Origin: an uncultured Spirochaetota bacterium
GTDB lineage: Bacteria > Spirochaetota > Spirochaetia > SZUA-6 > Fen-1364
Length of the DNA stretch: 64,000 nucleotides
NCBI GenBank assembly: GCA_963820525.1
Contig: CAWGAA010000001.1
Span: forward strand, 1,120,001 to 1,184,000
Direction of reading: 5' to 3'
A program made the translations under genes and the position numbers. The notes below the pieces were generated by a model. It was not told the DNA's origin and made no database searches. It worked only from the letters and a program-made list of their open reading frames with translations. Below, one piece after another: positions 1-64,000 of the stretch; position 1 is the stretch's first letter; each line of letters starts with the position of its first letter.

Positions 1-1
1 G

Positions 2-73
2 GTCATAGCCGATAGGCTCGACCACGGCGAAGAGGTGCCGGAGCTCAATAAGCTATTTCCTACTCCCGCATGA
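2..73 (+). CDS. hicB: HicB-family antitoxin, C-terminal end (truncated by window edge)
   Basis: Frame reads VIADRLDHGEEVPELNKLFPTPA*; the stop overlaps the hicA start (ATGA), typical TA coupling. Confidence 0.6.
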   Translation, partial: VIADRLDHGEEVPELNKLFPTPA

Positions 74-285
74 CACGATGGCGATCCGTCAAGGCGCGCA
101 CCGTCCTCAGCGCTCTGCATCGATTGGGCTGGGTGATCAAGCGCGAGACGGGAGGTTCGCACAGAGTTCTCTCTCGTCCGGGATTTCCTGACTTTGTATT
201 TGCTTTTCATGAGGGCGAAGAAATCGGGCCTCGAATGCTGGCAAGAATCTCAAAACACACCGGACTTAGCCCAGAAGACTTGTAA
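70..285 (+). CDS. hicA: HicA-family mRNA interferase toxin
   Basis: 71 aa, basic, LxxLGW...GSH motif, ends ARIxKxTGLxPEDL. Confidence 0.85.
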   Translation: MTRWRSVKARTVLSALHRLGWVIKRETGGSHRVLSRPGFPDFVFAFHEGEEIGPRMLARISKHTGLSPEDL

Positions 286-389
286 CAAGGCAAGGGGCGA
301 GCCAACAAATTTCTTCACGTAGATGGTGCACTCGTTTAGGACCCAAGACAGTCCACCTTTGAGCTATGCCATCGCCTGGAACCCCGAGG

Positions 390-770
390 GGGCAGCTACC
401 TGTCAGGTTACGTTGCTTCTAGATGGAAAAAGCAGTTGAAAAATCTCCCGGAGAATCAAACCGCAGGCTTTGTGGTGCTGGATAGCCAAATCGCGTCCTG
501 TTCAATCCTGCTCTTCACAACCCAGTGTTCGCCGTAGTCGTAGCCGCAGAGCATTTGGCTGGGAAGCTCGTGCCCGTTTCCCCCATGTGGGATGCCAAAC
601 TCGTTCAATGCCGCTATCACAACTGAACAGCCCACAGCGGCTTTGCGGGCGATGTTCAGCGCGGGCAGGTGTGGACCGCAGATGGGCTGTTCCGTGTCGA
701 TATGATCCCGAAGGCGGAATAATGACGGCAGTTGCAAAGTGTCCTCGATTAGGCGTATGAAGGGGGGCAC
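390..770 (-). pseudogene. Decayed recombinase-family protein (HTH plus serine-recombinase 'Recombinase'-like domain)
   Basis: Minus strand reads IARKAAVGCSVVIAALNEFGIP...GYDYGEHWVVKSRIEQDAIW, then after a frameshift IQHHKACGLILREIF; resembles the PFGY..LV.N..EQ.VI..I...R..GLS.R.IA pattern; starts at the tRNA fragment. Confidence 0.5.
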
Positions 771-809
771 TAACCTCCTGGTCGGCGGTTCAAGTCCGTC
801 CGGGGGAGC
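771..809 (+). mobile_element. 3' half of tRNA-Asn(GTT), att-like direct-repeat remnant of an integrated element
   Basis: TAA-CCTCC-TGGTC-GGCGG-TTCAAGT-CCGTC-CGGGGGA-G-C matches tRNA 3' geometry (anticodon stem, variable loop, T arm, acceptor strand, discriminator G); no 5' half upstream. Confidence 0.8.
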
Positions 810-822
810 TGAGACCGAGTCG

Positions 823-861
823 AACTGGCCCTTTTATGGTTAACACCAAAGAGGGCCAGTT
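823..861. terminator. Long hairpin / intrinsic terminator after the tRNA fragment
   Basis: AACTGGCCCTTTTA-TGGT-TAAC-ACCA-AAGAGGGCCAGTT inverted repeat. Confidence 0.65.
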
Positions 862-937
862 GTGTCTTACCGTCATTTCACGGAGCGGAAGAAATGGTCC
901 GACAGACGTTGGAGAAGCACCACCTCCTGCGATTGGA

Positions 938-1216
938 CTACTGGCTGCGCCACTCCATTCTCTCGTACACATCCTTTCGGTGGCAAATACCGAGAATCAG
1001 GATGTCCAAGCTTTCAATCTTCAGAACGATCCGATAGTCCCCAACCCTCAGCTTTCTGTAGCCTTCCAATGTTCTTCGGAGCGGCTCCGAGTACTTCTCC
1101 GGGGACAACAAAAGCCTCTGCTCGATGGCGGTCTTGATTCGTTTCTGAATGGTCCGGTTGAGTTTGGGAATATCCTTCGCTTTGACGTCAGGGTGATACC
1201 GGAGGCGGTAGGGCAC
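938..1216 (-). CDS. relE: RelE/StbE-family toxin
   Basis: 92 aa, YRKLRVGDYRIV and HRKDVY motifs. Confidence 0.9.
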   Translation of the reverse strand: MPYRLRYHPDVKAKDIPKLNRTIQKRIKTAIEQRLLLSPEKYSEPLRRTLEGYRKLRVGDYRIVLKIESLDILILGICHRKDVYERMEWRSQ

Positions 1217-1218
1217 CT

Positions 1219-1446
1219 CTATTCCCAGACTTCAGCGTGCGTCAAGGTTTTGCGACCGGCCAGCGCCGCAACGCGCGCATCCGCGACGTGGACCAGCACG
1301 GCATCCTCATGGATTTCCAGAGCTTCCCGGACTAAGTCCCGTGTCACCATGGACAGGGACAATCCTCTCGCGTGAGCCATTCTCTCGATCAGGGAATAAA
1401 TCGGTTTCTCCAGAGCAACGTTGATGCGCGGATTCTTGGTAGGCAT
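1219..1446 (-). CDS. Ribbon-helix-helix antitoxin of the RelE-type pair
   Basis: MPTKNPRINVAL...SLSMVTRDLVREALE...LTHAEVW; GGAGG RBS; directly upstream of the toxin. Confidence 0.85.
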   Translation of the reverse strand: MPTKNPRINVALEKPIYSLIERMAHARGLSLSMVTRDLVREALEIHEDAVLVHVADARVAALAGRKTLTHAEVWE

Positions 1447-1464
1447 TACGTACCTCCAACTCCG

Positions 1465-1493
1465 AGTGTAACACTTATGAGACACCCTGGCAA
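1465..1493 (-). promoter_or_regulatory. Sigma70 promoter of the RelE-type TA operon with overlapping palindromic operator
   Basis: TTGCCA-N17-TACACT on minus strand; palindrome AGTGT-A-ACACT (1465-1475) covers the -10. Confidence 0.6.
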
Positions 1494-1576
1494 GAGCCCG
1501 GCAAGGCTTAAACGGCCAGGAGAGCGGGTATCTCTTCGATCCTGTGCTCGTAGCAGTAAGAGTTCGGTCACCGATG

Positions 1577-1786
1577 CTACCTTCCAGCCCTCCTACGCTC
1601 CCACAGGGGCTTGAATCCCGAGTATCCTGCGAATCCCCTGGCGGTCGCCCTCTTGATAGTCGTGTGCCTCGGCACGGGTGCGTGTGATTGTGTTCTTGGA
1701 TTTACCCAAATGTCATGGTGACTTCCGTGATGGTTGAGAAAACAGCCGTGCAAGCGAAGGTGCCTTTCAAGCGCCCTCCGATTCAT
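1577..1786 (-). CDS. hicA: HicA-family toxin (apparent 1-base frameshift near the C-terminus)
   Basis: HGSHHDIW, PVPRH motifs; adding one G to the G4 run near 1637 restores the ending ARGIRRILGIQAPVGA*. Confidence 0.8.
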   Translation of the reverse strand: MNRRALERHLRLHGCFLNHHGSHHDIWVNPRTQSHAPVPRHTTIKRATARGFAGYSGFKPLWERRRAGR

Positions 1787-1995
1787 GCTTTCACCCCAGC
1801 CAACTTTTTAATCAGTTTTCGTCGGGAGGCAGCAAGAGCAGCCAGAGCGTCTCGCGCATTCTCGAAGGCTTCCTTGACGGTATCCGCCTCGGTGATAAGT
1901 TGGGGGTCAAGGGGAGACGTCACAACGTACCCGCCCTCTTCGGCTTCCTGAAGAGTGAGAACGACTTTTCCGCCGCTCACAGTGCATTGTTTCAT
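1783..1995 (-). CDS. hicB: HicB-family antitoxin (short form)
   Basis: EEGGYVVTSP...ITEADTVKEAFENARDAL motif; ATGA overlap with hicA. Confidence 0.85.
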   Translation of the reverse strand: MKQCTVSGGKVVLTLQEAEEGGYVVTSPLDPQLITEADTVKEAFENARDALAALAASRRKLIKKLAGVKA

Positions 1996-2041
1996 CGTAA
2001 TTAGGATATGCCTCAGTTGGCTCTTGCGTCAATCGCTCTCC

Positions 2042-2218
2042 TCAAACGGTTGATGACGACAAAGGGGAAGGTGTCACTACGCTTCGATTGAAAGAAGATG
2101 GGTTTGTGGCTGGCACGATGATAAAACCGTCTTTCCCGTTTCCGACAGATTTATACCTTCTCTTCATGCAGCAGTATGCCGCGATGGCACAAAGGGCCGC
2201 GTCGATGAAATCGATCGA
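2042..2218 (-). pseudogene. DUF429-like C-terminal remnant
   Basis: Minus frame reads [16 protein letters not shown]...[11 protein letters not shown]; no start codon or N-terminal part. Confidence 0.5.
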
Positions 2219-2219
2219 A

Positions 2220-2370
2220 TCAAGCGCGTGTGTCGTCTCGCAACATCTCCCCGCGCCAGTCGCTCACGTTAAGCGGCGGATTGGCGAGTATGAAGTCCGC
2301 CTTGAGGTCGGGGTGACGGTCGTTGTGGAAGGTGTCGCCGTGGTCGATCCGGCTGTCGATGCCGCGGAGA
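2220..2370 (-). pseudogene. hsdM: Type I restriction-modification M subunit internal fragment
   Basis: [37 protein letters not shown] is the HsdM motif IV region; only about 50 codons remain. Confidence 0.8.
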
Positions 2371-2494
2371 AGGGGAGGTTTCCCGCGAAGCTTCAAGGGC
2401 ATAGAGCCATGACACGGACAAGGTTTTCGCATCCGCCAAACGGGTGCTTGCGGTCGTCGCGCATTGGGTCGAAGCCTGATCGGCCGAAACGAGA

Positions 2495-3661
2495 CTACCC
2501 GGTCCCGGCAAATTGCGGAAGCGGAGCCGCAGTCCGCTCGATGTGACGGGCCGTGAGGCGCCAGAGCGACGTCAGCTCCGCCGCGCGTGCCACGTGGAGC
2601 GGGTCGGTGTCATCGGAAACCCGCGGATGGTTCGGCCGTACATCCATCCGTCCCGCGTCCGTCAATCCCGCCTCGTCGAATGCGGCGAGCAGCCCGGCCC
2701 GCGAACGCAGGCCCAGATGCTCGGCGAGATCCGAGAGCACCAGCCAACCCTCGCCCCCCGGCTCCAGGTGCGATGCCAGTCCGCCGAGGAATCCGCGCAG
2801 CATGCGGCTCTCGGGATCGAAAACCGCATGCTCGATGGGGGAGCTTGGCCGCGCCGGGATCCAGGGCGGGTTGCAGACGATGAGCGGAGCCCGCGCCTCG
2901 GGGAAGAAATCCGCCTGCACGACCTCCACCCGCCTGTCCAGCCCGAGCCGCGTGAGGTTCTCGCGGGCGCACGCCAGTGCGCGGGGGTCCCGATCGGTGG
3001 CCACAACGCGCGCTATGCCCCGGCGGGCAAGCACCGCGGCCAGCACGCCGGTCCCGGTGCCGATATCGAAGGCCAGATCCCGCGAGGGCAACGGCGCTTC
3101 GGCCACCAGACCCACGTACTCTGCGCGAACCGGCGCGAACACGCCGTAGTGCGGGTGGATGCGGCCGCCAAGCGCCGGGATCTCGATGCCCCTCTTGCGC
3201 CACTCATGCGCGCCGATCAGGCCCAGCAACTCCCGCAGCGAGGCGACGGAGGGCCCCTCTCCCGGGCCGTAGGCCTCCACGCACGCTTGCCGCATGTCCG
3301 GTGCCCGTCGCAGGGGGATGCCGTAGTCGCCCTCGATCGGTATCAACAGCATCCCCAGCGTGCGTGCGCGCCGGTACTGGACCTGGCGATATAGATGGAA
3401 GGCTACGGCCGGCGACGAGGCCGGCTTGCGGGGCTTGCGGTCGGCGCGCCGCGCCAGCGCCTGCAGCAACTGGCGTGCGTTCTGGAAATCGCCCCGCCAG
3501 AGCATCGCGGTGCCCCCACAGGCAAAACGATATGCGTCGTCGGCCGTCATGAGGTCGGTGGCGATGATCATGCGCTTGGGCGGCGGCGCCCCGTTCTCGG
3601 AGTGCCAACGGGCGACGCGGGCCTTCCCTTCCTCGGTCCAGGCAACGACCGGACAAGCCAT
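2495..3661 (-). CDS. Class I SAM-dependent methyltransferase (MTS/HemK-like)
   Basis: DIGTGTG SAM motif, NPPW motif, HYGVFAPVR segment. Confidence 0.85.
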
Positions 3662-3859
3662 AATTCACGACTATGGCATTCAAACAGGGAATAGGCTACA
3701 TATCTCCCGTGCCGCAAAGTGCAAGTCCGCCAATATGCCTGCGGAAAACCGATACGGCCCATGTCGATCGTACGAACCACAATGGGAGCGCTCCCGGTGA
3801 CAAGCGACCTACCGGACCGTCTCATCGGGCCGCCATCCGAGGGCCTGGTAGTGTTTGCC

Positions 3860-4290
3860 GCAGCGTTTTTCAGATAAGGAGCGTCACAACCCCGCTCCAG
3901 AATCTCGGCGTGCGGCGCGTCGCTCTCTTCGGATCGACCGCGCGGGGCGATGCCGTCCCGATTCGGATGTAGACCTCCTTCTGGAATTCGATAAGGGCCG
4001 TAAAACCTTCGACGCATTTATGGATGCCGCCGACATCCTGACGCCGGAATCCTTCGATGACCGGAGAAGAGCACGGGTCCGGTCGGAGGCCGTGTACTTT
4101 GAAATCAAAGTCGTGATCTTCTGCGGGACATCGTAGCGGAAGCGCGCCTTCCCACGGAGCCTCGATATCATCGGAGAAGCGGTCAGTGGTTGACTATATA
4201 CTTTCCACGATGTCGTCATCAGCAAAATTCCAGACCTCCATGCTTCGGTAGCCAATATCCTGATTGAAGACGAGTCGACAACCAAGTAAC
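3860..4290 (+). pseudogene. Degraded MNT (nucleotidyltransferase) - HEPN/DUF86 toxin-antitoxin pair
   Basis: GVRRVALFGSTARG /frameshift/ PDSDVDLLLEF (GS..DxD); then KRAFPRSLDIIGEAV joined to VDY..HDVVISKIPDL with the HEPN RxxxxH core missing. Confidence 0.75.
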
Positions 4291-4439
4291 CCGGTTCAAG
4301 CGATAGGAAAAACCGCAAGCGCCCCCTATGTTCAACACAGGTCCAGCACGTGGAAGGGATGCCACAGAAAATGTCCCCCCGGGGGAACGTCGTTGGGGTA
4401 CGGTAGACGGCAGCCCGACGCTTCAGACAGAGTAGGAAC

Positions 4440-4901
4440 GATATTACGAAAGGTCTTCTCGCTGTCCTCCTCGTAGCACGTCTGGCGTCGCTCCCCGGCA
4501 ACACCGCTCCCGTCCTGTGCGGTGCCGCAGCAGTGCTCGGCCACGTCTTCCCCGTTTTTGCAGGCTTTCGAGGCGGCAAAGGGGTGGCGACCGCGGCTGG
4601 GGCGAGCGTGGTTCTGTTCCCCACTCTGGCCCCATTCTGCCTGGCTGCCTTAATCCTGGTGGCTGTCGTGAGCCGCCGGGTGTCCCTCGCTACCCTGTCG
4701 GCCGCATTCCTCCTACCGACGAGCAATATTATAGCGAGCTTTGTGCTCGGGTCCCTCGAGTGGTGGAAAGCATCTTTCAGTGTCTTTGTCTTCCTTGTGA
4801 TGCTCATTACCCATCGCGGGAACATCGTGCGGCTGATCAGAGGAGAGGAGCCGAAGCTCGACTTTGCACGCCTGTTCCGCAGGCACGAGCCACCGGGCTG
4901 A
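4440..4901 (+). pseudogene. plsY: Glycerol-3-phosphate acyltransferase PlsY, 5'-truncated
   Basis: DITKG, GHVFPVFAGFRGGKGVAT, HRGNIVRL motifs; in-frame stop upstream and motif 1 (GSGNxGATN) absent. Confidence 0.8.
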
Positions 4902-5067
4902 AAGCAAAGCCGTGGGCATCAGCTCCCGTGGGAGCAGCCTCCGGATTCCCGTACGCATGGAGGAACGGCGGCTAAACCCCTGGCGCAGCCCGTTTCCGGG
5001 CTTTCCGTTGTACTTTTCGATTTCAGCGCGAGTATATTAATGCAGAACGTAAGGAAAGGAGAATCAG

Positions 5068-5769
5068 GTGACGATGAAGCAAAAGTCTACACCCCCCTAT
5101 ATCACCATGGTGGAAGAGCGCGGCGACTTCAAAATCTGGATGGTTGACGGCAGCTATATTCGCGGCCACATCGACGAAGAGTTCACCAACTTCGGCCAGC
5201 ATTTCCGGTTCCCCTATATTCCTGAAAACGAGCTGTGGCTGGATCAGGAAGCCGAGCACGATGAAAGGCAGTTTTTCATCGACCACCTGCTCGTCGAGCA
5301 CAGGCTGATGAAAGCGGGACGGCGCTACGCGGAGGCCATCGTCGAAGCAGACAAGCAGGAACGGAAGGAGAGGAGGCGGGCGGGGGATGTCCGGAAAGCC
5401 ACCGGGAGCGGGGCCACTCTCCCTATGGGGGAATCCATGCACGAGAAACTGTGGAAAAGGCTTGAGAACGCCGTCACTGTTTGGATCGTGAACGGCCGGC
5501 TGGTGCGGAGTACTTTCGACATCGACTTCACCGAGGGGGGGCACGACAAGGTGTACGAGTTCGTGCCAAGCGAAGAGGTCTGGATCGACGATGCGATCGT
5601 CGAACAGGAGCGGGGATACGTCCTCCTGCACGAGCTGCACGAGAGAAACCGGATGTCGACGGGATGGCCCTACAGCAGGGCGCATGCCGAGTCAAGCCGC
5701 ATCGAGTACCGGTGTCGACATCATCCGGATGAGCTGCACGACGCGCTGGCCGCGGAGGGCTGGGCATAA
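5068..5769 (+). CDS. Hypothetical protein with two tandem homologous domains, putative metal-binding HExxE...AH motif
   Basis: Strong AGGAG RBS; internal repeat visible in translation. Confidence 0.75.
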   Translation: MTMKQKSTPPYITMVEERGDFKIWMVDGSYIRGHIDEEFTNFGQHFRFPYIPENELWLDQEAEHDERQFFIDHLLVEHRLMKAGRRYAEAIVEADKQERKERRRAGDVRKATGSGATLPMGESMHEKLWKRLENAVTVWIVNGRLVRSTFDIDFTEGGHDKVYEFVPSEEVWIDDAIVEQERGYVLLHELHERNRMSTGWPYSRAHAESSRIEYRCRHHPDELHDALAAEGWA

Positions 5770-5805
5770 TGTTTTTGCAACCGTGCTATACTTTATTCCG
5801 CGGTA

Positions 5806-6366
5806 ATGAAAATCCGGCTATTCGTCATTCCATTCGCGCTCTTCTTGTCCATCCTGACAGGTTGTACCAGCCTCTCATGGCAGCGCCCGCCGCAATCGGA
5901 GTACGATAATAGGGAATCCGGGCCATACGTCGGGATTCAGAGACAGGAATCCCCGGAATCTATTGCCAAGCGGCATTCCAGAGACTCTACCCCAGGCGGT
6001 AGAGTCCTGAGAGCGGCAATCCAGATGATCGAGATGAAAATCGTTGTCGTCGGAGCCTGCTGGGATTTCGTGAATGCCGTGTTCAACAACGCGGGCTTTC
6101 CGGCCGCGAAACGGTTTACCATGTACAACTCCAAAGAGAGCGGTCCGTTCGTGGATTCGACACTCATCAAACCCGGAGACTGGATATATTTCGTGAACTA
6201 CACTTTCAACAACATCGGTCACAGCGCCATCTTTGTGGACTGGGTCGACTTCCGCAGCCGACGCGCCCTCACTATTGAGTACGTGGGACTGAACAGACGG
6301 GTGCCCGGCCGGTACGCGGAATACGACATCTCGGAATGTTATGGTGTATTCCGGGGCAAAGGATAG
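5806..6366 (+). CDS. Lipoprotein with CHAP/NlpC-P60-like Cys-His domain
   Basis: Lipobox LTGC; GACWDFVNAVF (Cys) ... PGDWIYF ... GHSAIF (His). Confidence 0.65.
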   Translation: MKIRLFVIPFALFLSILTGCTSLSWQRPPQSEYDNRESGPYVGIQRQESPESIAKRHSRDSTPGGRVLRAAIQMIEMKIVVVGACWDFVNAVFNNAGFPAAKRFTMYNSKESGPFVDSTLIKPGDWIYFVNYTFNNIGHSAIFVDWVDFRSRRALTIEYVGLNRRVPGRYAEYDISECYGVFRGKG

Positions 6367-6427
6367 GCATCCGGCGCGTGCTAATGCGAGCTGAAACGGA
6401 GCAAATCGGACATGGATGCCAAAAAAA

Positions 6428-6700
6428 CTACCTCGCCAAGCGGAAACCAAAGGAGTTATTCTCATCATATGGAGAGCGGTTGTACACAAGGCCCAATTGC
6501 TGGTTAGCCAAACTACTATTCCAGGCCCCGCCCCGCCTCACTCGGGAATTCACAGTATCCCAGTCAAAGCACCACTCATACACGTTACCGCTCATGTCGT
6601 AGACCAAGGGCGTTGGCTGTTTTGCTTTTAGCTATTGCGGTTGACACTCCTGAATTGTCGGTGCTCACCGCCACCTTCCCGGTCTCGACCGAGTCCAACT
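6428..6700 (-). pseudogene. FGE-sulfatase (SUMF1/C-type-lectin fold) C-terminal remnant
   Basis: DNSGVSTAIAKSKTANALG /frameshift/ YDMSGNVYEWCFDW...RVRRGGAW...SFGFRLAR*. Confidence 0.8.
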
Positions 6701-6990
6701 TCTCGATCGAGCGGCGATGGAAATCGCTGCTGGAACTTGTTCCCTCTGGCGCGGGCGCGTTCGGCTTCGACCTGGCGATCGCGCGGCTCAGCCCTGGTCA
6801 CAAGCGAGCCCAGCAGATTGCGTGCAGCCATAGCCACTTCCTCGATGGCGAGAGTGAACGCCTCCTCGTTGGCCTTTGATGGCTTGCTGAAGCCCGAGAT
6901 CTTTCTCACGAACTGGAGCGAGGCTCCCCGGATCTCGTCCTCCGTAGCGGGGGGATCGAAGTTATAAAGGGTCTTGATGTTCCGACACAT
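6628..6990 (-). CDS. DUF2277 family protein (C-terminus runs into the FGE remnant)
   Basis: MCRNIKTLYNFDPPATEDEIRGASLQFVRKISGF signature; GGAG RBS. Confidence 0.8.
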   Translation of the reverse strand: MCRNIKTLYNFDPPATEDEIRGASLQFVRKISGFSKPSKANEEAFTLAIEEVAMAARNLLGSLVTRAEPRDRQVEAERARARGNKFQQRFPSPLDREVGLGRDREGGGEHRQFRSVNRNS

Positions 6991-7015
6991 GGCTTTCTCT
7001 CCCAGACCGGCGGTG

Positions 7016-7918
7016 TTATCGGGGTCCGCGTCCAAAGGAGCTCGAAGCGCTTTCGGCTGCCGCCCGTTCGGCGCGTTCGAGCAGCGCCTTGCCCCCGATT
7101 CGTGCCGCAAGCCGCCCCGCCTCCGGCTGCGGTCCTCTCCAGATAAGTTCATCGACGGAGCTGAAAAGAGGGGCCTCCGTTCGAAGGGTTGCCAGATCGC
7201 GGAATAGCAAGGCGAGATCCCAGTTCGACCGCAGGCTGAGCGCGAGCTTTGCGCCGTTGACTGTATTCGGGCGCCATTCAGACTCCATGACGGGGATATC
7301 CGCCAGGCACCCATAGCGAGAGAGCACGGTTGCGGCGGACTTCGCTCCCCAGCCAGGGATCCCCGGATACCCATCGGCGCTGTCGCCTACCAAAGCCAGA
7401 TAATCCTGAATCGAGCGCGGCGGCACGCCGAACTTGGCCTGTACCGCCGCCTCGTCTCGGATCTGCCCCGAACGCCGATCCACCTGCACTACCCGACCGC
7501 CCACTACGCATTGAGCCAGATCCTTGTCCGGGGTCCAAATGCAAACCTTCTGCACTTCCGGTACCGCCGCAGCGGCGGCTGCTCCCGACGCCAGCGCGTC
7601 ATCCGCTTCAAGCTCGACCATCGGCCACACGGCGAACCCGAATGCCGCAAGCGCATCCTCCATGGGGTGGAACTGCGCGAGCAACGCCGGCTCGATGCCG
7701 GCACCGGTCTTGTACCCTGGCCATAAGGCGTTGCGAAAAGATTCGATGACATGGTCGGTCGCCACGCCGAGGTGCGTCGCCCCCTCCTCCACCATCTGCA
7801 GCAGGGTGCGCAGAACCAGACGGACGGCGCCGTTGCCGTCGTCCTGTTGGGTCGAACGCTTCAGGCCGTAGAAGCAGCGGAAAAGCTCGTACGTGCCGTC
7901 GATAAGGTGAACGATCAC
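7016..7918 (-). CDS. Stand-alone 5'-3' exonuclease / flap endonuclease (Pol I N-terminal-like)
   Basis: HLIDGTYELFR, LEADDALAS, TPDKDL, LVGDSADGYPGIPGWGAKSA (H3TH). Confidence 0.9.
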   Translation of the reverse strand: MIVHLIDGTYELFRCFYGLKRSTQQDDGNGAVRLVLRTLLQMVEEGATHLGVATDHVIESFRNALWPGYKTGAGIEPALLAQFHPMEDALAAFGFAVWPMVELEADDALASGAAAAAAVPEVQKVCIWTPDKDLAQCVVGGRVVQVDRRSGQIRDEAAVQAKFGVPPRSIQDYLALVGDSADGYPGIPGWGAKSAATVLSRYGCLADIPVMESEWRPNTVNGAKLALSLRSNWDLALLFRDLATLRTEAPLFSSVDELIWRGPQPEAGRLAARIGGKALLERAERAAAESASSSFGRGPR

Positions 7919-8109
7919 GTATGCCCGCCGTTGACCGGTGCCATCTATCATCCTCCTTAGAAGAATCAAAAAGCATTATTGCATGCTAAATATACTCAAA
8001 CGTTTCCAACACGAGTTGTCGCGCGGGCAGGTAGCCAATAACCGCCAGGCAATAAAAAAAGTTGCCGGGTGACTGAGAATCCATTTTCAAGAATTCAAAG
8101 ATCGGGCGC

Positions 8110-8256
8110 ATGGCGCTAAACGGTTGTCCACAATTCACTTTCACCCCTGCTATATCGTTCTTCGTGAACTGCAAGACGCAGGCAGAGGTGGATTCATGGA
8201 GCCTCCTTCTGGAAGTTGCGCTCCAGCATAATATCCGCAATGCCGAACTGGAATAG
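8110..8256 (+). pseudogene. VOC/PhnB-like (3-demethylubiquinone-9 3-methyltransferase family) internal remnant
   Basis: MALNGCPQFTFTPAISFFVNCKTQAEVD matches the family core; both ends lost. Confidence 0.65.
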
Positions 8257-8291
8257 GGCCGGCGTTTGCGCTCATTGAGTATATTGCTACC

Positions 8292-9119
8292 ATGCACTTG
8301 AGGAAGAGCGCGGTCCTTACTGAGATTTTCTTTGCTATCGCCGCGTGCCTTTTCGCGGCGGACGTCCCCACGCCCCGCTATGATCATGTCGTCATTGTGA
8401 TAGAGGAGAACCATTCCGCCGCCGATGTGGCGGGAAGCCCGTACCTATCCTCCCTCGCCGCTCGCGGGATGCTCTTCACGCGGTCCTTTGCCGTGGCGCA
8501 TCCCAGCCAGCCCAATTACATCGCACTCTTCAGCGGCTCGATCCAGGGCGTATCCGACGATGGGCACCACGACCTTACGGCGCCTAACCTCGCGCTCTCG
8601 CTGGCAGCGGCGAGGCTTTCGTTTGCAGGCTACAGCGAGGATCTCCCCGCCATGGGCTTTCGGGGCGACCGTTCCGGCGGCTATGTGCGCAAGCACAACC
8701 CCTGGGCGAGCTTCAGGAACGTGCCGGATGCCATGAACCGATCCTTCCATGACTTCCCGGCGGCCGACTTCAGCGCCCTGCCAACCGTCTCTTTCGTCGT
8801 GCCGAACCTCCGCAACGACATGCACGACGAATCCGTGGCCGAGGGGGATTCCTGGCTGCGCGCGAACATGGACGGATACGCGGCTTGGGCTGTCTCGCAC
8901 AACAGCCTTCTCATCGTCACCTTCGACGAGGGGCCCGGAAAGCAGCCAGTCGCCGAAACGCCGATCGCCACGATCCTCATGGGCGCGCACGTGCGGAGAG
9001 GGACCACGGATCAGAACATCACGCATTATTCGATCCTGCGCCTTATCGAGGACATCTACGGCCTGCCGTACCTCGCGGAGGATGCATCCGCCATGAAGAT
9101 CACGGGGATATTGAACTGA
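8292..9119 (+). CDS. Secreted phosphoesterase / acid phosphatase (alkaline-phosphatase superfamily)
   Basis: Signal peptide; HVVIVIEENHS, HPSQPNY, YVRKHNPW, NDMHD, TFDE motifs. Confidence 0.9.
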   Translation: MHLRKSAVLTEIFFAIAACLFAADVPTPRYDHVVIVIEENHSAADVAGSPYLSSLAARGMLFTRSFAVAHPSQPNYIALFSGSIQGVSDDGHHDLTAPNLALSLAAARLSFAGYSEDLPAMGFRGDRSGGYVRKHNPWASFRNVPDAMNRSFHDFPAADFSALPTVSFVVPNLRNDMHDESVAEGDSWLRANMDGYAAWAVSHNSLLIVTFDEGPGKQPVAETPIATILMGAHVRRGTTDQNITHYSILRLIEDIYGLPYLAEDASAMKITGILN

Positions 9120-9205
9120 AACAGCTTGATGATCGGTTGACGCTGGACGCTCTTGAGCGTTCTTCGTCCACCAGGCTAGATCGGACCGCACGGAGGGAAT
9201 AGGAG

Positions 9206-10417
9206 ATGAGCACAGGCGGGCTATCCAAAGCGCGGCTTGACCGCATGCATGACGTCATGTCGAGCTACGTGGAGCGTGGTGAAGTGCCTGGCATGGTCAC
9301 GCTGGTCAGCAGGCGGGGCGAGGTGCATGTCGATGCCATGGGCATGAAGGCGGTCGGCGGCAGGGACCCCATCCGGCGCGACATGATCTTCCGCATCTCC
9401 TCGATGACCAAGCCGATCACGGCCGCAGCCGCGATGATCCTGGTGGAGGAATGCAAGCTGAGGCTGGACGAGCCGGTGGATCGCCTGCTGCCGGAGCTGG
9501 CCGGCCGCAAGGTCCTGAAGCGGCTGGACGGGCCGCTGGAAGACACCGTGCCCGCCAACCGCCCCATAATCGTGCGAGACCTTCTTACCTTTCTTATGGG
9601 CTTCGGCATGGTCATGGCGCCACCGGGCACGTATCCCATCCAGAAGGCGATAGGCGAGCTGCTCCTCGGCCAGGGGCCCCCTACCCCATCAATACCGCCT
9701 GCGCCGGATGAGTGGATCCGCCGCTTGGGGACGCTGCCGCTCATGCACCAGCCCGGTGAGGAGTGGATGTACAATACGGGGGCCGACGTGCTGGGCGTCT
9801 TGATCTCGCGCGCCTCGGGCCAGCCGCTCGAGACGTTCTTGCGCGAACGCATCTTCGAGCCGCTCGGCATGAAGGACACCGGCTTCAGCGTGCACGCCGC
9901 CAAGATAGACCGGCTTGCCACCAGCTACTGGAGCAATCCCGAAACTGGGGCACTCGAGCTCTATGACGAGGCCAAGGGCGGCCAGTGGAGCCGCCCTCCT
10001 GCATTCCCGTCCGCCGCCGGCGGTCTGGTCTCAACAATAGACGACTACCTGGCCTTCGGTCAAATGATGCTGAACAAGGGCAGACACGGCACCACGCGCA
10101 TCCTGTCCAGGCCTTCGGTTGAGACCATGACGACAGATCAGCTGACCCCCGAGCAGAAGGCGGTGTCCGGTCTGGTCCCCGGCTACTTCGACAGCCACGG
10201 TTGGGGGTTCTGCATGTCCGTGATCACCAGGCGCGTCGACGTGGCAGGGACCATCGGAAGGTTCGGCTGGGACGGCGGCTTGGGAACTTCCTGGTGCTCG
10301 GACCCCAAGGAGGACATGGTCCTGATCCTGATGACCCAGCGATCCTGGGATTCGCCCAGCCCTCCAGGAGTCGGTCTGGATTTCTGGACTTCAGCCTACC
10401 AGGCCATCGACGACTGA
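9206..10417 (+). CDS. Serine hydrolase, beta-lactamase/class C family (esterase-like)
   Basis: SMTK (SxxK), QPGEEWMYN, FGWDGGLGT. Confidence 0.9.
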   Translation: MSTGGLSKARLDRMHDVMSSYVERGEVPGMVTLVSRRGEVHVDAMGMKAVGGRDPIRRDMIFRISSMTKPITAAAAMILVEECKLRLDEPVDRLLPELAGRKVLKRLDGPLEDTVPANRPIIVRDLLTFLMGFGMVMAPPGTYPIQKAIGELLLGQGPPTPSIPPAPDEWIRRLGTLPLMHQPGEEWMYNTGADVLGVLISRASGQPLETFLRERIFEPLGMKDTGFSVHAAKIDRLATSYWSNPETGALELYDEAKGGQWSRPPAFPSAAGGLVSTIDDYLAFGQMMLNKGRHGTTRILSRPSVETMTTDQLTPEQKAVSGLVPGYFDSHGWGFCMSVITRRVDVAGTIGRFGWDGGLGTSWCSDPKEDMVLILMTQRSWDSPSPPGVGLDFWTSAYQAIDD

Positions 10418-10529
10418 AAGCCGCGAACTCACGTTCGCCGACATCTTCTGCTATAATCCTGCGTGGAATATCGGAAGTCTCAGTGATCCAATGTGATGAG
10501 CCTGCCCGCAACAGGCAGGAGGATGAAAA

Positions 10530-11189
10530 ATGACGCAGATTGAAGCACAGCCAAAGATGAGCGCGACAAGAGTGGGCGTCCTGATAGTCGGGATCATCGG
10601 CGGACTGGTAAGCATGGAGCATGGCTTCTTTGAAACACTCCAGGGCAATACTCCGACGAACGGTGTATTGATAGATGCCATTGGCCCAGCCGACCGGTTC
10701 TGGGAATCCGGGAGGGAGCTTGCCCTGACTATTATCCCGAATTTCCTTATCTCTGGAATCTGTGCAATAATCGTCGGCGTCTTCGTCATTGTCTGGTCGG
10801 TCGGGTTCGTTCACGGGCGCTATGGCGCCCTGGTCTATTCTCTGCTGCAAATCATACAACTCTTAGTTGGAGGAGGCGTCGCGTTCTTCGCCCTGGGACT
10901 GATGATGAGCATCGCCGCAACACGGATAGACAGGCCGCTTACATGGTGGCGCAAGCACGTTCCTGTCAAAGCACGGCGCATTCTTGGAAAGCTATGGCTG
11001 TGGTTGCTTCTCCCTGCCGTGACTCTGTTCAGCCTCCTGGTCCTCGCCGCAATCTTCGGAGTATGGTTCTTGGATGCGGACACCACCATCAGCTCAATGG
11101 GGGTATTTGGCTACATATCGCTTGGACTCATGATTGTCGCCATCATTGCCGGTATTGCGCGCGATAGCTGCGAACCGACTGATATCTAG
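10530..11189 (+). CDS. Hypothetical integral membrane protein
   Basis: Multiple hydrophobic segments; EHGFFETLQGN motif; GGAGG RBS and TGnTATAAT upstream (10449-10457). Confidence 0.75.
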   Translation: MTQIEAQPKMSATRVGVLIVGIIGGLVSMEHGFFETLQGNTPTNGVLIDAIGPADRFWESGRELALTIIPNFLISGICAIIVGVFVIVWSVGFVHGRYGALVYSLLQIIQLLVGGGVAFFALGLMMSIAATRIDRPLTWWRKHVPVKARRILGKLWLWLLLPAVTLFSLLVLAAIFGVWFLDADTTISSMGVFGYISLGLMIVAIIAGIARDSCEPTDI

Positions 11190-11238
11190 GCCGGATTTCC
11201 CTCAAGCGGCTGGTGGAAAAGCCTGCCGTTCCCGAATA

Positions 11239-11643
11239 CTATCCCGCAAAGTGCTTTCGAACTTTCGCCGTAATCTGGCGATCCGTCATTTTGTCAATTG
11301 TTTCAACACCAACGATGCGTCCGCCAAGGTTGATTCTCTTGAGACGTTTTTTCAGCTCGCCCTTTGCCTCACCAGGACCGAATATCAGAATGGATTCCGC
11401 ATCACGAATGCTCGCAATTACCGCTTCGTAGTAAATGTTGAGATGTCCCGTAAAGGCTCTCTGTCGGCTGTCATCTGCCCGTACTTGCTGTGGTTCATAG
11501 GGGCCCGCATGGCGCGATTTCAGAGAACGACGGGCCTGTTTTTCAACCGCAGATATTATCAGACTTATCACTTGCCCTTTGTCAGTAACCGTCACAATAA
11601 GAGCCTTCCTATGGTCAATCCAAAGACCCACTTTGGTTCTCAT
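11239..11643 (-). CDS. Hypothetical protein, eRF1-like/host-attachment (baeRF-type) fold
   Basis: VGLWIDHRKALIV...ILIFGPGEAKGEL...ETIDKMTDRQI pattern. Confidence 0.6.
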   Translation of the reverse strand: MRTKVGLWIDHRKALIVTVTDKGQVISLIISAVEKQARRSLKSRHAGPYEPQQVRADDSRQRAFTGHLNIYYEAVIASIRDAESILIFGPGEAKGELKKRLKRINLGGRIVGVETIDKMTDRQITAKVRKHFAG

Positions 11644-11879
11644 CGAGCTCTCCTTTGCCTACGTGCTCCCCTAGAGACGCATGATGGCCCTGACCATTAT
11701 TCCCAAACGGAAGCCGTCCATAGAACAGTATAGCATACTGCTCGTCGGTTCAGATCAGCACAAAGAACCCATCGCCGTCTCGCTGATCAGTCGGCCCCGC
11801 GCGCCCGTGAATCGAAGTTCCTATCTTTTTACGCCCACCATGGTTATATTGTGTTTTAGAAATAAAAAGGAGTGCCAAG

Positions 11880-12221
11880 ATGCCAGAATATCGAATGAAG
11901 GTTGCGCCCGATACAGTGGCGTATGCTGACGCGGAGAACCGCAAGCTCGTAGTGGAGTTCGCCATCCCCGGAGCGGCAGCGGATACCGTCGATGTGAAGA
12001 TCCTGCAAGACAGCGTCCACCTGACAGCGCCGGCAAGGGACATCGAGTATGTTGCATCACTGGCTTTGGGTTGGCCGGTTAAACCTGACAAAGCCGAAGC
12101 TACCTACGAGAACGGCCTGCTTCGAATCGAGGTGCCATTCAAAGATCCGATGGAAGATGCTGTGAAGGTGGTCATTAAAGCAGGTGGCGCGGAAACCAAG
12201 ACGAAAAAAATCGCAGGCTGA
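11880..12221 (+). CDS. Small heat-shock protein (Hsp20/alpha-crystallin)
   Basis: AEATYENGLLRIEVP C-terminal motif; AAGGAG RBS. Confidence 0.85.
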   Translation: MPEYRMKVAPDTVAYADAENRKLVVEFAIPGAAADTVDVKILQDSVHLTAPARDIEYVASLALGWPVKPDKAEATYENGLLRIEVPFKDPMEDAVKVVIKAGGAETKTKKIAG

Positions 12222-12284
12222 TGACCCGCTAAACTGTTGTTGAGCGAACCGCAATCCGGATTCACCGTTGGGCCATGAAACGCT

Positions 12285-13340
12285 TTAGCTTTGCACCGGA
12301 AATAATTCTTCGGGGGTATTATTATCCTTGCGGACGTTCGCGACGCACTTTTCAAGATACATCCTTTCAAAGGCAGCCAGGCGCTCCTCGGTCATGTACC
12401 GCCGTCCCAAGCCGAAGAACTCCTTGTACTCGGTGAACGAAGACCACGGGTAGGACCGATCCACGGGCTGAAACAGGACGTCGATGAGCTCCCTGTCGGC
12501 GGACTGCTTGCTCCTCGTGGACAGGTCGAGGAGCCTGAGGACGAGTTCCACGGTCGAAAGGTCATCCTCAGAAAGTTCGACTGGCGCGGATACGTCGAAC
12601 CCAACGAGGAACACCTCCTGTCCCTCAAGGAGTGTTCGGGCTTCCCGGGCCGGCAGGTTCGACATTATGTAACCGTCCGCGTGTGCGTGACCTCCGATCT
12701 CCACAGCCGGGAAAATGAGCGGGATGGCAGAGGAGGCCATGACCGCCTTCATGAGCCCGTCCGGCCCAGGGATGGTCCTGACAGCCCTGTCGCCCGTTTC
12801 TCGTCCGGCCGTAAAGATGACGGGTACTCCCTCGACCAAGTCGACTGCCACGGCCGCGAAGGGAACCTTCAGGGTCTGGAAGGTGATGCCTTCAAAAATT
12901 CTGCCGAAAATGGACGCAGCGTCCTTCTCCGCGACCATGACCGAGGTGACCATTGCCTTGCCCAGATGCATACCGTTCTTCAGTGTTCCGGCGAGACCAA
13001 AGAAGAAATGTTTCATCCCGGACTGCACATGACCGTCCGCGGGCTTTCTCTCCCCGAAATACTTTCTTTCGAACTCCTCGAACTCGTCGGAGGCGAGGAC
13101 GATCTCGACCTGCCTGAAAACATCCTCGATGTTCCCGAAATGGCAGTAGAGCGCCCCGAACAACGCACCCGCGGAGGTGCCTATGATGAAGTCGGGCCTG
13201 ATCCCCCTCTTCTCGAGCGCCTCGATCATCCCGAGATGGCAGAGCCCCGAGGCCGCTCCTCCGGAGAGGACGTAGACCATTTTCGGGGAGTACCGGTCGA
13301 GGCTGCGGTCCGAACGGATCCTTTCAATATAACCTGGCAT
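12285..13340 (-). CDS. Patatin-like phospholipase
   Basis: LSGGAASG, GTSAG nucleophile, ASSAIP, DG(Y) motifs. Confidence 0.85.
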   Translation of the reverse strand: MPGYIERIRSDRSLDRYSPKMVYVLSGGAASGLCHLGMIEALEKRGIRPDFIIGTSAGALFGALYCHFGNIEDVFRQVEIVLASDEFEEFERKYFGERKPADGHVQSGMKHFFFGLAGTLKNGMHLGKAMVTSVMVAEKDAASIFGRIFEGITFQTLKVPFAAVAVDLVEGVPVIFTAGRETGDRAVRTIPGPDGLMKAVMASSAIPLIFPAVEIGGHAHADGYIMSNLPAREARTLLEGQEVFLVGFDVSAPVELSEDDLSTVELVLRLLDLSTRSKQSADRELIDVLFQPVDRSYPWSSFTEYKEFFGLGRRYMTEERLAAFERMYLEKCVANVRKDNNTPEELFPVQS

Positions 13341-13423
13341 GATAAGGCCCCCTGGACGGATTGCAACTACACATAATACATCTTCATGGACCAGCCCGCC
13401 CAGATTAGTCGCCTAACAGGGCT

Positions 13424-14020
13424 TCAGTCGGTGGTGGAAGGGGTATCATCATCGTCAGTCTCCTCAGAACGGTTCAAAGCCATTGCAGGAGCTTGCACCC
13501 GACAGGCGCGCACCATGCCCACGACATTCTCTGCAGTGGAGACCCCCAACAAAGACACCGGGACAGCAATAGCGGCCCACTCCATGACCGCAGGGACCTG
13601 GATGGCGAATGCCGAAACCCATGGCGCCGAGCTTGCCATCACGATAAGGACGTAACATGCGGCTCCGTTGTATCTTCCCAGGCGGGTATACGCCAGGCGG
13701 CCGGCTATCGCGCTGTAAGCGCCCCAGGAAGCGAAGCACGCTATCATCAATCCCGCGAGACCTAGAAAACGCGCATCCTTCAAGCCCACTACAGCGGCCG
13801 CGACGATGAGGACGACCGCGTCGCACGCCGCGTCCAGCAGTTGTCCGCGGAGACCGGCTGTTGAAAACCTTCGGGCGATTGGACCGTCAATGAGGTCGGT
13901 CAGGACGATCGCGGCCATGATGAGCAAAGCCCAACGGCTTCCCGCGGCCTGGAGCCACACCCAGGGGGCGATCAGGACAAGCCGGGATAGGCTCACCGCG
14001 TCCGCCAGCCTGCGCCTCAT
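13424..14020 (-). CDS. CDP-alcohol phosphatidyltransferase family protein
   Basis: DLIDGPIARR...GQLLDAACD signature; ATGA overlap with the upstream gene. Confidence 0.85.
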   Translation of the reverse strand: MRRRLADAVSLSRLVLIAPWVWLQAAGSRWALLIMAAIVLTDLIDGPIARRFSTAGLRGQLLDAACDAVVLIVAAAVVGLKDARFLGLAGLMIACFASWGAYSAIAGRLAYTRLGRYNGAACYVLIVMASSAPWVSAFAIQVPAVMEWAAIAVPVSLLGVSTAENVVGMVRACRVQAPAMALNRSEETDDDDTPSTTD

Positions 14021-14763
14021 TTCCTTGTTCCCTTCAGGAAGCTGTCTACGGCCTCGGCGAATGAGCCTATCCGTTCCTCGAATGCCTTCCCGGAACCTCC
14101 CCAGACAAGCTTGGTCGTTTCTTTGAGCTTCATGCCCTTTTGCGAGGCCAGCTCGGAAAGCCGCTGGAGATCCTCGTCCTTGAACGCCGCAAACCATCCC
14201 GCGAGGATCGCGAATACGGGAAGGGAGATCGGCGGGTGGGCGTTGACGAACTCCCGAAGTGGAGGCCGGATTTGTCCCCCATACACGGGAGAAGCGAGGA
14301 TCAGCGCCTTGTAGCTTTTCTGATCCAAGGCAAGCCCGGGATGGGCCGTCATTATCGAGACGGCGTACCCTCTGGCCGCAAGGTCCTCCCCCAGCCTCGT
14401 CACGATCTTTCGCGTGAAGCGCGACCCGCCGGGGTGGTAGACGATGGCGATCTGTCCGGAGGATGAGCCTTCTCCTATGACGACGGGGGCCTCGCTCCTG
14501 GGCTTATCGAAACGTTCGCTCAAGACAGTCCCGACGCTGACAAGAGAACCGATGACGGAGACGAGAACCAGAATCGAGAACACAATGAGAAGCGGCACCT
14601 TGAGCCCTGCGGGCATCTGCAGCCAAAGCGCGACAGCCCAGAGGATGCCGGCCGCGATAAGACCGACCACGGTAAAACCGTTCTTGCCGCTCCCCAAGAT
14701 CAACGGGGTAAAGACAAACAACGCCAGAACTGCGGTCAAGACATACGCAAGGGTTCGTGACAC
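14017..14763 (-). CDS. Membrane-anchored flavodoxin-fold protein
   Basis: Three N-terminal TM segments then IVYHPGGS..T...LILASPVYGG flavodoxin-like motifs. Confidence 0.7.
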   Translation of the reverse strand: MSRTLAYVLTAVLALFVFTPLILGSGKNGFTVVGLIAAGILWAVALWLQMPAGLKVPLLIVFSILVLVSVIGSLVSVGTVLSERFDKPRSEAPVVIGEGSSSGQIAIVYHPGGSRFTRKIVTRLGEDLAARGYAVSIMTAHPGLALDQKSYKALILASPVYGGQIRPPLREFVNAHPPISLPVFAILAGWFAAFKDEDLQRLSELASQKGMKLKETTKLVWGGSGKAFEERIGSFAEAVDSFLKGTRK

Positions 14764-14772
14764 GAAATCCTC

Positions 14773-15423
14773 CTACACCGAAACGGCGTGCCGCGGTTCT
14801 ACGGCGCGGACAGAACGATGCCGATCCACCCAGAGACCGAAGGGCAGGAGCAGGAGTTGCGCCAAACAGGGCAACCCCTCCAGTCCCGATGGGAGAAAGA
14901 CCAACGCTGGAAAGGCGGCGATGAAGGCGATCATGAGCCAGAACGCCCATACTCCCACGCGGTCTTTTGCTTTCGTTCCGGTCATGTAGAGGACGATCCC
15001 GCCGGCGAGCAGCCCGAGATCCGTGACCAGGGCTGCGGCCACGGAGGTGTACAGCCCGAGCCCTACCTTCAGCGATCCGTCGAAGAGAAGCGGCAGGTCC
15101 GGAGGCAGGATTCGGCCCATCCCCATGGGATGCGAGATGAAGTCCAGAACCCAGTGACTGAAGACCAGGAGCCCGATCACGATTCCAGCTCTAAAATCGC
15201 GGGAGGCGAGGAAGACTATCGCAAAGACCGCGATCGACCAGACTGCGGACATGAGAAGCCCATGAGACCAGCCGATCGAACCGTTCACGCGCTCGATGCC
15301 CAGGGAGAAGAACACGCCAAAGAGGGTGTCGAGCGCCGTGGCCGCCGCCAACAGAAAGCCGAGAGAAACCTTGGGGGCCGCCCGCTTCGCCGCCAGCCCG
15401 ATTCCGATGTGCCCGAAAAGCAT
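14773..15423 (-). CDS. Membrane-bound metal-dependent hydrolase (YdjM-like)
   Basis: N-terminal GH, WSHGL, SHWVLDFISH motifs, hydrophobic. Confidence 0.75.
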   Translation of the reverse strand: MLFGHIGIGLAAKRAAPKVSLGFLLAAATALDTLFGVFFSLGIERVNGSIGWSHGLLMSAVWSIAVFAIVFLASRDFRAGIVIGLLVFSHWVLDFISHPMGMGRILPPDLPLLFDGSLKVGLGLYTSVAAALVTDLGLLAGGIVLYMTGTKAKDRVGVWAFWLMIAFIAAFPALVFLPSGLEGLPCLAQLLLLPFGLWVDRHRSVRAVEPRHAVSV

Positions 15424-15435
15424 TCGCGTCCTGCT

Positions 15436-16008
15436 TCAATCCTTTTTCAACGCCATGTCGATCGCATCGCAGAGCGAAGCGATTCGCTGCTCGATTTCAC
15501 GCGCCGAGCTTCCCGTCCCGATCTTGGTGGCGGCGGCGAGACTTACGTTGGCCCGATCGAGAACCTTTGAGAGGTTCGGCAGATCGTATTCCTCATAGAA
15601 CGTCATGCCGAAGCCGGTGAGCACGGCGAAAACGGGAACGGAGAAGGGCGCATTCGCTGATATGAACTCCTGGATGGGCGGGCGGATCTCCGCGCCGTAG
15701 ACCGGAGAACCGAGGACGAGTGCTTCGAAGCTTTCCTGATGGAAGGAACGCGCGCTGTTGGCCGTGATCAGGGTGACGACATAGCCCCGAGATGCCAGCT
15801 CATTCCAGGCGATTCGACCGGACGAACCGTCGGATCCCAATGTCACGGGGTCCTCGTATGCGGGCATGTCCCAGGTCTTGCAGCCTGCGCTGAAGAAGCA
15901 GATAACCGCAAGGAGAATGAGCCGTCCACGGAGAAGCCGGAGCGTGTCCACCCTCGCCGCTCCCTCGAAGAGCCCGGTGTGTGTGCGGAGGATAAGGTTG
16001 TCCTTCAT
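15436..16008 (-). CDS. Flavodoxin-fold lipoprotein, paralog of 14017-14763 with an internal deletion
   Basis: Lipobox SAGC; LVLGSPVYGAEIRPP aligns with LILASPVYGGQIRPP. Confidence 0.6.
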   Translation of the reverse strand: MKDNLILRTHTGLFEGAARVDTLRLLRGRLILLAVICFFSAGCKTWDMPAYEDPVTLGSDGSSGRIAWNELASRGYVVTLITANSARSFHQESFEALVLGSPVYGAEIRPPIQEFISANAPFSVPVFAVLTGFGMTFYEEYDLPNLSKVLDRANVSLAAATKIGTGSSAREIEQRIASLCDAIDMALKKD

Positions 16009-16014
16009 AAGCAC

Positions 16015-16899
16015 CTACCTGAAGTTGATGATCCGGCCCAGGTCCCCGCGCCGCAGCATGATGTGCAGCACCCGCTTGAAATCCGGGGATTCGTACATGG
16101 GCTGATCGCGAAGGATGCCGTGGAGCCTCATCCCCAACCCGGCATCCACCTTGTGCGTTTCTTCCGCGACGAAATCCTTGATCCTGCTTAGATATTTCAT
16201 GTCGAACCTCAGGCTGTCCGGATTAACCAATCCCGCCTCGATGGCGGATTGGGTCTTCTTCTTGCACCGGCAGGGGTTTGCCTCGTTCATCAGGCCGCAC
16301 TTTTCGTTCATGAAATTGGCCAGCTGCTTTCTGGCCCGTGAGAGGATCTGCCGGTAGTTCTCAGGGGTCGTCTCCAGGAGGTCCCCTCCCAGCGCCGAGT
16401 CCGCGCCGAAGAATGTGCTGAGCACGAGCGCCATCCGCTGCGGCCTGTCCAGACAGAGGAGCATGCCGGACAGGCAGCCCGCCCTGGCCTCCCAGACGAG
16501 GAGCTGCTCCTCCACGGGATTTCGTCGCGGCAGCTCGGAATCGGACGGCGCGAGGCTGTCAATGAGATCAGCTTGTTTGTCGAATGATGAAAACATGCGT
16601 TCCCACGGCCGCCGCCTCATGGTGAGGACGTGATTGACCACTATGCGATAGAGCCAGGTTCTGAAGCTGCTTCTCTTTTCGAAGGTGGAGAGCTTGGTGA
16701 TGAGCTTGATGAAGATCTCCTGCACGACATCCTGGGCGTCCTGCGGGCTTCCTACCATCCGAAGCACGATATTGTAGATCCATTCCTGATGCTTTTTGAT
16801 CAGAGCTTCCAGCGCCGCCTTCTCCCCCTGCTGCGCGCGGTCAACGAGCGATGCATCGCCAATATCCCCCGAATAATCGGCGCCGAAGATATTCTCCAT
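16015..16899 (-). CDS. ECF sigma-70 factor with Cys-rich C-terminal extension
   Basis: DAQDVVQEIF, FRTWLYRIVVN (region 2); CLSGMLLC and CGLMNEANPCRC. Confidence 0.88.
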   Translation of the reverse strand: MENIFGADYSGDIGDASLVDRAQQGEKAALEALIKKHQEWIYNIVLRMVGSPQDAQDVVQEIFIKLITKLSTFEKRSSFRTWLYRIVVNHVLTMRRRPWERMFSSFDKQADLIDSLAPSDSELPRRNPVEEQLLVWEARAGCLSGMLLCLDRPQRMALVLSTFFGADSALGGDLLETTPENYRQILSRARKQLANFMNEKCGLMNEANPCRCKKKTQSAIEAGLVNPDSLRFDMKYLSRIKDFVAEETHKVDAGLGMRLHGILRDQPMYESPDFKRVLHIMLRRGDLGRIINFR

Positions 16900-16929
16900 C
16901 TCACCGTTCTCCAATTGTCGTGACTAACA

Positions 16930-17745
16930 TTATAACACCGCCGCGTCGGTTAATGCGCCGTGAGGCGCCCCTTCCCCATACGAACAGTGCGTCACGCAGC
17001 GCGAACAGACGTGCATCGTGTGCTCGTCGAACGCCCTCTGGTTCATGAGGCGGGCGGCAGCCTTCGGGTTCAATCTCGTCAAGAGCATGAAGCGCAGTCG
17101 CGGCATGAAAGGTGTTCGCGCGGTGTGCCTGAGGCACCGCATGATGTCCACACGCCTTGCTTCTTCTGATATGGCATGCACGGGGCAGGCATCGATACAG
17201 ATGAGGCAATCCGCCGGACAGCCATGCGCATTCGTCTCGGGTATCCGCAGTGACGGAAGGTCGGCCGTCGTGACCACACCCCCCAGCATGAGGCGTGCTC
17301 CGAACTGGGAATTGAACAGCAGCCCGTTCCGCCCAATGGCGCCTATCCCGGTGAGCTTCCCCATACGGATCTGGTTCAGATGGCCCGCGACCTCACCCCT
17401 CCCATTGACCGCCATTGGCAAACAGCCGAACACGGGGGCGGCCTGCGCGCCGCACTCCTCCAGCAGCTGGGCCAACCTGAGCGAAATTGTGTCGAGGCGC
17501 CGGTAGTACAGGTTCTGGGAACGCCAGATCGTTTCCGTGGTGTAGAGCGTCTCTCGGAGCGCGCCGCGGGGCACGGGTATTCCGAAGCATATCATGCTCT
17601 GCGCGTCTGGGAGTAAATCTTGCGGACGATATCCTGGCGGTTCGTCCGCCATTGCCGCGCATGGACCCATGCCCAAAACCGGGACGCCTTCGGACTGCGC
17701 AATCGCAATGATCCCATTTGTCATTCTCTCCCCGACACTCTCCAT
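16930..17745 (-). CDS. QueG/reductive-dehalogenase-like 4Fe-4S protein
   Basis: GIGAIGRNGLL..QFGARLMLGGVVT, CxxxCxxCxxxCP and CxxCxxxC clusters. Confidence 0.75.
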   Translation of the reverse strand: MESVGERMTNGIIAIAQSEGVPVLGMGPCAAMADEPPGYRPQDLLPDAQSMICFGIPVPRGALRETLYTTETIWRSQNLYYRRLDTISLRLAQLLEECGAQAAPVFGCLPMAVNGRGEVAGHLNQIRMGKLTGIGAIGRNGLLFNSQFGARLMLGGVVTTADLPSLRIPETNAHGCPADCLICIDACPVHAISEEARRVDIMRCLRHTARTPFMPRLRFMLLTRLNPKAAARLMNQRAFDEHTMHVCSRCVTHCSYGEGAPHGALTDAAVL

Positions 17746-17793
17746 TGCTCCCCCCTGACGGCCTGGGGCGTACGATACGCCCATCGTTGATTA

Positions 17794-17820
17794 GACTCCC
17801 TCTACTGCCGGGTTGTGACA
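17794..17820 (-). promoter_or_regulatory. Candidate ECF-type promoter upstream of the QueG-like/ECF operon
   Basis: TGTCACA-N16-AGTC on the minus strand. Confidence 0.4.
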
Positions 17821-17846
17821 AAGGACACCGTCCCTCGGAATCGCGC

Positions 17847-17875
17847 TTGACGACGCCGTAGGGCGGGGTTAGAGT
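17847..17875 (+). promoter_or_regulatory. Candidate sigma70 promoter of pabABC
   Basis: TTGACG-N17-TAGAGT. Confidence 0.5.
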
Positions 17876-17914
17876 AGCTACCGCGGCAGCGGCCCGGAGC
17901 AAGGAGACAAGGAC

Positions 17915-18490
17915 ATGGGCATGGACTCGGTACTGCTCGTCGACAACTTCGACTCCTTCACCTACAACGTCCTGCACGGTCTGGCGGCGGCGGGCGCGCA
18001 CGTGAAGGTCCGCCGAGCCGACACGATCACGCCCGACGAAGCGGAAGAGTTGGCACCCGGTCTAATTCTCATCTCGCCGGGTCCAGGCAGCCCCGAACGA
18101 GCCGGTCTCGCCTTGGCGCTCATAGAGCGTTTTGCCGGGCGGGTGCCGCTGTTTGGCGTGTGCTTGGGGATGCAGTGCCTGGCGGTGGCGGCGGGAGGCC
18201 GGGTTGGACGGGCCAAACAGCCGGTGCACGGCAAGACCAGTCCCATCCGGCATGACGGCAAGGGCATCTTCGGCGGCGTTCCCTCCCCCTTTCTTGCCGG
18301 GCGCTATCACTCCTTGTGTGTTACCGACCTGCCTGTCGACTACGAGGTCAACGCGTGGACGGATGATGGCGTCCCCATGGCCATCCGCCACCGCCGGCTG
18401 AAGCTGGCCGGCGTCCAGTTCCACCCTGATTCCTTCCTCACCGAGTACGCCCAAGCTATGTTCCGTCATGTCGTCAATCGAGATTTCTGA
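17915..18490 (+). CDS. pabA: Aminodeoxychorismate/anthranilate synthase component II (glutamine amidotransferase)
   Basis: DNFDSFTYN, SPGPG, GVCLG, RYHSL, QFHPD. Confidence 0.9.
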   Translation: MGMDSVLLVDNFDSFTYNVLHGLAAAGAHVKVRRADTITPDEAEELAPGLILISPGPGSPERAGLALALIERFAGRVPLFGVCLGMQCLAVAAGGRVGRAKQPVHGKTSPIRHDGKGIFGGVPSPFLAGRYHSLCVTDLPVDYEVNAWTDDGVPMAIRHRRLKLAGVQFHPDSFLTEYAQAMFRHVVNRDF

Positions 18491-19742
18491 GGCCTGGACT
18501 CGACAGCATCGCGAGCTCGATACCCGGGACTTTTTCAGCCAAGAGCCCAAGGAGCCATTCGCCTTCCTCTACGGCGACGGACCTCTGTCTGACTGGCTCA
18601 TCCTCGGCTGGGACCCGCTCATCATCCTGGACAAGCCGGCACAAGAGCCGCTTGTCCTCGTACGGCACGGTGAAGTACCCGCCATCCGGCCTGATTTCAT
18701 TGGCCTGATAGCTTACGAGTTTGGCCGCGATCTCGAACCATTGCGGCCGCGCCCTCGCCCCGGACCTTTTCCCTTCCCCGATTTCCGTTGTGCGCTGTAC
18801 CGCAACCTCCTGGCCTACCATCGCTCCAGTCACACTCTCTTCTCTGCGAGGCGCGTGGTTGTTGGACTCCCCCAAGACGAGGCAAGGCCGCACTGCCTGC
18901 GCGCCGGGGATTTTTCCGCCCGCAAGGCGTGGGATAGCGACACCCGCTCGAGCTACGCGGCCAAGGTGGAAAAAGCCCGTGAGGAAATCGGCCGTGGCAA
19001 CGTCTACCAGGTCAACGTGACCCGCCAGGAGAGGTGGGAGACGCGCGGCAGTTATGCGCAGCTCGCCCAACGACTCTGGGCGGCCAATCCCGCGCCCTAC
19101 TCCGCCCTGATTGCAGACGCAGACCTGGTGGTCATCTCTTCGTCCCCCGAGTGCTTCCTGCGTCTCCGGGAAGGTCGCCTCTGTTCCCGGCCCATCAAGG
19201 GCACCGCGCCCCGCTCGGCCGCCGCGGCAGATGACGAACGTCTGGCCAAGGAGCTTGTCGCCAGCCCGAAGAACCGTGCCGAGCTCGCGATGATCGTAGA
19301 TCTGGTGCGCAATGATCTTGCCCGCATCTGCCGCGTGCCATCGGTAGTCGTCGACCGTTTCCCCGAGCTGGAGAGCTATGCAAACGTCCACCATCTCGTT
19401 GCAACCATCTCCGGCACGCTGCCCGCCGGCACGCCCTTGGACAGCGTACTGGCCGCCCTGTTCCCCGCCGGCTCCGTCACCGGCTGTCCCAAGCTCGCCG
19501 CCATGCAGCTCATCCACGAGCTGGAAGAGATGCCACGCGGGGCGTACACCGGCGCTATCGGCTGGTTCGCCCACGACTGCAGCCAATTGGAGCTGTCAGT
19601 AGCTATCCGAACGGCCTTTGGCGCAGGCGACAGCTTGATCTTTGGCGTCGGCAGCGGCATCGTGTGGGACTCTGACCCCATCAGCGAATACGAAGAGACT
19701 GTGCACAAGGGGAGGTCGATCGTCCAATGCTTGATCTGGTGA
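18468..19742 (+). CDS. pabB: Aminodeoxychorismate synthase component I
   Basis: SSPECFL, PIKGT, MIVDLVRNDL, SVTGCPK, GSGIVWDS; lies between pabA and pabC. Confidence 0.88.
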   Translation: MSSIEISEAWTRQHRELDTRDFFSQEPKEPFAFLYGDGPLSDWLILGWDPLIILDKPAQEPLVLVRHGEVPAIRPDFIGLIAYEFGRDLEPLRPRPRPGPFPFPDFRCALYRNLLAYHRSSHTLFSARRVVVGLPQDEARPHCLRAGDFSARKAWDSDTRSSYAAKVEKAREEIGRGNVYQVNVTRQERWETRGSYAQLAQRLWAANPAPYSALIADADLVVISSSPECFLRLREGRLCSRPIKGTAPRSAAAADDERLAKELVASPKNRAELAMIVDLVRNDLARICRVPSVVVDRFPELESYANVHHLVATISGTLPAGTPLDSVLAALFPAGSVTGCPKLAAMQLIHELEEMPRGAYTGAIGWFAHDCSQLELSVAIRTAFGAGDSLIFGVGSGIVWDSDPISEYEETVHKGRSIVQCLIW

Positions 19743-20494
19743 CCGATACAAACGTAGACCTCGCTCGCTCGGGCGCTCGGCACGGCATGGGCGCCTTTGA
19801 AACCATCCGCGCCGAAGGCGCTCGTGCTCTGCTTCTGCGCCGGCACCTGGCTCGCTTGGCCCGCGCCACGAAGTTCCTTGGCCTCCCGCCTCCGCCGCCA
19901 CCCGAGGATGTACAGGCGTTTGTCGCGAAACGCAAGCTGCTGCCGGGCAGCGGCCTGTCGCAGTTGCGTCTGGTCGCGGTCGACGAGCGGCTCATCGTCT
20001 CCACCACGCCCTGGGGTGGTGCGCCGCCCGATCCCGCCCGGCTCGTGATCTCGCCTTCGATCACGCGCTTTGCCGGTAACCCCCTGGCCCGCCACAAGAC
20101 GCTCGCCTATGCCGAGAACATCCTGCTGGCACGCGAAGCCGCCTCACACGGCTGCTTTGACGCCGTGGCCTGCAACGAGCGCGGCAACCTCACTGACGGC
20201 GGACGCTGCAACGTGTTTGCCGTCATCGCCGGCCGGGTAGTAACGCCGCCCGTGGCCGACGGCTGCCTTCCGGGCATCATCCGCGAGCTGCTCATTGAGG
20301 CGAGACTCGCCGTGGAGCAGTCGCTTACCCAATCAGAGCTGGCCGCCGCCGATGCGTGCTTTCTCACCAGCTCACTCGTTGAGGTGCTGCCGATGGCTTC
20401 CATCGTCGGCCAACCGCCGCGCTGGAGATTGGACCATCCAGCCATTACCCTCGCCCTGGAAACGGTGCGCGCTGCGGCGGCACGCGAACTCTGA
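19727..20494 (+). CDS. pabC: Aminodeoxychorismate lyase (PLP aminotransferase class IV)
   Basis: GxFETIR, HLARL, HKT, GCLPGIIR motifs. Confidence 0.8.
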   Translation: MLDLVTDTNVDLARSGARHGMGAFETIRAEGARALLLRRHLARLARATKFLGLPPPPPPEDVQAFVAKRKLLPGSGLSQLRLVAVDERLIVSTTPWGGAPPDPARLVISPSITRFAGNPLARHKTLAYAENILLAREAASHGCFDAVACNERGNLTDGGRCNVFAVIAGRVVTPPVADGCLPGIIRELLIEARLAVEQSLTQSELAAADACFLTSSLVEVLPMASIVGQPPRWRLDHPAITLALETVRAAAAREL

Positions 20495-20564
20495 GCCTGG
20501 TACCGCGGGACGCGCCGCTGGATCGTTGAATGACCTGGATGCGCGCCGCATTCAGTAGCCTCCT

Positions 20565-21040
20565 TCACCCAGAGCTCATCACGCTTTTGGCCCACGCCAC
20601 CACGTTTTCCGGCCGGATCGTGTCGTAGTCTTCTTTGCCCATGCGCCTTAGGATATGGCGCATGAGGGGTGACTCTTTCGCCATGACCAGCCTGCCGCCC
20701 AAATTATGGGCAGCGCAGGATGCGGCCAGCAGCTCGGCCGGATAGCTCGCCGTGTAGAGCGCCTGACCTCGGATTCGTTTTTGCTCCCCGAACAGACGAA
20801 CAGATGGACCTCTTTGCGGATCAGCTCGGACAGGTGCTTGCGGACAAACCGCATCACCCTCTTGTTCAGCCGGGAGGCAAAAGCGTTCGCCCCGATGACA
20901 ACCCGGTCATACGCGGCCAGGTCGGGAATCTTCCGTGAAACATCCGCGAGAGCCGCGGCATCTCCCAGGGTCTGCTGGATGAGCTCGGCACAGGCGCGCG
21001 TGGAGCCCCGGCGCGAACCATAGACGATCAGAGTGCTCAT
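20565..21040 (-). pseudogene. Flavodoxin-domain (HemG-like) protein, frameshifted near 20763
   Basis: TLIVYGSRRGST N-terminus; second frame continues ALYTASYPAELL..LGGRL..EDYDTIRPENVVAWAK to TGA at 20565. Confidence 0.75.
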
Positions 21041-21113
21041 TCAATCCTCCAAAAGTTGAAATGTCACATGATTAGAGGAGGACGAAAGGCGAAAAGATAC
21101 GCGCCTGACCCCT

Positions 21114-21490
21114 TCAGAAAGCGTTTATTCTCTGTTTCAGCGACTGCGGAATCTTCCACTCCAGGGCGGGGAACCGGCCGTAAAGCTCGTCCAGGTTACC
21201 CGCCGATTTCAAGGCTGCGGCTACCTCGCCGGCGAAGCTGCTGTCGCCATGGATCTCTTTGAGAGGATCTCCCCTATCTCCGCGAAGCTCAGGCCGAAGT
21301 GGCTGCGCAAGAGAAAGACGATGCGCTGTTGGGCCGTCAGAAGACCGAGGATGAAAAAATGGCATTCCCGGCGCACCTGCGCCACAAGTTCTTGGTAGAA
21401 AAGCGCCTTTTCCGGATCTGTCCGCCAGACGTCCAGTTCGCTGCCGGATGCGGGATTCTCTTGGCCATGGGAAGCGATCCAGTCTCGAGC
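21114..21490 (-). pseudogene. ECF sigma factor remnant (region 4 and C-terminal tail)
   Basis: DPEKALFYQELVAQVRRECHFFILGLLTAQQRIVFLLRSHFGLSFAEIGEIL; N-terminus missing, frame broken after the first HTH helix. Confidence 0.65.
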
Positions 21491-21610
21491 GGGCGCCGCC
21501 GATCACCAATGCTGACGGCCAGCAACTGAAAGCAGCCAATTCAGGCACCGCCGATCGCCGCGTTCTATAGCCGCGACGTGAGCGGCCTGCGCGCGTGTTC
21601 ACGCGCCCGA

Positions 21611-22066
21611 TTACAGCTCCGCCTCCACGAGCTTTCGGTCCACCGCGACCCTGAAGGGGACGGCGAGCACGAACAACAGGATGAGCGCGTAGAACACGCT
21701 GATCAAAAGCATCGCGAATCCCGTGGCGATTTTCGTGTCGGAGCGCATCATCCACAGCAGGGACATCACGCCGAGCAGAGCCCCGAGGAATCCGGAAAGA
21801 AGGATGTAACGCTCTAGGGCGCGGAAGAAGACCGCCGCCGTCTTCAGCTCCGACGTCTCCACCTGACCGCGGCTGAACGCGGCGCGGAAGCTCCTCCCCA
21901 TGTCCCGCGGAGAGAACGTGGCGAAACACAGCGCCAGGACGGGTACGATCACCACGATGAGGCTCGGCACGTCCAGGAAGTATGCGATGCTCGTCACGTT
22001 CCACACGATGGCAGCCGCGATGAGCCCGATGACGAGTATCACGGCAATGAAGTAGAACCTGTTCAT
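21611..22066 (-). CDS. Short MotA/TolQ/ExbB-like membrane protein
   Basis: FLDVPSLIVVI (MotA TM1-2 like), GFLGALLGV..., A..L.SVFYAL; lacks the large cytoplasmic loop. Confidence 0.7.
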   Translation of the reverse strand: MNRFYFIAVILVIGLIAAAIVWNVTSIAYFLDVPSLIVVIVPVLALCFATFSPRDMGRSFRAAFSRGQVETSELKTAAVFFRALERYILLSGFLGALLGVMSLLWMMRSDTKIATGFAMLLISVFYALILLFVLAVPFRVAVDRKLVEAEL

Positions 22067-22410
22067 AAGATCTTTCTCCTTTCGAACGAGCTCTTGATGA
22101 TGTCCCTCATGCGTTCTGCGCTCGGCAGGTAGCGTTGATACGCCTTTTCACTCCATATGGAGGCAACGGCTTCCCGAAGCGGCGTCGTCTGTCTTGACGC
22201 CGCCGGCAGGATCGCGAGGAGGCCCGCGATGACGACGGCGGCCGCGGCGCGCACCAGCAGATCGAGCGCGAATGGATGCGCACTGCGGCGGTGCCAGGAG
22301 GCCGTGAGCTCGGGGTCAGGCTCGGGCACGGCGACGCGGTCCATCTCATTCTCGAAATATTGAAACAGCAAGCCCTCTACAAACCTGTCTCTCCTCTTCC
22401 CACTATGCAT
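22063..22410 (-). CDS. Putative single-pass anti-sigma factor
   Basis: Overlaps the ECF stop; short soluble N-terminus plus one TM helix. Confidence 0.55.
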   Translation of the reverse strand: MHSGKRRDRFVEGLLFQYFENEMDRVAVPEPDPELTASWHRRSAHPFALDLLVRAAAAVVIAGLLAILPAASRQTTPLREAVASIWSEKAYQRYLPSAERMRDIIKSSFERRKIL

Positions 22411-22975
22411 CGTCGCCCTCCAGGTGCGCGCGCATCTTCTCACGGAGCTTGTGCACGCGAAACTTGACCGTTCCGACCGGAATGCCCATGACCCTTGAGA
22501 TCTCGCGGTAGCCAAGCCCCTGATGGAACCGCAGGAAAGCGAGCTGCTTCGTATCCGGATCCACGGCTTCCATGAAGGAAGCCATGCGAGCTTCGTCGTT
22601 CTTGCCGAGAAGAACGTGTTCAGGCGTTATCTCATGGACGGGCTGCGACAGGTCGGGAAGGTCCGAGAGGGAGCTCACGTGCGGCTCCGCACGGCGGCGC
22701 CGGAGACGGTCGAGGCAGCGGTTGCGCGCGATCGCGAAAGCCCATGTCGAGAAGCTGTAAACGGGGTTGTATGAGTCGATGCCTTTGAAGAGCTTTTCCA
22801 TGATCTCCTGCACCAGATCCTCGGCCTCGGCTTCCATGCGGCAGTCGAACGCTCTGACAAAGGCGATGAGCCGCGGATATAAATCCCGCCATACCCTACG
22901 GAGGCACTCCTCTCGTGCCCTTTGGTTCGACGAAAGTGCGCGCACTATCGCAAGGCCGGCGAGCGGTTTCTCCAT
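22403..22975 (-). CDS. ECF sigma-70 factor
   Basis: EAEDLVQEI, FSTWAFAIARNRCLD, YREISRVMGIPVGTVKFRVH. Confidence 0.92.
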   Translation of the reverse strand: MEKPLAGLAIVRALSSNQRAREECLRRVWRDLYPRLIAFVRAFDCRMEAEAEDLVQEIMEKLFKGIDSYNPVYSFSTWAFAIARNRCLDRLRRRRAEPHVSSLSDLPDLSQPVHEITPEHVLLGKNDEARMASFMEAVDPDTKQLAFLRFHQGLGYREISRVMGIPVGTVKFRVHKLREKMRAHLEGDDA

Positions 22976-22990
22976 ACCCTTACCATTGTA

Positions 22991-23016
22991 TACGCGGATA
23001 GGGGACGATGGTTGGC
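22991..23016 (-). promoter_or_regulatory. Candidate autoregulatory ECF promoter
   Basis: GCCAAC-N16-CGTA (AAC/CGT type) just upstream of the ECF start. Confidence 0.45.
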
Positions 23017-23479
23017 GAATTTTCCCGGAGCCTGGCGAAGGATGGGACGGCGCAGGATCAGCTGGGGCGCAATAACAGGCCGCCGCACGGTGGCCAGGCG
23101 AGGGGGCGCGGTGACATGCCGCCGCGCCGTCTTCATCTGCCAGGCCGCGCCTTCCTGGCCGGGGCTGCATCCGATGACTAAAGGCGAATTGCTGCCGTGA
23201 AACCCTCGAGCGCGACTCCTAAGGACGCCGCGTCGGGAATGGATTGCGCTCGGAAAAGCCGCTCTGATGCCAGTAGGAGTAGATCATCTGCCGCTCGCTT
23301 GATCGGCCGAGCAGTCGATATTCCATGTCTTCTAAAATACCGAGAGGGCGTCCGAACGGACAATGGGAGAGGTGGCCCATAGCGGCACGGCATGCAAACC
23401 GCGGATATCAGGGCAATACCCAATGTACCACGTGCCTCCCTTGCTGGTCCTTCATGCGCTCGAGGGCTATACTGTGGTC

Positions 23480-24409
23480 ATGAAACGGAAAGCCTTTGCT
23501 GCCCTCATGATCGTTGTATCCGCTTCTCTTTGGGCTTTTTCTCTGCCGCAGCCCACCGCGGAGATCAAGCGCTTCCAGGTCGACGCCATCACCCTGCGCG
23601 ATGTGACCTTCCTCTTCGAGCTCGCGGTGAAGAATCCCTATCCGGTGAGTCTCGCCTTCAATGGGATGACCCTCGCCTTCACCGTGGAAGGCGCCAAAGT
23701 CTTCACCGCCGCCAGCAAGGGGGGCTTCACGGTCACCCTTGCGTATGACGCCATCATCAAGCTGGTCAAGGACTACGTCTCCAAGGAATGGCTCAACACG
23801 GTGATCGACGGAACTCTCGTGATACCCCTCCCGCGGCTTCCAGGCGTGCCCAAGGATGTATCATTCTCGTACAAGCTGGAAAAGAAGATACCGGCCATCA
23901 AACCTCAGCTAGCAGTACTGGACTTCAAGGTGACACCCCCCTCCGCGAACCAGGTGGCTGAGGCCATCGCCAAGGCGGGAAAAAAGACCGATCCTGGAAA
24001 GGCCCTGGGCGTTTTCAAGGACATCCTGGCAGGAAAGACCCCTGCCGTGCCGGTGATCGATCCCGCGGACCTCGATGTGCCCCTCACCGTGAGCTTCACC
24101 CTGGAGATCAAAAACCAGGCCAACGGGCCTCTGTCCTTCAACAAGCTCGACTACGAGCTGTTCGTGAACAAGAAGAGCCTGGTCACGGGCGCGACATCGA
24201 GCATCGTCAGGAAGGCGGGCGCAAGTCTGGTGACCGTAACGAATGACTTCAGCTCCGCGAAGCTGTCGAAGAGCGTGAAGGAGCTGTTCTCCAGAAGGAC
24301 GGGGAATTTCACCGTCAAGGGCAGTGCCTCGATCAAGCTTCCCGATGAAATCCGAAAAGAGCCGATCCCGCTCACCTTCGACGAGTCGGGCAGCTTCTCC
24401 TTGAAGTAG
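23480..24409 (+). CDS. Secreted LEA type 2 (WHy) two-domain protein
   Basis: Signal peptide; LAVKNPYPVSL and LEIKNQANGPLSFNKLDYELFVN repeats. Confidence 0.75.
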   Translation: MKRKAFAALMIVVSASLWAFSLPQPTAEIKRFQVDAITLRDVTFLFELAVKNPYPVSLAFNGMTLAFTVEGAKVFTAASKGGFTVTLAYDAIIKLVKDYVSKEWLNTVIDGTLVIPLPRLPGVPKDVSFSYKLEKKIPAIKPQLAVLDFKVTPPSANQVAEAIAKAGKKTDPGKALGVFKDILAGKTPAVPVIDPADLDVPLTVSFTLEIKNQANGPLSFNKLDYELFVNKKSLVTGATSSIVRKAGASLVTVTNDFSSAKLSKSVKELFSRRTGNFTVKGSASIKLPDEIRKEPIPLTFDESGSFSLK

Positions 24410-24459
24410 GGCTGCTGCGCGCTCAGTCAGGATTTCGCGCGCTCGCTGGGCGCCGCTCA

Positions 24460-25905
24460 CTACCGCGCTTCGTGCGCTTTCCCGCTCCCCTTCATCGGTA
24501 TCTCGAAGTATTGCACGGCGTTGTTCCAGCAGATGTCACGCACAATTCCCCCCAGAAGGTCGTAATCTTCGGGGGCTTCGCCGCGCTCCACGGCGCCCCC
24601 CAGCATGTCGCAGAGGATACGGCGGAAGCATTCGTGGCGGGGATACGAGAGGAAGCTGCGGGAGTCAGTGACCATGCCCACGAAACGCGCAAGCAGTCCC
24701 ATGTCAGCAAGCACCTTCATCTGCTCTTCCATTCCATGGGGCTGGTCGTTGAACCACCATGCCGATCCGAACTGCATCTTTGCACGCACGCTTTCCTGGG
24801 GATAATTGCCCGTCATGCAGGCAAGCACCGCATTGTCTGCCGGGTTCAGGCAGTAGAGGATGGTCTTTGGAAGAATGCCTTCGGCATCCAGCCTGTCCAT
24901 CAAGCGGGCAAGGCTGCGGGCAAAGGGAGCGTCCCCGATGGTGTCGAAACCGGAGTCCGGCCCCAGGGCCTTGCTGAAACGGGTATTGATGTTGCGCAGG
25001 GCCCCGATGTGAAGCTGCTGGACCCACTTTTTCTCCGCGTCCATGCGGGCAAGCTCCACCAGGATGGCGGACTTGAAGACGAGCACCTCTGACGGTGAGG
25101 GGGCGCGCCCGGCGCGCGCGGCAAGAAAGATAGCGCGGGCTTCCGCCTCCGTGAAATCTTCGGCGTATGGCACCTCGATTCCGTGATCCGAGATCCTGCA
25201 GCCGCTTTGGTGAAAGTAGTCGTGGCGCCTGCGCAGGGCGTCGATCAGGCGCTGCCAGTCCGGGATCTCTATGCCGGCGGACACCGCCAGCCTGTCCACC
25301 CAGGAGTTGAAGGCGGCGGGATCCTCCACCGCCATGGCGCGGTCCGGCCTGAAGGCGGGCACTACCGTAACGCCGAAGGATTCATCCCCGCGCAAACGGG
25401 CATGGTGTTCCAGGGAGTCCACGGGGTCATCCGTTGTGCACACCACGCGCACACCCATGCGCTCGAGCAGGCCGCGCACCCGGAAATCTTCGCGGCTCAG
25501 CAGGGCCGAGCAGTCGTCATAGATCTCCCGCGCGGTGCGCGGGCCAAGGAGCTTTCCAGAAACGCCGAAGTAGCGCTTGAGCTCCAGGTGGGTCCAGAGG
25601 TAGAGCGGGTTACCAACCGTGGAGGGTACAACCTCGGCCCAGGCCAGGAACTTCTCCTGATCCGAAGCGTCTCCCGTTATCAGGCGCTCCGGCACGCCGC
25701 AGGTCCGCATGGCGCGCCACTTGTAGTGGTCTCCGCCCAGCCACGCCTCGGTAATGCTTCCAAATCTCCGGTTCTCCGCGATGTCCTTCGGCGGCAGGTG
25801 GCAGTGAAAATCGAAGATCGGCATTTGCCGGGCATGCTCGTGGTACAGCCTTTTCGCCGCGCGGCTGCCAAGGAGGAAGCCCTCATCAAGGAATCGCCCC
25901 CCCAT
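24460..25905 (-). CDS. uxaC: Glucuronate (uronate) isomerase
   Basis: DFHCHL, GDHYKWRAMR, GSAWWFND, TDSRSFLSYPRHE. Confidence 0.96.
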   Translation of the reverse strand: MGGRFLDEGFLLGSRAAKRLYHEHARQMPIFDFHCHLPPKDIAENRRFGSITEAWLGGDHYKWRAMRTCGVPERLITGDASDQEKFLAWAEVVPSTVGNPLYLWTHLELKRYFGVSGKLLGPRTAREIYDDCSALLSREDFRVRGLLERMGVRVVCTTDDPVDSLEHHARLRGDESFGVTVVPAFRPDRAMAVEDPAAFNSWVDRLAVSAGIEIPDWQRLIDALRRRHDYFHQSGCRISDHGIEVPYAEDFTEAEARAIFLAARAGRAPSPSEVLVFKSAILVELARMDAEKKWVQQLHIGALRNINTRFSKALGPDSGFDTIGDAPFARSLARLMDRLDAEGILPKTILYCLNPADNAVLACMTGNYPQESVRAKMQFGSAWWFNDQPHGMEEQMKVLADMGLLARFVGMVTDSRSFLSYPRHECFRRILCDMLGGAVERGEAPEDYDLLGGIVRDICWNNAVQYFEIPMKGSGKAHEAR

Positions 25906-25923
25906 TGCGCACCTCCCCTGTGT

Positions 25924-26994
25924 CTACTCTATCATTTGCAGCGCCGCGCGCATGTACCCGATGGCATACGCCATGCCCGCGTGCCATGGCGCCGAGCACT
26001 CAAGGAGCGGCGTATGGTCCGGGATGAGAACCCCGGCGTATTGGTTCTTTTTCAAGATGCGGAGGATTCGCGGCACGTCGATGTCGCCCTCGTCTATGAA
26101 GACCTCGTGATATCGGGGAATCTTTCCGCGTACATTGCGCAGGTGGACGTATGCCAGCTTTCCCTGCGCGCTATAGAGATCCGTCGCCTCGTAGACGTCT
26201 CCCTCCGTCATCTCGGCGATGGTGCCTATGCAGAACTCGAGCGCATTGGAGCGGCTGAGCTTGAGGTCCAGAAGCCGCTGGTAGAGATGGGACTGGTAGA
26301 CGAGACGCGGCGTGCCGCGCACAACGGCGGCGGGAGGATCGTCGGGATGCGCCGCAAGGATGACGCCCGCCTCTTCGGCAACCGGCACAAGCTCATCAAG
26401 GAACCGCGCAAGCCGTCTCCACAGCTCTTCATGGGTGATGGGAGCGTGCGTTCCCGGAGGCGCATGCCGGTCATAGATCATGTTCCAGACCATGCCCTGG
26501 GGGATGGGCGTTTGGTCCACGCCCTCCACGCCCACTGACTCCGCCGCGCCGCGAGCGAAGGGGCCCGTCACTCTCCCGGCCACCCCCGCAATGCTGAAGT
26601 TGTACCCCATGACGGGAATCCCCGCCGCGCCCACGCTTCTTACCAGGCGCTTCAAGCCCCCCATCTGCGCCTCACGCTTTGGCCCATCCAGGAGCACGTC
26701 ATACCAGAAGGCCGGATCGAAGTTCTCGATAGCCTCGAGCGTAAGTCCCTCCGCCTCGATCTCCTTGCGAACGGCCAGAAGCTCTTCCGTGGTCCACAGC
26801 GCGTCAGGATCTCCGGCCACTCCCCAGCCTCCGCTCCAACTGCCCACCGGCTGGTTGTCCGTGGCCGCCGGGCCATCCGGCTTTCTGAAATAATCCACGA
26901 GGTGGATCACGACGTGCGTGCAGCCGATCTGCCTCGCGAATCTGTAGTTTTCCGGGGTGAGCATGTGCCTGTAGAGGCCGATTCCCAGCTTCAT
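25924..26994 (-). CDS. uxuA: Mannonate dehydratase (UxuA family)
   Basis: YNFS, AHPDDPP, FCIGT, VHLRNV, PDHTP, GMAYAIGY. Confidence 0.9.
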   Translation of the reverse strand: MKLGIGLYRHMLTPENYRFARQIGCTHVVIHLVDYFRKPDGPAATDNQPVGSWSGGWGVAGDPDALWTTEELLAVRKEIEAEGLTLEAIENFDPAFWYDVLLDGPKREAQMGGLKRLVRSVGAAGIPVMGYNFSIAGVAGRVTGPFARGAAESVGVEGVDQTPIPQGMVWNMIYDRHAPPGTHAPITHEELWRRLARFLDELVPVAEEAGVILAAHPDDPPAAVVRGTPRLVYQSHLYQRLLDLKLSRSNALEFCIGTIAEMTEGDVYEATDLYSAQGKLAYVHLRNVRGKIPRYHEVFIDEGDIDVPRILRILKKNQYAGVLIPDHTPLLECSAPWHAGMAYAIGYMRAALQMIE

Positions 26995-26996
26995 AT

Positions 26997-27812
26997 TCAA
27001 ACGCAGTCCACAAGGAAGCCGCCGTCCACCGGAATGCAGATTCCGGTGACAAAGCCCGAGGCCATGTTGTTGGCCAGGAACAGGACGGCGCCCGCAAGGT
27101 CTTCCGGGCTGCCGAACTTGCCGCACGGCGTTCTGGCAATGATGTCACGCCCGCGCTGCGTGAGCTCTCCTGACTTTTCATCCACGAGCAGCGCCCTGTT
27201 CTGCTTGCCCAGGAAGAAGCCCGGCGCGATGGCGTTGACGCGGATGCCGTACGGGGCGAACTCCTTTGCGGCGGCCATGGTGAGGTTCAGCACTCCCGCC
27301 TTGGCGGCATCGTACGCCCACACCCCGGAGAGGGGCACGTAGGATGACATCGATGCCATGTTGATGACGGATCCTTTCGCCTTCCTGTCAATCCAGGAGC
27401 GGCAGACCGCCTTGGTGGGCACCATGAGCCCCGCGATGAGGTTGAACTTCAGCACCTCCTCGAACTTTGCGATATCGGTATCCAGGAACGAGGTCTTTCC
27501 CCGGTTTCCTCCCACCGCGTTGACAAGGACGTCAATGCCGCCGAACGCGTGTTCGGTTGTACGCACGGCTTCCGCTACGGAGGCTTCGCTTCCCGCGTCC
27601 GCCACAACCCATGCAACGCGGTCTTTCGCATCCGCGGCTGAGCTCAAGCGCCGCGCCGCCTCCTGAAGCGAATCCTCATGCGGGCCCCAAAGAGACACCT
27701 TGGCGCCAGCGCCAAGAAGGGCTTCCGCCATGGCGCCGGCCAGGACCCCGCCCCCTCCCGCAATAGCGACGGTCCGCCCTTCAAGCCCGAACATCCGCTC
27801 GAGATATCCCAT
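26997..27812 (-). CDS. uxuB: SDR oxidoreductase, probable D-mannonate oxidoreductase
   Basis: GGGGVL, NAVGGN, YDAAK, APGFFLGKQNR; sits between uxuA and kdgK. Confidence 0.8.
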   Translation of the reverse strand: MGYLERMFGLEGRTVAIAGGGGVLAGAMAEALLGAGAKVSLWGPHEDSLQEAARRLSSAADAKDRVAWVVADAGSEASVAEAVRTTEHAFGGIDVLVNAVGGNRGKTSFLDTDIAKFEEVLKFNLIAGLMVPTKAVCRSWIDRKAKGSVINMASMSSYVPLSGVWAYDAAKAGVLNLTMAAAKEFAPYGIRVNAIAPGFFLGKQNRALLVDEKSGELTQRGRDIIARTPCGKFGSPEDLAGAVLFLANNMASGFVTGICIPVDGGFLVDCV

Positions 27813-27852
27813 GCCTATCCCCCGTTGCGGGCAGCTTACCCGCTGGATCCCG

Positions 27853-28947
27853 TTATCTCTGCACCCGGGCTCCCCGCCCCTGCGCCATGGCCACTACCTG
27901 GTCCAGGCGGGCCATAGTGATGTCCCCTGGATACGTGGTTAAAAGCGCTCCGTGCGCCCATCCCAGCCTGAGGGCGAGCTCGGGCGGCTGGTCCGTGAGC
28001 AGGCCGTAGATGAGGCCCGAGGCGAACCCGTCTCCACTGCCAATGCGGTCAAACACGTCAAGCGCGCACTCATCGCTCTCGTAAAAGCGGCCGTCGTACC
28101 AGAGAACCGCCTTCCACAGGTGGCGGGAGGCCGAGAGCACCGCGCGCAGCGTCGTTGCCACCGCCTTGATGGCGGGAAAATCGGCCCTCACCTTTTCCAT
28201 CATCTCCCGGAAGGCGCGCGTGTCCAGCGTGGATTGCCGGGATGAGACGTCGGGCCCCGGGATGCCCAGCCCCAGCTGCATGTCTTCCTCGTTTCCAATG
28301 AGGACGTCCACTCGGGAGACGATCCTTCGATTCACCTCGACAGCCAGGGCGGCTCCCCCGCCGGATGCCTCCCAGAGCTTCTTTCTATAGTTCAAATCGA
28401 AGGAGGTGACGGTTCCGGCATGCCGGGCGGCATCCATTCCCTGCTCTATCAAGGCCGAGCTTCCGGGGGAAAGCGAAGCGAAGATCCCTCCGGAGTGGAA
28501 CCAGCGCACGCCGCGGGACTGCAAGATGTCTTTCCAATCGAAGTCTCCCGGCGCGAGCAGGGCTCCTGCTTCGTTGGCACGGTCGTACCAGACCTCGGGC
28601 GCGCGCACGCCAATGCCGCGATCCGAATAGGTATTCCCGATGCGGGGCCCCTTGACCCCGTCGTAGTCGAACCATTTATAGAAGGCATCCACACCGGCTC
28701 TGCGCACCTCGGATTCCACCCACCACCCGGGGGGGTAGCGAACGTTCGCCGTCGCAATCGCGGTCCGCAGGCGAAAGCACTTGGCCAGGTTGGCCGCCGG
28801 GTTGTACTCAGCCCCCGAGCAGTGCCGCTCGAAGTGATGCGCCTCGTGCAGGGGGACCAGTCCCGGATCGAAGCGCTGCACCAGCGCTCCAAGGGCCAGG
28901 AAATCGAAAGCACATTCACCGGCATCTCGAATTTCAAGCTTCCCCAT
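27853..28947 (-). CDS. kdgK: 2-keto-3-deoxygluconate kinase (PfkB)
   Basis: SFDLNYR, GNEED, DRIGSGDGFASG; operon context. Confidence 0.85.
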   Translation of the reverse strand: MGKLEIRDAGECAFDFLALGALVQRFDPGLVPLHEAHHFERHCSGAEYNPAANLAKCFRLRTAIATANVRYPPGWWVESEVRRAGVDAFYKWFDYDGVKGPRIGNTYSDRGIGVRAPEVWYDRANEAGALLAPGDFDWKDILQSRGVRWFHSGGIFASLSPGSSALIEQGMDAARHAGTVTSFDLNYRKKLWEASGGGAALAVEVNRRIVSRVDVLIGNEEDMQLGLGIPGPDVSSRQSTLDTRAFREMMEKVRADFPAIKAVATTLRAVLSASRHLWKAVLWYDGRFYESDECALDVFDRIGSGDGFASGLIYGLLTDQPPELALRLGWAHGALLTTYPGDITMARLDQVVAMAQGRGARVQR

Positions 28948-28951
28948 TCCG

Positions 28952-29992
28952 TCACCCTCCTTGTGCGGCGCCGATCAGCGCGTCCAAGTTCTCCGCTGGC
29001 GTTCCGGGGGAAACCCCTCCGCCCGCGGAGAGAAGGAACGCGGGGTGACCGCCGTTTTCATTGATGCACCTCTTTGCACGGGCCGCTACCTCCTGGGGAG
29101 ACCCCTTGACCAGAACGTCCAGCGGCGCGACGTTTCCCATGAGGCAGACCGAGTCGCCCACGCGCCGCCGAGCCGAGCCGATGCTCTGCAGGTGCGTGAA
29201 GTTGAAGACGTTCACGCCCAGGTCAGCCAAAAACTCATAGCACACGGGCGAGTCGGTGTCGTTGTGAAGGATCTTCACGCGGGCCGGAATCCCGAACACT
29301 TCCTTGAAGCGGGGATGCGCGAACTCCCGGTAGTCTTCAGGGGAGAGAAACCCCATCACGTCGTCCAGCACCATGATCCCCTCGGTGCCCGGCAGAACGT
29401 CCGCCTGCGCCTCCAGCCACTCCTTCACGGTTCGCGTGGTCGTCTCCAGCAGCTTGTGCGTCTTTTCAGGCCAGGTTTTCATTCCCACGAGAAAGTCCGT
29501 GAGGCCCAACAGGTGCGCGGCCAGGGCAAGCGGCCCGCGGCTTGCCACGATCTTGATGTCCATCCCTGCGGCGCGAACCATCGGCAGGGCGCTCTTGTAC
29601 AGGGAGAGGACCAACGGCATCAACCCGTCCCGCCGGGGGTTGGCGGGGGTAAGCGCGTCGAGCTGGCACACATCCGAGGCGATGGGGTGGATGGACGGGG
29701 GCTGCACGGCCGAAAAAACCAGGCGGCAGCCGAAACCGGAAGGCTCTGCCGCCATGCCCGGCTCCACCCAGAAGCCGGGCAGGAAAATCGCGTCGGGAAA
29801 CCTGTTCATCACCGTCATGTTGGCCTGGAACCAGACCTCGGGGATGGCAATGTAGTCAACCGTTGAGATGCCGAGGAATGGCGGGATCCACGGGCTGTCG
29901 ATTATCAGGGCAACCGGGGGGGTCGGGAGGGGTTCTCCCCGGGAGGCCTTCAGAAGGTGTTCCCACTGTGCTGCCCTCATAGCATCCCCCAT
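28952..29992 (-). CDS. Uroporphyrinogen-decarboxylase/MtaA-CmuA superfamily protein
   Basis: EPSGFG, GPLALAAHLLG, FLSPEDYREF, LMGNVAP...GSPQEV, FLLSAGG..PGTPAEN TIM-barrel pattern. Confidence 0.85.
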   Translation of the reverse strand: MGDAMRAAQWEHLLKASRGEPLPTPPVALIIDSPWIPPFLGISTVDYIAIPEVWFQANMTVMNRFPDAIFLPGFWVEPGMAAEPSGFGCRLVFSAVQPPSIHPIASDVCQLDALTPANPRRDGLMPLVLSLYKSALPMVRAAGMDIKIVASRGPLALAAHLLGLTDFLVGMKTWPEKTHKLLETTTRTVKEWLEAQADVLPGTEGIMVLDDVMGFLSPEDYREFAHPRFKEVFGIPARVKILHNDTDSPVCYEFLADLGVNVFNFTHLQSIGSARRRVGDSVCLMGNVAPLDVLVKGSPQEVAARAKRCINENGGHPAFLLSAGGGVSPGTPAENLDALIGAAQGG

Positions 29993-30007
29993 GGGCTCAT
30001 TTTTTTC

Positions 30008-30055
30008 TTGACAAGACGGGAGAGGGGGTCCACAATGCCTGCCATACAAGTATGG
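30008..30055 (+). promoter_or_regulatory. GntR promoter plus palindromic operator candidate
   Basis: TTGACA-N17-CACAAT (30008-30036); palindrome CCATAC-AA-GTATGG (30042-30055) overlapping the gntR ATG in the divergent intergenic region. Confidence 0.6.
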
Positions 30056-30789
30056 TAGCACCGAAGCGGCTGATGGTCGAGATACTGGAACAAGAAAAAA
30101 ACCAGCCCATCCACCAGTGGGTTTACCAGGTCCTTCGGACCAATATCATCAAGCTCACCCTGAGGCCCGCCCAGCACATAAGCGAGAACGAGGTCTCCGA
30201 AGCCCTGGGAATAAGCCGGACTCCCGTTCGGGAAGCGTTCATCAGGCTGGCTGAGGACGGCCTGATCAAAATCACGCCGCAGAAAAGGTCCAGCATTTCT
30301 CTCATTGACCTTGAACAGGCTGAAGAGGCGCGGTTCGTGCGCATGGCCCTGGAAAAGGCCGTGCTGCGGGAGGCGTGCCGCGGGTTTTCCGAGACGGACC
30401 TCGCGGCCCTGAGCGCGAACATCCAGCAGCAGCGGGATTGCCGGCGTTCCAAGGCCTACGAGCGGATGCTGATTGTGGACAACGATTTCCATCACATCAT
30501 TTTCCGCGGCTGCGGGAAGGAGCGAAGCTGGTACTATCTGAAGAAGCTGGACTACAACTACGACAGGCTTCGAACCATGGTCATGCCCATCTCCCTGGAC
30601 CAGATCATCCTGGAGCACTCCCGGATCAGGGACGCTATTGCGGGCGGGGACATCGAGTGCGTCGACGAAATCGTGGATCGGCACCTGACGTGGGAGAAGA
30701 TCGAGAGAGTGGTGCACGAATGTCCCCCGGAGTATTTCAAGCAGAACCTTAGAAACGGACGGCTCGAGGCGTCCGTGGCGGCGCGCTGA
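30052..30789 (+). CDS. GntR (FadR/FCD) family transcriptional regulator
   Basis: ISRTPVREAF wHTH; DNDFH and EH FCD residues. Confidence 0.92.
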   Translation: MVAPKRLMVEILEQEKNQPIHQWVYQVLRTNIIKLTLRPAQHISENEVSEALGISRTPVREAFIRLAEDGLIKITPQKRSSISLIDLEQAEEARFVRMALEKAVLREACRGFSETDLAALSANIQQQRDCRRSKAYERMLIVDNDFHHIIFRGCGKERSWYYLKKLDYNYDRLRTMVMPISLDQIILEHSRIRDAIAGGDIECVDEIVDRHLTWEKIERVVHECPPEYFKQNLRNGRLEASVAAR

Positions 30790-30886
30790 TGGCGCCGCGT
30801 CGAGCATGAGCGGAAAGGAGGTACGGAAGCTCAAGACCGGAAAGACTTCGGGAATCAATCCCGAAAAAAGACTGTAAGGAGGCGAC

Positions 30887-32049
30887 ATGAAAAATTTCTT
30901 CGAATGGCTGTCATTTTCGTCGCGCTGGCCCTCACGCCCACGCTTCTCTTCTCTCAGGCCGACTGGACGGGCAAGCCCGTGAAGCTCAGCATCATCGACG
31001 TGGCGGGGAACCTGCGCCTCTCCAAGCCGGCAATCGAGGCGTTCAAGGCCGCAAACCCGAAGATGATTGCCGACATCGAGTACATCATCGCAACGGCCCC
31101 CGAGCTGGTGGCGAAAATCAAGGCGCAGCAGATGGCGGGCAACCTGGATACCACGATGGTCCTCACGGGCTATGACGGCATGGCGTCCGGAAAAGAACAG
31201 GGGGTCTGGGTGCAGCTCATGCCCAAGTACAAGGACGTATTCCAGAAATCGGTCGATTCCTATGTTCCCGGGGCAAAGGCGGCGTACAACCTGTTCGAGG
31301 GCTTCGGGATCGCCTACGTTTTCTGCCCCGGCGGACCCATGTTCACGTACAACCCCGACAAGGTGAAGACCCCGCCCAAGACCGCCGCGGATCTCCTGGC
31401 GTGGGCCAAGGCCAATCCCGGCAAGTTCCTCTATGCCAGGCCCGCGAACTCCGGGCCGGGACGCGCCCTGCTCCAGGGGCTGCCGTACATCCTGGGAGAC
31501 CCCGACCCGAAAGACCCGGCCACGTGGACAAAAACGTGGGCGTATCTGAAGGAGCTGGACAACTACATCGATTACTACCCCTCGGGAACCGCAATCACAT
31601 TCAAGGAGCTGGCGGAAGGCACCCGGTGGATCCTTGCCAGCCACCTGGGCTGGGACATGAACCAGCGCATCCTGGAAACCATTCCCGCCAACTTCCAGGG
31701 ATTCTTCCTCGATAAAACGACCTGGGTCAACGACACCCAGTTTATGGTGGTTCCCAAGGGCCTGGACGCCAACCGTGAAAAGGCAACCATCGCCCTCATG
31801 GAGTGGCTCATGCAGCCGGCGCAGCAGGCGGTCACCTATGACGACGGCTACTTCTATCCCGGCCCGGCCATCAAGGGCGTTCCCCTCTCCATGGCTCCGC
31901 AGGCCAGCCAGGACCGGATCAAGCCCGCTATGCGCGCCGCCTATGACGCGGCCATCCAGAAGCTTCCCAACGCTTCGCAGCTGGATGCCAAGCCGCTTGT
32001 GACGGCGTTCGACATGTGGGACAAGCTCGTCGGCGCGAAGATCAAGTAA
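30887..32049 (+). CDS. ABC transporter substrate-binding protein (PotD/AfuA-like); apparent 1-base loss in the A-run of the signal peptide
   Basis: AAGGAGG RBS before ATG 30887; one extra A gives MKKFLRMAVIF; YARPANSGPGR, YFYPGP motifs. Confidence 0.85.
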
Positions 32050-32123
32050 CGATCCAGCGCATTTCAAGGGGGACGACGGAGGCGCACGCCGGCTCCGTTG
32101 CCCCTCAAACTTTGAGGTCTTCC

Positions 32124-33251
32124 ATGAAGGATTTCACCCGATTCAGCATCAAGGACGTCACCAAAGAGTTCGTCGGCAAGACCGCCCTCTCGCGGTTCTC
32201 CCTGGACATCTCCCACGGCGAGTTCGTCACCTTCCTGGGCCCGTCCGGATGCGGAAAGTCCACGGCGCTCAACTGCATTGCGGGGCTGCTTCAGATCACC
32301 CACGGGGAGATCTCCATTGACGGGGAGCCCATTGACGATGGAAAGAAGAAGGTGCCCCCGGAGAAGCGCGAGTTCGGCATGGTGTTTCAAAACTATGCCC
32401 TCTTCCCGCACCTCTCCGTGTTCGGCAACGTCGCCTTCGGGCTCAGCCTGCGAAAGCTGCCCAAGGCTGTCATCCGCGAAAAGGTCCTGACGGCGCTGAA
32501 GTTGGTGCACCTGGAGGGTCACGAAAGAAAATTTCCCGCCCAATTGTCGGGCGGAGAACAGCAGAGGGTGGCCATTGCCCGATGCATCGTGCTCGAGCCG
32601 CGGCTTCTCATGCTGGACGAGCCGCTATCTAATCTGGATGCCAAACTGCGCGTGGAGATGCGCAACGAGCTTCTGGCGCTGCATACGCGACTGAAGGTGA
32701 CAACCATCTACGTCACTCACGACCAACAGGAGGCCCTTGCCCTCTCGGATCGCATCGTCGTCATGCGGCAGGGGCATATCCAGCAGGTGGGCACCCCCCA
32801 GCAGGTGTACTCTGATCCCGCCAACCTGTTCGTGGCCGATTTCATGGGGTTCAAGAATATCTGGCAGGCTGAACTCGCTTCTCTCAAGGAGAGCGCCGGC
32901 GGCCTCGAAGCCGAGGTAATCGTGAATGGAGTGAAGCTGCGCGCTCACCTGCGCTACCCCGCAGGGGACCCCCGGAGGGCCGCCCTTCTGGCCGCGTCCA
33001 AGGGTGACAGGAAGGTGAGAACCGCCATTCGGCCGGAAGACATCCGCGTGGGAAAGGCCGAGGGCGGCTCCCCCATGCAGGCGCAGGTTATGCTCGTGGA
33101 GTACCAGGGGCAGTCGAGCTCCGTGACCGCGCAGGCGAAAAACGATACCACCATCGAGCTTCGGCCCTCGACTTCCATGAGGACCGGAGATCCCATTGAG
33201 CTTACCATCGCGCCGGAGAGCGTGTTCGTGTTCGCGGACACCCAGGGGTGA
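32124..33251 (+). CDS. ABC transporter ATP-binding protein (PotA-like, TOBE domain)
   Basis: GPSGCGKS, LSGGEQQR, DEPLSNLD. Confidence 0.93.
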   Translation: MKDFTRFSIKDVTKEFVGKTALSRFSLDISHGEFVTFLGPSGCGKSTALNCIAGLLQITHGEISIDGEPIDDGKKKVPPEKREFGMVFQNYALFPHLSVFGNVAFGLSLRKLPKAVIREKVLTALKLVHLEGHERKFPAQLSGGEQQRVAIARCIVLEPRLLMLDEPLSNLDAKLRVEMRNELLALHTRLKVTTIYVTHDQQEALALSDRIVVMRQGHIQQVGTPQQVYSDPANLFVADFMGFKNIWQAELASLKESAGGLEAEVIVNGVKLRAHLRYPAGDPRRAALLAASKGDRKVRTAIRPEDIRVGKAEGGSPMQAQVMLVEYQGQSSSVTAQAKNDTTIELRPSTSMRTGDPIELTIAPESVFVFADTQG

Positions 33252-33254
33252 GGC

Positions 33255-34112
33255 ATGAATAAAGGACTACGAGGCGCCGGCTTTCTCCTGCTCCTGCCCG
33301 CCCTTTTATTCGTCTTCCTTCTGTTCCTGTATCCCTTCCTCTATGGGCTGTTTCTCAGCTTCACGGACGCCGGCGGCGCCCCCACCCTCTCCAACTACGC
33401 GCGGTTCTTCCTGGATTCATGGGAGGCCCGCACGATCTGGGTCACGCTCTGGATCTCCGTTCCCGCCACCCTCATCAACGTGGTCCTCGCCATTCCCTTC
33501 GCCGTCTTCATGCGCCATGGGATGCGCGGAGAGAAGGTGGTCACGTTTTTCCTGATCGTCCCCCTCACCCTCGGGACCGTGCTGGTCTCCGAGGGAATGC
33601 TCACCTATATGGGACCCAACGGGTGGCTCAACCAGCTTCTCCAGGCCATCCACCTAGCCAGGGCCCCCATCAGATTCACGCATAACTACCTCGGGGTCCT
33701 GATCTCACTGGTCATCCAGGGCTTCCCGTTCGCGTTCCTCATGATTCTGGGGTACGTCTCCGGAATCAACCCGGATCTAGAAAAGGCAAGCCGGATGCTC
33801 GGCGCCTCGCGGCTTCAGACTTTCGCCAGGGTGCTGTTTCCGCTCATGGTGCCGGGAATCGCCATCTGCTTCTGCCTGAACTTCGTCATGGCTTTTTCGG
33901 TGTTTCCGTCCGCCATGCTCCTGGGCCAACCGTCGGGCCCCACCCGCGTCATCGCCATCGCGGCCTGGCAGTGGGCCTTCGAAAAGTTCGATTTCAACGC
34001 CGCCTCTGCCATTTCCATGATCATGGCGGCCATCGAGCTTGTCGTCATCTCCCTGGTCCTCGTGTGGCGCAACAGGATGTACAAAGGCGCATCCATGGTC
34101 GGAAAGGGATAG
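33255..34112 (+). CDS. ABC transporter permease (PotB-like)
   Basis: TM segments, EKASRMLGAS (EAA loop). Confidence 0.9.
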   Translation: MNKGLRGAGFLLLLPALLFVFLLFLYPFLYGLFLSFTDAGGAPTLSNYARFFLDSWEARTIWVTLWISVPATLINVVLAIPFAVFMRHGMRGEKVVTFFLIVPLTLGTVLVSEGMLTYMGPNGWLNQLLQAIHLARAPIRFTHNYLGVLISLVIQGFPFAFLMILGYVSGINPDLEKASRMLGASRLQTFARVLFPLMVPGIAICFCLNFVMAFSVFPSAMLLGQPSGPTRVIAIAAWQWAFEKFDFNAASAISMIMAAIELVVISLVLVWRNRMYKGASMVGKG

Positions 34113-34116
34113 GCAC

Positions 34117-34935
34117 ATGCAGGGGAAAAGACTCACGCTGGGCGGGGTGTTCTTCATCCTCGCCATGATCGTCTACGTGGGAAACGTCCTGGGGATACTC
34201 TTCACGGTCATTCTCAACTCGGCATCCAAGGGCTGGTATTCAGGGATCCTTCCCAAGTTCCTGACGGGAGAGTGGTACGTCTACGTTGCGGCGGAGCACG
34301 ATATCGCCAACCTGCTCCAGGTCACCTTCATCGTGGCCATTGCCGTGGTTGCCATTTCCATCTTGATCGCCTTTCCCGCCGCCTATGTCCTCAGCCGCAC
34401 GGACTTCAGGGGAAAGGCGGCGCTCCTCTCCCTCTTTCTGCTTCCCATGATCGTGCCGCCCATGACCTATGGAATTCCCCTGGCCATGGTGCTCTACAAG
34501 TTTCATCTGGCCGCACGGGTGACGGGTGTGATCCTTGCCAACCTCGTTCCGATAGTCCCGTTCGTGATTCTCATCCTGATGCCGTTCATAGAGCAGGTGG
34601 GAGCCAATCTGGAATCCGCCGCGCAGATGCTGGGCGCGCGCCGCTTGACCATTTTCAGAAAGATCCTCGTTCCGCTGACCCTGCCCGGGATTCTCACCGC
34701 GGGGATCCTCTCCATCGTGAAGACGATATCGATGTTCGAGCTTACCTACCTGGTTGCCGGAGGGAAGTCCCAGACCATCGTCGTCGCGCTCTACGCCGAT
34801 GCGTATGCCGCCGGAGCGCGCCCCCCGCAGGCGGTGGACGCGCTGGCCGTCATCTACTTCCTCATCACGATGGTGTGCCTCATCATTGCGCTTCGATTCG
34901 TCAGCCCCACGCAGATGGTGTTCAAGATCAAGTAG
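34117..34935 (+). CDS. ABC transporter permease (PotC-like)
   Basis: ESAAQMLGA (EAA loop), DFRGKAALLSLFLLP. Confidence 0.9.
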   Translation: MQGKRLTLGGVFFILAMIVYVGNVLGILFTVILNSASKGWYSGILPKFLTGEWYVYVAAEHDIANLLQVTFIVAIAVVAISILIAFPAAYVLSRTDFRGKAALLSLFLLPMIVPPMTYGIPLAMVLYKFHLAARVTGVILANLVPIVPFVILILMPFIEQVGANLESAAQMLGARRLTIFRKILVPLTLPGILTAGILSIVKTISMFELTYLVAGGKSQTIVVALYADAYAAGARPPQAVDALAVIYFLITMVCLIIALRFVSPTQMVFKIK

Positions 34936-35005
34936 GGCCGCCCATTCTCCAACGCGCGCCATCGGACCGGTGCGTGATTGGCGGCGCATCTCTTCGGCTC
35001 CCGGC

Positions 35006-35045
35006 TTGACCTCTTCTCTTTTATCTGTTACATTACACATTGTAA
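35006..35045 (+). promoter_or_regulatory. Sigma70 promoter of the recombinase overlapped by an inverted repeat
   Basis: TTGACC-N17-TACATT; TTACA-N8-TGTAA at 35028-35045. Confidence 0.55.
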
Positions 35046-35080
35046 TTTGTATTATTTCACAAGAAAGAAGGAAAGGGGAT

Positions 35081-35983
35081 ATGGCGAAAAAGGCTTCGAA
35101 GAGCGGAGATACGGATCGGCTTCTCGCGGAGCTGGAGGCAATCCGGGACAGATACAGGCTCGACGTCAAGCAGTTCATCGGGTTTGTGAGAGAGAAAAAG
35201 CTCACGATCGTGGAAGGTCTCGGCCAATACGCGAAATGGCTGGATGAGGATCACGATGGCAAGCGGTACTCGCCGGCCACGGTCAACAGGAAGATAGCGG
35301 CGGCGAAAAGCAGGGTCCGCTATGCATTCAAGCACAGCGCGTATGCGGACAGCCTGCGCAAGAAGCACCAGTTGGAAGACGTCGTGAAGGCCGTGAAGCT
35401 GAAAACGATCGACACGATCGCGGTGCCGACCACGAAGGTGCTGAGCTTCGACCAGGTAAAAAAGCTGGTCGAGGGCACGAAGGACAAAACGGTCAGGCTC
35501 ATGGTTGCGTTTCTCTGCGGCACGGGCGTCAGGGTGTCTGAAATGCTGGGCATTCGGCTTTCGGATATAAAGACGGGCCGCGGCGAGTTTGTCCAAGTGC
35601 GAATCGTGGGAAAGGGCGCAAAGGAAAGGATGGTCCATGTAAAGAAGGAGTTCATAGACAGAACCAGGAAGCACTTCAACGGCTCGACATACCTTTTCGA
35701 GCATCAGGGCAGGCGCTTCAATAGAATATCCGTGACGAATCGGATCAAACACGAAGCCCTCAAGGCGATCGGAAGGGAAGTGACGGCTCATCAGCTCCGA
35801 CACACCTGGGCCACCATCCAGATTCGGCGGGGCAGAGACGTCAAAGCCGTTGCGGCGGTGCTCGGACACTCGGACCCCGGGTTGACGTTGCGGATGTACG
35901 ACAAGACGGGACTCAAGCCGGAAGAGGCTTTCCTGGACCTGGAAGAGAAGAAGCGCAAGAACGCTGAAAAGACCGGTGAATAA
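35081..35983 (+). CDS. Tyrosine recombinase (XerC/integrase-like)
   Basis: Catalytic set GVRVSE (R), GKGAKER (K), HQLR, LGHS, RMY (Y). Confidence 0.9.
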   Translation: MAKKASKSGDTDRLLAELEAIRDRYRLDVKQFIGFVREKKLTIVEGLGQYAKWLDEDHDGKRYSPATVNRKIAAAKSRVRYAFKHSAYADSLRKKHQLEDVVKAVKLKTIDTIAVPTTKVLSFDQVKKLVEGTKDKTVRLMVAFLCGTGVRVSEMLGIRLSDIKTGRGEFVQVRIVGKGAKERMVHVKKEFIDRTRKHFNGSTYLFEHQGRRFNRISVTNRIKHEALKAIGREVTAHQLRHTWATIQIRRGRDVKAVAAVLGHSDPGLTLRMYDKTGLKPEEAFLDLEEKKRKNAEKTGE

Positions 35984-35990
35984 CGCCGGG

Positions 35991-36029
35991 AGCCCCTCGG
36001 AAAAAAGCTTTCAAGGCCGAGGGGCTTTT
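35991..36029 (+). terminator. Intrinsic terminator
   Basis: AGCCCCTCGG...CCGAGGGGCT followed by TTT. Confidence 0.6.
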
Positions 36030-36075
36030 ACTGCCATCTACTATTCGCCCGTTGGATCGGGCATTGGAGGACAGC

Positions 36076-36954
36076 ATGTATTACTGGATTTTTGTGGGTA
36101 TCGTTGTTGTATTGTTCATTTTCTTCAACGGGATCAGGGTTGTGCGGCCGACCACGAGAGGCCTCGTGGAGAGGCTCGGGAAATACCGCCGGTTTGCCAA
36201 GCCTGGTTTCAATTGGATCATCCCGGTTATCGATCGACTCTACAAGATCAACATCACGGAGGTCATGGTAAACGCGGAGCCGCAGGAAATAATCACAAGC
36301 GACAAGCTGAATGCCAGTGTGGACGCCCAGGTCTATTTCAAGGTGAAAAGCGACGAGGAAAACGTGAAGAACTCCCAGTATGCCGTCAATAACTACAAGT
36401 ACCAGATCGTCAACCTTGCCAGAACCACTTTGCGCAACATCATCGGCACGATGACCCTCAAGTCCGCCAACAGCGAGCGCGGGATGATAAACAGCGAGCT
36501 GCAGAAGACATTACGCAGTGAAACGGGGCACTGGGGAATCGATATCGTCAGAACGGAATTGAAGGAGATCGATCCTCCCGAGGACGTTCAGGCGACGATG
36601 AACAAGGTGGTGAAGGCGGAGAACGAAAAGGTCGCGGCAATCGATTTCGCAACAGCCACGGAAACGATGGCAGACGGCGCGCGCAGGGCGGAGATCAAGA
36701 AGGCGGAAGGCGTCAGGCAGGCGAAGATCCTCGAAGCTGAAGGCGAAGCACAGGCGATCAAGCTCGTCAATGAAGCCGCGGACAAATATTTCGTCGGAAA
36801 CGCGCAGCTCTTGAGGAGGCTCATCGCGGTGGAAGCGGCGCTTTCTTCTAACGCAAAGATCGTGATTCCGGCGAACACGGAGCTCGTGAACGTGGTTGGG
36901 GAAATGGCCGGGATCCTGCCCTGGAAGAAGGAAGCGGCGCCGGCCAAGCCGTAA
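36076..36954 (+). CDS. SPFH/band 7 domain protein (stomatin-like)
   Basis: VERLGKY, PQEIITSD, TTLRNIIG, AEGEAQAI. Confidence 0.9.
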   Translation: MYYWIFVGIVVVLFIFFNGIRVVRPTTRGLVERLGKYRRFAKPGFNWIIPVIDRLYKINITEVMVNAEPQEIITSDKLNASVDAQVYFKVKSDEENVKNSQYAVNNYKYQIVNLARTTLRNIIGTMTLKSANSERGMINSELQKTLRSETGHWGIDIVRTELKEIDPPEDVQATMNKVVKAENEKVAAIDFATATETMADGARRAEIKKAEGVRQAKILEAEGEAQAIKLVNEAADKYFVGNAQLLRRLIAVEAALSSNAKIVIPANTELVNVVGEMAGILPWKKEAAPAKP

Positions 36955-37024
36955 GGCTTGGCGCGGGCTATTCACCTGGATTGATGTGCCTTCCCGCAGC
37001 TTGCGCTGCGGGAAGGCGGTCAGT

Positions 37025-38287
37025 TCAGTTGGTCGCGAACCGCGGCGCGGACCGGCGGGCGGGGCCGCAGCGGAATCCCCGGCCTCGGGGCTGCTGCTGT
37101 CCTCGGCCGCGCCTGAAATCGCCCGGGACCGGCGCTTGCCCTGGCTTCTTTGCCAAGGGCGCTGTGGTGTAGTCGAATCCTTCTGCCTTTTGCCGCGGCA
37201 GGCGCTTTCCCAGGGCACGCTCGATGGCGGCGAAGTCCTTCTCCTCCTCGGGGGAGACCAGGGTGTATGCGTCACCCGTCAGCTGGGCGCGCGCCGTGCG
37301 GCCCACCCGGTGGATGTAGTCGTCGGGCTGGTGGGGCACATCGAAGTTCACCACCGAGCCCAGCGCTTCGATGTCGATGCCGCGCGCGGCGATGTCGGTC
37401 GCGACGAGCACCCGGAAGCTGCCTTTCTTGAAGCCGGCAAGAGCGGCGGTGCGCTGCGACTGGCTGCGGTTGCCATGGATTCGCGCGCACGGCACTCCTT
37501 TCTTGTCCAGGAAATTCGCGAGTCTGTCGGCGCGATGCTTGGTCCGCGTGAATATCAGCACGCTTCCCGATATGTCCCGACAGAGGAGCTCGAGGAGAAG
37601 GTCCGACTTTCGCTCCGATGAGACGGGGAACACGGCGTGCGAGACGCCGGTTGCCGGGGCAGGCTTCCGGTCGATGTTGATCCGCGCGGGGTCGCGGAGC
37701 AATTCCCGCGACAGCTCGACGATCGCGGGGGGAAGCGTTGCGGAGAAGAACAGGGTCTGGCGGTCTTCCGGAATCGCGGCCAGCACCCTTTTGATGTCGG
37801 GCAGGAATCCCATGTCGAGCATGCGGTCCGCCTCATCGAGCACGAGGTGCTCGAGGCTGGAGAAGTCGGCGTGAGGGCCGCGAAGGTGATCCAGGAGCCT
37901 GCCGGGGCAGGCGATGATCACGTCAACGCCCTTTCGAAGCGCCCGCTGCTGGCCGCCCATGCCCACCCCGCCGTACACGGCGGCGCAGGTCAGGCGCGTT
38001 CCGACTGCAAGCTGCTGGAAGTGCTCCGCTATCTGCGCCGCGAGCTCGCGCGTGGGCGCGAGCACCAGCGCCCGGGTGGCGCCGCGCTGGCGAGGAAGAA
38101 GCCGATTCATGATCGGAAGGAGGAACGCGGCCGTCTTGCCGCTGCCCGTCTCGGCGCTCGCCAGGACGTCCCGTCCCGCGAGCGCGGGAGGGATCGCGGC
38201 CAGCTGAATGGGGGTGGGCCGATCGAAGCCCATGCGCTCGACCGAGGCACGGAGCGGCTCCGAGAGTGAAAGCTGTGAAAAACTCAT
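37025..38287 (-). CDS. rhlE: DEAD-box RNA helicase
   Basis: Q motif, TGSGKT, PTRELA, DEAD, SAT, ARGID, HRVGRTAR. Confidence 0.93.
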   Translation of the reverse strand: MSFSQLSLSEPLRASVERMGFDRPTPIQLAAIPPALAGRDVLASAETGSGKTAAFLLPIMNRLLPRQRGATRALVLAPTRELAAQIAEHFQQLAVGTRLTCAAVYGGVGMGGQQRALRKGVDVIIACPGRLLDHLRGPHADFSSLEHLVLDEADRMLDMGFLPDIKRVLAAIPEDRQTLFFSATLPPAIVELSRELLRDPARINIDRKPAPATGVSHAVFPVSSERKSDLLLELLCRDISGSVLIFTRTKHRADRLANFLDKKGVPCARIHGNRSQSQRTAALAGFKKGSFRVLVATDIAARGIDIEALGSVVNFDVPHQPDDYIHRVGRTARAQLTGDAYTLVSPEEEKDFAAIERALGKRLPRQKAEGFDYTTAPLAKKPGQAPVPGDFRRGRGQQQPRGRGFRCGPARRSAPRFATN

Positions 38288-38441
38288 TATGATCCTTTAC
38301 AAGGTCCGGCAGGTGTGAGTGGATGTTCGGTGGAATCGCCGGTGAGGCCGCCGCGAGGACTTGAAAGGCCCTGTACACTCGTTTGCTGATCAGTCAGGCC
38401 CCGCGGGGCGGTGCGCTTGATCTGAAAGCAATGTACAGGCT

Positions 38442-38657
38442 ATGAGGATCAATGTCAACCCGCAGGTACGTGTCCTCCAAGAGTCAACGCTCACGCTCTT
38501 CGCGTTCCAGAAGCTCAAGGATCACAACACCGCGGATCTGCTGCCGGCAAAGCCGATGGTCCAGAAGTGGTGGAAGTACATGGCGGACATCATGGACTCC
38601 AACCCGGACAACTCTCCCGTCTGCGTTCCGCTCAACGAAGTGTTTCACATGGACTGA
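38442..38657 (+). pseudogene. rhaM: L-rhamnose mutarotase, C-terminal half only
   Basis: TLFAF...VQKWWKYMADIMDSNPDNSP...LNEVFHMD; N-terminal EYxxRH..WPE part absent. Confidence 0.8.
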
Positions 38658-38783
38658 AGCAGGTCCACCCGGCGATCTGCCGCCTCTTTTATCGAGAATC
38701 GCTACCGCACTGCCGGCGATAGCCCAGCATGCCCGGCCCCCGTTTTTTCCGTGGTTGATTCCAACCGCCAGGCTCAAAGAGGC

Positions 38784-39347
38784 TTATTGCGCCGTTGTGA
38801 TTGCGCTTCTGTTTCTTTCCCGGTTCTTCTCGATTTCCTTCCAGAAACCGATGGCGACGGGTACGGCGAGCAGCGCGGCCGTTGAAAAAAGGAGATCTAC
38901 GCTGTTTATCGTCCCCGTCTGCGTGTGAGGATACAAGTACCCCGCGTAGCCCACCGCCGCGGCAGCCGCGATTCCTCCCGCCATCGTGATGAGAACGTCC
39001 GTGAATCGGGGGTCTCCGAACCCCGTCGAGTCGAGGATCTCTTTCGACACCCCGGCGACCAAGGCCGCTGAGAGAGCCACCGCGGGAAGATAAAGGGGAT
39101 TCTCCCCCGCGAACTGCGGGTCCGTAACGCTCTGGAAGATTCCCGCGAACGCAAGCCCCGCGGCCATTCCGCCCAGAAAATGAAGGTATTTGCCGGAAGT
39201 TGGAGGAACTTCATCCGGTGAAAGCGCGATGAGCGGACTCGACGCCGTGTCCGCCGGCACGGAGTTGGCGGTGAGCAAAAGCGCGGCGATCAGAAGCGGA
39301 AGGCGCGCCACAGCAAATAGGATACAGCAGATAACGGCCAGCAGCAA
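38784..39347 (-). CDS. Hypothetical membrane protein (YfiM-like)
   Basis: KYLHF...GVSKEILD..G.GDP...D motif, signal peptide and TM helices. Confidence 0.55.
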   Translation of the reverse strand: MLLAVICCILFAVARLPLLIAALLLTANSVPADTASSPLIALSPDEVPPTSGKYLHFLGGMAAGLAFAGIFQSVTDPQFAGENPLYLPAVALSAALVAGVSKEILDSTGFGDPRFTDVLITMAGGIAAAAAVGYAGYLYPHTQTGTINSVDLLFSTAALLAVPVAIGFWKEIEKNRERNRSAITTAQ

Positions 39348-39516
39348 AGGGCGCTTCCGCTCGCCAGGCCCAGGAGGCGGCCTCCTCCCCGCCAGTCCTT
39401 GCGCCGTGGGTGAAGATGCACTACGCTCTAGGCAACAGCGAAGGAGAAGCCGAGGGGATCAATCAGCGGGGAGCCGCTGCGGCGAGAAAAAGCGGCCTCC
39501 GGTGATTGCGAGTTCA

Positions 39517-42500
39517 ATGCGTAGTCCAATCAAACCACATCGAGCGGCCGGGCTTTCGGAAAAGATAGATCCTCCCATCGGCAATCGCCGACACACCATC
39601 GGGTTCCTCTTCGGCGACTTCTACGGAGCCTATACGGCGAATCTGTTCTCCACCGTGATGAAGGCGTGCAGGGAGTACGGCCAGAACATCGTCGGTTTTG
39701 GAGGAGGGTTCCTCAAAAGCCCGGGCGGAGCCGTCCTCGGTGAAAACTGCAATTTCATCTACGATCTGGCGGGCAGGGAGAATATCGACGGATTGATCGT
39801 CGAGGGATCGATTGGCAACTTCATCTCGAAAAAGGAGATGGATCGGTTCCTGCAAAAATACGCGGGCATTCCGATTGTCAACATCGGAACGAACATCGAA
39901 GGGGTCAACAATATCCTCATCGACAACAAGAAGGGTATGCGGGATCTTGTCACCCACATGATCGAATACCATGGGCATAAAAAGCTCGCGTTCATGACCG
40001 GGACGGATGGCAACTGGGATGCAATCCAGCGGTTCGAGGCGTATGAGGAGGTCCTGCGCTGCCACGACATCGCCGTGGATTACAATCGGATCGTCAACGG
40101 GAACTTCAGCTATTTCGGCGGGGGGCAGGCTTTCCAGACCCTGTGGGAGGAAAGAAAGGCCGACTTCGACGCGCTCCTGTGCGCGAACGACTACATGGCG
40201 ATCAGCGCCATGAATGAGATGCGCAAGCGCGGATTGAAAATACCCGAGACCGCGGCCATCACCGGGTTCGACGACACCGAGGAATGCTGGACCACCAAGC
40301 CGATCCTCACCACCGTGAAGCAGCCCTTTTATGACGTCGGCCAGGAAAGCGTCAAGATGCTGCTGGCGCTCTTGGAGGGCAGGAAAGTGCCGGCACAGGT
40401 CACCCTGCCTGCCGAGCTCGTCATCAGGGAATCGTGCGGCTGCAAAGCGGTGGATACATTGAGCCACATCATGGGCAACGGGCTTTCGAAGAAACGCAAA
40501 GCGCGCATCGCCGGAAACGGACGAAAGGGATTCATCGACGAGCTTCGAAAGACGATGGAGGATGAGCTTCCCTCTCTGAAGAACAAGATCGACTTGCAGC
40601 GCTGGCTGAAGGACCTGGTGGATTGCTATTGCGATGTCGCCGCGGGGAAAGACGGCAACCGCCTGTTCGAGAGCTTTGTGGCGATGTTGCGAAGATTCAT
40701 CGACAGCAACGAGGAAATAATAACGATCTATCGGTTCATATCGATTTTCTTCGGCGGCCTGATACGTCGCTTCATCCCCGCAGAAGAGCGGGAAGCCGCG
40801 CTCGTGCTGTGGAACGAAACGGATGTCTTGTTCGGATTGCTGATAAAGGAGGATCTATCCGAAAAGAAGGCCACGTTGAAGCTGGAATCCCACGTTGTGT
40901 TCGACATCAACGAGAGCTTCATCAACACATTCGACATGGAAAAGCTGAAGGAAGTGATCCTTGACAATCTTCCCTCTTTCCAGTTCAAGAGCTTTTTTGC
41001 GTGCCTGTTCGATGATCCGGATCGGGAAACTTCGAGAATCCTCTTATCGTACGATAAGAACCGGTCCGAAAACGTGAGCGAAGGTCCCTTCCCGTCAAAA
41101 TACCTGCTGCCCGGCAAAATAAACAGGAGCAAGCCGTTCGAGTACGTCGTCATGGCGTTGAATTTCAAGGACGAGTACTTCGGCTACATCCTCTACGATA
41201 TCCAGACTCTCGCCACCTTCATCTATGAAACCCTGTCCGTGCAAATCAGCGGCGCCATCAAAGGGGCGCGGCTCACCAACGAGCTCACCGAATACGCGAC
41301 GCAGCTCGAGACCAAGGTGAAGGAGCGGACCGCGAAGCTCGAGGACGCGAACGAAAAGCTGAAGAAGCTCGACGAGCTGAAGAACGACTTCATCGCGAAC
41401 ATCACGCACGATTTCAGATCTCCGCTGACGGCGATCCTCAACATCGCCGATCTTGCCCTGCGGTTCAACGAAAACCTGGATGAGGAGAGCCGGGAAAGCT
41501 ACAGCGTAATCTACAAGGCCTCGCTGAGGTTGAAGAGCTCCATCGACAAGCTCCTGGAGCTCGCGAAAATGGACGCCCACGGGATCAAGCTGAAGGTGAG
41601 GCCCGTAGAGCTTGCGGCCTTCATGAACAAGATGCTGGATTTCTATTCCTCCTCCGTCATCGGCAGCGAGATACGGATCGTGCGGAAGCTGCCGGAAAAG
41701 GAGATCGCGAACTTCTATACCGATGCGGAGAAACTGCAGGAAATAATCGACAATATAATCTCCAACGCGATCAAGTTCGTGAACCCGACCGGAGGGCTCA
41801 TCACGTTCGAACTGGAGGAGGAGAAAGACGTCGTCTTGATCAGCGTATCCGACAATGGCATCGGGATAAACAAAAAGAAGCTGGAAACGATATTCAACAG
41901 GTTCGAGCAGGCCCACGACGGGAGAAACAGCCCCTATCGAGGAACGGGAATCGGACTGGCATTCTCGAAGCAGCTTGTCGGCTATCTCAAGGGGAGGATA
42001 TGGGCGGAGTCCGAAGGGGAAGGGAAGGGCGCGAAATTCACCGTTGAGCTTGAAAAGGGAAAACACATCTTCGACGAGAAGGACTTCAGCGACGAGGAGA
42101 TGGGGCAGGGAAAGCGTGAAGAAGCCAAGGCATTGATAGAAACCGACATCGGAATGAAATTGAGCGAAGAGAAAGTCGTGACCTATTTCACGGACCCGAA
42201 GAAAGAGAACGAAACGGACTACAAGAAAGGCATAATCCTGATCATCGATGACGACAGAAACGTCAGGGAAATAGTCCTGAAGTATCTGAAAAGCAACGGC
42301 TACATGAATTTCATCGCAGCCTCGGATGGGAAGCTGGGGCTCGAAGCCGTGTTCGCGCATTCCCCCGACATCATTCTCTGCGACTATAACATGCCGAACA
42401 TGAAGGGAGACGAGTTTCATAACGAGCTCGCGGATAACCCGAAGTACAAAGAGATCCCGTTCGTCTTCCTGTCTGCCATCGCGGACGAGAACCTGATCAT

Positions 42501-43305
42501 GGAGAGAAGGCAGAAGGGTGCGCGGGCGTATTTGAAGAAACCGATAGACGAGAAGGTGCTTTTGATCACGGTCGAGGAAAATATCAAAAAGTATTTCGAG
42601 TATCAGAGAATATCCCGGCTCGCGACGATAGACGAGCTCACGGGCTTGAACAACAGGAAAGCGGTCATTTCCGCCCTGAAGCACGAATTGGCGATACGGC
42701 GGTACAGGGATCTGTCGCTTCTCTTCTTCGACCTCGATGATTTCCGGCGGACCAATGAGGAACACGGCCACGCCGTCGGCGACAAGCTGCTTTCCGCGAT
42801 CGGCGCGACGATACGGGGCGCGATAAGGAACTACGATATCGGAGGAAGATACGGGGGGGACGAGTTTGTCGTGATATTGCCGGATACCGGCTTGAGACAG
42901 GCAGCGTACGTCGCGGAGGTTCTGCGGAAGAAGATCGCGAACACCGCAATCAAGCAGGCTGAAAGCGATGTCTCTCTCAGCGCGAGCTTCGGCGTTGCAT
43001 CGCTTCGAGACAACGCGAAGTATATTGCAAAGACTTTGAGGGTCGAAAGCATCCAGGGTATCTACGAGACCAATGGCTTCGCGGAAACTGATTGGGATAA
43101 AATAGAAGACTCGAAGATGCAGATTTCAGAACTACTGGTGAAAATGGCGGACGCGGCCCTCGCCAGAGCCAAGCACGCCGCGTGCGCGCAATGCGGCTTC
43201 ACCTCTGAAAAACCGGAGCCTTTTCAAAACGACAGATGCCCCGCATGCGGCAGTGACCGTCTGATGCGCGGCGGAAACAGGGTAGTCGCCTTCGAGACGG
43301 AGTGA
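39517..43305 (+). CDS. Hybrid signalling protein: LacI-type ligand-binding domain - histidine kinase - receiver - GGDEF
   Basis: ITGFDD..LTTVKQP..LVIRESCG; THDFRSPL H-box, NAIKF, GTGIGL; IIDDD/CDYNMP; RxxD + GGDEF. Confidence 0.92.
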   Translation: MRSPIKPHRAAGLSEKIDPPIGNRRHTIGFLFGDFYGAYTANLFSTVMKACREYGQNIVGFGGGFLKSPGGAVLGENCNFIYDLAGRENIDGLIVEGSIGNFISKKEMDRFLQKYAGIPIVNIGTNIEGVNNILIDNKKGMRDLVTHMIEYHGHKKLAFMTGTDGNWDAIQRFEAYEEVLRCHDIAVDYNRIVNGNFSYFGGGQAFQTLWEERKADFDALLCANDYMAISAMNEMRKRGLKIPETAAITGFDDTEECWTTKPILTTVKQPFYDVGQESVKMLLALLEGRKVPAQVTLPAELVIRESCGCKAVDTLSHIMGNGLSKKRKARIAGNGRKGFIDELRKTMEDELPSLKNKIDLQRWLKDLVDCYCDVAAGKDGNRLFESFVAMLRRFIDSNEEIITIYRFISIFFGGLIRRFIPAEEREAALVLWNETDVLFGLLIKEDLSEKKATLKLESHVVFDINESFINTFDMEKLKEVILDNLPSFQFKSFFACLFDDPDRETSRILLSYDKNRSENVSEGPFPSKYLLPGKINRSKPFEYVVMALNFKDEYFGYILYDIQTLATFIYETLSVQISGAIKGARLTNELTEYATQLETKVKERTAKLEDANEKLKKLDELKNDFIANITHDFRSPLTAILNIADLALRFNENLDEESRESYSVIYKASLRLKSSIDKLLELAKMDAHGIKLKVRPVELAAFMNKMLDFYSSSVIGSEIRIVRKLPEKEIANFYTDAEKLQEIIDNIISNAIKFVNPTGGLITFELEEEKDVVLISVSDNGIGINKKKLETIFNRFEQAHDGRNSPYRGTGIGLAFSKQLVGYLKGRIWAESEGEGKGAKFTVELEKGKHIFDEKDFSDEEMGQGKREEAKALIETDIGMKLSEEKVVTYFTDPKKENETDYKKGIILIIDDDRNVREIVLKYLKSNGYMNFIAASDGKLGLEAVFAHSPDIILCDYNMPNMKGDEFHNELADNPKYKEIPFVFLSAIADENLIMERRQKGARAYLKKPIDEKVLLITVEENIKKYFEYQRISRLATIDELTGLNNRKAVISALKHELAIRRYRDLSLLFFDLDDFRRTNEEHGHAVGDKLLSAIGATIRGAIRNYDIGGRYGGDEFVVILPDTGLRQAAYVAEVLRKKIANTAIKQAESDVSLSASFGVASLRDNAKYIAKTLRVESIQGIYETNGFAETDWDKIEDSKMQISELLVKMADAALARAKHAACAQCGFTSEKPEPFQNDRCPACGSDRLMRGGNRVVAFETE

Positions 43306-43986
43306 TCAGGTTTTCCCATCCGCCGCATGCTTGTGCGTCACGTATCTGATCGGGAAATACATGAGGTTCAAGAGCGTTCCCATGAGAAGCGTAAAAGCGA
43401 ATATCCTGAGGTTGTTCCCCGGATCCGCGAAACGATCGTATATGTCACTCATCAATCTGGCCGGATTCCCCAGGAGATCCCAGCTGTTCCATCGCAGGAA
43501 CCTGCCGATATAGATGCCGAAAGCCGCCAGGAAGATCATGCCTGCCGAAAGGACGGCCACGATCTTCGCGCCCGCGCGGAATCTTTCCTTGAGGAAATAT
43601 TCGATGTCCATGAGGCTGATGAAGCCGTAGCAGAGACCCGCCCAGGCAAACGAAAGCACGATGATCAGATCAAGCCATATCGGCGCGTCTTCGATCTGCC
43701 GCAGGTGAATGAGATCGGTCAAGATGTAGAGGGAATTGGGAAAAAAGATGAGCCAAACGGCCATGATCAAGAGGAGGGCGATCCGGTTTTTCATCTTTCT
43801 GAGAATCGCAATGCTCGTGAGCAGCCAGGGCAGAAAAGCAAGAATGAGATTCCAGTTGAGAAAGAGGTATCCAAAAGTTGCCGTGAGGAAGACCCTGAAC
43901 ACGGAAAGCATGACGCAGAAAGCCGAGTCGACGACAAGGAATGCAGTCAGTCTCAACCGGCCGCTTTCTCTCAATCCATCTAGCAT
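43306..43986 (-). CDS. DUF1361 family membrane protein
   Basis: WNLILAFLP, WLIFFPNSLYILTDLIHL, GIYIGRFLRWNSWD. Confidence 0.85.
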   Translation of the reverse strand: MLDGLRESGRLRLTAFLVVDSAFCVMLSVFRVFLTATFGYLFLNWNLILAFLPWLLTSIAILRKMKNRIALLLIMAVWLIFFPNSLYILTDLIHLRQIEDAPIWLDLIIVLSFAWAGLCYGFISLMDIEYFLKERFRAGAKIVAVLSAGMIFLAAFGIYIGRFLRWNSWDLLGNPARLMSDIYDRFADPGNNLRIFAFTLLMGTLLNLMYFPIRYVTHKHAADGKT

Positions 43987-44000
43987 GAGACACTCCCACG

Positions 44001-44570
44001 TCAGGTGTCGCGCGCGAGGGTCCGGCGTGCTGCTTCCACGATTTTTCTCACGCGCCGCGCCGCGGAACGCGCCACTGCCCGGAATATCGAGCGGGCCAGG
44101 AGCCAGCTCAGGGCGAAGAAGCCGATGGGAACGAGCGTCATGAACAGCGGGGAACCCAGCACGCCGAGCCCGACGCCCAGTCCCACTCCAAGGCCGGCGC
44201 CGAGCCCAAGGCCGCCGAGCAGCCCTCCGAAGAGCCCCGCGGCCGCGCCCCGGACGCGCATCTTGGCCCGAATCCTCACCCTTCCCCTTTCGGCGGGCTT
44301 CACGGAGACACGAAGCATTCCCAGGGCCGAGCGCCACTGGAGGGCGTTCGCCGCCACCTCCCCTCCCCCATTGAACTCCGCCGCGTCGGCAATCACGGGA
44401 AGGAGATCCGCCAACGACGTGCCGGCGCCCGGCGCCGGGGCCTCGGTCTCTTCCGATTGAACGGGCAATGCGCCCGCGAGCCCCTCCGGGCCGCCACGAT
44501 GCTGGATCTCGAGCGCCCGCTTGATGATGGCCGCGGTCTCCTTCTCTGAAAAAAGCGAATTGTCGGACAT
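44001..44570 (-). CDS. Hypothetical membrane protein with Gly-rich TM segment
   Basis: FSEKETAAIIKRALEIQ N-terminus, GGLGLGAGLGVGLG; TTGACA-N17-CAAAAT upstream. Confidence 0.6.
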   Translation of the reverse strand: MSDNSLFSEKETAAIIKRALEIQHRGGPEGLAGALPVQSEETEAPAPGAGTSLADLLPVIADAAEFNGGGEVAANALQWRSALGMLRVSVKPAERGRVRIRAKMRVRGAAAGLFGGLLGGLGLGAGLGVGLGVGLGVLGSPLFMTLVPIGFFALSWLLARSIFRAVARSAARRVRKIVEAARRTLARDT

Positions 44571-44689
44571 TTCATGATAATTTTGCCTAGGCACAGTTCC
44601 GCTGTCAAGCGATTGCTCTGGTTGAGTTCTGCCCGGTTTTGCCATACAATCACGAATCGCGCGCAACCCATGAGGCAGGGGAAAAGCTG

Positions 44690-47600
44690 ATGAATGATCG
44701 GGAAGTGTCGCATCCGGCCGGCCGGTTTCGGGCAATATCCGCGGGAGCCGGCGTCTGCGTATTCGGCATCGGCTGCCTTGTGCTGTCGGGCTGGGTATTC
44801 GATATCGAAATCTTGAAAAGCCTGATTCCCGGCATGATAACGATGAAGGTGAATACCGCCGCTGCGTTCGTGCTGGCCGGCATCTCTCTATGGCTCCTTC
44901 GGGGGAAGCTCTCACGCCTTCGTGCCGGCCATTGGGTCGCGTGGGGGTGCGCCTTTGTAGTCGCCGCGGTCGGAGTGCTTTCGCTTGCGGAGTACGCGTT
45001 CGGCTCGAGCCTGGGTATCGACCAATTGCTGCTGCCGGAGCCCTCAGGGACGGCGAAGACGATCTATCCCGGCAGAATGGCGCCCAATACCGCGTTCAAC
45101 TTCCTGCTGATGGGCCTTTCGCTTCTGCTCCTGGAGGCGCGCGCCCGACGCGGCCGCCGTACGGCCGGGTATCTGATCGGCCTCGGCGGGATGGTCGCCT
45201 TTGCGGGGCTCGTGGGCTACATCTGCGGCGCCTCCGGGCTCTACGCGCTGAGCGCCGCGGCCAATGCCATGTCCCTTCCGGCGGCCCTCGCGGGTGTGTG
45301 CGCGTTCGCCGGGCTCTGGCTCGCCCTTCCGGAACATGGCCTTTTGGAGCTCATGGTCGGCAGGCGCGCCGGCGACGCCATGGTTCGAAGGCTCGTGCTT
45401 CCCCTCATTCTGGTCCCGATTCTCCTGGACGTGCTCCTGGAGGCGGGCCGCCGCACGGGCGTTCTTGCCGAGGGCATGGTCCCCGGCGTCCACCTCGTGC
45501 TTCAAACCGCGATCTTTCTTCTGCTCCTCCGGATAGCCGCCGTGTCCTTGAACCGGTCGGACTCCCGACGTCTCAAAGCCGAGGAGCACATCAGCGCCCA
45601 GCGGGAATGGCAGCGCGTGACGCTGGGAAGCATCGGTGACGGCGTGATCGCCACGGGGATCGACGGGCGGATCACATTCATGAATCCCGTCGCTGCGTCG
45701 CTCACGGGATGGCCAGCGGACGAAGCCCTCGGAAAGCCTTTTGCTCAGGTATTCAGGATTGTCAATGAGCAGACCCGCCAGGCGGGAGACGACATCGTGT
45801 CTCGAGTCCTTCAGGAGAGGCGCGTTGTAGCCATAGCCAACGCCACCTCGCTTACCGCGCGGGACGGACGGGAGATCCCCATCGAGGACAGCGCCGCTCC
45901 CATCACTGACGATTCGGGTGAAGTCACGGGCGCGGTGCTCGTGTTCCATGATGTTGCGGAGAGACGGCGCGCCCAGGAGGCCTTGCGCAAGAACGAAGCG
46001 GCCCTTCGAGGAATCCTCGATGCGACGCAGGAATCCATCTGGGTGTTCGCGGCGGACGGCACGGTGCTCATGGCCAATTCGATAGCCATGAAACGCATCG
46101 GAAAGACGCCGCGAGAGATCATCGGTGCGCCCATGAACCGGCTGGTGTCCGAGGAGCTGGCCGAAGCCCGCATGGTACGCCTGAGTCAGGTGGTGAGCTC
46201 CGGGCAGCCCGTGGATTTCGAAGACAAGCGGAGCGGCATGACGTTCCACCACAGCTTCTATCCTGTCTTCAATGACCAGGGCCGCGTCGACAGCGTCGTG
46301 AGCTTCAGCCGGGACATCACGGGCCAGAAACAGGCGGAGGAAGCGCTCCGCCAGGCGCGCGACCAGCTGGAATTGCGCGTCATGGAACGGACCAACGAGC
46401 TTCGCGCCGAAATAGCGGAGCGCAAGAGGATCGAGCTCGCGGTGCAGACCGAGCGCAAGCGGATGTACGACGTGATGGAAACCCTGCCGGTCTACGTCAT
46501 ATTGCTCTCCGAGGATTACCGTGTGCCGTACGCCAACCGGTTCTTCCGGGAGCGGTTCGGAGATTCAGGCGGAAAGCGCTGCTACGAATACCTGTTCGGC
46601 CGAGACGCGCCCTGTGAAAACTGCCATACCTACAAGGTCCTCGAGACGAACGCTCCCCTGGAGTGGGAGTGGACAGGCCCTGACAGCCGCAACTACTCCA
46701 TCCACGACTTCCCGTTCATCGACACGGACGGCTCCCGCCTCATTCTCGAGGTGGGCATAGACGTTACGGAAGAGAAGCGGCTGCGCGCGGGGCTTGAGAG
46801 ACAGACCGGGCAGCTTCGAATGCTTGCAAGCGAGCTCACCCTGGCCGAGCAGCGCGAGCGGCGGCGGCTGGCGCAGGTCCTGCACGACCACCTGCAGCAG
46901 CTGCTCGTGGGGGCGAAGATGAGGATGTCCATCATGCGCCGCGACGCAAGCGGGGGAAAGGGCAAGGTAGCCGACGAGATCGAGCAGCTCATCGGGCAGT
47001 CGATCGACGCGGCGCGCACGCTCACGGCCGAGCTCAGCCCGCCGATACTGCACGATGGCGGGCTCGGGCCCGGGCTGAAATGGCTGGGGCGATGGATGAA
47101 GGAGAAGTACAACCTCGACGTCACGTTCGCGATCGCCGAGGACGTGCCCGCCTTGCCCGAGGATATCACGGCGTTTCTCTTCCAGTCCGTGAAGGAGCTT
47201 CTCTTCAATACGGCAAAGCACGCGAAGATTCTGAGCGCGAGGGTCAATGTAGCGGCTTCCCAAGACCACATTCGGATCGTCGTTTCGGACGATGGGGCGG
47301 GATTCGATCAGTCGCAGCTCACCCTCCACGGAGGGCAGGCGGGAGGGTTCGGCCTGTTCGGCATCAGCGAGCGGCTGGGAATAATGGGCGGCAGCATGAA
47401 CATCGAGACGGCTCCCGGCGGCGGGACGAGCATCACCCTGATCTCTCCCCTGTCGAAAGCGGCGTCGAGACCCGAGCCCGCTGTCCACGAAAAGGTGGAA
47501 GTTCACGCGTCGAGCCATCCGGCGCGCGTCGTCGAGGAGAAAAGGGGGGCCGAAGGGAAAATACGGGTGCTGCTGGTGGACGATCACCTGATCCTGCGGC

Positions 47601-47935
47601 AGGGGCTGAGCAGGCTCCTGAAAAGCGAAGCGGATCTGGAGATCGTCGGAGAGGCGGCTGATGGAGAGACGTCGATCGAGATGGTGCGCCTGCTCACGCC
47701 CGATGTGGTCCTGATGGACATCAACATGGCCGGCATGAACGGGGTGGAGGCGACGCGGCTCATCCTCGCGGAGTTCCCGAAGACAATCGTCATAGGCCTT
47801 TCAATGTTCGAGGAGCAGGAGCGGGCGGCTGAAATGCGGGCGGCCGGAGCCTCAGATTACGTCACGAAGAGCGGCAAGCCGGAATCTCTTATCGCGGCCA
47901 TCCGCACCTGTTGGAAGAAACGCTTGAGTGGGTAG
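44690..47935 (+). CDS. Membrane PAS hybrid histidine kinase (HisKA_3/NarX-like) with C-terminal receiver
   Basis: Multiple TM helices, three PAS domains, ERRRLAQVLHDHLQQ H-box, DDGAGF, GGFGL, LVDDH..DINM. Confidence 0.9.
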   Translation: MNDREVSHPAGRFRAISAGAGVCVFGIGCLVLSGWVFDIEILKSLIPGMITMKVNTAAAFVLAGISLWLLRGKLSRLRAGHWVAWGCAFVVAAVGVLSLAEYAFGSSLGIDQLLLPEPSGTAKTIYPGRMAPNTAFNFLLMGLSLLLLEARARRGRRTAGYLIGLGGMVAFAGLVGYICGASGLYALSAAANAMSLPAALAGVCAFAGLWLALPEHGLLELMVGRRAGDAMVRRLVLPLILVPILLDVLLEAGRRTGVLAEGMVPGVHLVLQTAIFLLLLRIAAVSLNRSDSRRLKAEEHISAQREWQRVTLGSIGDGVIATGIDGRITFMNPVAASLTGWPADEALGKPFAQVFRIVNEQTRQAGDDIVSRVLQERRVVAIANATSLTARDGREIPIEDSAAPITDDSGEVTGAVLVFHDVAERRRAQEALRKNEAALRGILDATQESIWVFAADGTVLMANSIAMKRIGKTPREIIGAPMNRLVSEELAEARMVRLSQVVSSGQPVDFEDKRSGMTFHHSFYPVFNDQGRVDSVVSFSRDITGQKQAEEALRQARDQLELRVMERTNELRAEIAERKRIELAVQTERKRMYDVMETLPVYVILLSEDYRVPYANRFFRERFGDSGGKRCYEYLFGRDAPCENCHTYKVLETNAPLEWEWTGPDSRNYSIHDFPFIDTDGSRLILEVGIDVTEEKRLRAGLERQTGQLRMLASELTLAEQRERRRLAQVLHDHLQQLLVGAKMRMSIMRRDASGGKGKVADEIEQLIGQSIDAARTLTAELSPPILHDGGLGPGLKWLGRWMKEKYNLDVTFAIAEDVPALPEDITAFLFQSVKELLFNTAKHAKILSARVNVAASQDHIRIVVSDDGAGFDQSQLTLHGGQAGGFGLFGISERLGIMGGSMNIETAPGGGTSITLISPLSKAASRPEPAVHEKVEVHASSHPARVVEEKRGAEGKIRVLLVDDHLILRQGLSRLLKSEADLEIVGEAADGETSIEMVRLLTPDVVLMDINMAGMNGVEATRLILAEFPKTIVIGLSMFEEQERAAEMRAAGASDYVTKSGKPESLIAAIRTCWKKRLSG

Positions 47936-48004
47936 ATATTCCCTGATTGCGGTGTTCAGGTTTATTATCCCTTCAAACAGCATTGAGCTAAAAAGGAGGA
48001 GAAG

Positions 48005-48640
48005 ATGTCCGACAAGCCGTCCCGAGTTTCCTTTCCGGTAACCCTCTCGATTGACTATCCCGATCGCAAACTGAACAGGCTCACATCCTTCTTTCGTCCC
48101 TTCGTGGCGATCCCGATCGCAATCATCCTCGTTCTCATCAGCGGTCCCATCGGAAGTTGGAAGGATCACGTCGTGCAGACCGTCTATGGCGCAGGCGGCA
48201 TCCTGTTCGTTCCCACCGTGCTGATGCTCCTGTTCCGCTGGAAATACCCCCGCTGGTGGTTCGACTGGAACGTGAACCTCACACGGTTCGGGCTGCGGGT
48301 GGGCTCTTACTTCCTGCTCCTCACGGATACCTATCCATCCACCGATGATGAGCAATCCGTGCACGCCAGCTTCCCCTACCCCGACCCCGCGAAGGACCTC
48401 AAGGTCGGGCTGCCGCTGGTGAAGTGGTTCCTGGCCATTCCCCATTACTTCGTCCTTTTCTTCCTCGCGATCGCGGCGTTCGTGGTCGTCTTTATCGCGT
48501 GGTTCGCGATTCTCTTCACGGGCAGGTATCCGAAATCCCTGTTCACGTTCGTCGTGGGGGTGATGCGCTGGGGCATGAGGGTAAGCGCGTACGCTTTCCT
48601 CCTCGTGACCGACGTCTACCCGCCTTTCTCTCTGGGCTGA
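48005..48640 (+). CDS. DUF4389 domain membrane protein
   Basis: Two repeats: LF..KYPRWWFD..RV..Y..LLTD.YP and LFTGRYP..LF..RV.AY..L.TDVYPPF. Confidence 0.85.
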   Translation: MSDKPSRVSFPVTLSIDYPDRKLNRLTSFFRPFVAIPIAIILVLISGPIGSWKDHVVQTVYGAGGILFVPTVLMLLFRWKYPRWWFDWNVNLTRFGLRVGSYFLLLTDTYPSTDDEQSVHASFPYPDPAKDLKVGLPLVKWFLAIPHYFVLFFLAIAAFVVVFIAWFAILFTGRYPKSLFTFVVGVMRWGMRVSAYAFLLVTDVYPPFSLG

Positions 48641-48649
48641 CGGCACGAC

Positions 48650-51268
48650 CTATCTGGTCAGCCGCAGGTAGAGCTGGGAAAGCTTTTCCGGGAGCCTGGC
48701 GACATCGGAGAGGATCGCGTGATGGTAGTCGCCATAGAGGTAGGAAACGTATTTCTTCGCGTACCTGTCTATGGTCAGGCAGTACGGGATGATGCCCTGC
48801 CTCCGGCACTCCAGGATGGCCCTCCGCGTGTCTTCGATAGCGTAGCGTGACGTCTCGGAGCTTGAGGCCGAGCCGTAGCCCGGGTCTGCCGGTATTCCAT
48901 CGCTCAGGAGGATGAGGAGCTTCGTCCTGGCCTGATGCTTCTGCAGTCTCATCGTCATGTGGCGGATGGCGCACCCGTCCCTGTTGCTCGCCTGGGGCTT
49001 GACGGAGGCGATCCTTCCCTGGGTTTTTGCTCCCCAGGCCTCGCCATAGTCCTTGATGACGTTCACGAAAACCCTCTGCCTTCCCATGCTGTAAAAGGAG
49101 AAGATCCCAAAGGGATCTCCGATCAGATCGAGAGCGGAGGCGAGCAGGGACAGGGCCGCCTTTTCCACATCGATGACGCGCCATCTCCCGACGCTCGTAT
49201 CCGTCGATGAGCTTGCATCCACGAGAATGCAGACCATGACGTCCCGATTGCTCCTGATCTTCCTGAAATAGATCTTCTCGTCCAGCGTTTCGCCGCGGAG
49301 GAGGGAGATCGTATAGTCGAGGGCGTCGGACAGGTCGATCTCCTCACCCGTCAACCATCTCCTGGACATCTCCAGCTCTTCGGGCTTCAAGTGAAGAAAG
49401 CGTTTCTTGATGCGTTTGTGCACGAGTGAATATTCACGGACCACCTCCCCGTAGTACTCGCTGTCGGTGGATGAGAGGGCGCTCTCGAAAAGCGAGCAAT
49501 GGTTTTTCTCGTACGCGTTCGTGAGGCAGTTGAACTCAGGATACCTGTACACCTTCATGTCGCCGGCGGATATCGCCTGGCGGAGATCCTCAAGCTTTCT
49601 CTCCGCTTGCCTCAGAGAGCCGAGGTCGATCGCTTGCTCTTCATCCGCCTCCGTTTCGCCGGCGATCCCGGCTTCGGATTCCTCCTTGAGAAGCTCCGGC
49701 GTCGCGTCCCGGACGATCTCGGGGAAGAACTCGGGCTTCAAAGATCCCGGGAATCGGTCCCGGATATCGTTTCTGGAGCAGTAGGAGACGATGGGAAAAT
49801 TATCGTAGAAAATGTTGTAGATGACGAAGAGGATCTGCGCCGTGTTCTGGACCGTGTTCTGCGGTCTATAGATTCGAATGAACTCGGAGAGAATGGAAGA
49901 GATGATGGGGGGCACGGCCGGGTCCTGGATATCTGCCTTGTATTTGCCTATCAGGGAAAACTGGATCAGGCATTCAAGCACGGCAAGGAGCTTCTCTTCC
50001 TTCTCGGCTCCGACGTTGAGCATCATCCGGGGCCGCTTGTGCCAGAGGTAGGAATTGAGGAGCGCGAAATCTTCTTTCAAACCGGGGTAGAGGGCCGAGA
50101 GCCGGAACTCGATCCGTGCATTCTCGATCAGCGTGAACAGCTCCTTCGCGAAGTCCGGCGTCGGGAAGCTGTAGAAAAGCCTTTCGTGCTCCGTGTTCAG
50201 AACGAGGAGCCTTTTGTCGCTCGCGAACTGGACTTCCAGCTCGCCGTCCGCCCTCTCGCGCACCGCCTGCGCCGTGGTCCCGTACTGCCTGCGGACGTTG
50301 TCGGCTATCTTGGGAAGGAGCAGCGCGTAGCGGTCGCGAAGCTCGTCTATGAACTCGACTGACTTGAGGTCGAGAGTGAAGGATCCAAAGGGAACGGAGG
50401 CGGCCTGCTCGGCGGCCAGGGCCGTATAGACCCTCTCGTTGTAGAGGGGCTGAGTGAAGAAATCGATCTCGGGAGGCAGGAATATCGAGGTTCCGTCGGT
50501 GTAGGGGCATTTCAAGCCGAAGAGGGAGGTGTCCTGGCTCGAGATGACCATGTCATATCCGCACAGGCTGGCGCAGTATATCTTGATCACGGACTTCAGG
50601 TCATCGAGAACCAGGCTGGTGATTCCGAGCATGCTTCGGCTTTCCCGGGAGTGAACCAGGAGGAATTGGGCCCCCTCATCAGTTCTATTGCTCGTGAAGA
50701 GGTCCGTAGCCCTGGAAAGCCACAGCGCGAGCTTCTCCCAGGGGAGGGATGTGAGCTTTGCGGAGAAGCGCGTAATGCCCTCGATCAGGGTGCCCGGCGA
50801 ATACTGCGCGACGATCCCCCACTGGGCAAGCAGGAATGAGCATCTCTCTCCGTCGCCCGACTCCAGGATTGCCGCCAGCGCTTTCTCGCTCTTCTTCACC
50901 TTCCCGCCGCAGCTTCCGGCAAAGAAGGCGAGCCCTTTCTGGATCCTTTCAAGGGGAAAGCCAAGCAGGGGATACCTCTGGAGAAAGGCATGCGCAGATC
51001 CTTGATCGAGAATGGTCAGGTTGAAGAGAAGGTCTGAAAAAAGCCCCAGCTCGCCCCTCTCGAGGAGGATGGGCACGAGCGCCTCCGCGCTGATATAGAG
51101 GTGCTCCGAAGCGTAGGTGAGCTTCCGTAAGGAATCGATGTTCTCGGGGCTTACGGCGGCGAGCCGGGACAGGCATTCCAGGGACGTATGGAAGAAGCCG
51201 ACCAGGTGTGGTTTCTTCCTCCGGATCTCGTCGAAGGCGCGGGCGTAGTATTCGCTGTCGCTCATCAC
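48650..51268 (-). CDS. NorD/CbbO-type VWA domain protein
   Basis: YPEF, GEEIDLSDA, MIDAS DASSS, NRDGCAIRH, LSDG, EDTRRA. Confidence 0.88.
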   Translation of the reverse strand: MMSDSEYYARAFDEIRRKKPHLVGFFHTSLECLSRLAAVSPENIDSLRKLTYASEHLYISAEALVPILLERGELGLFSDLLFNLTILDQGSAHAFLQRYPLLGFPLERIQKGLAFFAGSCGGKVKKSEKALAAILESGDGERCSFLLAQWGIVAQYSPGTLIEGITRFSAKLTSLPWEKLALWLSRATDLFTSNRTDEGAQFLLVHSRESRSMLGITSLVLDDLKSVIKIYCASLCGYDMVISSQDTSLFGLKCPYTDGTSIFLPPEIDFFTQPLYNERVYTALAAEQAASVPFGSFTLDLKSVEFIDELRDRYALLLPKIADNVRRQYGTTAQAVRERADGELEVQFASDKRLLVLNTEHERLFYSFPTPDFAKELFTLIENARIEFRLSALYPGLKEDFALLNSYLWHKRPRMMLNVGAEKEEKLLAVLECLIQFSLIGKYKADIQDPAVPPIISSILSEFIRIYRPQNTVQNTAQILFVIYNIFYDNFPIVSYCSRNDIRDRFPGSLKPEFFPEIVRDATPELLKEESEAGIAGETEADEEQAIDLGSLRQAERKLEDLRQAISAGDMKVYRYPEFNCLTNAYEKNHCSLFESALSSTDSEYYGEVVREYSLVHKRIKKRFLHLKPEELEMSRRWLTGEEIDLSDALDYTISLLRGETLDEKIYFRKIRSNRDVMVCILVDASSSTDTSVGRWRVIDVEKAALSLLASALDLIGDPFGIFSFYSMGRQRVFVNVIKDYGEAWGAKTQGRIASVKPQASNRDGCAIRHMTMRLQKHQARTKLLILLSDGIPADPGYGSASSSETSRYAIEDTRRAILECRRQGIIPYCLTIDRYAKKYVSYLYGDYHHAILSDVARLPEKLSQLYLRLTR

Positions 51269-52158
51269 CTGAATATCTTGTCGATGATGATCTCGATCGC
51301 CGCGATCTCGTCCTTTTCGTCCGTGATGGCCTGGGCGATCGCGATCGAGCAGGCCCGCTTCGGCTGGATGCCCTTGGTGATCAGCTTGGCCGCATAGATG
51401 AGGCTTCTCGTGCTCACCCCTTCCTCCAGGTCGATGGTGGAAATGCCCCGGATGTCGTTTCCCAGGAGAACAAGCTTTTCCGCGATCGGCCGTTCCACTT
51501 TGCTTTCCGTGGCGATGATCAGGATCTCCTTGTCGGGCGGAGGGTACGAGAAGTCGATCGCTATGAAGCGCTGCTTGGTAGACTGCTTGAGGTTCTTCCG
51601 GACGCTCTGGTAGCCGGGGTTGTAGGACAACACGACCATGAAGGTGTCCGGTGCCTTGATCTGGGTCCCGAGTATCTCGATGGGGAGGAGGCGCCTGTAA
51701 TCCGTGAGGGGATGGATCACCACGGTCACGTCCTTTCTCGCCTCCACCACCTCGTCCAGGTAGAGAATGGCGCCTTCCCTCACCGCCATCGTCGCCGGCC
51801 CGTCTATCCAGACCGTTTCTCCGCCTTTCATGATATAGCGGCCCGTCAGGTCGCGGGCGGTCAGGTCCTCATGACAGGCCACCGTGTACAGGGCGCCGAC
51901 GCCGTTTCCGAAATCCTTCTTCTCTGCAACAACCCGGTCCCCCGCTTTCTTGAGATGCACCAGCTTCTGCCCGAGCTGGTATGCCATGTACTCCACGAAA
52001 CGGGTCTTGCCGCAGCCGGTGGGGCCTTTGAGGAGGACGGGTATCTGATCGCTCCAGGCCCGTTCGAAAATATCGACTTCATCCTTAATGGGGATATAAA
52101 AAGGCTTTTCCCGTATCCTGTAGACCGATTTTTCATCGGTGTGCGAGATGTCGCTCAT
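51265..52158 (-). CDS. CbbQ/NirQ/NorQ family MoxR AAA+ ATPase
   Basis: GPTGCGKTRFVEYMA, LYLDEVVEARKD, SYNPGYQ, KQSTKQRF, STRSL. Confidence 0.93.
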   Translation of the reverse strand: MSDISHTDEKSVYRIREKPFYIPIKDEVDIFERAWSDQIPVLLKGPTGCGKTRFVEYMAYQLGQKLVHLKKAGDRVVAEKKDFGNGVGALYTVACHEDLTARDLTGRYIMKGGETVWIDGPATMAVREGAILYLDEVVEARKDVTVVIHPLTDYRRLLPIEILGTQIKAPDTFMVVLSYNPGYQSVRKNLKQSTKQRFIAIDFSYPPPDKEILIIATESKVERPIAEKLVLLGNDIRGISTIDLEEGVSTRSLIYAAKLITKGIQPKRACSIAIAQAITDEKDEIAAIEIIIDKIFR

Positions 52159-52336
52159 TCCCGCATAGTAGCACCAAGCCTCAAGGCATGCAAATTGAAT
52201 CGGGCGCTGTAGCGGCGCCGAACCGCCGAATCTCTGCTCACCGATGATATCGCCAGATGAGTCGTGATATAATCGTCCCGAACCTTCAGCCAAGCTGTAC
52301 AAGCATCTTGGCGTGTTCCTGATGAGGAGGCGGAGA

Positions 52337-53041
52337 ATGACGGATTTGCTGTGCCATCGCGACGCGTACCTCAGGGAGTTCGAGGCGAGAGTTGTCGAGG
52401 CGAACCCGATGGAGAACTCCGTGATCTTGGATCGCACCGCGTTCTACCCGGGCGGCGGCGGGCAGCCATGCGACCGCGGGTGGCTGAACGGCGTTCCCGT
52501 GCTTCGCGTCGGGCGGCAGGGAGAGGAGATCCGGCACTGGCTGGATGGGAAGCCGCCCGAGGCGGGCAGCGTGGTCACGGGGAAGCTCGACTGGGACCTC
52601 CGCTACAAGCTCATGAGGACCCATACGGCTTTCCACATCCTCTGCGGGGTCGTGTGGAGGGACTGGAAAGCCCAGGTGACGGGGGGAAACCTCGAGCCGC
52701 TCAAAGGCCGCATGGATTTCGAGTTCGAGACGCTGAAGCACGAGCTTGTCGAGGAGATCGAGAAGCGGGTGAACGCCGAGGTGGCGGCGGCCCGCCCCGT
52801 GTCGGTGCGCATCCTCCCGCGCGAGGAAGCCTTCAAGATCCCCGACCTCATCAGAACGAAGATCAACCTTCTGCCCGAGGGCATCCTCGAGGTGCGCACC
52901 GTGGAGATCCAGGGCCTCGACCTCCAGGCGGACGGCGGCACCCATGTCGCCAACACCCGGGAAGTAGGCAGGATCCGCGTGGCCGGCTACGAGAGCAAGG
53001 GAAGGATCAACAAGCGCATCAAGCTGGAAATCGGAGATTGA
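52337..53041 (+). CDS. alaX: Alanyl-tRNA editing protein AlaX
   Basis: TAFYPGGGGQP, MRTHTAFH (HxxxH), QADGGTH. Confidence 0.92.
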   Translation: MTDLLCHRDAYLREFEARVVEANPMENSVILDRTAFYPGGGGQPCDRGWLNGVPVLRVGRQGEEIRHWLDGKPPEAGSVVTGKLDWDLRYKLMRTHTAFHILCGVVWRDWKAQVTGGNLEPLKGRMDFEFETLKHELVEEIEKRVNAEVAAARPVSVRILPREEAFKIPDLIRTKINLLPEGILEVRTVEIQGLDLQADGGTHVANTREVGRIRVAGYESKGRINKRIKLEIGD

Positions 53042-53070
53042 GGCGCCGGGCCGCCGCGATTGGCTCGCGC

Positions 53071-53889
53071 TCAGTTACGGCCGGTGATGTCTCCCGTGTC
53101 GCCCCGTCCCTCGATGACATCCACGAGCCGATTCGCGAAGTATGGGGCCACTGCCGCGGCGAAGGCGACGTTGGGATGGGAATCGTTTAGTAGCGAATCC
53201 GCGTTGGCGTCGAGAAGGTAGAGCTCGTTCTCGCCCCCGGTCTCCAGAGTCCAGAAATCCCAGACGTAGATGTTGTCGCCGGGCGCATCCCAGGTATCCC
53301 TGACCCACGAGAAGAACGTGCGCGCCCTTTGAGCGGAGTCCGGGTTCGTGTCGGCCATTTTGAGGGCGGCCCCGGTCCACACAATGAACCTCGTGTTCGG
53401 GAACTCGTGCATTTTCGTCTTTATTGCGTTGTACTGAAGATAATAGTTCTGAAGCTGCTTGGACTCCGAGGCGACGTCCGCCGTGCCCGAGTCCACATCG
53501 ATGGCGCTCACGGGAAAACAGTGCTTGAACACGATCACTTCATAGTTTTGCGTGAGAATCTCCAGGGTGTCCTCGCTCATGAACTGAGTGGGGCCGGCGT
53601 TGTTCACCCAGATGTTCCAGTAATCGTAGGGGTAATTGTTCCAGGGGTAGGGCGATCCGGATGGATACGCTCTCTCCGTAATCTGATAATCCGTTGAATG
53701 GCCGGAGTTGTACGAAGCGACGGCGTCGGGCACGCCGCCGCTCCACACCACGCCTCCCGTGGAATGGTGGAGATAGATCACGTCCACCCTCCCCGTCATG
53801 GGATCCTGCAGTTTCGGTCCCCCGGAGGGCTGAGCGCAGGAGAGAAACACGGAGAGGCAAAGAAGGGTCGAGAGGACGTGTTTTTTCAT
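53071..53889 (-). CDS. Hypothetical lipoprotein, SGNH-hydrolase-like
   Basis: Lipobox FLSC; YLHHSTG near the N-terminus, FKHCF, DSHPN (DxH) near the C-terminus. Confidence 0.6.
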   Translation of the reverse strand: MKKHVLSTLLCLSVFLSCAQPSGGPKLQDPMTGRVDVIYLHHSTGGVVWSGGVPDAVASYNSGHSTDYQITERAYPSGSPYPWNNYPYDYWNIWVNNAGPTQFMSEDTLEILTQNYEVIVFKHCFPVSAIDVDSGTADVASESKQLQNYYLQYNAIKTKMHEFPNTRFIVWTGAALKMADTNPDSAQRARTFFSWVRDTWDAPGDNIYVWDFWTLETGGENELYLLDANADSLLNDSHPNVAFAAAVAPYFANRLVDVIEGRGDTGDITGRN

Positions 53890-53980
53890 GGCTTTTTCTC
53901 GGAATACCATGATAGCACCCTGAGGTGCCGTTTTCAATGCCGACGAACAGCCAACCGGCGGGCGCTCACAGTCCCTATCC

Positions 53981-54114
53981 CGTGCGGCATCGCGTTCCAG
54001 CTTCCGTGCATGCTGCCGCTCGTGGTCCTCTACGAGATCAGCGTGCTCGCGGCCCGGCGGATAGAAGCGCGGCGGGCGGCTACGCTGTCCCCGCAGGCCG
54101 CCTCGAAACCGTGA
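53981..54114 (+). pseudogene. tatC: TatC remnant (internally deleted C-terminal part)
   Basis: GIAFQLP joined almost directly to PLVVLYEISVLAAR, two TatC motifs normally about 50 aa apart. Confidence 0.6.
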
Positions 54115-55600
54115 TGGCCGTCCTGTCGGCCGGGCAGTTGGCCTGGCAGATCCCGCATCCGATGCAGAGCGCGGAAGCAACAGACGGGTATCTCAGGGTG
54201 ACGGTCCTCGAACCCTGAACGATTCGTTCCTGCCGAGCGAACACCACCGCTTTCTTCGGCGTGGGGCACACCTCCTCGCACACCAGGCACGGCTTCTTGT
54301 CCTTGAAGACCACGCAGCGGTTCTGGTCAATGGCGGCGAGCCCGATGGGCGTCGTCTGTTTCTCCGAAAGACTTTGAAGAGGAATGGCCTGGTTGGGGCA
54401 AACCTGCTGACAGACCTGGCAGCGGAAGTCGCAGCCGTTCTTCTCCATGTTCAGCCTCGGGGTGAACAGGCTCGCCGCTCCCGCCTCCAGTCCCGTGGAT
54501 TCGATGATGCCATTCGGGCAGGACTGCGCGCAGTGCAGGCACCTGATGCAGCGGCGGAGGAACCGCGCCTCGTCCACCACCCCGGGAGGACGCAGAAGAG
54601 GCGTGAGCGCGCCGGAGGCGGCGCCGCCGGAGCGGCCGGCGCCCAACCTTCCCGCGAAGCCCAGGCCTCCCAGCGCGGCGCCGACAATCGCGCCGCCTAC
54701 GATGCCCGCGCCCAGGATCAGGAACTCCCTGCGCGATGCATCGAAGGCCGAAGCCCGCGCGACCGTGCCCTTCACCTCGGCGCTCGAATCCGGAAACGCC
54801 CCGCCTCGCCTTCCCGTGGCGCGTGCATGCCGTGATGACGCCCGGGCCCTGGCCGGCCCGAACGAAAAGACCTCAGCCCTGCAGGAATGCTCGAAATCGA
54901 AGCACAGCGTGCATTGATGAGCCAGGACGGTGCGGCCGCGGTGGTCCGCCGCGTTCATGGGACAGCGAGCGCACGCCGCGCATCCCGCGCAGCCATGGAT
55001 GGCAAGCCGCAGGAAGGAAACGCGCGATAAAAGCCCATAGAGGGCGCCCAGCGGACAGAGGTACGCGCACCAGAGCCTTCGACCGAAAAGCGAGGATGCA
55101 ACAACCAGGCCGAGAAACACGATCCCCAGCGTCGAGAGCGAGAAGATGCGCACGGCCCATACATTAGGGTGGAAGTATGGCAGGAGACCCGGCGTGACGA
55201 ATGCCCCCAGGAGCGAAGCACCGAACAGCGCAATGGCCGGAGGAAACCGCACCAGAAGCGATCGGGGGGAGACGCCCCGCAGCCTGAGCGGGTTGGCCCT
55301 GCGCAGTGGGGTGAGGAGGAAATCCGAGAGCTCGATCAGGGCGCCCATGGGGCAGACCCACCCGCAGAAGAACCTGCCCAGGACCACGGTGACCAAAAGA
55401 AGCGCGAGAATCGGGGCCAGGAGCCAGAGGTCCAAGCGCGGGTTGGTCAGAAAGATGAGCGGATCGAAGCGAAGGAACGGGTTGGGAAAGGCGGAGAACG
55501 GGTCCAGGGAGCGCGCGTACGCCCAGGCGAACAGCAAGAGGAACGCGGCCTGGGAGGCGATCCTCGAACCCTTCAGCCACAGAAGAGCGCGTCTTTTCAT
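54080..55600 (-). CDS. Membrane polyferredoxin (NapH/MauN-like fused to MauM/NapG-like)
   Basis: GRFFCGWVCP, WCAYLCPLG, internal SRREF, LLRPPG, several CxxCxxCxxxCP. Confidence 0.9.
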   Translation of the reverse strand: MKRRALLWLKGSRIASQAAFLLLFAWAYARSLDPFSAFPNPFLRFDPLIFLTNPRLDLWLLAPILALLLVTVVLGRFFCGWVCPMGALIELSDFLLTPLRRANPLRLRGVSPRSLLVRFPPAIALFGASLLGAFVTPGLLPYFHPNVWAVRIFSLSTLGIVFLGLVVASSLFGRRLWCAYLCPLGALYGLLSRVSFLRLAIHGCAGCAACARCPMNAADHRGRTVLAHQCTLCFDFEHSCRAEVFSFGPARARASSRHARATGRRGGAFPDSSAEVKGTVARASAFDASRREFLILGAGIVGGAIVGAALGGLGFAGRLGAGRSGGAASGALTPLLRPPGVVDEARFLRRCIRCLHCAQSCPNGIIESTGLEAGAASLFTPRLNMEKNGCDFRCQVCQQVCPNQAIPLQSLSEKQTTPIGLAAIDQNRCVVFKDKKPCLVCEEVCPTPKKAVVFARQERIVQGSRTVTLRYPSVASALCIGCGICQANCPADRTAITVSRRPAGTA

Positions 55601-55612
55601 CGGGAAACCGGC

Positions 55613-56509
55613 CTACGCTTCCACCTTCCGAACGGAGTATCCAGCCGCCTTCCCGAGGCCGGCCCGCTCGGCTTGCCCGAGATAGGGAAGATCCGCCGCG
55701 GTTCTGCCGAAGAGCTTGGCCGCCTCGGCGTCCGCGCACACCACGTTCGAGGAAGCGATGAAGGTATCGAGCTTCTTTAGGGAGGCGGGGTCCCCGCCGG
55801 TGGGGCCTCCGCGCAGCATGATGGAGCCGGCGTCGATCAGGGTGAGACGCGACCTCACGGCCCGGTTGATGTCCGCGATGGAATCGTCGAGCTGCCAGTG
55901 CCACCTTCCCCGCTGGTCTCCCGTGATGCCCATGAGGTTTTTCATCCCGAGGGTGAGCCCCGCCTCGCCGTGATGCTTCGCGATGGGCGCGTTGATAAAG
56001 CTATCAGATTCCAGCACATGCCTGTTCACGAGGGATTCCTTGAGGAAGTATGCATCGGGGATGGAAATCCGCTTGTAGAGACGGTCCGAGACCTCATCCA
56101 CCTGGATTACCTTTGCGCCCGCCTCCTCCGCCGCCCTCTGGATCCCGGAGGTGACATAGGACAGGTGGGAATTGGAAACGGAGCGGTCGAAGACGTAGAC
56201 CTTCGAGGCGCCGGCCATGAAGGCGAGATGGACCAGGGTGCGGACCACGATGGGATGAGTCGTCGCTCCGACTTCGGGAGGCGAGTTCCACCCGATGTTG
56301 GGCTTCACCACCACCACGTCGCCGTGCTTCACGTACCGCCCGATTCCTCCCACCAGGTCCACGGCCCTGGTCACGACCTTCTGGTAGTCGGCCCCCGACG
56401 CAATGCCCACATCGGGGGTGAGGATTGCGGGCCCGGCGGACCAGAGCCGCCGAGTCATGAAGTAGAACGAGCCGCCGAGCACGGCCGTGATGAATTCCCG
56501 CCGGGTCAT
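55613..56509 (-). CDS. DUF362 domain protein with twin-arginine signal
   Basis: TRREF; VVVKPN, TTHP, PIAKHH, TLGMKNLMG, DAEAA. Confidence 0.88.
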   Translation of the reverse strand: MTRREFITAVLGGSFYFMTRRLWSAGPAILTPDVGIASGADYQKVVTRAVDLVGGIGRYVKHGDVVVVKPNIGWNSPPEVGATTHPIVVRTLVHLAFMAGASKVYVFDRSVSNSHLSYVTSGIQRAAEEAGAKVIQVDEVSDRLYKRISIPDAYFLKESLVNRHVLESDSFINAPIAKHHGEAGLTLGMKNLMGITGDQRGRWHWQLDDSIADINRAVRSRLTLIDAGSIMLRGGPTGGDPASLKKLDTFIASSNVVCADAEAAKLFGRTAADLPYLGQAERAGLGKAAGYSVRKVEA

Positions 56510-56634
56510 GGAGGAATGATAATGCCAGGAAGCTGTCGGCGCAATATGGAGTTGGGGAAGCCCTGCCGCAATGCCGAGACCATTGCTGCCGCCGCGCTCT
56601 CCGCTGTAGAATATGCGCCGGCAAGGAGTAAACG

Positions 56635-57090
56635 ATGGCAAGTCTCGCGCGCTTCGGTGTGTCTATTGAAGAACCCCTCCTGCATGAGTTCGACAAGCTT
56701 ATCGCGAAAAAAGGGTACTCGAACAGGTCCGACGCCATTCGAGCGCTCATCCGCACCATGCTTTTCGAGACGAAGACCGAGGAAAACCCCGATCTGGAGG
56801 TGATCGGCACGATAACGCTGGTCTATGACCATGGAAGCGGGGACTTGCCCATGCGGCTGACGGATCTCCAGCACCATCACCACCGGTCCATCGTCTCCAC
56901 CCTCCACGTCCATTTCGACCAGCATAACTGCCTCGAGGTTCTCGTCGTTCGAGGAAGCCAGGAAGAGGTGCGCGCCATTGCGGATTCCCTGATCGGAACG
57001 CGCGGCGTTCATCAGGGCAGGCTGATCTTGAACGCCGGGGCGAAAAAAAGCGGACGGCGGGCTTCGGCGCACGGACACGCGCGGCACTGA
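56635..57090 (+). CDS. nikR: Nickel-responsive regulator
   Basis: RFGVS..YSNRSDAIR (RHH), QH, HVHFD..NCLE. Confidence 0.96.
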   Translation: MASLARFGVSIEEPLLHEFDKLIAKKGYSNRSDAIRALIRTMLFETKTEENPDLEVIGTITLVYDHGSGDLPMRLTDLQHHHHRSIVSTLHVHFDQHNCLEVLVVRGSQEEVRAIADSLIGTRGVHQGRLILNAGAKKSGRRASAHGHARH

Positions 57091-57140
57091 TTCGCGCGGG
57101 CGGAGAGATTCCGGCGGGCGATGAGAATCCCCCATCAGGC

Positions 57141-57203
57141 TTGACAGGCGTGCCCCGGACGAGGTAGCGTTCCCCGGTAGCACGAATCACAAAAATGTAG
57201 CAC
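57141..57203 (+). promoter_or_regulatory. nikM promoter with NikR operator candidate
   Basis: TTGACA-N18-TAGCGT; direct repeat GTAGCAC-N13-GTAGCAC at 57177-57203. Confidence 0.7.
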
Positions 57204-57225
57204 AGAAGCCGCTGGAGGGAGAACG

Positions 57226-58221
57226 ATGCACATCCCCGACAACTATCTCAGCCCGGCCAGCTGCGCTGCCATGGGAGCCGCAATGGCGCCGGTCTGGGCA
57301 ATCGCGGCGCGCAGGGTTTCGCGCGAGGTATCCAAGACGAGGATCCCCCTGCTGGGGATCGGCGCCGCCTTCTCCTTTCTCATCATGATGTTCAATATCC
57401 CCCTGCCGGGCGGCACGACGGGCCACGCGGTGGGCGGGGTTTTGCTGGCCGTGCTCCTCGGCCCCTGGTCGGCCTGCATATCGGTTTCGATCGCGCTGAT
57501 CATCCAGGCCGTGATGTTCGCGGACGGCGGAATCCTCGCCTATGGGGCGAACTGCTTCAACATGGCGTTCGTCATCCCCTTCTTCGGATATTACGCGTAC
57601 AGGTTCGTCAGGGAAAGGGTGAAGGGAGAGAAGGGCGAATACGCCGGCCTGGCGGCGGGCTCGTACATCGGGATCAATCTGGCCGCGTTGTCCGCGGCGA
57701 TCGAGCTGGGCATCCAGCCCTCCCTCTTCACGACCGCCGCCGGATTGCCCCTGTACTGTCCGTATCCGCTCTCCATTTCGGTTCCCGCCATGCTCATCCC
57801 TCACCTGGCGGTGGCCGGCGTGGTCGAGGCGATCTTCACGGTAGCTATTTTCATCTTCATCCGTCGGGTTTCCCCGGCCGCGATTCACGAGGGTCCCCGG
57901 ATGGCCACGAAACCGCTCTACGGGATGTTGATCGTCCTGATCTGCCTCTCGCCTCTCGGGCTTCTCGCAGCAGGGACCGCATGGGGAGAATGGGGCGCGA
58001 AAGAGATCGCGCACGTCGCAGCCGGCGGAAGCCCTCTCGGCTTCGTTCCTGAAGGAATGCGCACGGGCCTGAGCTTCAGCGCCCTTTTCTCCGGCTACGC
58101 GATACGGGGCCTGCCTGACTTCGCGGGCTACGCGATCTCGGCCGTCGCCGGGGCCTCGGTTCTCCTCATCTCTTTCAAGCTCTTCGCCCTTCTTAAAGGC
58201 CGGCTCAAGGCCCGGACATAA
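57226..58221 (+). CDS. nikM: Ni/Co ECF transporter substrate component, fused NikMN/CbiMN-type
   Basis: MHIPD N-terminus, GGTTGH, FADGG; C-terminal GTAWGEWG (PDGLE-like) domain; next to nikR. Confidence 0.92.
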   Translation: MHIPDNYLSPASCAAMGAAMAPVWAIAARRVSREVSKTRIPLLGIGAAFSFLIMMFNIPLPGGTTGHAVGGVLLAVLLGPWSACISVSIALIIQAVMFADGGILAYGANCFNMAFVIPFFGYYAYRFVRERVKGEKGEYAGLAAGSYIGINLAALSAAIELGIQPSLFTTAAGLPLYCPYPLSISVPAMLIPHLAVAGVVEAIFTVAIFIFIRRVSPAAIHEGPRMATKPLYGMLIVLICLSPLGLLAAGTAWGEWGAKEIAHVAAGGSPLGFVPEGMRTGLSFSALFSGYAIRGLPDFAGYAISAVAGASVLLISFKLFALLKGRLKART

Positions 58222-58224
58222 GTC

Positions 58225-59031
58225 ATGATGGCCCCACTCATGCCAAGCTGGCTCCTGAAGGGAGAGGACTACGCTCCCCGGACGGACAGGGAAGCCTTCA
58301 TCGATCGGAGCATCGAGTCGCTGCTTCGCGTGCTGTCGAAGCTGCGCGCCCAGGATCGACCCGGGAAAGCGAGGCTTGCCTTCAGCGCGCACGCAAAGAT
58401 TCTCTCCACGGTGGTCGCGATCATTCTCCTTTCACTCTCGCAGAACCCCTCTTTCCTCCTGATCGCCGGCACCGTTTTGCTCGTTCTCCTGGGCATCCAG
58501 CGGGGAGAGCTGATCCTGAAAACCCTAAAAGCGTGCATACCCGCGGCGGCGCTGACCTTTGTCGTGATGCTCCCCTCCGTGTTCTGGGGAAACTCCAGGG
58601 GCGTCGTCATGATTTCAGCCAAGGTGTTTCTCTCCGTCGCCGCCGTGAGGCTCCTGTCGGGCACGACCGGGTGGACGCCGATGACGCGCGCTTTGAAAGC
58701 GCTCCGGGTTCCCGACATATTCCTTCTCGTCCTCGACACCACCGTCAGGTACATCGTGCTCCTCGGGGAGCTCTCTCTCGCCATGTTGTATGCCGTGAAG
58801 CTCAGGTCCGTGGGCAGAAACGGCGGAAAGGCGGCCTCGATCTCGGCGATTGCCGGCACTCTCTTCCTCAAGTCCCGGGACATGGCCGAGGACATGTATG
58901 CCGCGATGGAGTGCCGCTGCTTTACGGCAAGCTATGCGGTCAGGCGGAGGTTCGTGCCCTCTCCCGTCGATGCGCTTCTCCTGGCGCTGGACGGCCTGTT
59001 CATCCTCGCCTTCTTCGCGACGGGGAGCTGA
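58225..59031 (+). CDS. nikQ: ECF transporter T component (NikQ/CbiQ)
   Basis: RYI..L, KLRS, AMECRCF. Confidence 0.88.
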   Translation: MMAPLMPSWLLKGEDYAPRTDREAFIDRSIESLLRVLSKLRAQDRPGKARLAFSAHAKILSTVVAIILLSLSQNPSFLLIAGTVLLVLLGIQRGELILKTLKACIPAAALTFVVMLPSVFWGNSRGVVMISAKVFLSVAAVRLLSGTTGWTPMTRALKALRVPDIFLLVLDTTVRYIVLLGELSLAMLYAVKLRSVGRNGGKAASISAIAGTLFLKSRDMAEDMYAAMECRCFTASYAVRRRFVPSPVDALLLALDGLFILAFFATGS

Positions 59032-59032
59032 C

Positions 59033-59758
59033 GTGATAGATCTCAGGGATGTCTCGTATCGCTATGAGGATGGCGAGGCCCTCCGTCACGTCGATCTTCA
59101 TATCTCCCGGGGCGAATCGGTGGCGTTCATCGGCCCGAACGGCTCGGGAAAGTCCACGCTGCTGAAGCTTCTCAACGGCATTATCGCCCCCCACCAGGGC
59201 AGCTACTTCTTTGAAAACGTGGAGATCACCGGCAAGAAACTGAGGGATTCCGCCTTCGCGAAGCGCTTTCACCAGAAGATCGGATTTCTCTTTCAGAACG
59301 CGGATGCCCAGCTGTTCTGCCCCGCCGTCTACGACGAGGTGGCGTTCGGGCCGAGGCAGATGGGCTTCAGTGAAGGCGAGGTTGATGCTCGTGTCCTCGA
59401 TTGCTTGAAGTTGATGAACATCGAGCATCTCAAGACCCGCATTCCCTATCACCTGAGCGAAGGGGAGAAACGGAAGGTCGCCTTTGCGAGCGTTCTCGCG
59501 TTGAACCCGGACGTCCTTGCCCTCGATGAACCGATGAATGGGCTCGATGCCAGGACGAAGCGCTTCATCCGCGAGGTCATCCGCGCCCTGCACGCGGCGG
59601 GCAAGACCATCCTCTGCTCCACGCATGATTTCAAGTATGTCGAAGGGCTGTTCGTCCGCGGCATCGTCATCTCGGACGGCCACACGATTGTCCGTGATGA
59701 CGACTATGGCGCGATTCTGGCAGACACCGATTTCCTGACCGCCTGCAACATCCTCTGA
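59033..59758 (+). CDS. nikO: ECF transporter ATPase (NikO/CbiO)
   Basis: GPNGSGKST, FQNADAQLF, LSEGEK, LDEP. Confidence 0.9.
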   Translation: MIDLRDVSYRYEDGEALRHVDLHISRGESVAFIGPNGSGKSTLLKLLNGIIAPHQGSYFFENVEITGKKLRDSAFAKRFHQKIGFLFQNADAQLFCPAVYDEVAFGPRQMGFSEGEVDARVLDCLKLMNIEHLKTRIPYHLSEGEKRKVAFASVLALNPDVLALDEPMNGLDARTKRFIREVIRALHAAGKTILCSTHDFKYVEGLFVRGIVISDGHTIVRDDDYGAILADTDFLTACNIL

Positions 59759-59769
59759 AGCCCGGGCGA

Positions 59770-60471
59770 TCATTGCGCCTCGCCGGATTCCTCCAGCGCG
59801 TAGGCTATCGCCTCTGCAAGGCTCATCGCTTTGCCCTGGCTCCACGCCCGCCCGTAGGCCTCCTCCCCCAGCTTTTCTCGAACGAGGGCCGTCTCTCCCG
59901 CGAAATCGAAGACAAAGGGCCGCAGAGACCAGACAGGGGGAATGAGCCGCAATCGAAGATCGTCGGCCGCGGCGACAAACCGGGCAGCGCGCTCGAGGCT
60001 GCCTTCCGCCTTGGCAACAAGCGCGAGCACCAACAGACAATACTGGGTGCCCACGGTCTCTCGAAACTCCCTGTAGAGCGTGAGGCTCTTCCTCGCCAGG
60101 GCCGCCGCCTTTGCGTAGTCCGCGCCGCGCGCCGAGAGGTATCCCAGAAACACGAGGGATCCGGCGACGCCCCACTTGCGGACCCGAAGCGGCGTCGACG
60201 TGCTCCACTGTTCGGCGATCAGCTCCTGCTGGATGGCGCAGGCGGCCGCCACGGCATCCGTTGCGCGCGGGAAAACCGCGAAACGGCTGTCCCCTTCGCC
60301 CCGGGGCCGCACAATAGTTCCGCCGTGCCGCACCACTCCGCCTTCAACAAGCGCGTCGTGGCGCATCAGCGCGCGTCGCATCACCTCGGGGTCGCGTTCC
60401 CACAGCTCCGAGCTTGCCTCGATGTCGGTGAGCAGATAGGTAAGCGTTCCAGCGGGAAGAACGGGAGCCAT
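59770..60471 (-). pseudogene. Internally deleted adenylate-cyclase/STAND-ATPase/TPR protein (still an open frame)
   Basis: LPAGTLTYLLTDIEASS..GEGDS..PLRVR fused to a TPR-like tail ending GKAMSLAEAIAYAL; second cyclase half and the ATPase missing. Confidence 0.75.
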
Positions 60472-61280
60472 CAGCCCCCCGCATGCAGGACGCGGACGGC
60501 CACGGGAGCCGTCCGGCCTTTCAGGCTCAGGAGCCTGCTCTCGAGGCCCTCGGGCTCCAGGTTCGCCCCGGCGAGCGCATCCTCGGTTACAAGGATCTCT
60601 CCGGGGCCGGCCAGGCCGGCCAGGCGCGCCGTCGTGTTCACCGCGTCTCCCAGCGCCGTGAAATCGGACAGGCCTCCCTTGGAGCCAACGGCCCCCACGA
60701 AGGCCTTCCCCTTGTGAACGCCGACCCCGACCGGGATCCAGGGATCGCCCCGTCCCCCGTGGCCGGTGGCGCGTAGAAGCTCGCGGGCCGCCTGGACCGC
60801 CCGCCGCGTGTACTGCCCTCCCGCGAACCCTGAGGTATAGAGCGCCGCAACCTCGTCTCCGATGAGCTTTTCGATCAGGCCGTCGCTTTTTACAAGCACA
60901 TCGGTGGCCACGCGGTAGAAGCGGTCTATCAGGCGGCTGAACTCTCCATCCCCCAGCCTCTCGGCGAGCGCAGTTGAGCCGCGGATGTCTGCAAACACCA
61001 TAGCCAGCTCTATCTCGGCGCCGCCGGGATGCTGCCGGGCGAACACCTCGCAGTTGTTGCAGAACGTCGGATTCGCCTTTGCGGGCTCCTTGCCCATGAA
61101 AACCCTCACCAGGGTTCCCCCGATCCCCTCGAAGGGGGCATTGCAGATCCGGCAGCGGGGATTTCGCGGCAGCAGTTTCAAGATGTGGCGAAACAGACCG
61201 ACATCCATGTATTCGCGGCCCGTCGTGAGAAGCATCTCCCATGCCTTTTCGAAGCGGGCATCCTCTTTTGTCTCCGACAT
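60471..61280 (-). CDS. Class III adenylate cyclase with N-terminal CxxC...CxxC domain
   Basis: FADIRGST, KLIGDE, GVGVHKG, ALGDAVNTTARL, LKGR; CRIC...CNNC. Confidence 0.9.
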   Translation of the reverse strand: MSETKEDARFEKAWEMLLTTGREYMDVGLFRHILKLLPRNPRCRICNAPFEGIGGTLVRVFMGKEPAKANPTFCNNCEVFARQHPGGAEIELAMVFADIRGSTALAERLGDGEFSRLIDRFYRVATDVLVKSDGLIEKLIGDEVAALYTSGFAGGQYTRRAVQAARELLRATGHGGRGDPWIPVGVGVHKGKAFVGAVGSKGGLSDFTALGDAVNTTARLAGLAGPGEILVTEDALAGANLEPEGLESRLLSLKGRTAPVAVRVLHAGG

Positions 61281-61303
61281 TTCCCCCTCCTCACCTGCTC
61301 GCA

Positions 61304-62758
61304 TCAGGAGACCCGCCGCTCGGCATGCGGCCGCGGCCGGTCAAGCGCGGCGCCCGGCGGGCTCACCGGAATACGCACCGTAAAAACTGTTTTCCCCGGC
61401 CGGGAGGTGAAATCGATTTCCCCGCCGTGCCGTCGAACAATGCCATAGGCGATGTTCAATCCCTGACCGGACCCCTTGCCCAGAGGCTTTGTCGTGAAAA
61501 AGAGATTGAAGACCCGGGATTTGATATCCTCGGGAATGCCCGGCCCATTGTCTTCCACCTCCACCGCCACACCGTTATCCCGCCGACGCGTCCGCACTAC
61601 GATCTCCCCTTTTCCCGCGAGCGCGTCCGCTGCATTGTCGATCAGGTTGGTCCATACCTGGTTGAGCTCGCTTGCGTGCGCCGAAACGCGGGGAAGACCC
61701 TGGGCGTAATCCCGGCGCACGGTGATGCCCGGGGAAAGCTTGTGCTTCAGGATGATCAGGGTGTTTTCCAACCCCTCATGAATATCCACCTCCTGAACGG
61801 GCCCCTGATCGAGGTAAACATAGCTTTTGAGGGCCTTGACGATATCCGTTATCTGCCGGGCTCCAAGGGCGATTTCCTTTGAAAGAGATTCCACCACGTA
61901 AGAGGCGGAGATTAGCACTATGGCATCTTGAAGCAGGGGAAGCGGATAGACGCGGGCTAGCTCATCGAGCCCGGCGGGCGTGTATCCGATATCGGCCAGG
62001 TCCGGCGCACGCCGGCTCTCCTCAAGGAGCCCTCTTTTTTCGAGCCACTGCTCGATTGCCTCCTGCGTTTCGCCGCGTTTTGGATCGCTTGCGTCTCCCG
62101 GTCCGTCCGCGCTCTTGCGCGCTTGCGCCAGGCGCCGCGCAAGCTCATCAATGCGGTCCGGCGAGAGCCCCGCACGGACGAGGCGCTCTTGCGCGAAGCT
62201 CAGCTCTTCCACCGCGCGGCGGAGCTGCTCGGCGCCGCGAAGAGCGGCCGAGGCGGGATTGTTCAGCTCGTGAGCCATCCCCGCCGTGAGGATTCCCAGC
62301 TGGGCCATTTTCTCGCTCTGCATAAGCATGGCCTGGGTTTCCCGAAGGCGCGCCGTGACCGTGGCCAGGATGACCCTGGCGGCCGCCGGGCTCGAGGCGA
62401 GCAGCCGCTCAAACTCTCCGCCTCCGATAGCTAAAACGACGCTGTCAGAGAGTGCCCGCGCGCCCGCCATGCGCGGCGCCTTCTCCAGAAGCGCCATCTC
62501 TCCCACCACCTCGCCCTGCCGTCTCACCGCCAGGGTGACTTCCCTGCCGTCGGAGAGCTTGACGATCTCGATCTCTCCTTTTTCGATCACGTATGCGTAG
62601 TCTCCAGGACCGCCCTGCCTGAAAAGCTCCGCACCGGCGGCAAGGCTCACCTCCTTCACCATTGCGGACAGGCTTTCGAGGTCGGCCTCGGGAAGCTCCT
62701 TGAACAGGGCGACCCCTCTGAGGAAATCAAGCACCCGCCCCGCGCCTTCCCCGCTCAT
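61304..62758 (-). CDS. cNMP-binding-domain histidine kinase
   Basis: GEMALL..PRMA (cNMP PBC), AHELNNP H-box, NLIDNA, FFTTK, GSGQGL. Confidence 0.92.
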   Translation of the reverse strand: MSGEGAGRVLDFLRGVALFKELPEADLESLSAMVKEVSLAAGAELFRQGGPGDYAYVIEKGEIEIVKLSDGREVTLAVRRQGEVVGEMALLEKAPRMAGARALSDSVVLAIGGGEFERLLASSPAAARVILATVTARLRETQAMLMQSEKMAQLGILTAGMAHELNNPASAALRGAEQLRRAVEELSFAQERLVRAGLSPDRIDELARRLAQARKSADGPGDASDPKRGETQEAIEQWLEKRGLLEESRRAPDLADIGYTPAGLDELARVYPLPLLQDAIVLISASYVVESLSKEIALGARQITDIVKALKSYVYLDQGPVQEVDIHEGLENTLIILKHKLSPGITVRRDYAQGLPRVSAHASELNQVWTNLIDNAADALAGKGEIVVRTRRRDNGVAVEVEDNGPGIPEDIKSRVFNLFFTTKPLGKGSGQGLNIAYGIVRRHGGEIDFTSRPGKTVFTVRIPVSPPGAALDRPRPHAERRVS

Positions 62759-64000
62759 ACCGACTTCAGGTACTGGTGGATCAGCGCCACCGCCACGGCC
62801 CCTTCTCCCACGGCAGAGCCGACCCTCTTTACCGACATGTGCCGCACATCCCCGGCCGCGAAAATGCCGGGGACCCCCGTCTCCAGCAGATACGGGTCTC
62901 GCTTCAGGTTCCAGCTCTTCGGGCGCGTGCCGTCCGATACAAGATCCCGTCCGGTGAGGATGAACCCGGCCGAATCGCGCTCGACAAGCCCGTCCAGCAT
63001 GTCGGTGTGGGCCGCCGCTCCGATGAAAACGAACATGGCCCCGACGGCGAGCGTTTGCGGGGCGCCCCCGTTCCTTTCCCGTATCGTGACCGATTCCAGC
63101 CGCGACTCGCCCTTCACCTCGGAAACCTCGGCGCCCAAAAGGACGGCGATGTTCTGCGTGGATTGAATCTGCTCGACGAGATAGGCGGACATGCCGGACT
63201 CCAGGGATTCCCCCCGGACAACGAGGAACACGATCCTTGCATGGCGGGAGAGGAATATGGCCCCCTGTCCGGCGGAGTTGGCTCCCCCCACGACAACGAC
63301 GTCCTGCCCCTTGGAGTTGAGCGCTTCCGTCATGGCGGCGCCGTAGTAGATTCCGGCCCCCGTGAGGCGGTCCGCGCCGGGAAGCTCCAGCTTTCTCACG
63401 GACACCCCCGTGGAGATCAGAAGTGCATGGCAGCTGAGCTCGCTCGAATCCGCGAGGCGAACGAAACGGTAGGGATCCTCGACGCGCACCCCGATCACCT
63501 CGCCGCTCACGATCTCCACTCCGAAGCGCCTGGCCTGAATGGTGGCCCGGCGCGCTAAATCCCCGCCGCTCAGGCCCTTGGGAAAGCCGAGGTAGTTTTC
63601 GATCAGCGAGCTGGTGCCGGCCTGCCCGCCGGTGGCCTCCTTTTCGACAAGAACCGTGTGCAGGCCCTCGGAGCCGGCATAGACCGCTGCCGCCAGCCCC
63701 GCCGGGCCGCCGCCGATGATGGCAAGGTCATAGAAAGGACGCGCGGCCCTTGTCTGCAGGCCGCTTTTTTCGGCAAGCTCGCGAACGCCCGGATCCGCGA
63801 GGAAACTTCCATCGGGAAAGAGGACAACCGGAAGCTTCTGCATCCCATCCAGGGTGCCGAGAAGCCGCTGGGCTTCCCCATCCTTTTCGACGTCCATCCA
63901 CAGGTACGGGATCTGGTTTCTGGAGAGGAAATCCTTCACAGCGTGGCTCTTTGCGGACCAGACGGTGCCCAGCACTCGGATTCCTTCAAAGGGAGGCCTG
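62755..64000 (-). CDS. Thioredoxin-reductase-like FAD oxidoreductase with glutaredoxin-like domain (5' end beyond the window)
   Basis: GGGPAG, IENYLGFP, GGANSAGQ, AAGDVR..KRVGSAVGEG; frame open to the window edge. Confidence 0.9.
   Translation of the reverse strand, partial: RPPFEGIRVLGTVWSAKSHAVKDFLSRNQIPYLWMDVEKDGEAQRLLGTLDGMQKLPVVLFPDGSFLADPGVRELAEKSGLQTRAARPFYDLAIIGGGPAGLAAAVYAGSEGLHTVLVEKEATGGQAGTSSLIENYLGFPKGLSGGDLARRATIQARRFGVEIVSGEVIGVRVEDPYRFVRLADSSELSCHALLISTGVSVRKLELPGADRLTGAGIYYGAAMTEALNSKGQDVVVVGGANSAGQGAIFLSRHARIVFLVVRGESLESGMSAYLVEQIQSTQNIAVLLGAEVSEVKGESRLESVTIRERNGGAPQTLAVGAMFVFIGAAAHTDMLDGLVERDSAGFILTGRDLVSDGTRPKSWNLKRDPYLLETGVPGIFAAGDVRHMSVKRVGSAVGEGAVAVALIHQYLKSV

Follow-up and report, generated by a model that had tools for sequence, protein, structure and literature searches.

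An atypical URO-D/MtaA-superfamily gene heads a hexuronate operon in an uncultured Spirochaetota bacterium and is a candidate for O-demethylation of 4-O-methyl-glucuronate

Results

A hexuronate operon diverges from a regulator and an ABC importer

The window analysed here, 64,000 nucleotides of an uncultured Spirochaetota genome (contig CAWGAA010000001.1, positions 1,120,001 to 1,184,000), contains a tightly spaced minus-strand operon in which a URO-D-like gene is followed by KdgK-like, SDR, UxuA-like and UxaC genes, while a GntR/FCD regulator and a PotD-type ABC importer lie on the plus strand and face away from it (Table 1). Both the layout and the divergence agree with a first-pass annotation made from the sequence alone. 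Homologs of the URO-D-like protein begin at its second ATG (29980); 4 nt separate its gene from that of the KdgK-like kinase, and the UxuA-like gene starts at the ATG at 26994, 2 nt past the SDR stop. Against NCBIfam the kinase scored highest with a model for the kinase portion of a KHG/KDPG aldolase-kinase fusion (230 bits) and with KDG/KDGal kinase models, none of which reached its cut-off. The SDR, whose best NCBIfam match was PRK08277, scored 139-146 bits against KduD models and would, as judged from these matches, play the role of UxuB. The UxuA-like protein matched the mannonate dehydratase 3ban in the PDB (E 1.5e-31). With these genes the window holds a complete Ashwell route for plain glucuronate, which needs no extra step. 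The ABC ATPase scored about 347-350 bits against PotA and PhnT2 models, under their cut-offs, the binding protein had no solved relative at E <= 0.01, and permease 2 probably starts downstream of 34039.

Table 1. Features of the operon and of the divergent regulator and transporter genes
Feature	Position	Strand	Evidence
UxaC glucuronate isomerase	24460..25905	-	NF002794 617 bits, cut-off 387
UxuA-like mannonate dehydratase, divergent subfamily	25924..26994	-	Pfam UxuA 148 bits; NCBIfam 119 vs cut-off 191
SDR oxidoreductase, D-mannonate-oxidoreductase-like	26997..27812	-	PRK08277 243 bits, cut-off 281
PfkB-family kinase, 2-keto-3-deoxygluconate-kinase (KdgK)-like	27853..28947	-	PF00294
URO-D/MtaA-superfamily protein, HND...SAGGG (HKHA) clade	28952..29992	-	PF01208, 142 bits; operon gene 1
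Sigma-70-like promoter match TTGACA-17-CACAAT, facing GntR gene	30008..30036	+	10/12 positions match
Perfect 6-2-6 palindrome CCATACAAGTATGG, 14 bp, divergent control region	30042..30055	.	read from sequence
GntR/FCD-family regulator	30052..30789	+	PF00392 + PF07729
Periplasmic binding protein, SBP_bac_8, PotD/PhnS type	30904..32049	+	PF13416 115 bits
ABC ATPase (PotA/PhnT/UgpC-like) with TOBE domain	32016..33251	+	PF00005 + PF08402
ABC permease 1	33255..34112	+	PF00528
ABC permease 2	34039..34935	+	PF00528

The operon, the divergent regulator and the transporter were retained together in three more records at 76-77% identity (L001/L113, from one genome, L033 and L034), across which the binding protein was 83-84% identical; the regulator was also retained in L107. 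The palindrome CCATACAAGTATGG, a likely GntR operator, was unchanged in all five aligned loci (the window, L001, L033, L034 and L107), and the TTGTCAAG stretch of the putative promoter, itself a consensus match only, was conserved in the alignment of the divergent region. Because the same layout recurs in three other records and the palindrome is invariant in 5/5 loci, the arrangement is more than chance. In L105, copies of permease 1 (73% identical, upstream of a 53% ortholog) and permease 2 (67% identical) were found.

The URO-D-like protein differs from HemE and from canonical zinc MtaA

The AF2 model of the URO-D-like enzyme (pLDDT 90.6) had the methylcobamide:coenzyme M methyltransferase MtaA of Methanosarcina mazei (4ay7) as its top Foldseek match (TM 0.83), and 4ay7 was also its best PDB sequence match (E 5e-15); the MtaA/CmuA model scored 93 bits against a cut-off of 235. 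The HMMER alignment to 4ay7 placed H243-N-D245 on H-I-C and S322-A-G-G-G on A-P-G-C-G, such that the histidine is retained (H243) while both zinc cysteines are substituted (D245, G325). Alignments to the UROD structures 6w2o and 4exq placed IDSPW on RQAGR and SAGGG on LGHG. The first-pass annotation had reported just these features, namely the replacement of the MtaA zinc cysteines and the absence of the two UROD motifs.

Public sources name the protein uroporphyrinogen decarboxylase (HemE), with which it shares Pfam family PF01208 and the fold, but it scored 54 bits against a cut-off of 303 with TIGR01464, its paralogs all fail too, RQAGR and LGHG are replaced, and porphobilinogen deaminase (HemC), and with it a route to the substrate, was not found in the 96.7% complete genome. 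Moreover, Dictyoglomaceae-like contigs carry orthologs, while Dictyoglomus turgidum is reported to be without tetrapyrrole synthesis (PMC5167688). We therefore rejected the HemE identity; an ordinary decarboxylase lying by chance beside sugar genes has a negligible probability. These data support the placement of the family outside both HemE and canonical zinc MtaA.

The enzyme belongs to a large, strongly conserved clade (HKHA), in which the invariant charged residues include R152, K172, K240, D210, D211, E77 and E83. A sister clade, 34-39% identical, retains D32, W35, E77, E83, R152, D210, D211, HND, N264 and N287. Compared with it, the HKHA clade has lost Cys323 and gained H160, K172, H226 and H267, substitutions that could reflect a changed mechanism.

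Orthologs lie beside glucuronate genes in further lineages

We examined the neighbourhoods of 65 ortholog groups, 34 of them well flanked, using a distance of 6 kb. GH67, UxaC, UxuA-like or KdgK-like genes were present in 11 of the 34 well-flanked groups, and 23 had no uronate marker. The commonest neighbours were dehydrogenases (Gfo/Idh/MocA, Zn-ADH or SDR; 27/34), often 0-100 nt downstream, and beside these, acid transporters also adjoin most orthologs. The stop codon of a GH67 alpha-glucuronidase lies 11-19 nt ahead of the ortholog, in the same gene string, in L093, L095/96, L097 and L109, which are four dereplicated low-GC groups (five loci) of one Dictyoglomaceae-like lineage, close homologs of which bear Dictyoglomaceae names. 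The Acidobacteriota genome G420 has the order GH67-SDR-ortholog with GH67 0.8 kb upstream, and in the Acidobacteriota locus L147 the SDR between GH67 and the URO-D-like gene is 47% identical to the operon SDR. UxaC is within 3 kb of the ortholog in L064 and L094; a UxuA-like gene is part of the ortholog's gene string in L040 and L071, and UxuA-like homologs (56-66% identical) lie near URO-D-like genes in L040, L071 and L120. GH67 was not found in the window's own genome.

Thus, the linkage to (methyl)glucuronate genes reaches well beyond the window, and the lack of enrichment beside uronate genes that, according to the first-pass annotation, would speak against its proposal was not observed. 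Its picture of a uronate operon holds in part: the whole operon is kept only among the closest relatives, while uronate genes adjoin orthologs in several lineages. A GH67 of Bacillus halodurans is reported to require the 4-O-methyl group (PMC8056927).

Corrinoid partners are encoded elsewhere in the genome and near related enzymes

The earlier statement that neither a corrinoid protein nor eda is present is true of the window, since all PF02310 and PF01081 matches lie elsewhere, but the genome does hold a corrinoid protein. Exactly one MtaC-like protein (G000:C2:522031-522651) and exactly one RACo activase (C3:494231-496021) were found, both orphans, and no MtaB or MttB was found in this genome. 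Consequently, another methyl-donor enzyme must serve this pair, unless it only makes methionine. A canonical MetH was not evident in the genome, which has three homologs with a homocysteine-methyltransferase domain and a 312-aa pterin-binding protein, and the two orphans could merely be parts of a split methionine synthase. None of the genome's eight URO-D paralogs adjoins the corrinoid protein. Among relatives, a corrinoid protein was present in 59/61 and RACo in 55/61; with both near-universal, their co-occurrence there discriminates nothing.

Only 2/34 well-flanked ortholog groups (2/65 overall) had any corrinoid protein, RACo, MtaB or homocysteine methyltransferase gene within 6 kb. L109 has the order corrinoid protein-RACo-MtaB-GH67-ortholog; in L094 the operon itself includes a corrinoid protein gene, without MtaB. 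In the identity bin containing the sister clade, 6 of 11 groups were within 6 kb of a corrinoid protein, including L123, which adjoins LacI, GH67 and GH43. In a FastTree phylogeny the corrinoid-linked forms bracket the window's clade, and the most clear-cut corrinoid operons are those of sister or intermediate forms rather than of the HKHA clade. This is also true of the operons that resemble MetH. G393 has the order URO-D-corrinoid protein-RACo-unknown-homocysteine methyltransferase, and both it and L121 pair a URO-D protein with proteins for B12 binding, for activation (RACo or a Met_synt_B12-like protein) and with a homocysteine S-methyltransferase domain. The modules of MetH occur here as separate proteins, with the pterin-binding donor module exchanged for a URO-D-type one.

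Structure prediction of the enzyme with the genome's MtaC-like protein gave a complex score of 0.78, compared to 0.02 for the best of three controls. The mark for this score is attained by 116 of 157 solved complexes and by 2 of 215 mismatched pairs, a calibration that is only approximate because we supplied our own alignments. Contact agreement between runs was at least 98%, with partner pLDDT at least 80. In the predicted complex the cobalamin face (124-129, 176-179, 206-207) lies on the barrel mouth (163-173, 215-220, 291, 329), and the conserved surface residues G163, L168, K172 and F215 fall within the interface. The model thus supports docking of the corrinoid protein on the enzyme, although the score may stem from likeness to solved or cousin complexes.

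Discussion

Our best explanation, to which we give somewhat less than an even chance, is that the URO-D-like enzyme removes the methyl group of 4-O-methyl-glucuronate in a corrinoid-dependent reaction and so supplies the Ashwell pathway. The ABC system would import a methylated uronate, the likeliest being 4-O-methyl-D-glucuronate set free from fragments of xylan or arabinogalactan. The enzyme would act as a methyl-ether-cleaving methyltransferase I and methylate the Co(I) state of the sole MtaC-like protein, which would be kept active by the sole RACo. A housekeeping methyltransferase would then move the methyl group to tetrahydrofolate or homocysteine, while the demethylated glucuronate would pass through UxaC, the SDR, the UxuA-like dehydratase, the KdgK-like kinase and an Eda encoded elsewhere. 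What we observe is the set of genes, the fold, the motifs, the conserved neighbourhoods and the genomic corrinoid protein and RACo; which substrate is used, which way the methyl group moves and what accepts it are inferred. The demethylation proposed by the first-pass annotation is therefore partly supported, in that the family is neither HemE nor canonical MtaA and is linked to (methyl)glucuronate genes, and it gains a concrete corrinoid route from the genomic corrinoid protein and RACo and the related loci with corrinoid genes. However, it leaves the Gfo/Idh/MocA pairs, the commonest neighbours, unexplained, and to our knowledge corrinoid-dependent cleavage of an alkyl (sugar) methyl ether, unlike that of aryl ethers, has no described precedent.

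We regard as rather unlikely an enzyme unrelated to methyl groups, for example a beta-keto uronate or hexonate decarboxylase in a glucuronate-to-pentose route, with a substrate made by the neighbouring dehydrogenases, or a hexuronate/hexonate isomerase or epimerase. The ancestral UROD chemistry is a cofactor-free decarboxylation, the many invariant charged residues suit an acidic sugar, and orthologs occur amid dehydrogenase pairs, TRAP transporters, an L-idonate-5-dehydrogenase-like Zn-ADH (256 bits, under cut-off) and a LarA-like 'hexonate epimerase'; yet this leaves unexplained the recurrent corrinoid protein, RACo and MtaB neighbours and the corrinoid-linked sister clade with its shared core residues, the UROD motifs are replaced, and plain glucuronate needs no further step. 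Also unlikely is a corrinoid-independent, perhaps metal-dependent enzyme acting on a methylated keto-uronate or keto-sugar, in which beta-elimination followed by rehydration would set methanol free. UxaC would supply the required carbonyl in this operon, and Gfo/Idh/MocA, Zn-ADH or SDR enzymes would do so elsewhere. Such oxidise-eliminate-reduce cassettes have precedents in the levoglucosan and 3-keto-glycoside routes, and by textbook numbering the 4-O-methyl of glucuronate would be beta to the C2 keto group of fructuronate and become the leaving group at the 3-position of mannonate. The frequency of dehydrogenases and the scarcity of corrinoid genes near orthologs fit this idea, as do the three extra invariant histidines and lysine, the loss of Cys323 relative to the corrinoid-linked sister, and L109, where the methanol-specific MtaB shares a string with its corrinoid protein, RACo, GH67 and the ortholog. 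Against it, such chemistry is described for no member of the superfamily, the tree places corrinoid-linked forms on either side of the clade, MtaB is missing from L094 where a corrinoid protein is present, and the predicted complex with the orphan corrinoid protein passed, with four conserved residues at its interface.

That complex is also compatible with a role on the other side of the corrinoid protein, as a second methyltransferase from methyl-corrinoid to tetrahydrofolate or another acceptor (a bacterial MtaA role), or with a methyl-tetrahydrofolate-binding donor module of a split methionine synthase, rather than a substrate-specific demethylase. On this view L109 would amount to a full methanol system of MtaB, corrinoid protein, RACo and an MtaA-like protein, the G393 and L121 operons resemble MetH with its pterin module swapped, and proteins beside some orthologs (unk29, 404 aa; unk417) could be donor-side enzymes. 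We nonetheless judge this improbable: nothing would place a generic acceptor-side enzyme at the head of a uronate operon or behind GH67 where a donor-side enzyme is absent (the window, L093-L097, L147), MtaB and MttB are absent from the window's genome, and in G393 the homocysteine methyltransferase is already the acceptor side.

The enzyme shares the TIM-barrel fold with MtaA/MtbA/MtsA, and docking of a corrinoid protein on its barrel mouth is predicted, but the proposed transfer runs from substrate to cobalt, whereas theirs runs from cobalt to a thiol, and its gene is part of a sugar-acid operon that no corrinoid protein gene adjoins. Dedicated O-methyl removal from a polysaccharide-derived sugar, enabling ordinary catabolism, is known from the cytochrome P450 demethylase of 6-O-methyl-D-galactose in marine porphyran degraders, which is oxygen-dependent and releases formaldehyde; its fold is unrelated, and our candidate would act without oxygen and conserve the methyl group. 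The methyltransferase I components of phenyl methyl ether O-demethylases (OdmB/VdmB type) have an unusual zinc motif and, like our candidate, no H-x-C...C zinc site. The job proposed for it matches theirs, moving an ether-oxygen methyl to a Co(I) corrinoid protein in a system that also needs a second methyltransferase and an activase, but they act on aryl rather than alkyl (sugar) methyl ethers, and the partners proposed here are scattered in the genome. These enzymes of acetogens are reported to be UroD superfamily members (PMC10418091).

The literature searched contained no description of an enzyme for methyl removal from glucuronate. If our reading is true, this family would provide the enzyme that removes the methyl group of plant xylan from glucuronate, a step for which no enzyme has been described.

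The uronate operon and its control region

The gene for the URO-D/MtaA-superfamily protein (hereafter the enzyme) heads a five-gene operon, in which the successive intergenic gaps down to UxaC are 4, 40, 2 and 18 nt. Genes on the opposite strand, starting about 60 nt upstream of the operon and reaching to 34935, encode a GntR/FCD regulator, a binding protein of the PotD/PhnS type with a signal peptide, an ABC ATPase and two permeases. Three of the operon's proteins scored below the NCBIfam cut-offs, although the families are the expected ones (mannonate oxidoreductase, 243/281; mannonate dehydratase, 119/191; KDG kinase, 106/440), and the UxuA-like protein passed Pfam UxuA, with a PDB match to 3ban. 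A KduI/KduD-type role for the operon was set aside because the SDR scored 243 bits to mannonate oxidoreductase against 139-146 to KduD. The same operon, with the divergent regulator and transporter, was found in three further records at 76-77% identity; this recurrence, the ORF listing and the profile scans show that the first-pass annotation, which had described a hexuronate operon laid out in this way, was correct. Its statement that the window contains neither eda nor a corrinoid protein also held: the genome's eda gene lies elsewhere, adjoining a second KdgK-like gene, and no corrinoid gene stands beside the enzyme.

The perfect palindrome CCATACAAGTATGG overlaps the predicted start of the GntR gene and was unchanged in all five aligned loci (the window, L001, L033, L034 and L107), with variable flanks, and just before it, between the divergent genes, there is a consensus match to a sigma-70-like promoter (TTGACA-17-CACAAT). 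The palindrome is likely the operator of the GntR/FCD regulator.

At the end of the transporter genes, the 3′ end of the last permease ORF overlaps the start of a tyrosine recombinase/integrase gene, and an integrated element may have its edge here; a search for tRNA genes across the window found none. A DEAD-box helicase gene follows, and then a very long ORF in a stretch where G+C is lower (0.53-0.55) and the AT skew is strong.

Coordinates of the features discussed. Plain positions are those of the window; G, genome (G000, the window's own); C, contig; L, collected locus
Feature	Position	Strand	Basis or remark
URO-D-family gene (the enzyme)	28952-29992	-	ORF listing, profile scan
PfkB kinase, nearest to KDG kinases	27853-28947	-	ORF listing, profile scan
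SDR, nearest to D-mannonate oxidoreductase	26997-27812	-	ORF listing, profile scan
UxuA-like dehydratase, divergent	25924-26994	-	ORF listing, profile scan
UxaC	24460-25905	-	NF002794, 616.8 bits; cut-off 387
Palindrome	30042-30055
Tyrosine recombinase/integrase	34754-35983	+	PF00589
DEAD-box helicase	37025-38287	-
Very long ORF	39190-43305	+	1371 aa
eda	G000:C3:442501-443073		PF01081, 214.6 bits
MtaC-like corrinoid protein	G000:C2:522031-522651		PF02607 and PF02310
RACo (corrinoid activase)	G000:C3:494231-496021
Methanol methyltransferase set with GH67	L109:3170-10044
Recurring UxaC/LarA-like cluster	L094:217-14644; L064:4363-18839
Acidobacteriota operon with intermediate URO-D form	L145:3857-9685		genome G393
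Ortholog with internal stop	G007:C15:91456-92484		one TAA
Ortholog with internal stops	G021:C28:97041-98067		two pieces, TGA and TAG

Family, fold and conserved residues of the enzyme

The enzyme matched Pfam URO-D (PF01208) at 142.1 bits against a threshold of 23.9, with residues 34-366 of the long ORF on positions 4-343 of the 346-position profile. Its AlphaFold (AF2) model, built from 24 homologs (pLDDT 90.6), has a (beta/alpha)8 fold whose closest structure in Foldseek was MtaA (4ay7; E 2e-21, TM 0.83), followed by UROD. While the fold is that of the MtaA/CmuA family, the scores against the family models fell below the cut-offs (TIGR01463, 93.3 against 235.4; PRK06252, 95.1 against 244) and the zinc cysteines are absent. 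We take H-x-C...C to be the MtaA/CmuA zinc site for thiol activation, with positions from the alignment to 4ay7: at H-x-C the enzyme has H243-N-D245, which keeps the histidine and replaces the cysteine by D245, and at the second cysteine it has G325, S-A-G-G-G standing at the P-G-C-G of MtaA. The UROD motifs are likewise replaced, by IDSPW at RQAGR and SAGGG at LGHG. These HMMER alignments (to MtaA 4ay7 and to UROD 6w2o and 4exq) bear out the motifs that had been read from the sequence at first pass. Identity with HemE can, for practical purposes, be ruled out, given the replaced motifs, a score of 54.5 bits against a cut-off of 302.95 for the HemE model (TIGR01464), and the failure to find HemC/porphobilinogen deaminase (PF01379) in the 96.7% complete genome, an incomplete assembly in which its absence is unproven. 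A whole-genome search with the HemE model found no URO-D paralog above the cut-off.

Among 8,000 candidates scored, 3,216 proteins belonged to the enzyme's large, tightly conserved clade at E <= 0.001, the best 120 all being at least 53% identical, and a Dictyoglomaceae-type member used as query retrieved 2,506 sequence clusters at E <= 1e-80. The source names include Spirochaetia, Marispirochaeta aestuarii, Pirellulaceae, Planctomycetota, Verrucomicrobia, Limisphaerales, Anaerolineales, Actinomycetota, Dictyoglomaceae, Thermanaeromonas and Moorella thermoacetica. Invariant or nearly so are D32, W35, E77, E83, R152, H160, K172, D210, D211, H226, K240, H243, N244, D245, N264, H267, N287, S322-A-G-G-G, S328 and T331, and the set with these residues is here called the HKHA clade; the replacement of both MtaA zinc cysteines is invariant across it. 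The distribution is patchy: among relatives an ortholog was present in 8/60 at >=62% identity, two of these with internal stops (in G007 and G021) that may reflect decaying copies or assembly errors, and 2 of the 301 Spirochaetota genomes sampled carried one, which is too few for a co-occurrence test.

Gene neighbourhoods of the orthologs

A single-protein query on genome contigs yielded 4 loci, of which 2 were useful, and an alignment query on metagenome contigs was used instead; this gave 80 loci, to which loci from relatives and from Acidobacteriota were added. Neighbours were scored by tblastn with marker proteins first named by Pfam, and the counts rest on tblastn because longest-ORF calling gave rise to antisense artefacts where G+C was high (clusters 15, 17 and 18; several very long ORFs). 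Merging proteins at >=90% identity left 65 ortholog groups at >=47% identity to the window's enzyme, 34 of them with at least 3 kb on both sides; these 34 include two made of the window and its close kin, and L002 and L126 represent a single genome locus.

Marker genes within 6 kb of the ortholog in the 34 well-flanked groups
Marker	Groups	Remark
Gfo/Idh/MocA oxidoreductase (Gfo)	16/34	usually a pair starting 0-100 nt downstream
Zn-ADH	7/34
SDR	8/34
Any of Gfo, Zn-ADH, SDR	27/34
TRAP transporter	6/34
GH67	4/34	69-88% identical to each other, so one lineage
UxaC	3/34
UxuA-like	4/34
KdgK-like	4/34
Any of GH67, UxaC, UxuA-like, KdgK-like	11/34
Corrinoid protein	2/34
RACo	1/34
MtaB	1/34

Only in the closest relatives is the uronate operon complete, yet glucuronate genes accompany the ortholog in separate lineages too. 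GH67 frees (4-O-methyl)glucuronate from xylo-oligosaccharides, and in low-GC Dictyoglomaceae-like contigs the GH67 gene stops 11-19 nt upstream of the ortholog. The GH67 of D. turgidum was reported to be active on xylan (PMC5167688), and one Bacillus GH67 was reported to need the 4-O-methyl group (PMC8056927). In the Acidobacteriota genome G420, GH67 is followed by an SDR 47% identical to the window's and then by a URO-D-like gene whose motif type is nearly that of the enzyme. Elsewhere the orders are UxuA-like, TRAP, ortholog, Gfo (L040) and SDR, UxuA-like, Gfo, ortholog, Gfo (L071), while in L064 and L094 the Gfo pair is followed by UxaC, an enolase-superfamily protein, an SDR and a LarA-like protein.

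The last two loci share a longer cluster that begins with an NMT1-type ABC transporter, a cupin and a 404-aa protein (without a Pfam match, present in 6 loci), continues through the URO-D-like gene and the genes just named, and ends with the LarA-like 'hexonate epimerase'; L094 additionally has a shikimate-kinase-like kinase and a 6PGDH-like protein. The cluster may represent an undescribed uronate-to-hexonate route. In TRAP-type loci (L042, L043, L045 and L069; also L061, L072, L066 and L070) a second, distant URO-D paralog of about 355 aa, whose C-terminal motif is rich in cysteine, is encoded immediately upstream of the ortholog, and the two could be a donor-side/acceptor-side pair.

Corrinoid proteins in the window's genome and in related loci

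A single MtaC-like protein, whose DxHxxG motif is intact (D125-x-H127-x-x-G130), and a single RACo are encoded in the window's genome, both orphans; genome searches found no MtaB, no MttB and no GH67. It has eight PF01208 paralogs, none of them HemE and none adjoining the corrinoid protein. Overall the genome resembles that of a tetrapyrrole auxotroph in which one corrinoid protein and one RACo persist. B12-binding_2 occurs once, alongside three homologs with homocysteine-methyltransferase domains and one small pterin-binding protein. Several of the PF01208 paralogs lie beside sugar ABC transporters or two-component systems.

When the enzyme and the orphan corrinoid protein were predicted as a complex, the model supported binding, scoring 0.78 where the best of three controls reached 0.02; this is a model confidence that may reflect likeness to known or cousin complexes. 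The mark used was reached by 116/157 solved complexes and 2/215 mismatched pairs, a calibration that is approximate with own alignments (A1, A2); contact agreement between runs was at least 98% and partner pLDDT at least 80. In the predicted complex, the Rossmann cobalamin-binding face lies over the barrel's C-terminal mouth, the placement that methyl transfer would require. The residues of the predicted interface were about equally conserved in the HKHA and sister clades, which decides nothing.

A corrinoid protein gene lay within 6 kb of the ortholog in 2/34 well-flanked groups, against 6/11 groups in the identity bin of the sister clade, which is 34-39% identical to the enzyme. In L094 such a gene lies between the Gfo pair and UxaC. 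In the Dictyoglomaceae-like contig L109 the order is Opp-type ABC, corrinoid protein, RACo, MtaB (559 bits), GH67, ortholog; a methanol methyltransferase set thus stands between an Opp-type oligosaccharide transporter and GH67 with the URO-D-like gene, so that the handling of methanol or methyl groups falls within a locus for xylan use. The sister clade shares D32, W35, E77, E83, R152, D210, D211, HND, N264 and N287 but has S-C-G-G-G and hydrophobic residues at 160, 172, 226 and 267. In L117, L118/L119, L121, L122 and L123 a sister-clade gene, a corrinoid protein gene and a gene for a Met_synt_B12-like protein form a triad, which in L123 adjoins LacI, GH67 and GH43; sister-type genes also lie upstream of UxuA (genome G461) and beside GntR, UxuA-like and SDR genes (L120). 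In the Acidobacteriota genome G393 an intermediate form heads an operon with a corrinoid protein, RACo, a 417-aa protein without a Pfam match and a homocysteine S-methyltransferase, which resembles a split MetH-like methionine synthase with the URO-D protein as donor module. In a FastTree phylogeny rooted with other paralogs, whose deep nodes are weak (0.3-0.8), the G393 form was the first to branch and the sister clade (support 1.0) fell among the HKHA lineages. Since these two forms bracket the HKHA lineages, corrinoid dependence was likely the ancestral state.

Simple presence was uninformative: a corrinoid protein was found in 59/61 relatives and RACo in 55/61, so that their presence there discriminates nothing. 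In Acidobacteriota, RACo was present in 3/4 genomes with a match against 41/251 overall, a comparison not used as a statistic because only 1/4 is of the window's motif type.

Discussion

The reading that best joins these facts, to which we give somewhat less than an even chance, is that the enzyme works on the donor side, as a corrinoid-dependent methyltransferase that takes the methyl group off a methylated uronate. The substrate would most plausibly be 4-O-methyl-glucuronate, and the demethylated product would then be usable by the Ashwell-pathway genes of the same operon. Against this reading stand the scarcity of corrinoid genes beside HKHA members (2/34), the HKHA-specific residue changes, the Gfo pairs, which it leaves unexplained, and the window's genome, which lacks GH67 and whose orphan corrinoid protein and RACo may serve only a split methionine synthase. 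It is rather unlikely, though to be taken seriously, that the reaction has nothing to do with methyl groups and is, for example, the decarboxylation of a keto-uronate.

A corrinoid-independent enzyme releasing methanol is unlikely, but it would fit the near-constant dehydrogenase partners, the MtaB next to GH67 in L109 and a simple chemistry: by textbook numbering, the 4-O-methyl group would be beta to the ketone after UxaC and, after the SDR, at the position eliminated by UxuA. A broader form of the idea, which we consider unlikely too and give slightly less credit, is that the HKHA clade abandoned corrinoid chemistry to become a cofactor-light sugar-ether lyase or hydratase in the URO-D fold, using three new histidines and a lysine to release methanol from keto-uronates or keto-sugars in a redox-neutral cassette with Gfo/Idh/MocA, Zn-ADH, SDR or UxaC partners. 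For the enzyme, a role on the acceptor side or in binding methyl-tetrahydrofolate appears improbable.

Hardwood and cereal xylans carry 4-O-methyl-glucuronate as their main acidic side group, and large amounts of it are freed by GH67 and GH115. A full-text literature search, whose coverage leaves out most subscription journals, found no paper joining methylglucuronate with corrinoid or with uroporphyrinogen decarboxylase, and nothing relevant on URO-D with glucuronidase and xylan, on methylated sugars with corrinoid demethylases, or on this family in sugar metabolism. The UroD superfamily includes corrinoid O-, S- and halogen-demethylases, and sugars go unmentioned in the excerpt of the paper concerned (PMC10418091). 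As far as these searches show, an enzyme that demethylates 4-O-methyl-glucuronate before or during uronate catabolism is undescribed.

If the corrinoid-independent reading were true, it would mean a new enzyme chemistry in an old fold, and the cassette would be a general, so far unseen means of O-methyl removal from plant and algal polysaccharides, one that spans several phyla and thousands of sequence clusters in public genome and metagenome data; it would also supply methanol directly in anoxic habitats. If the enzyme is instead a corrinoid sugar O-demethylase, as we tentatively favour, it would extend corrinoid ether cleavage from aryl to carbohydrate methyl ethers and tie xylan breakdown to C1 metabolism (methionine, methyl-tetrahydrofolate and acetogenesis). 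Thermostable Dictyoglomaceae-type and Moorella orthologs are available, and a function would be assigned to a large clade (>2,500 sequence clusters at E <= 1e-80) now annotated 'uroporphyrinogen decarboxylase'.
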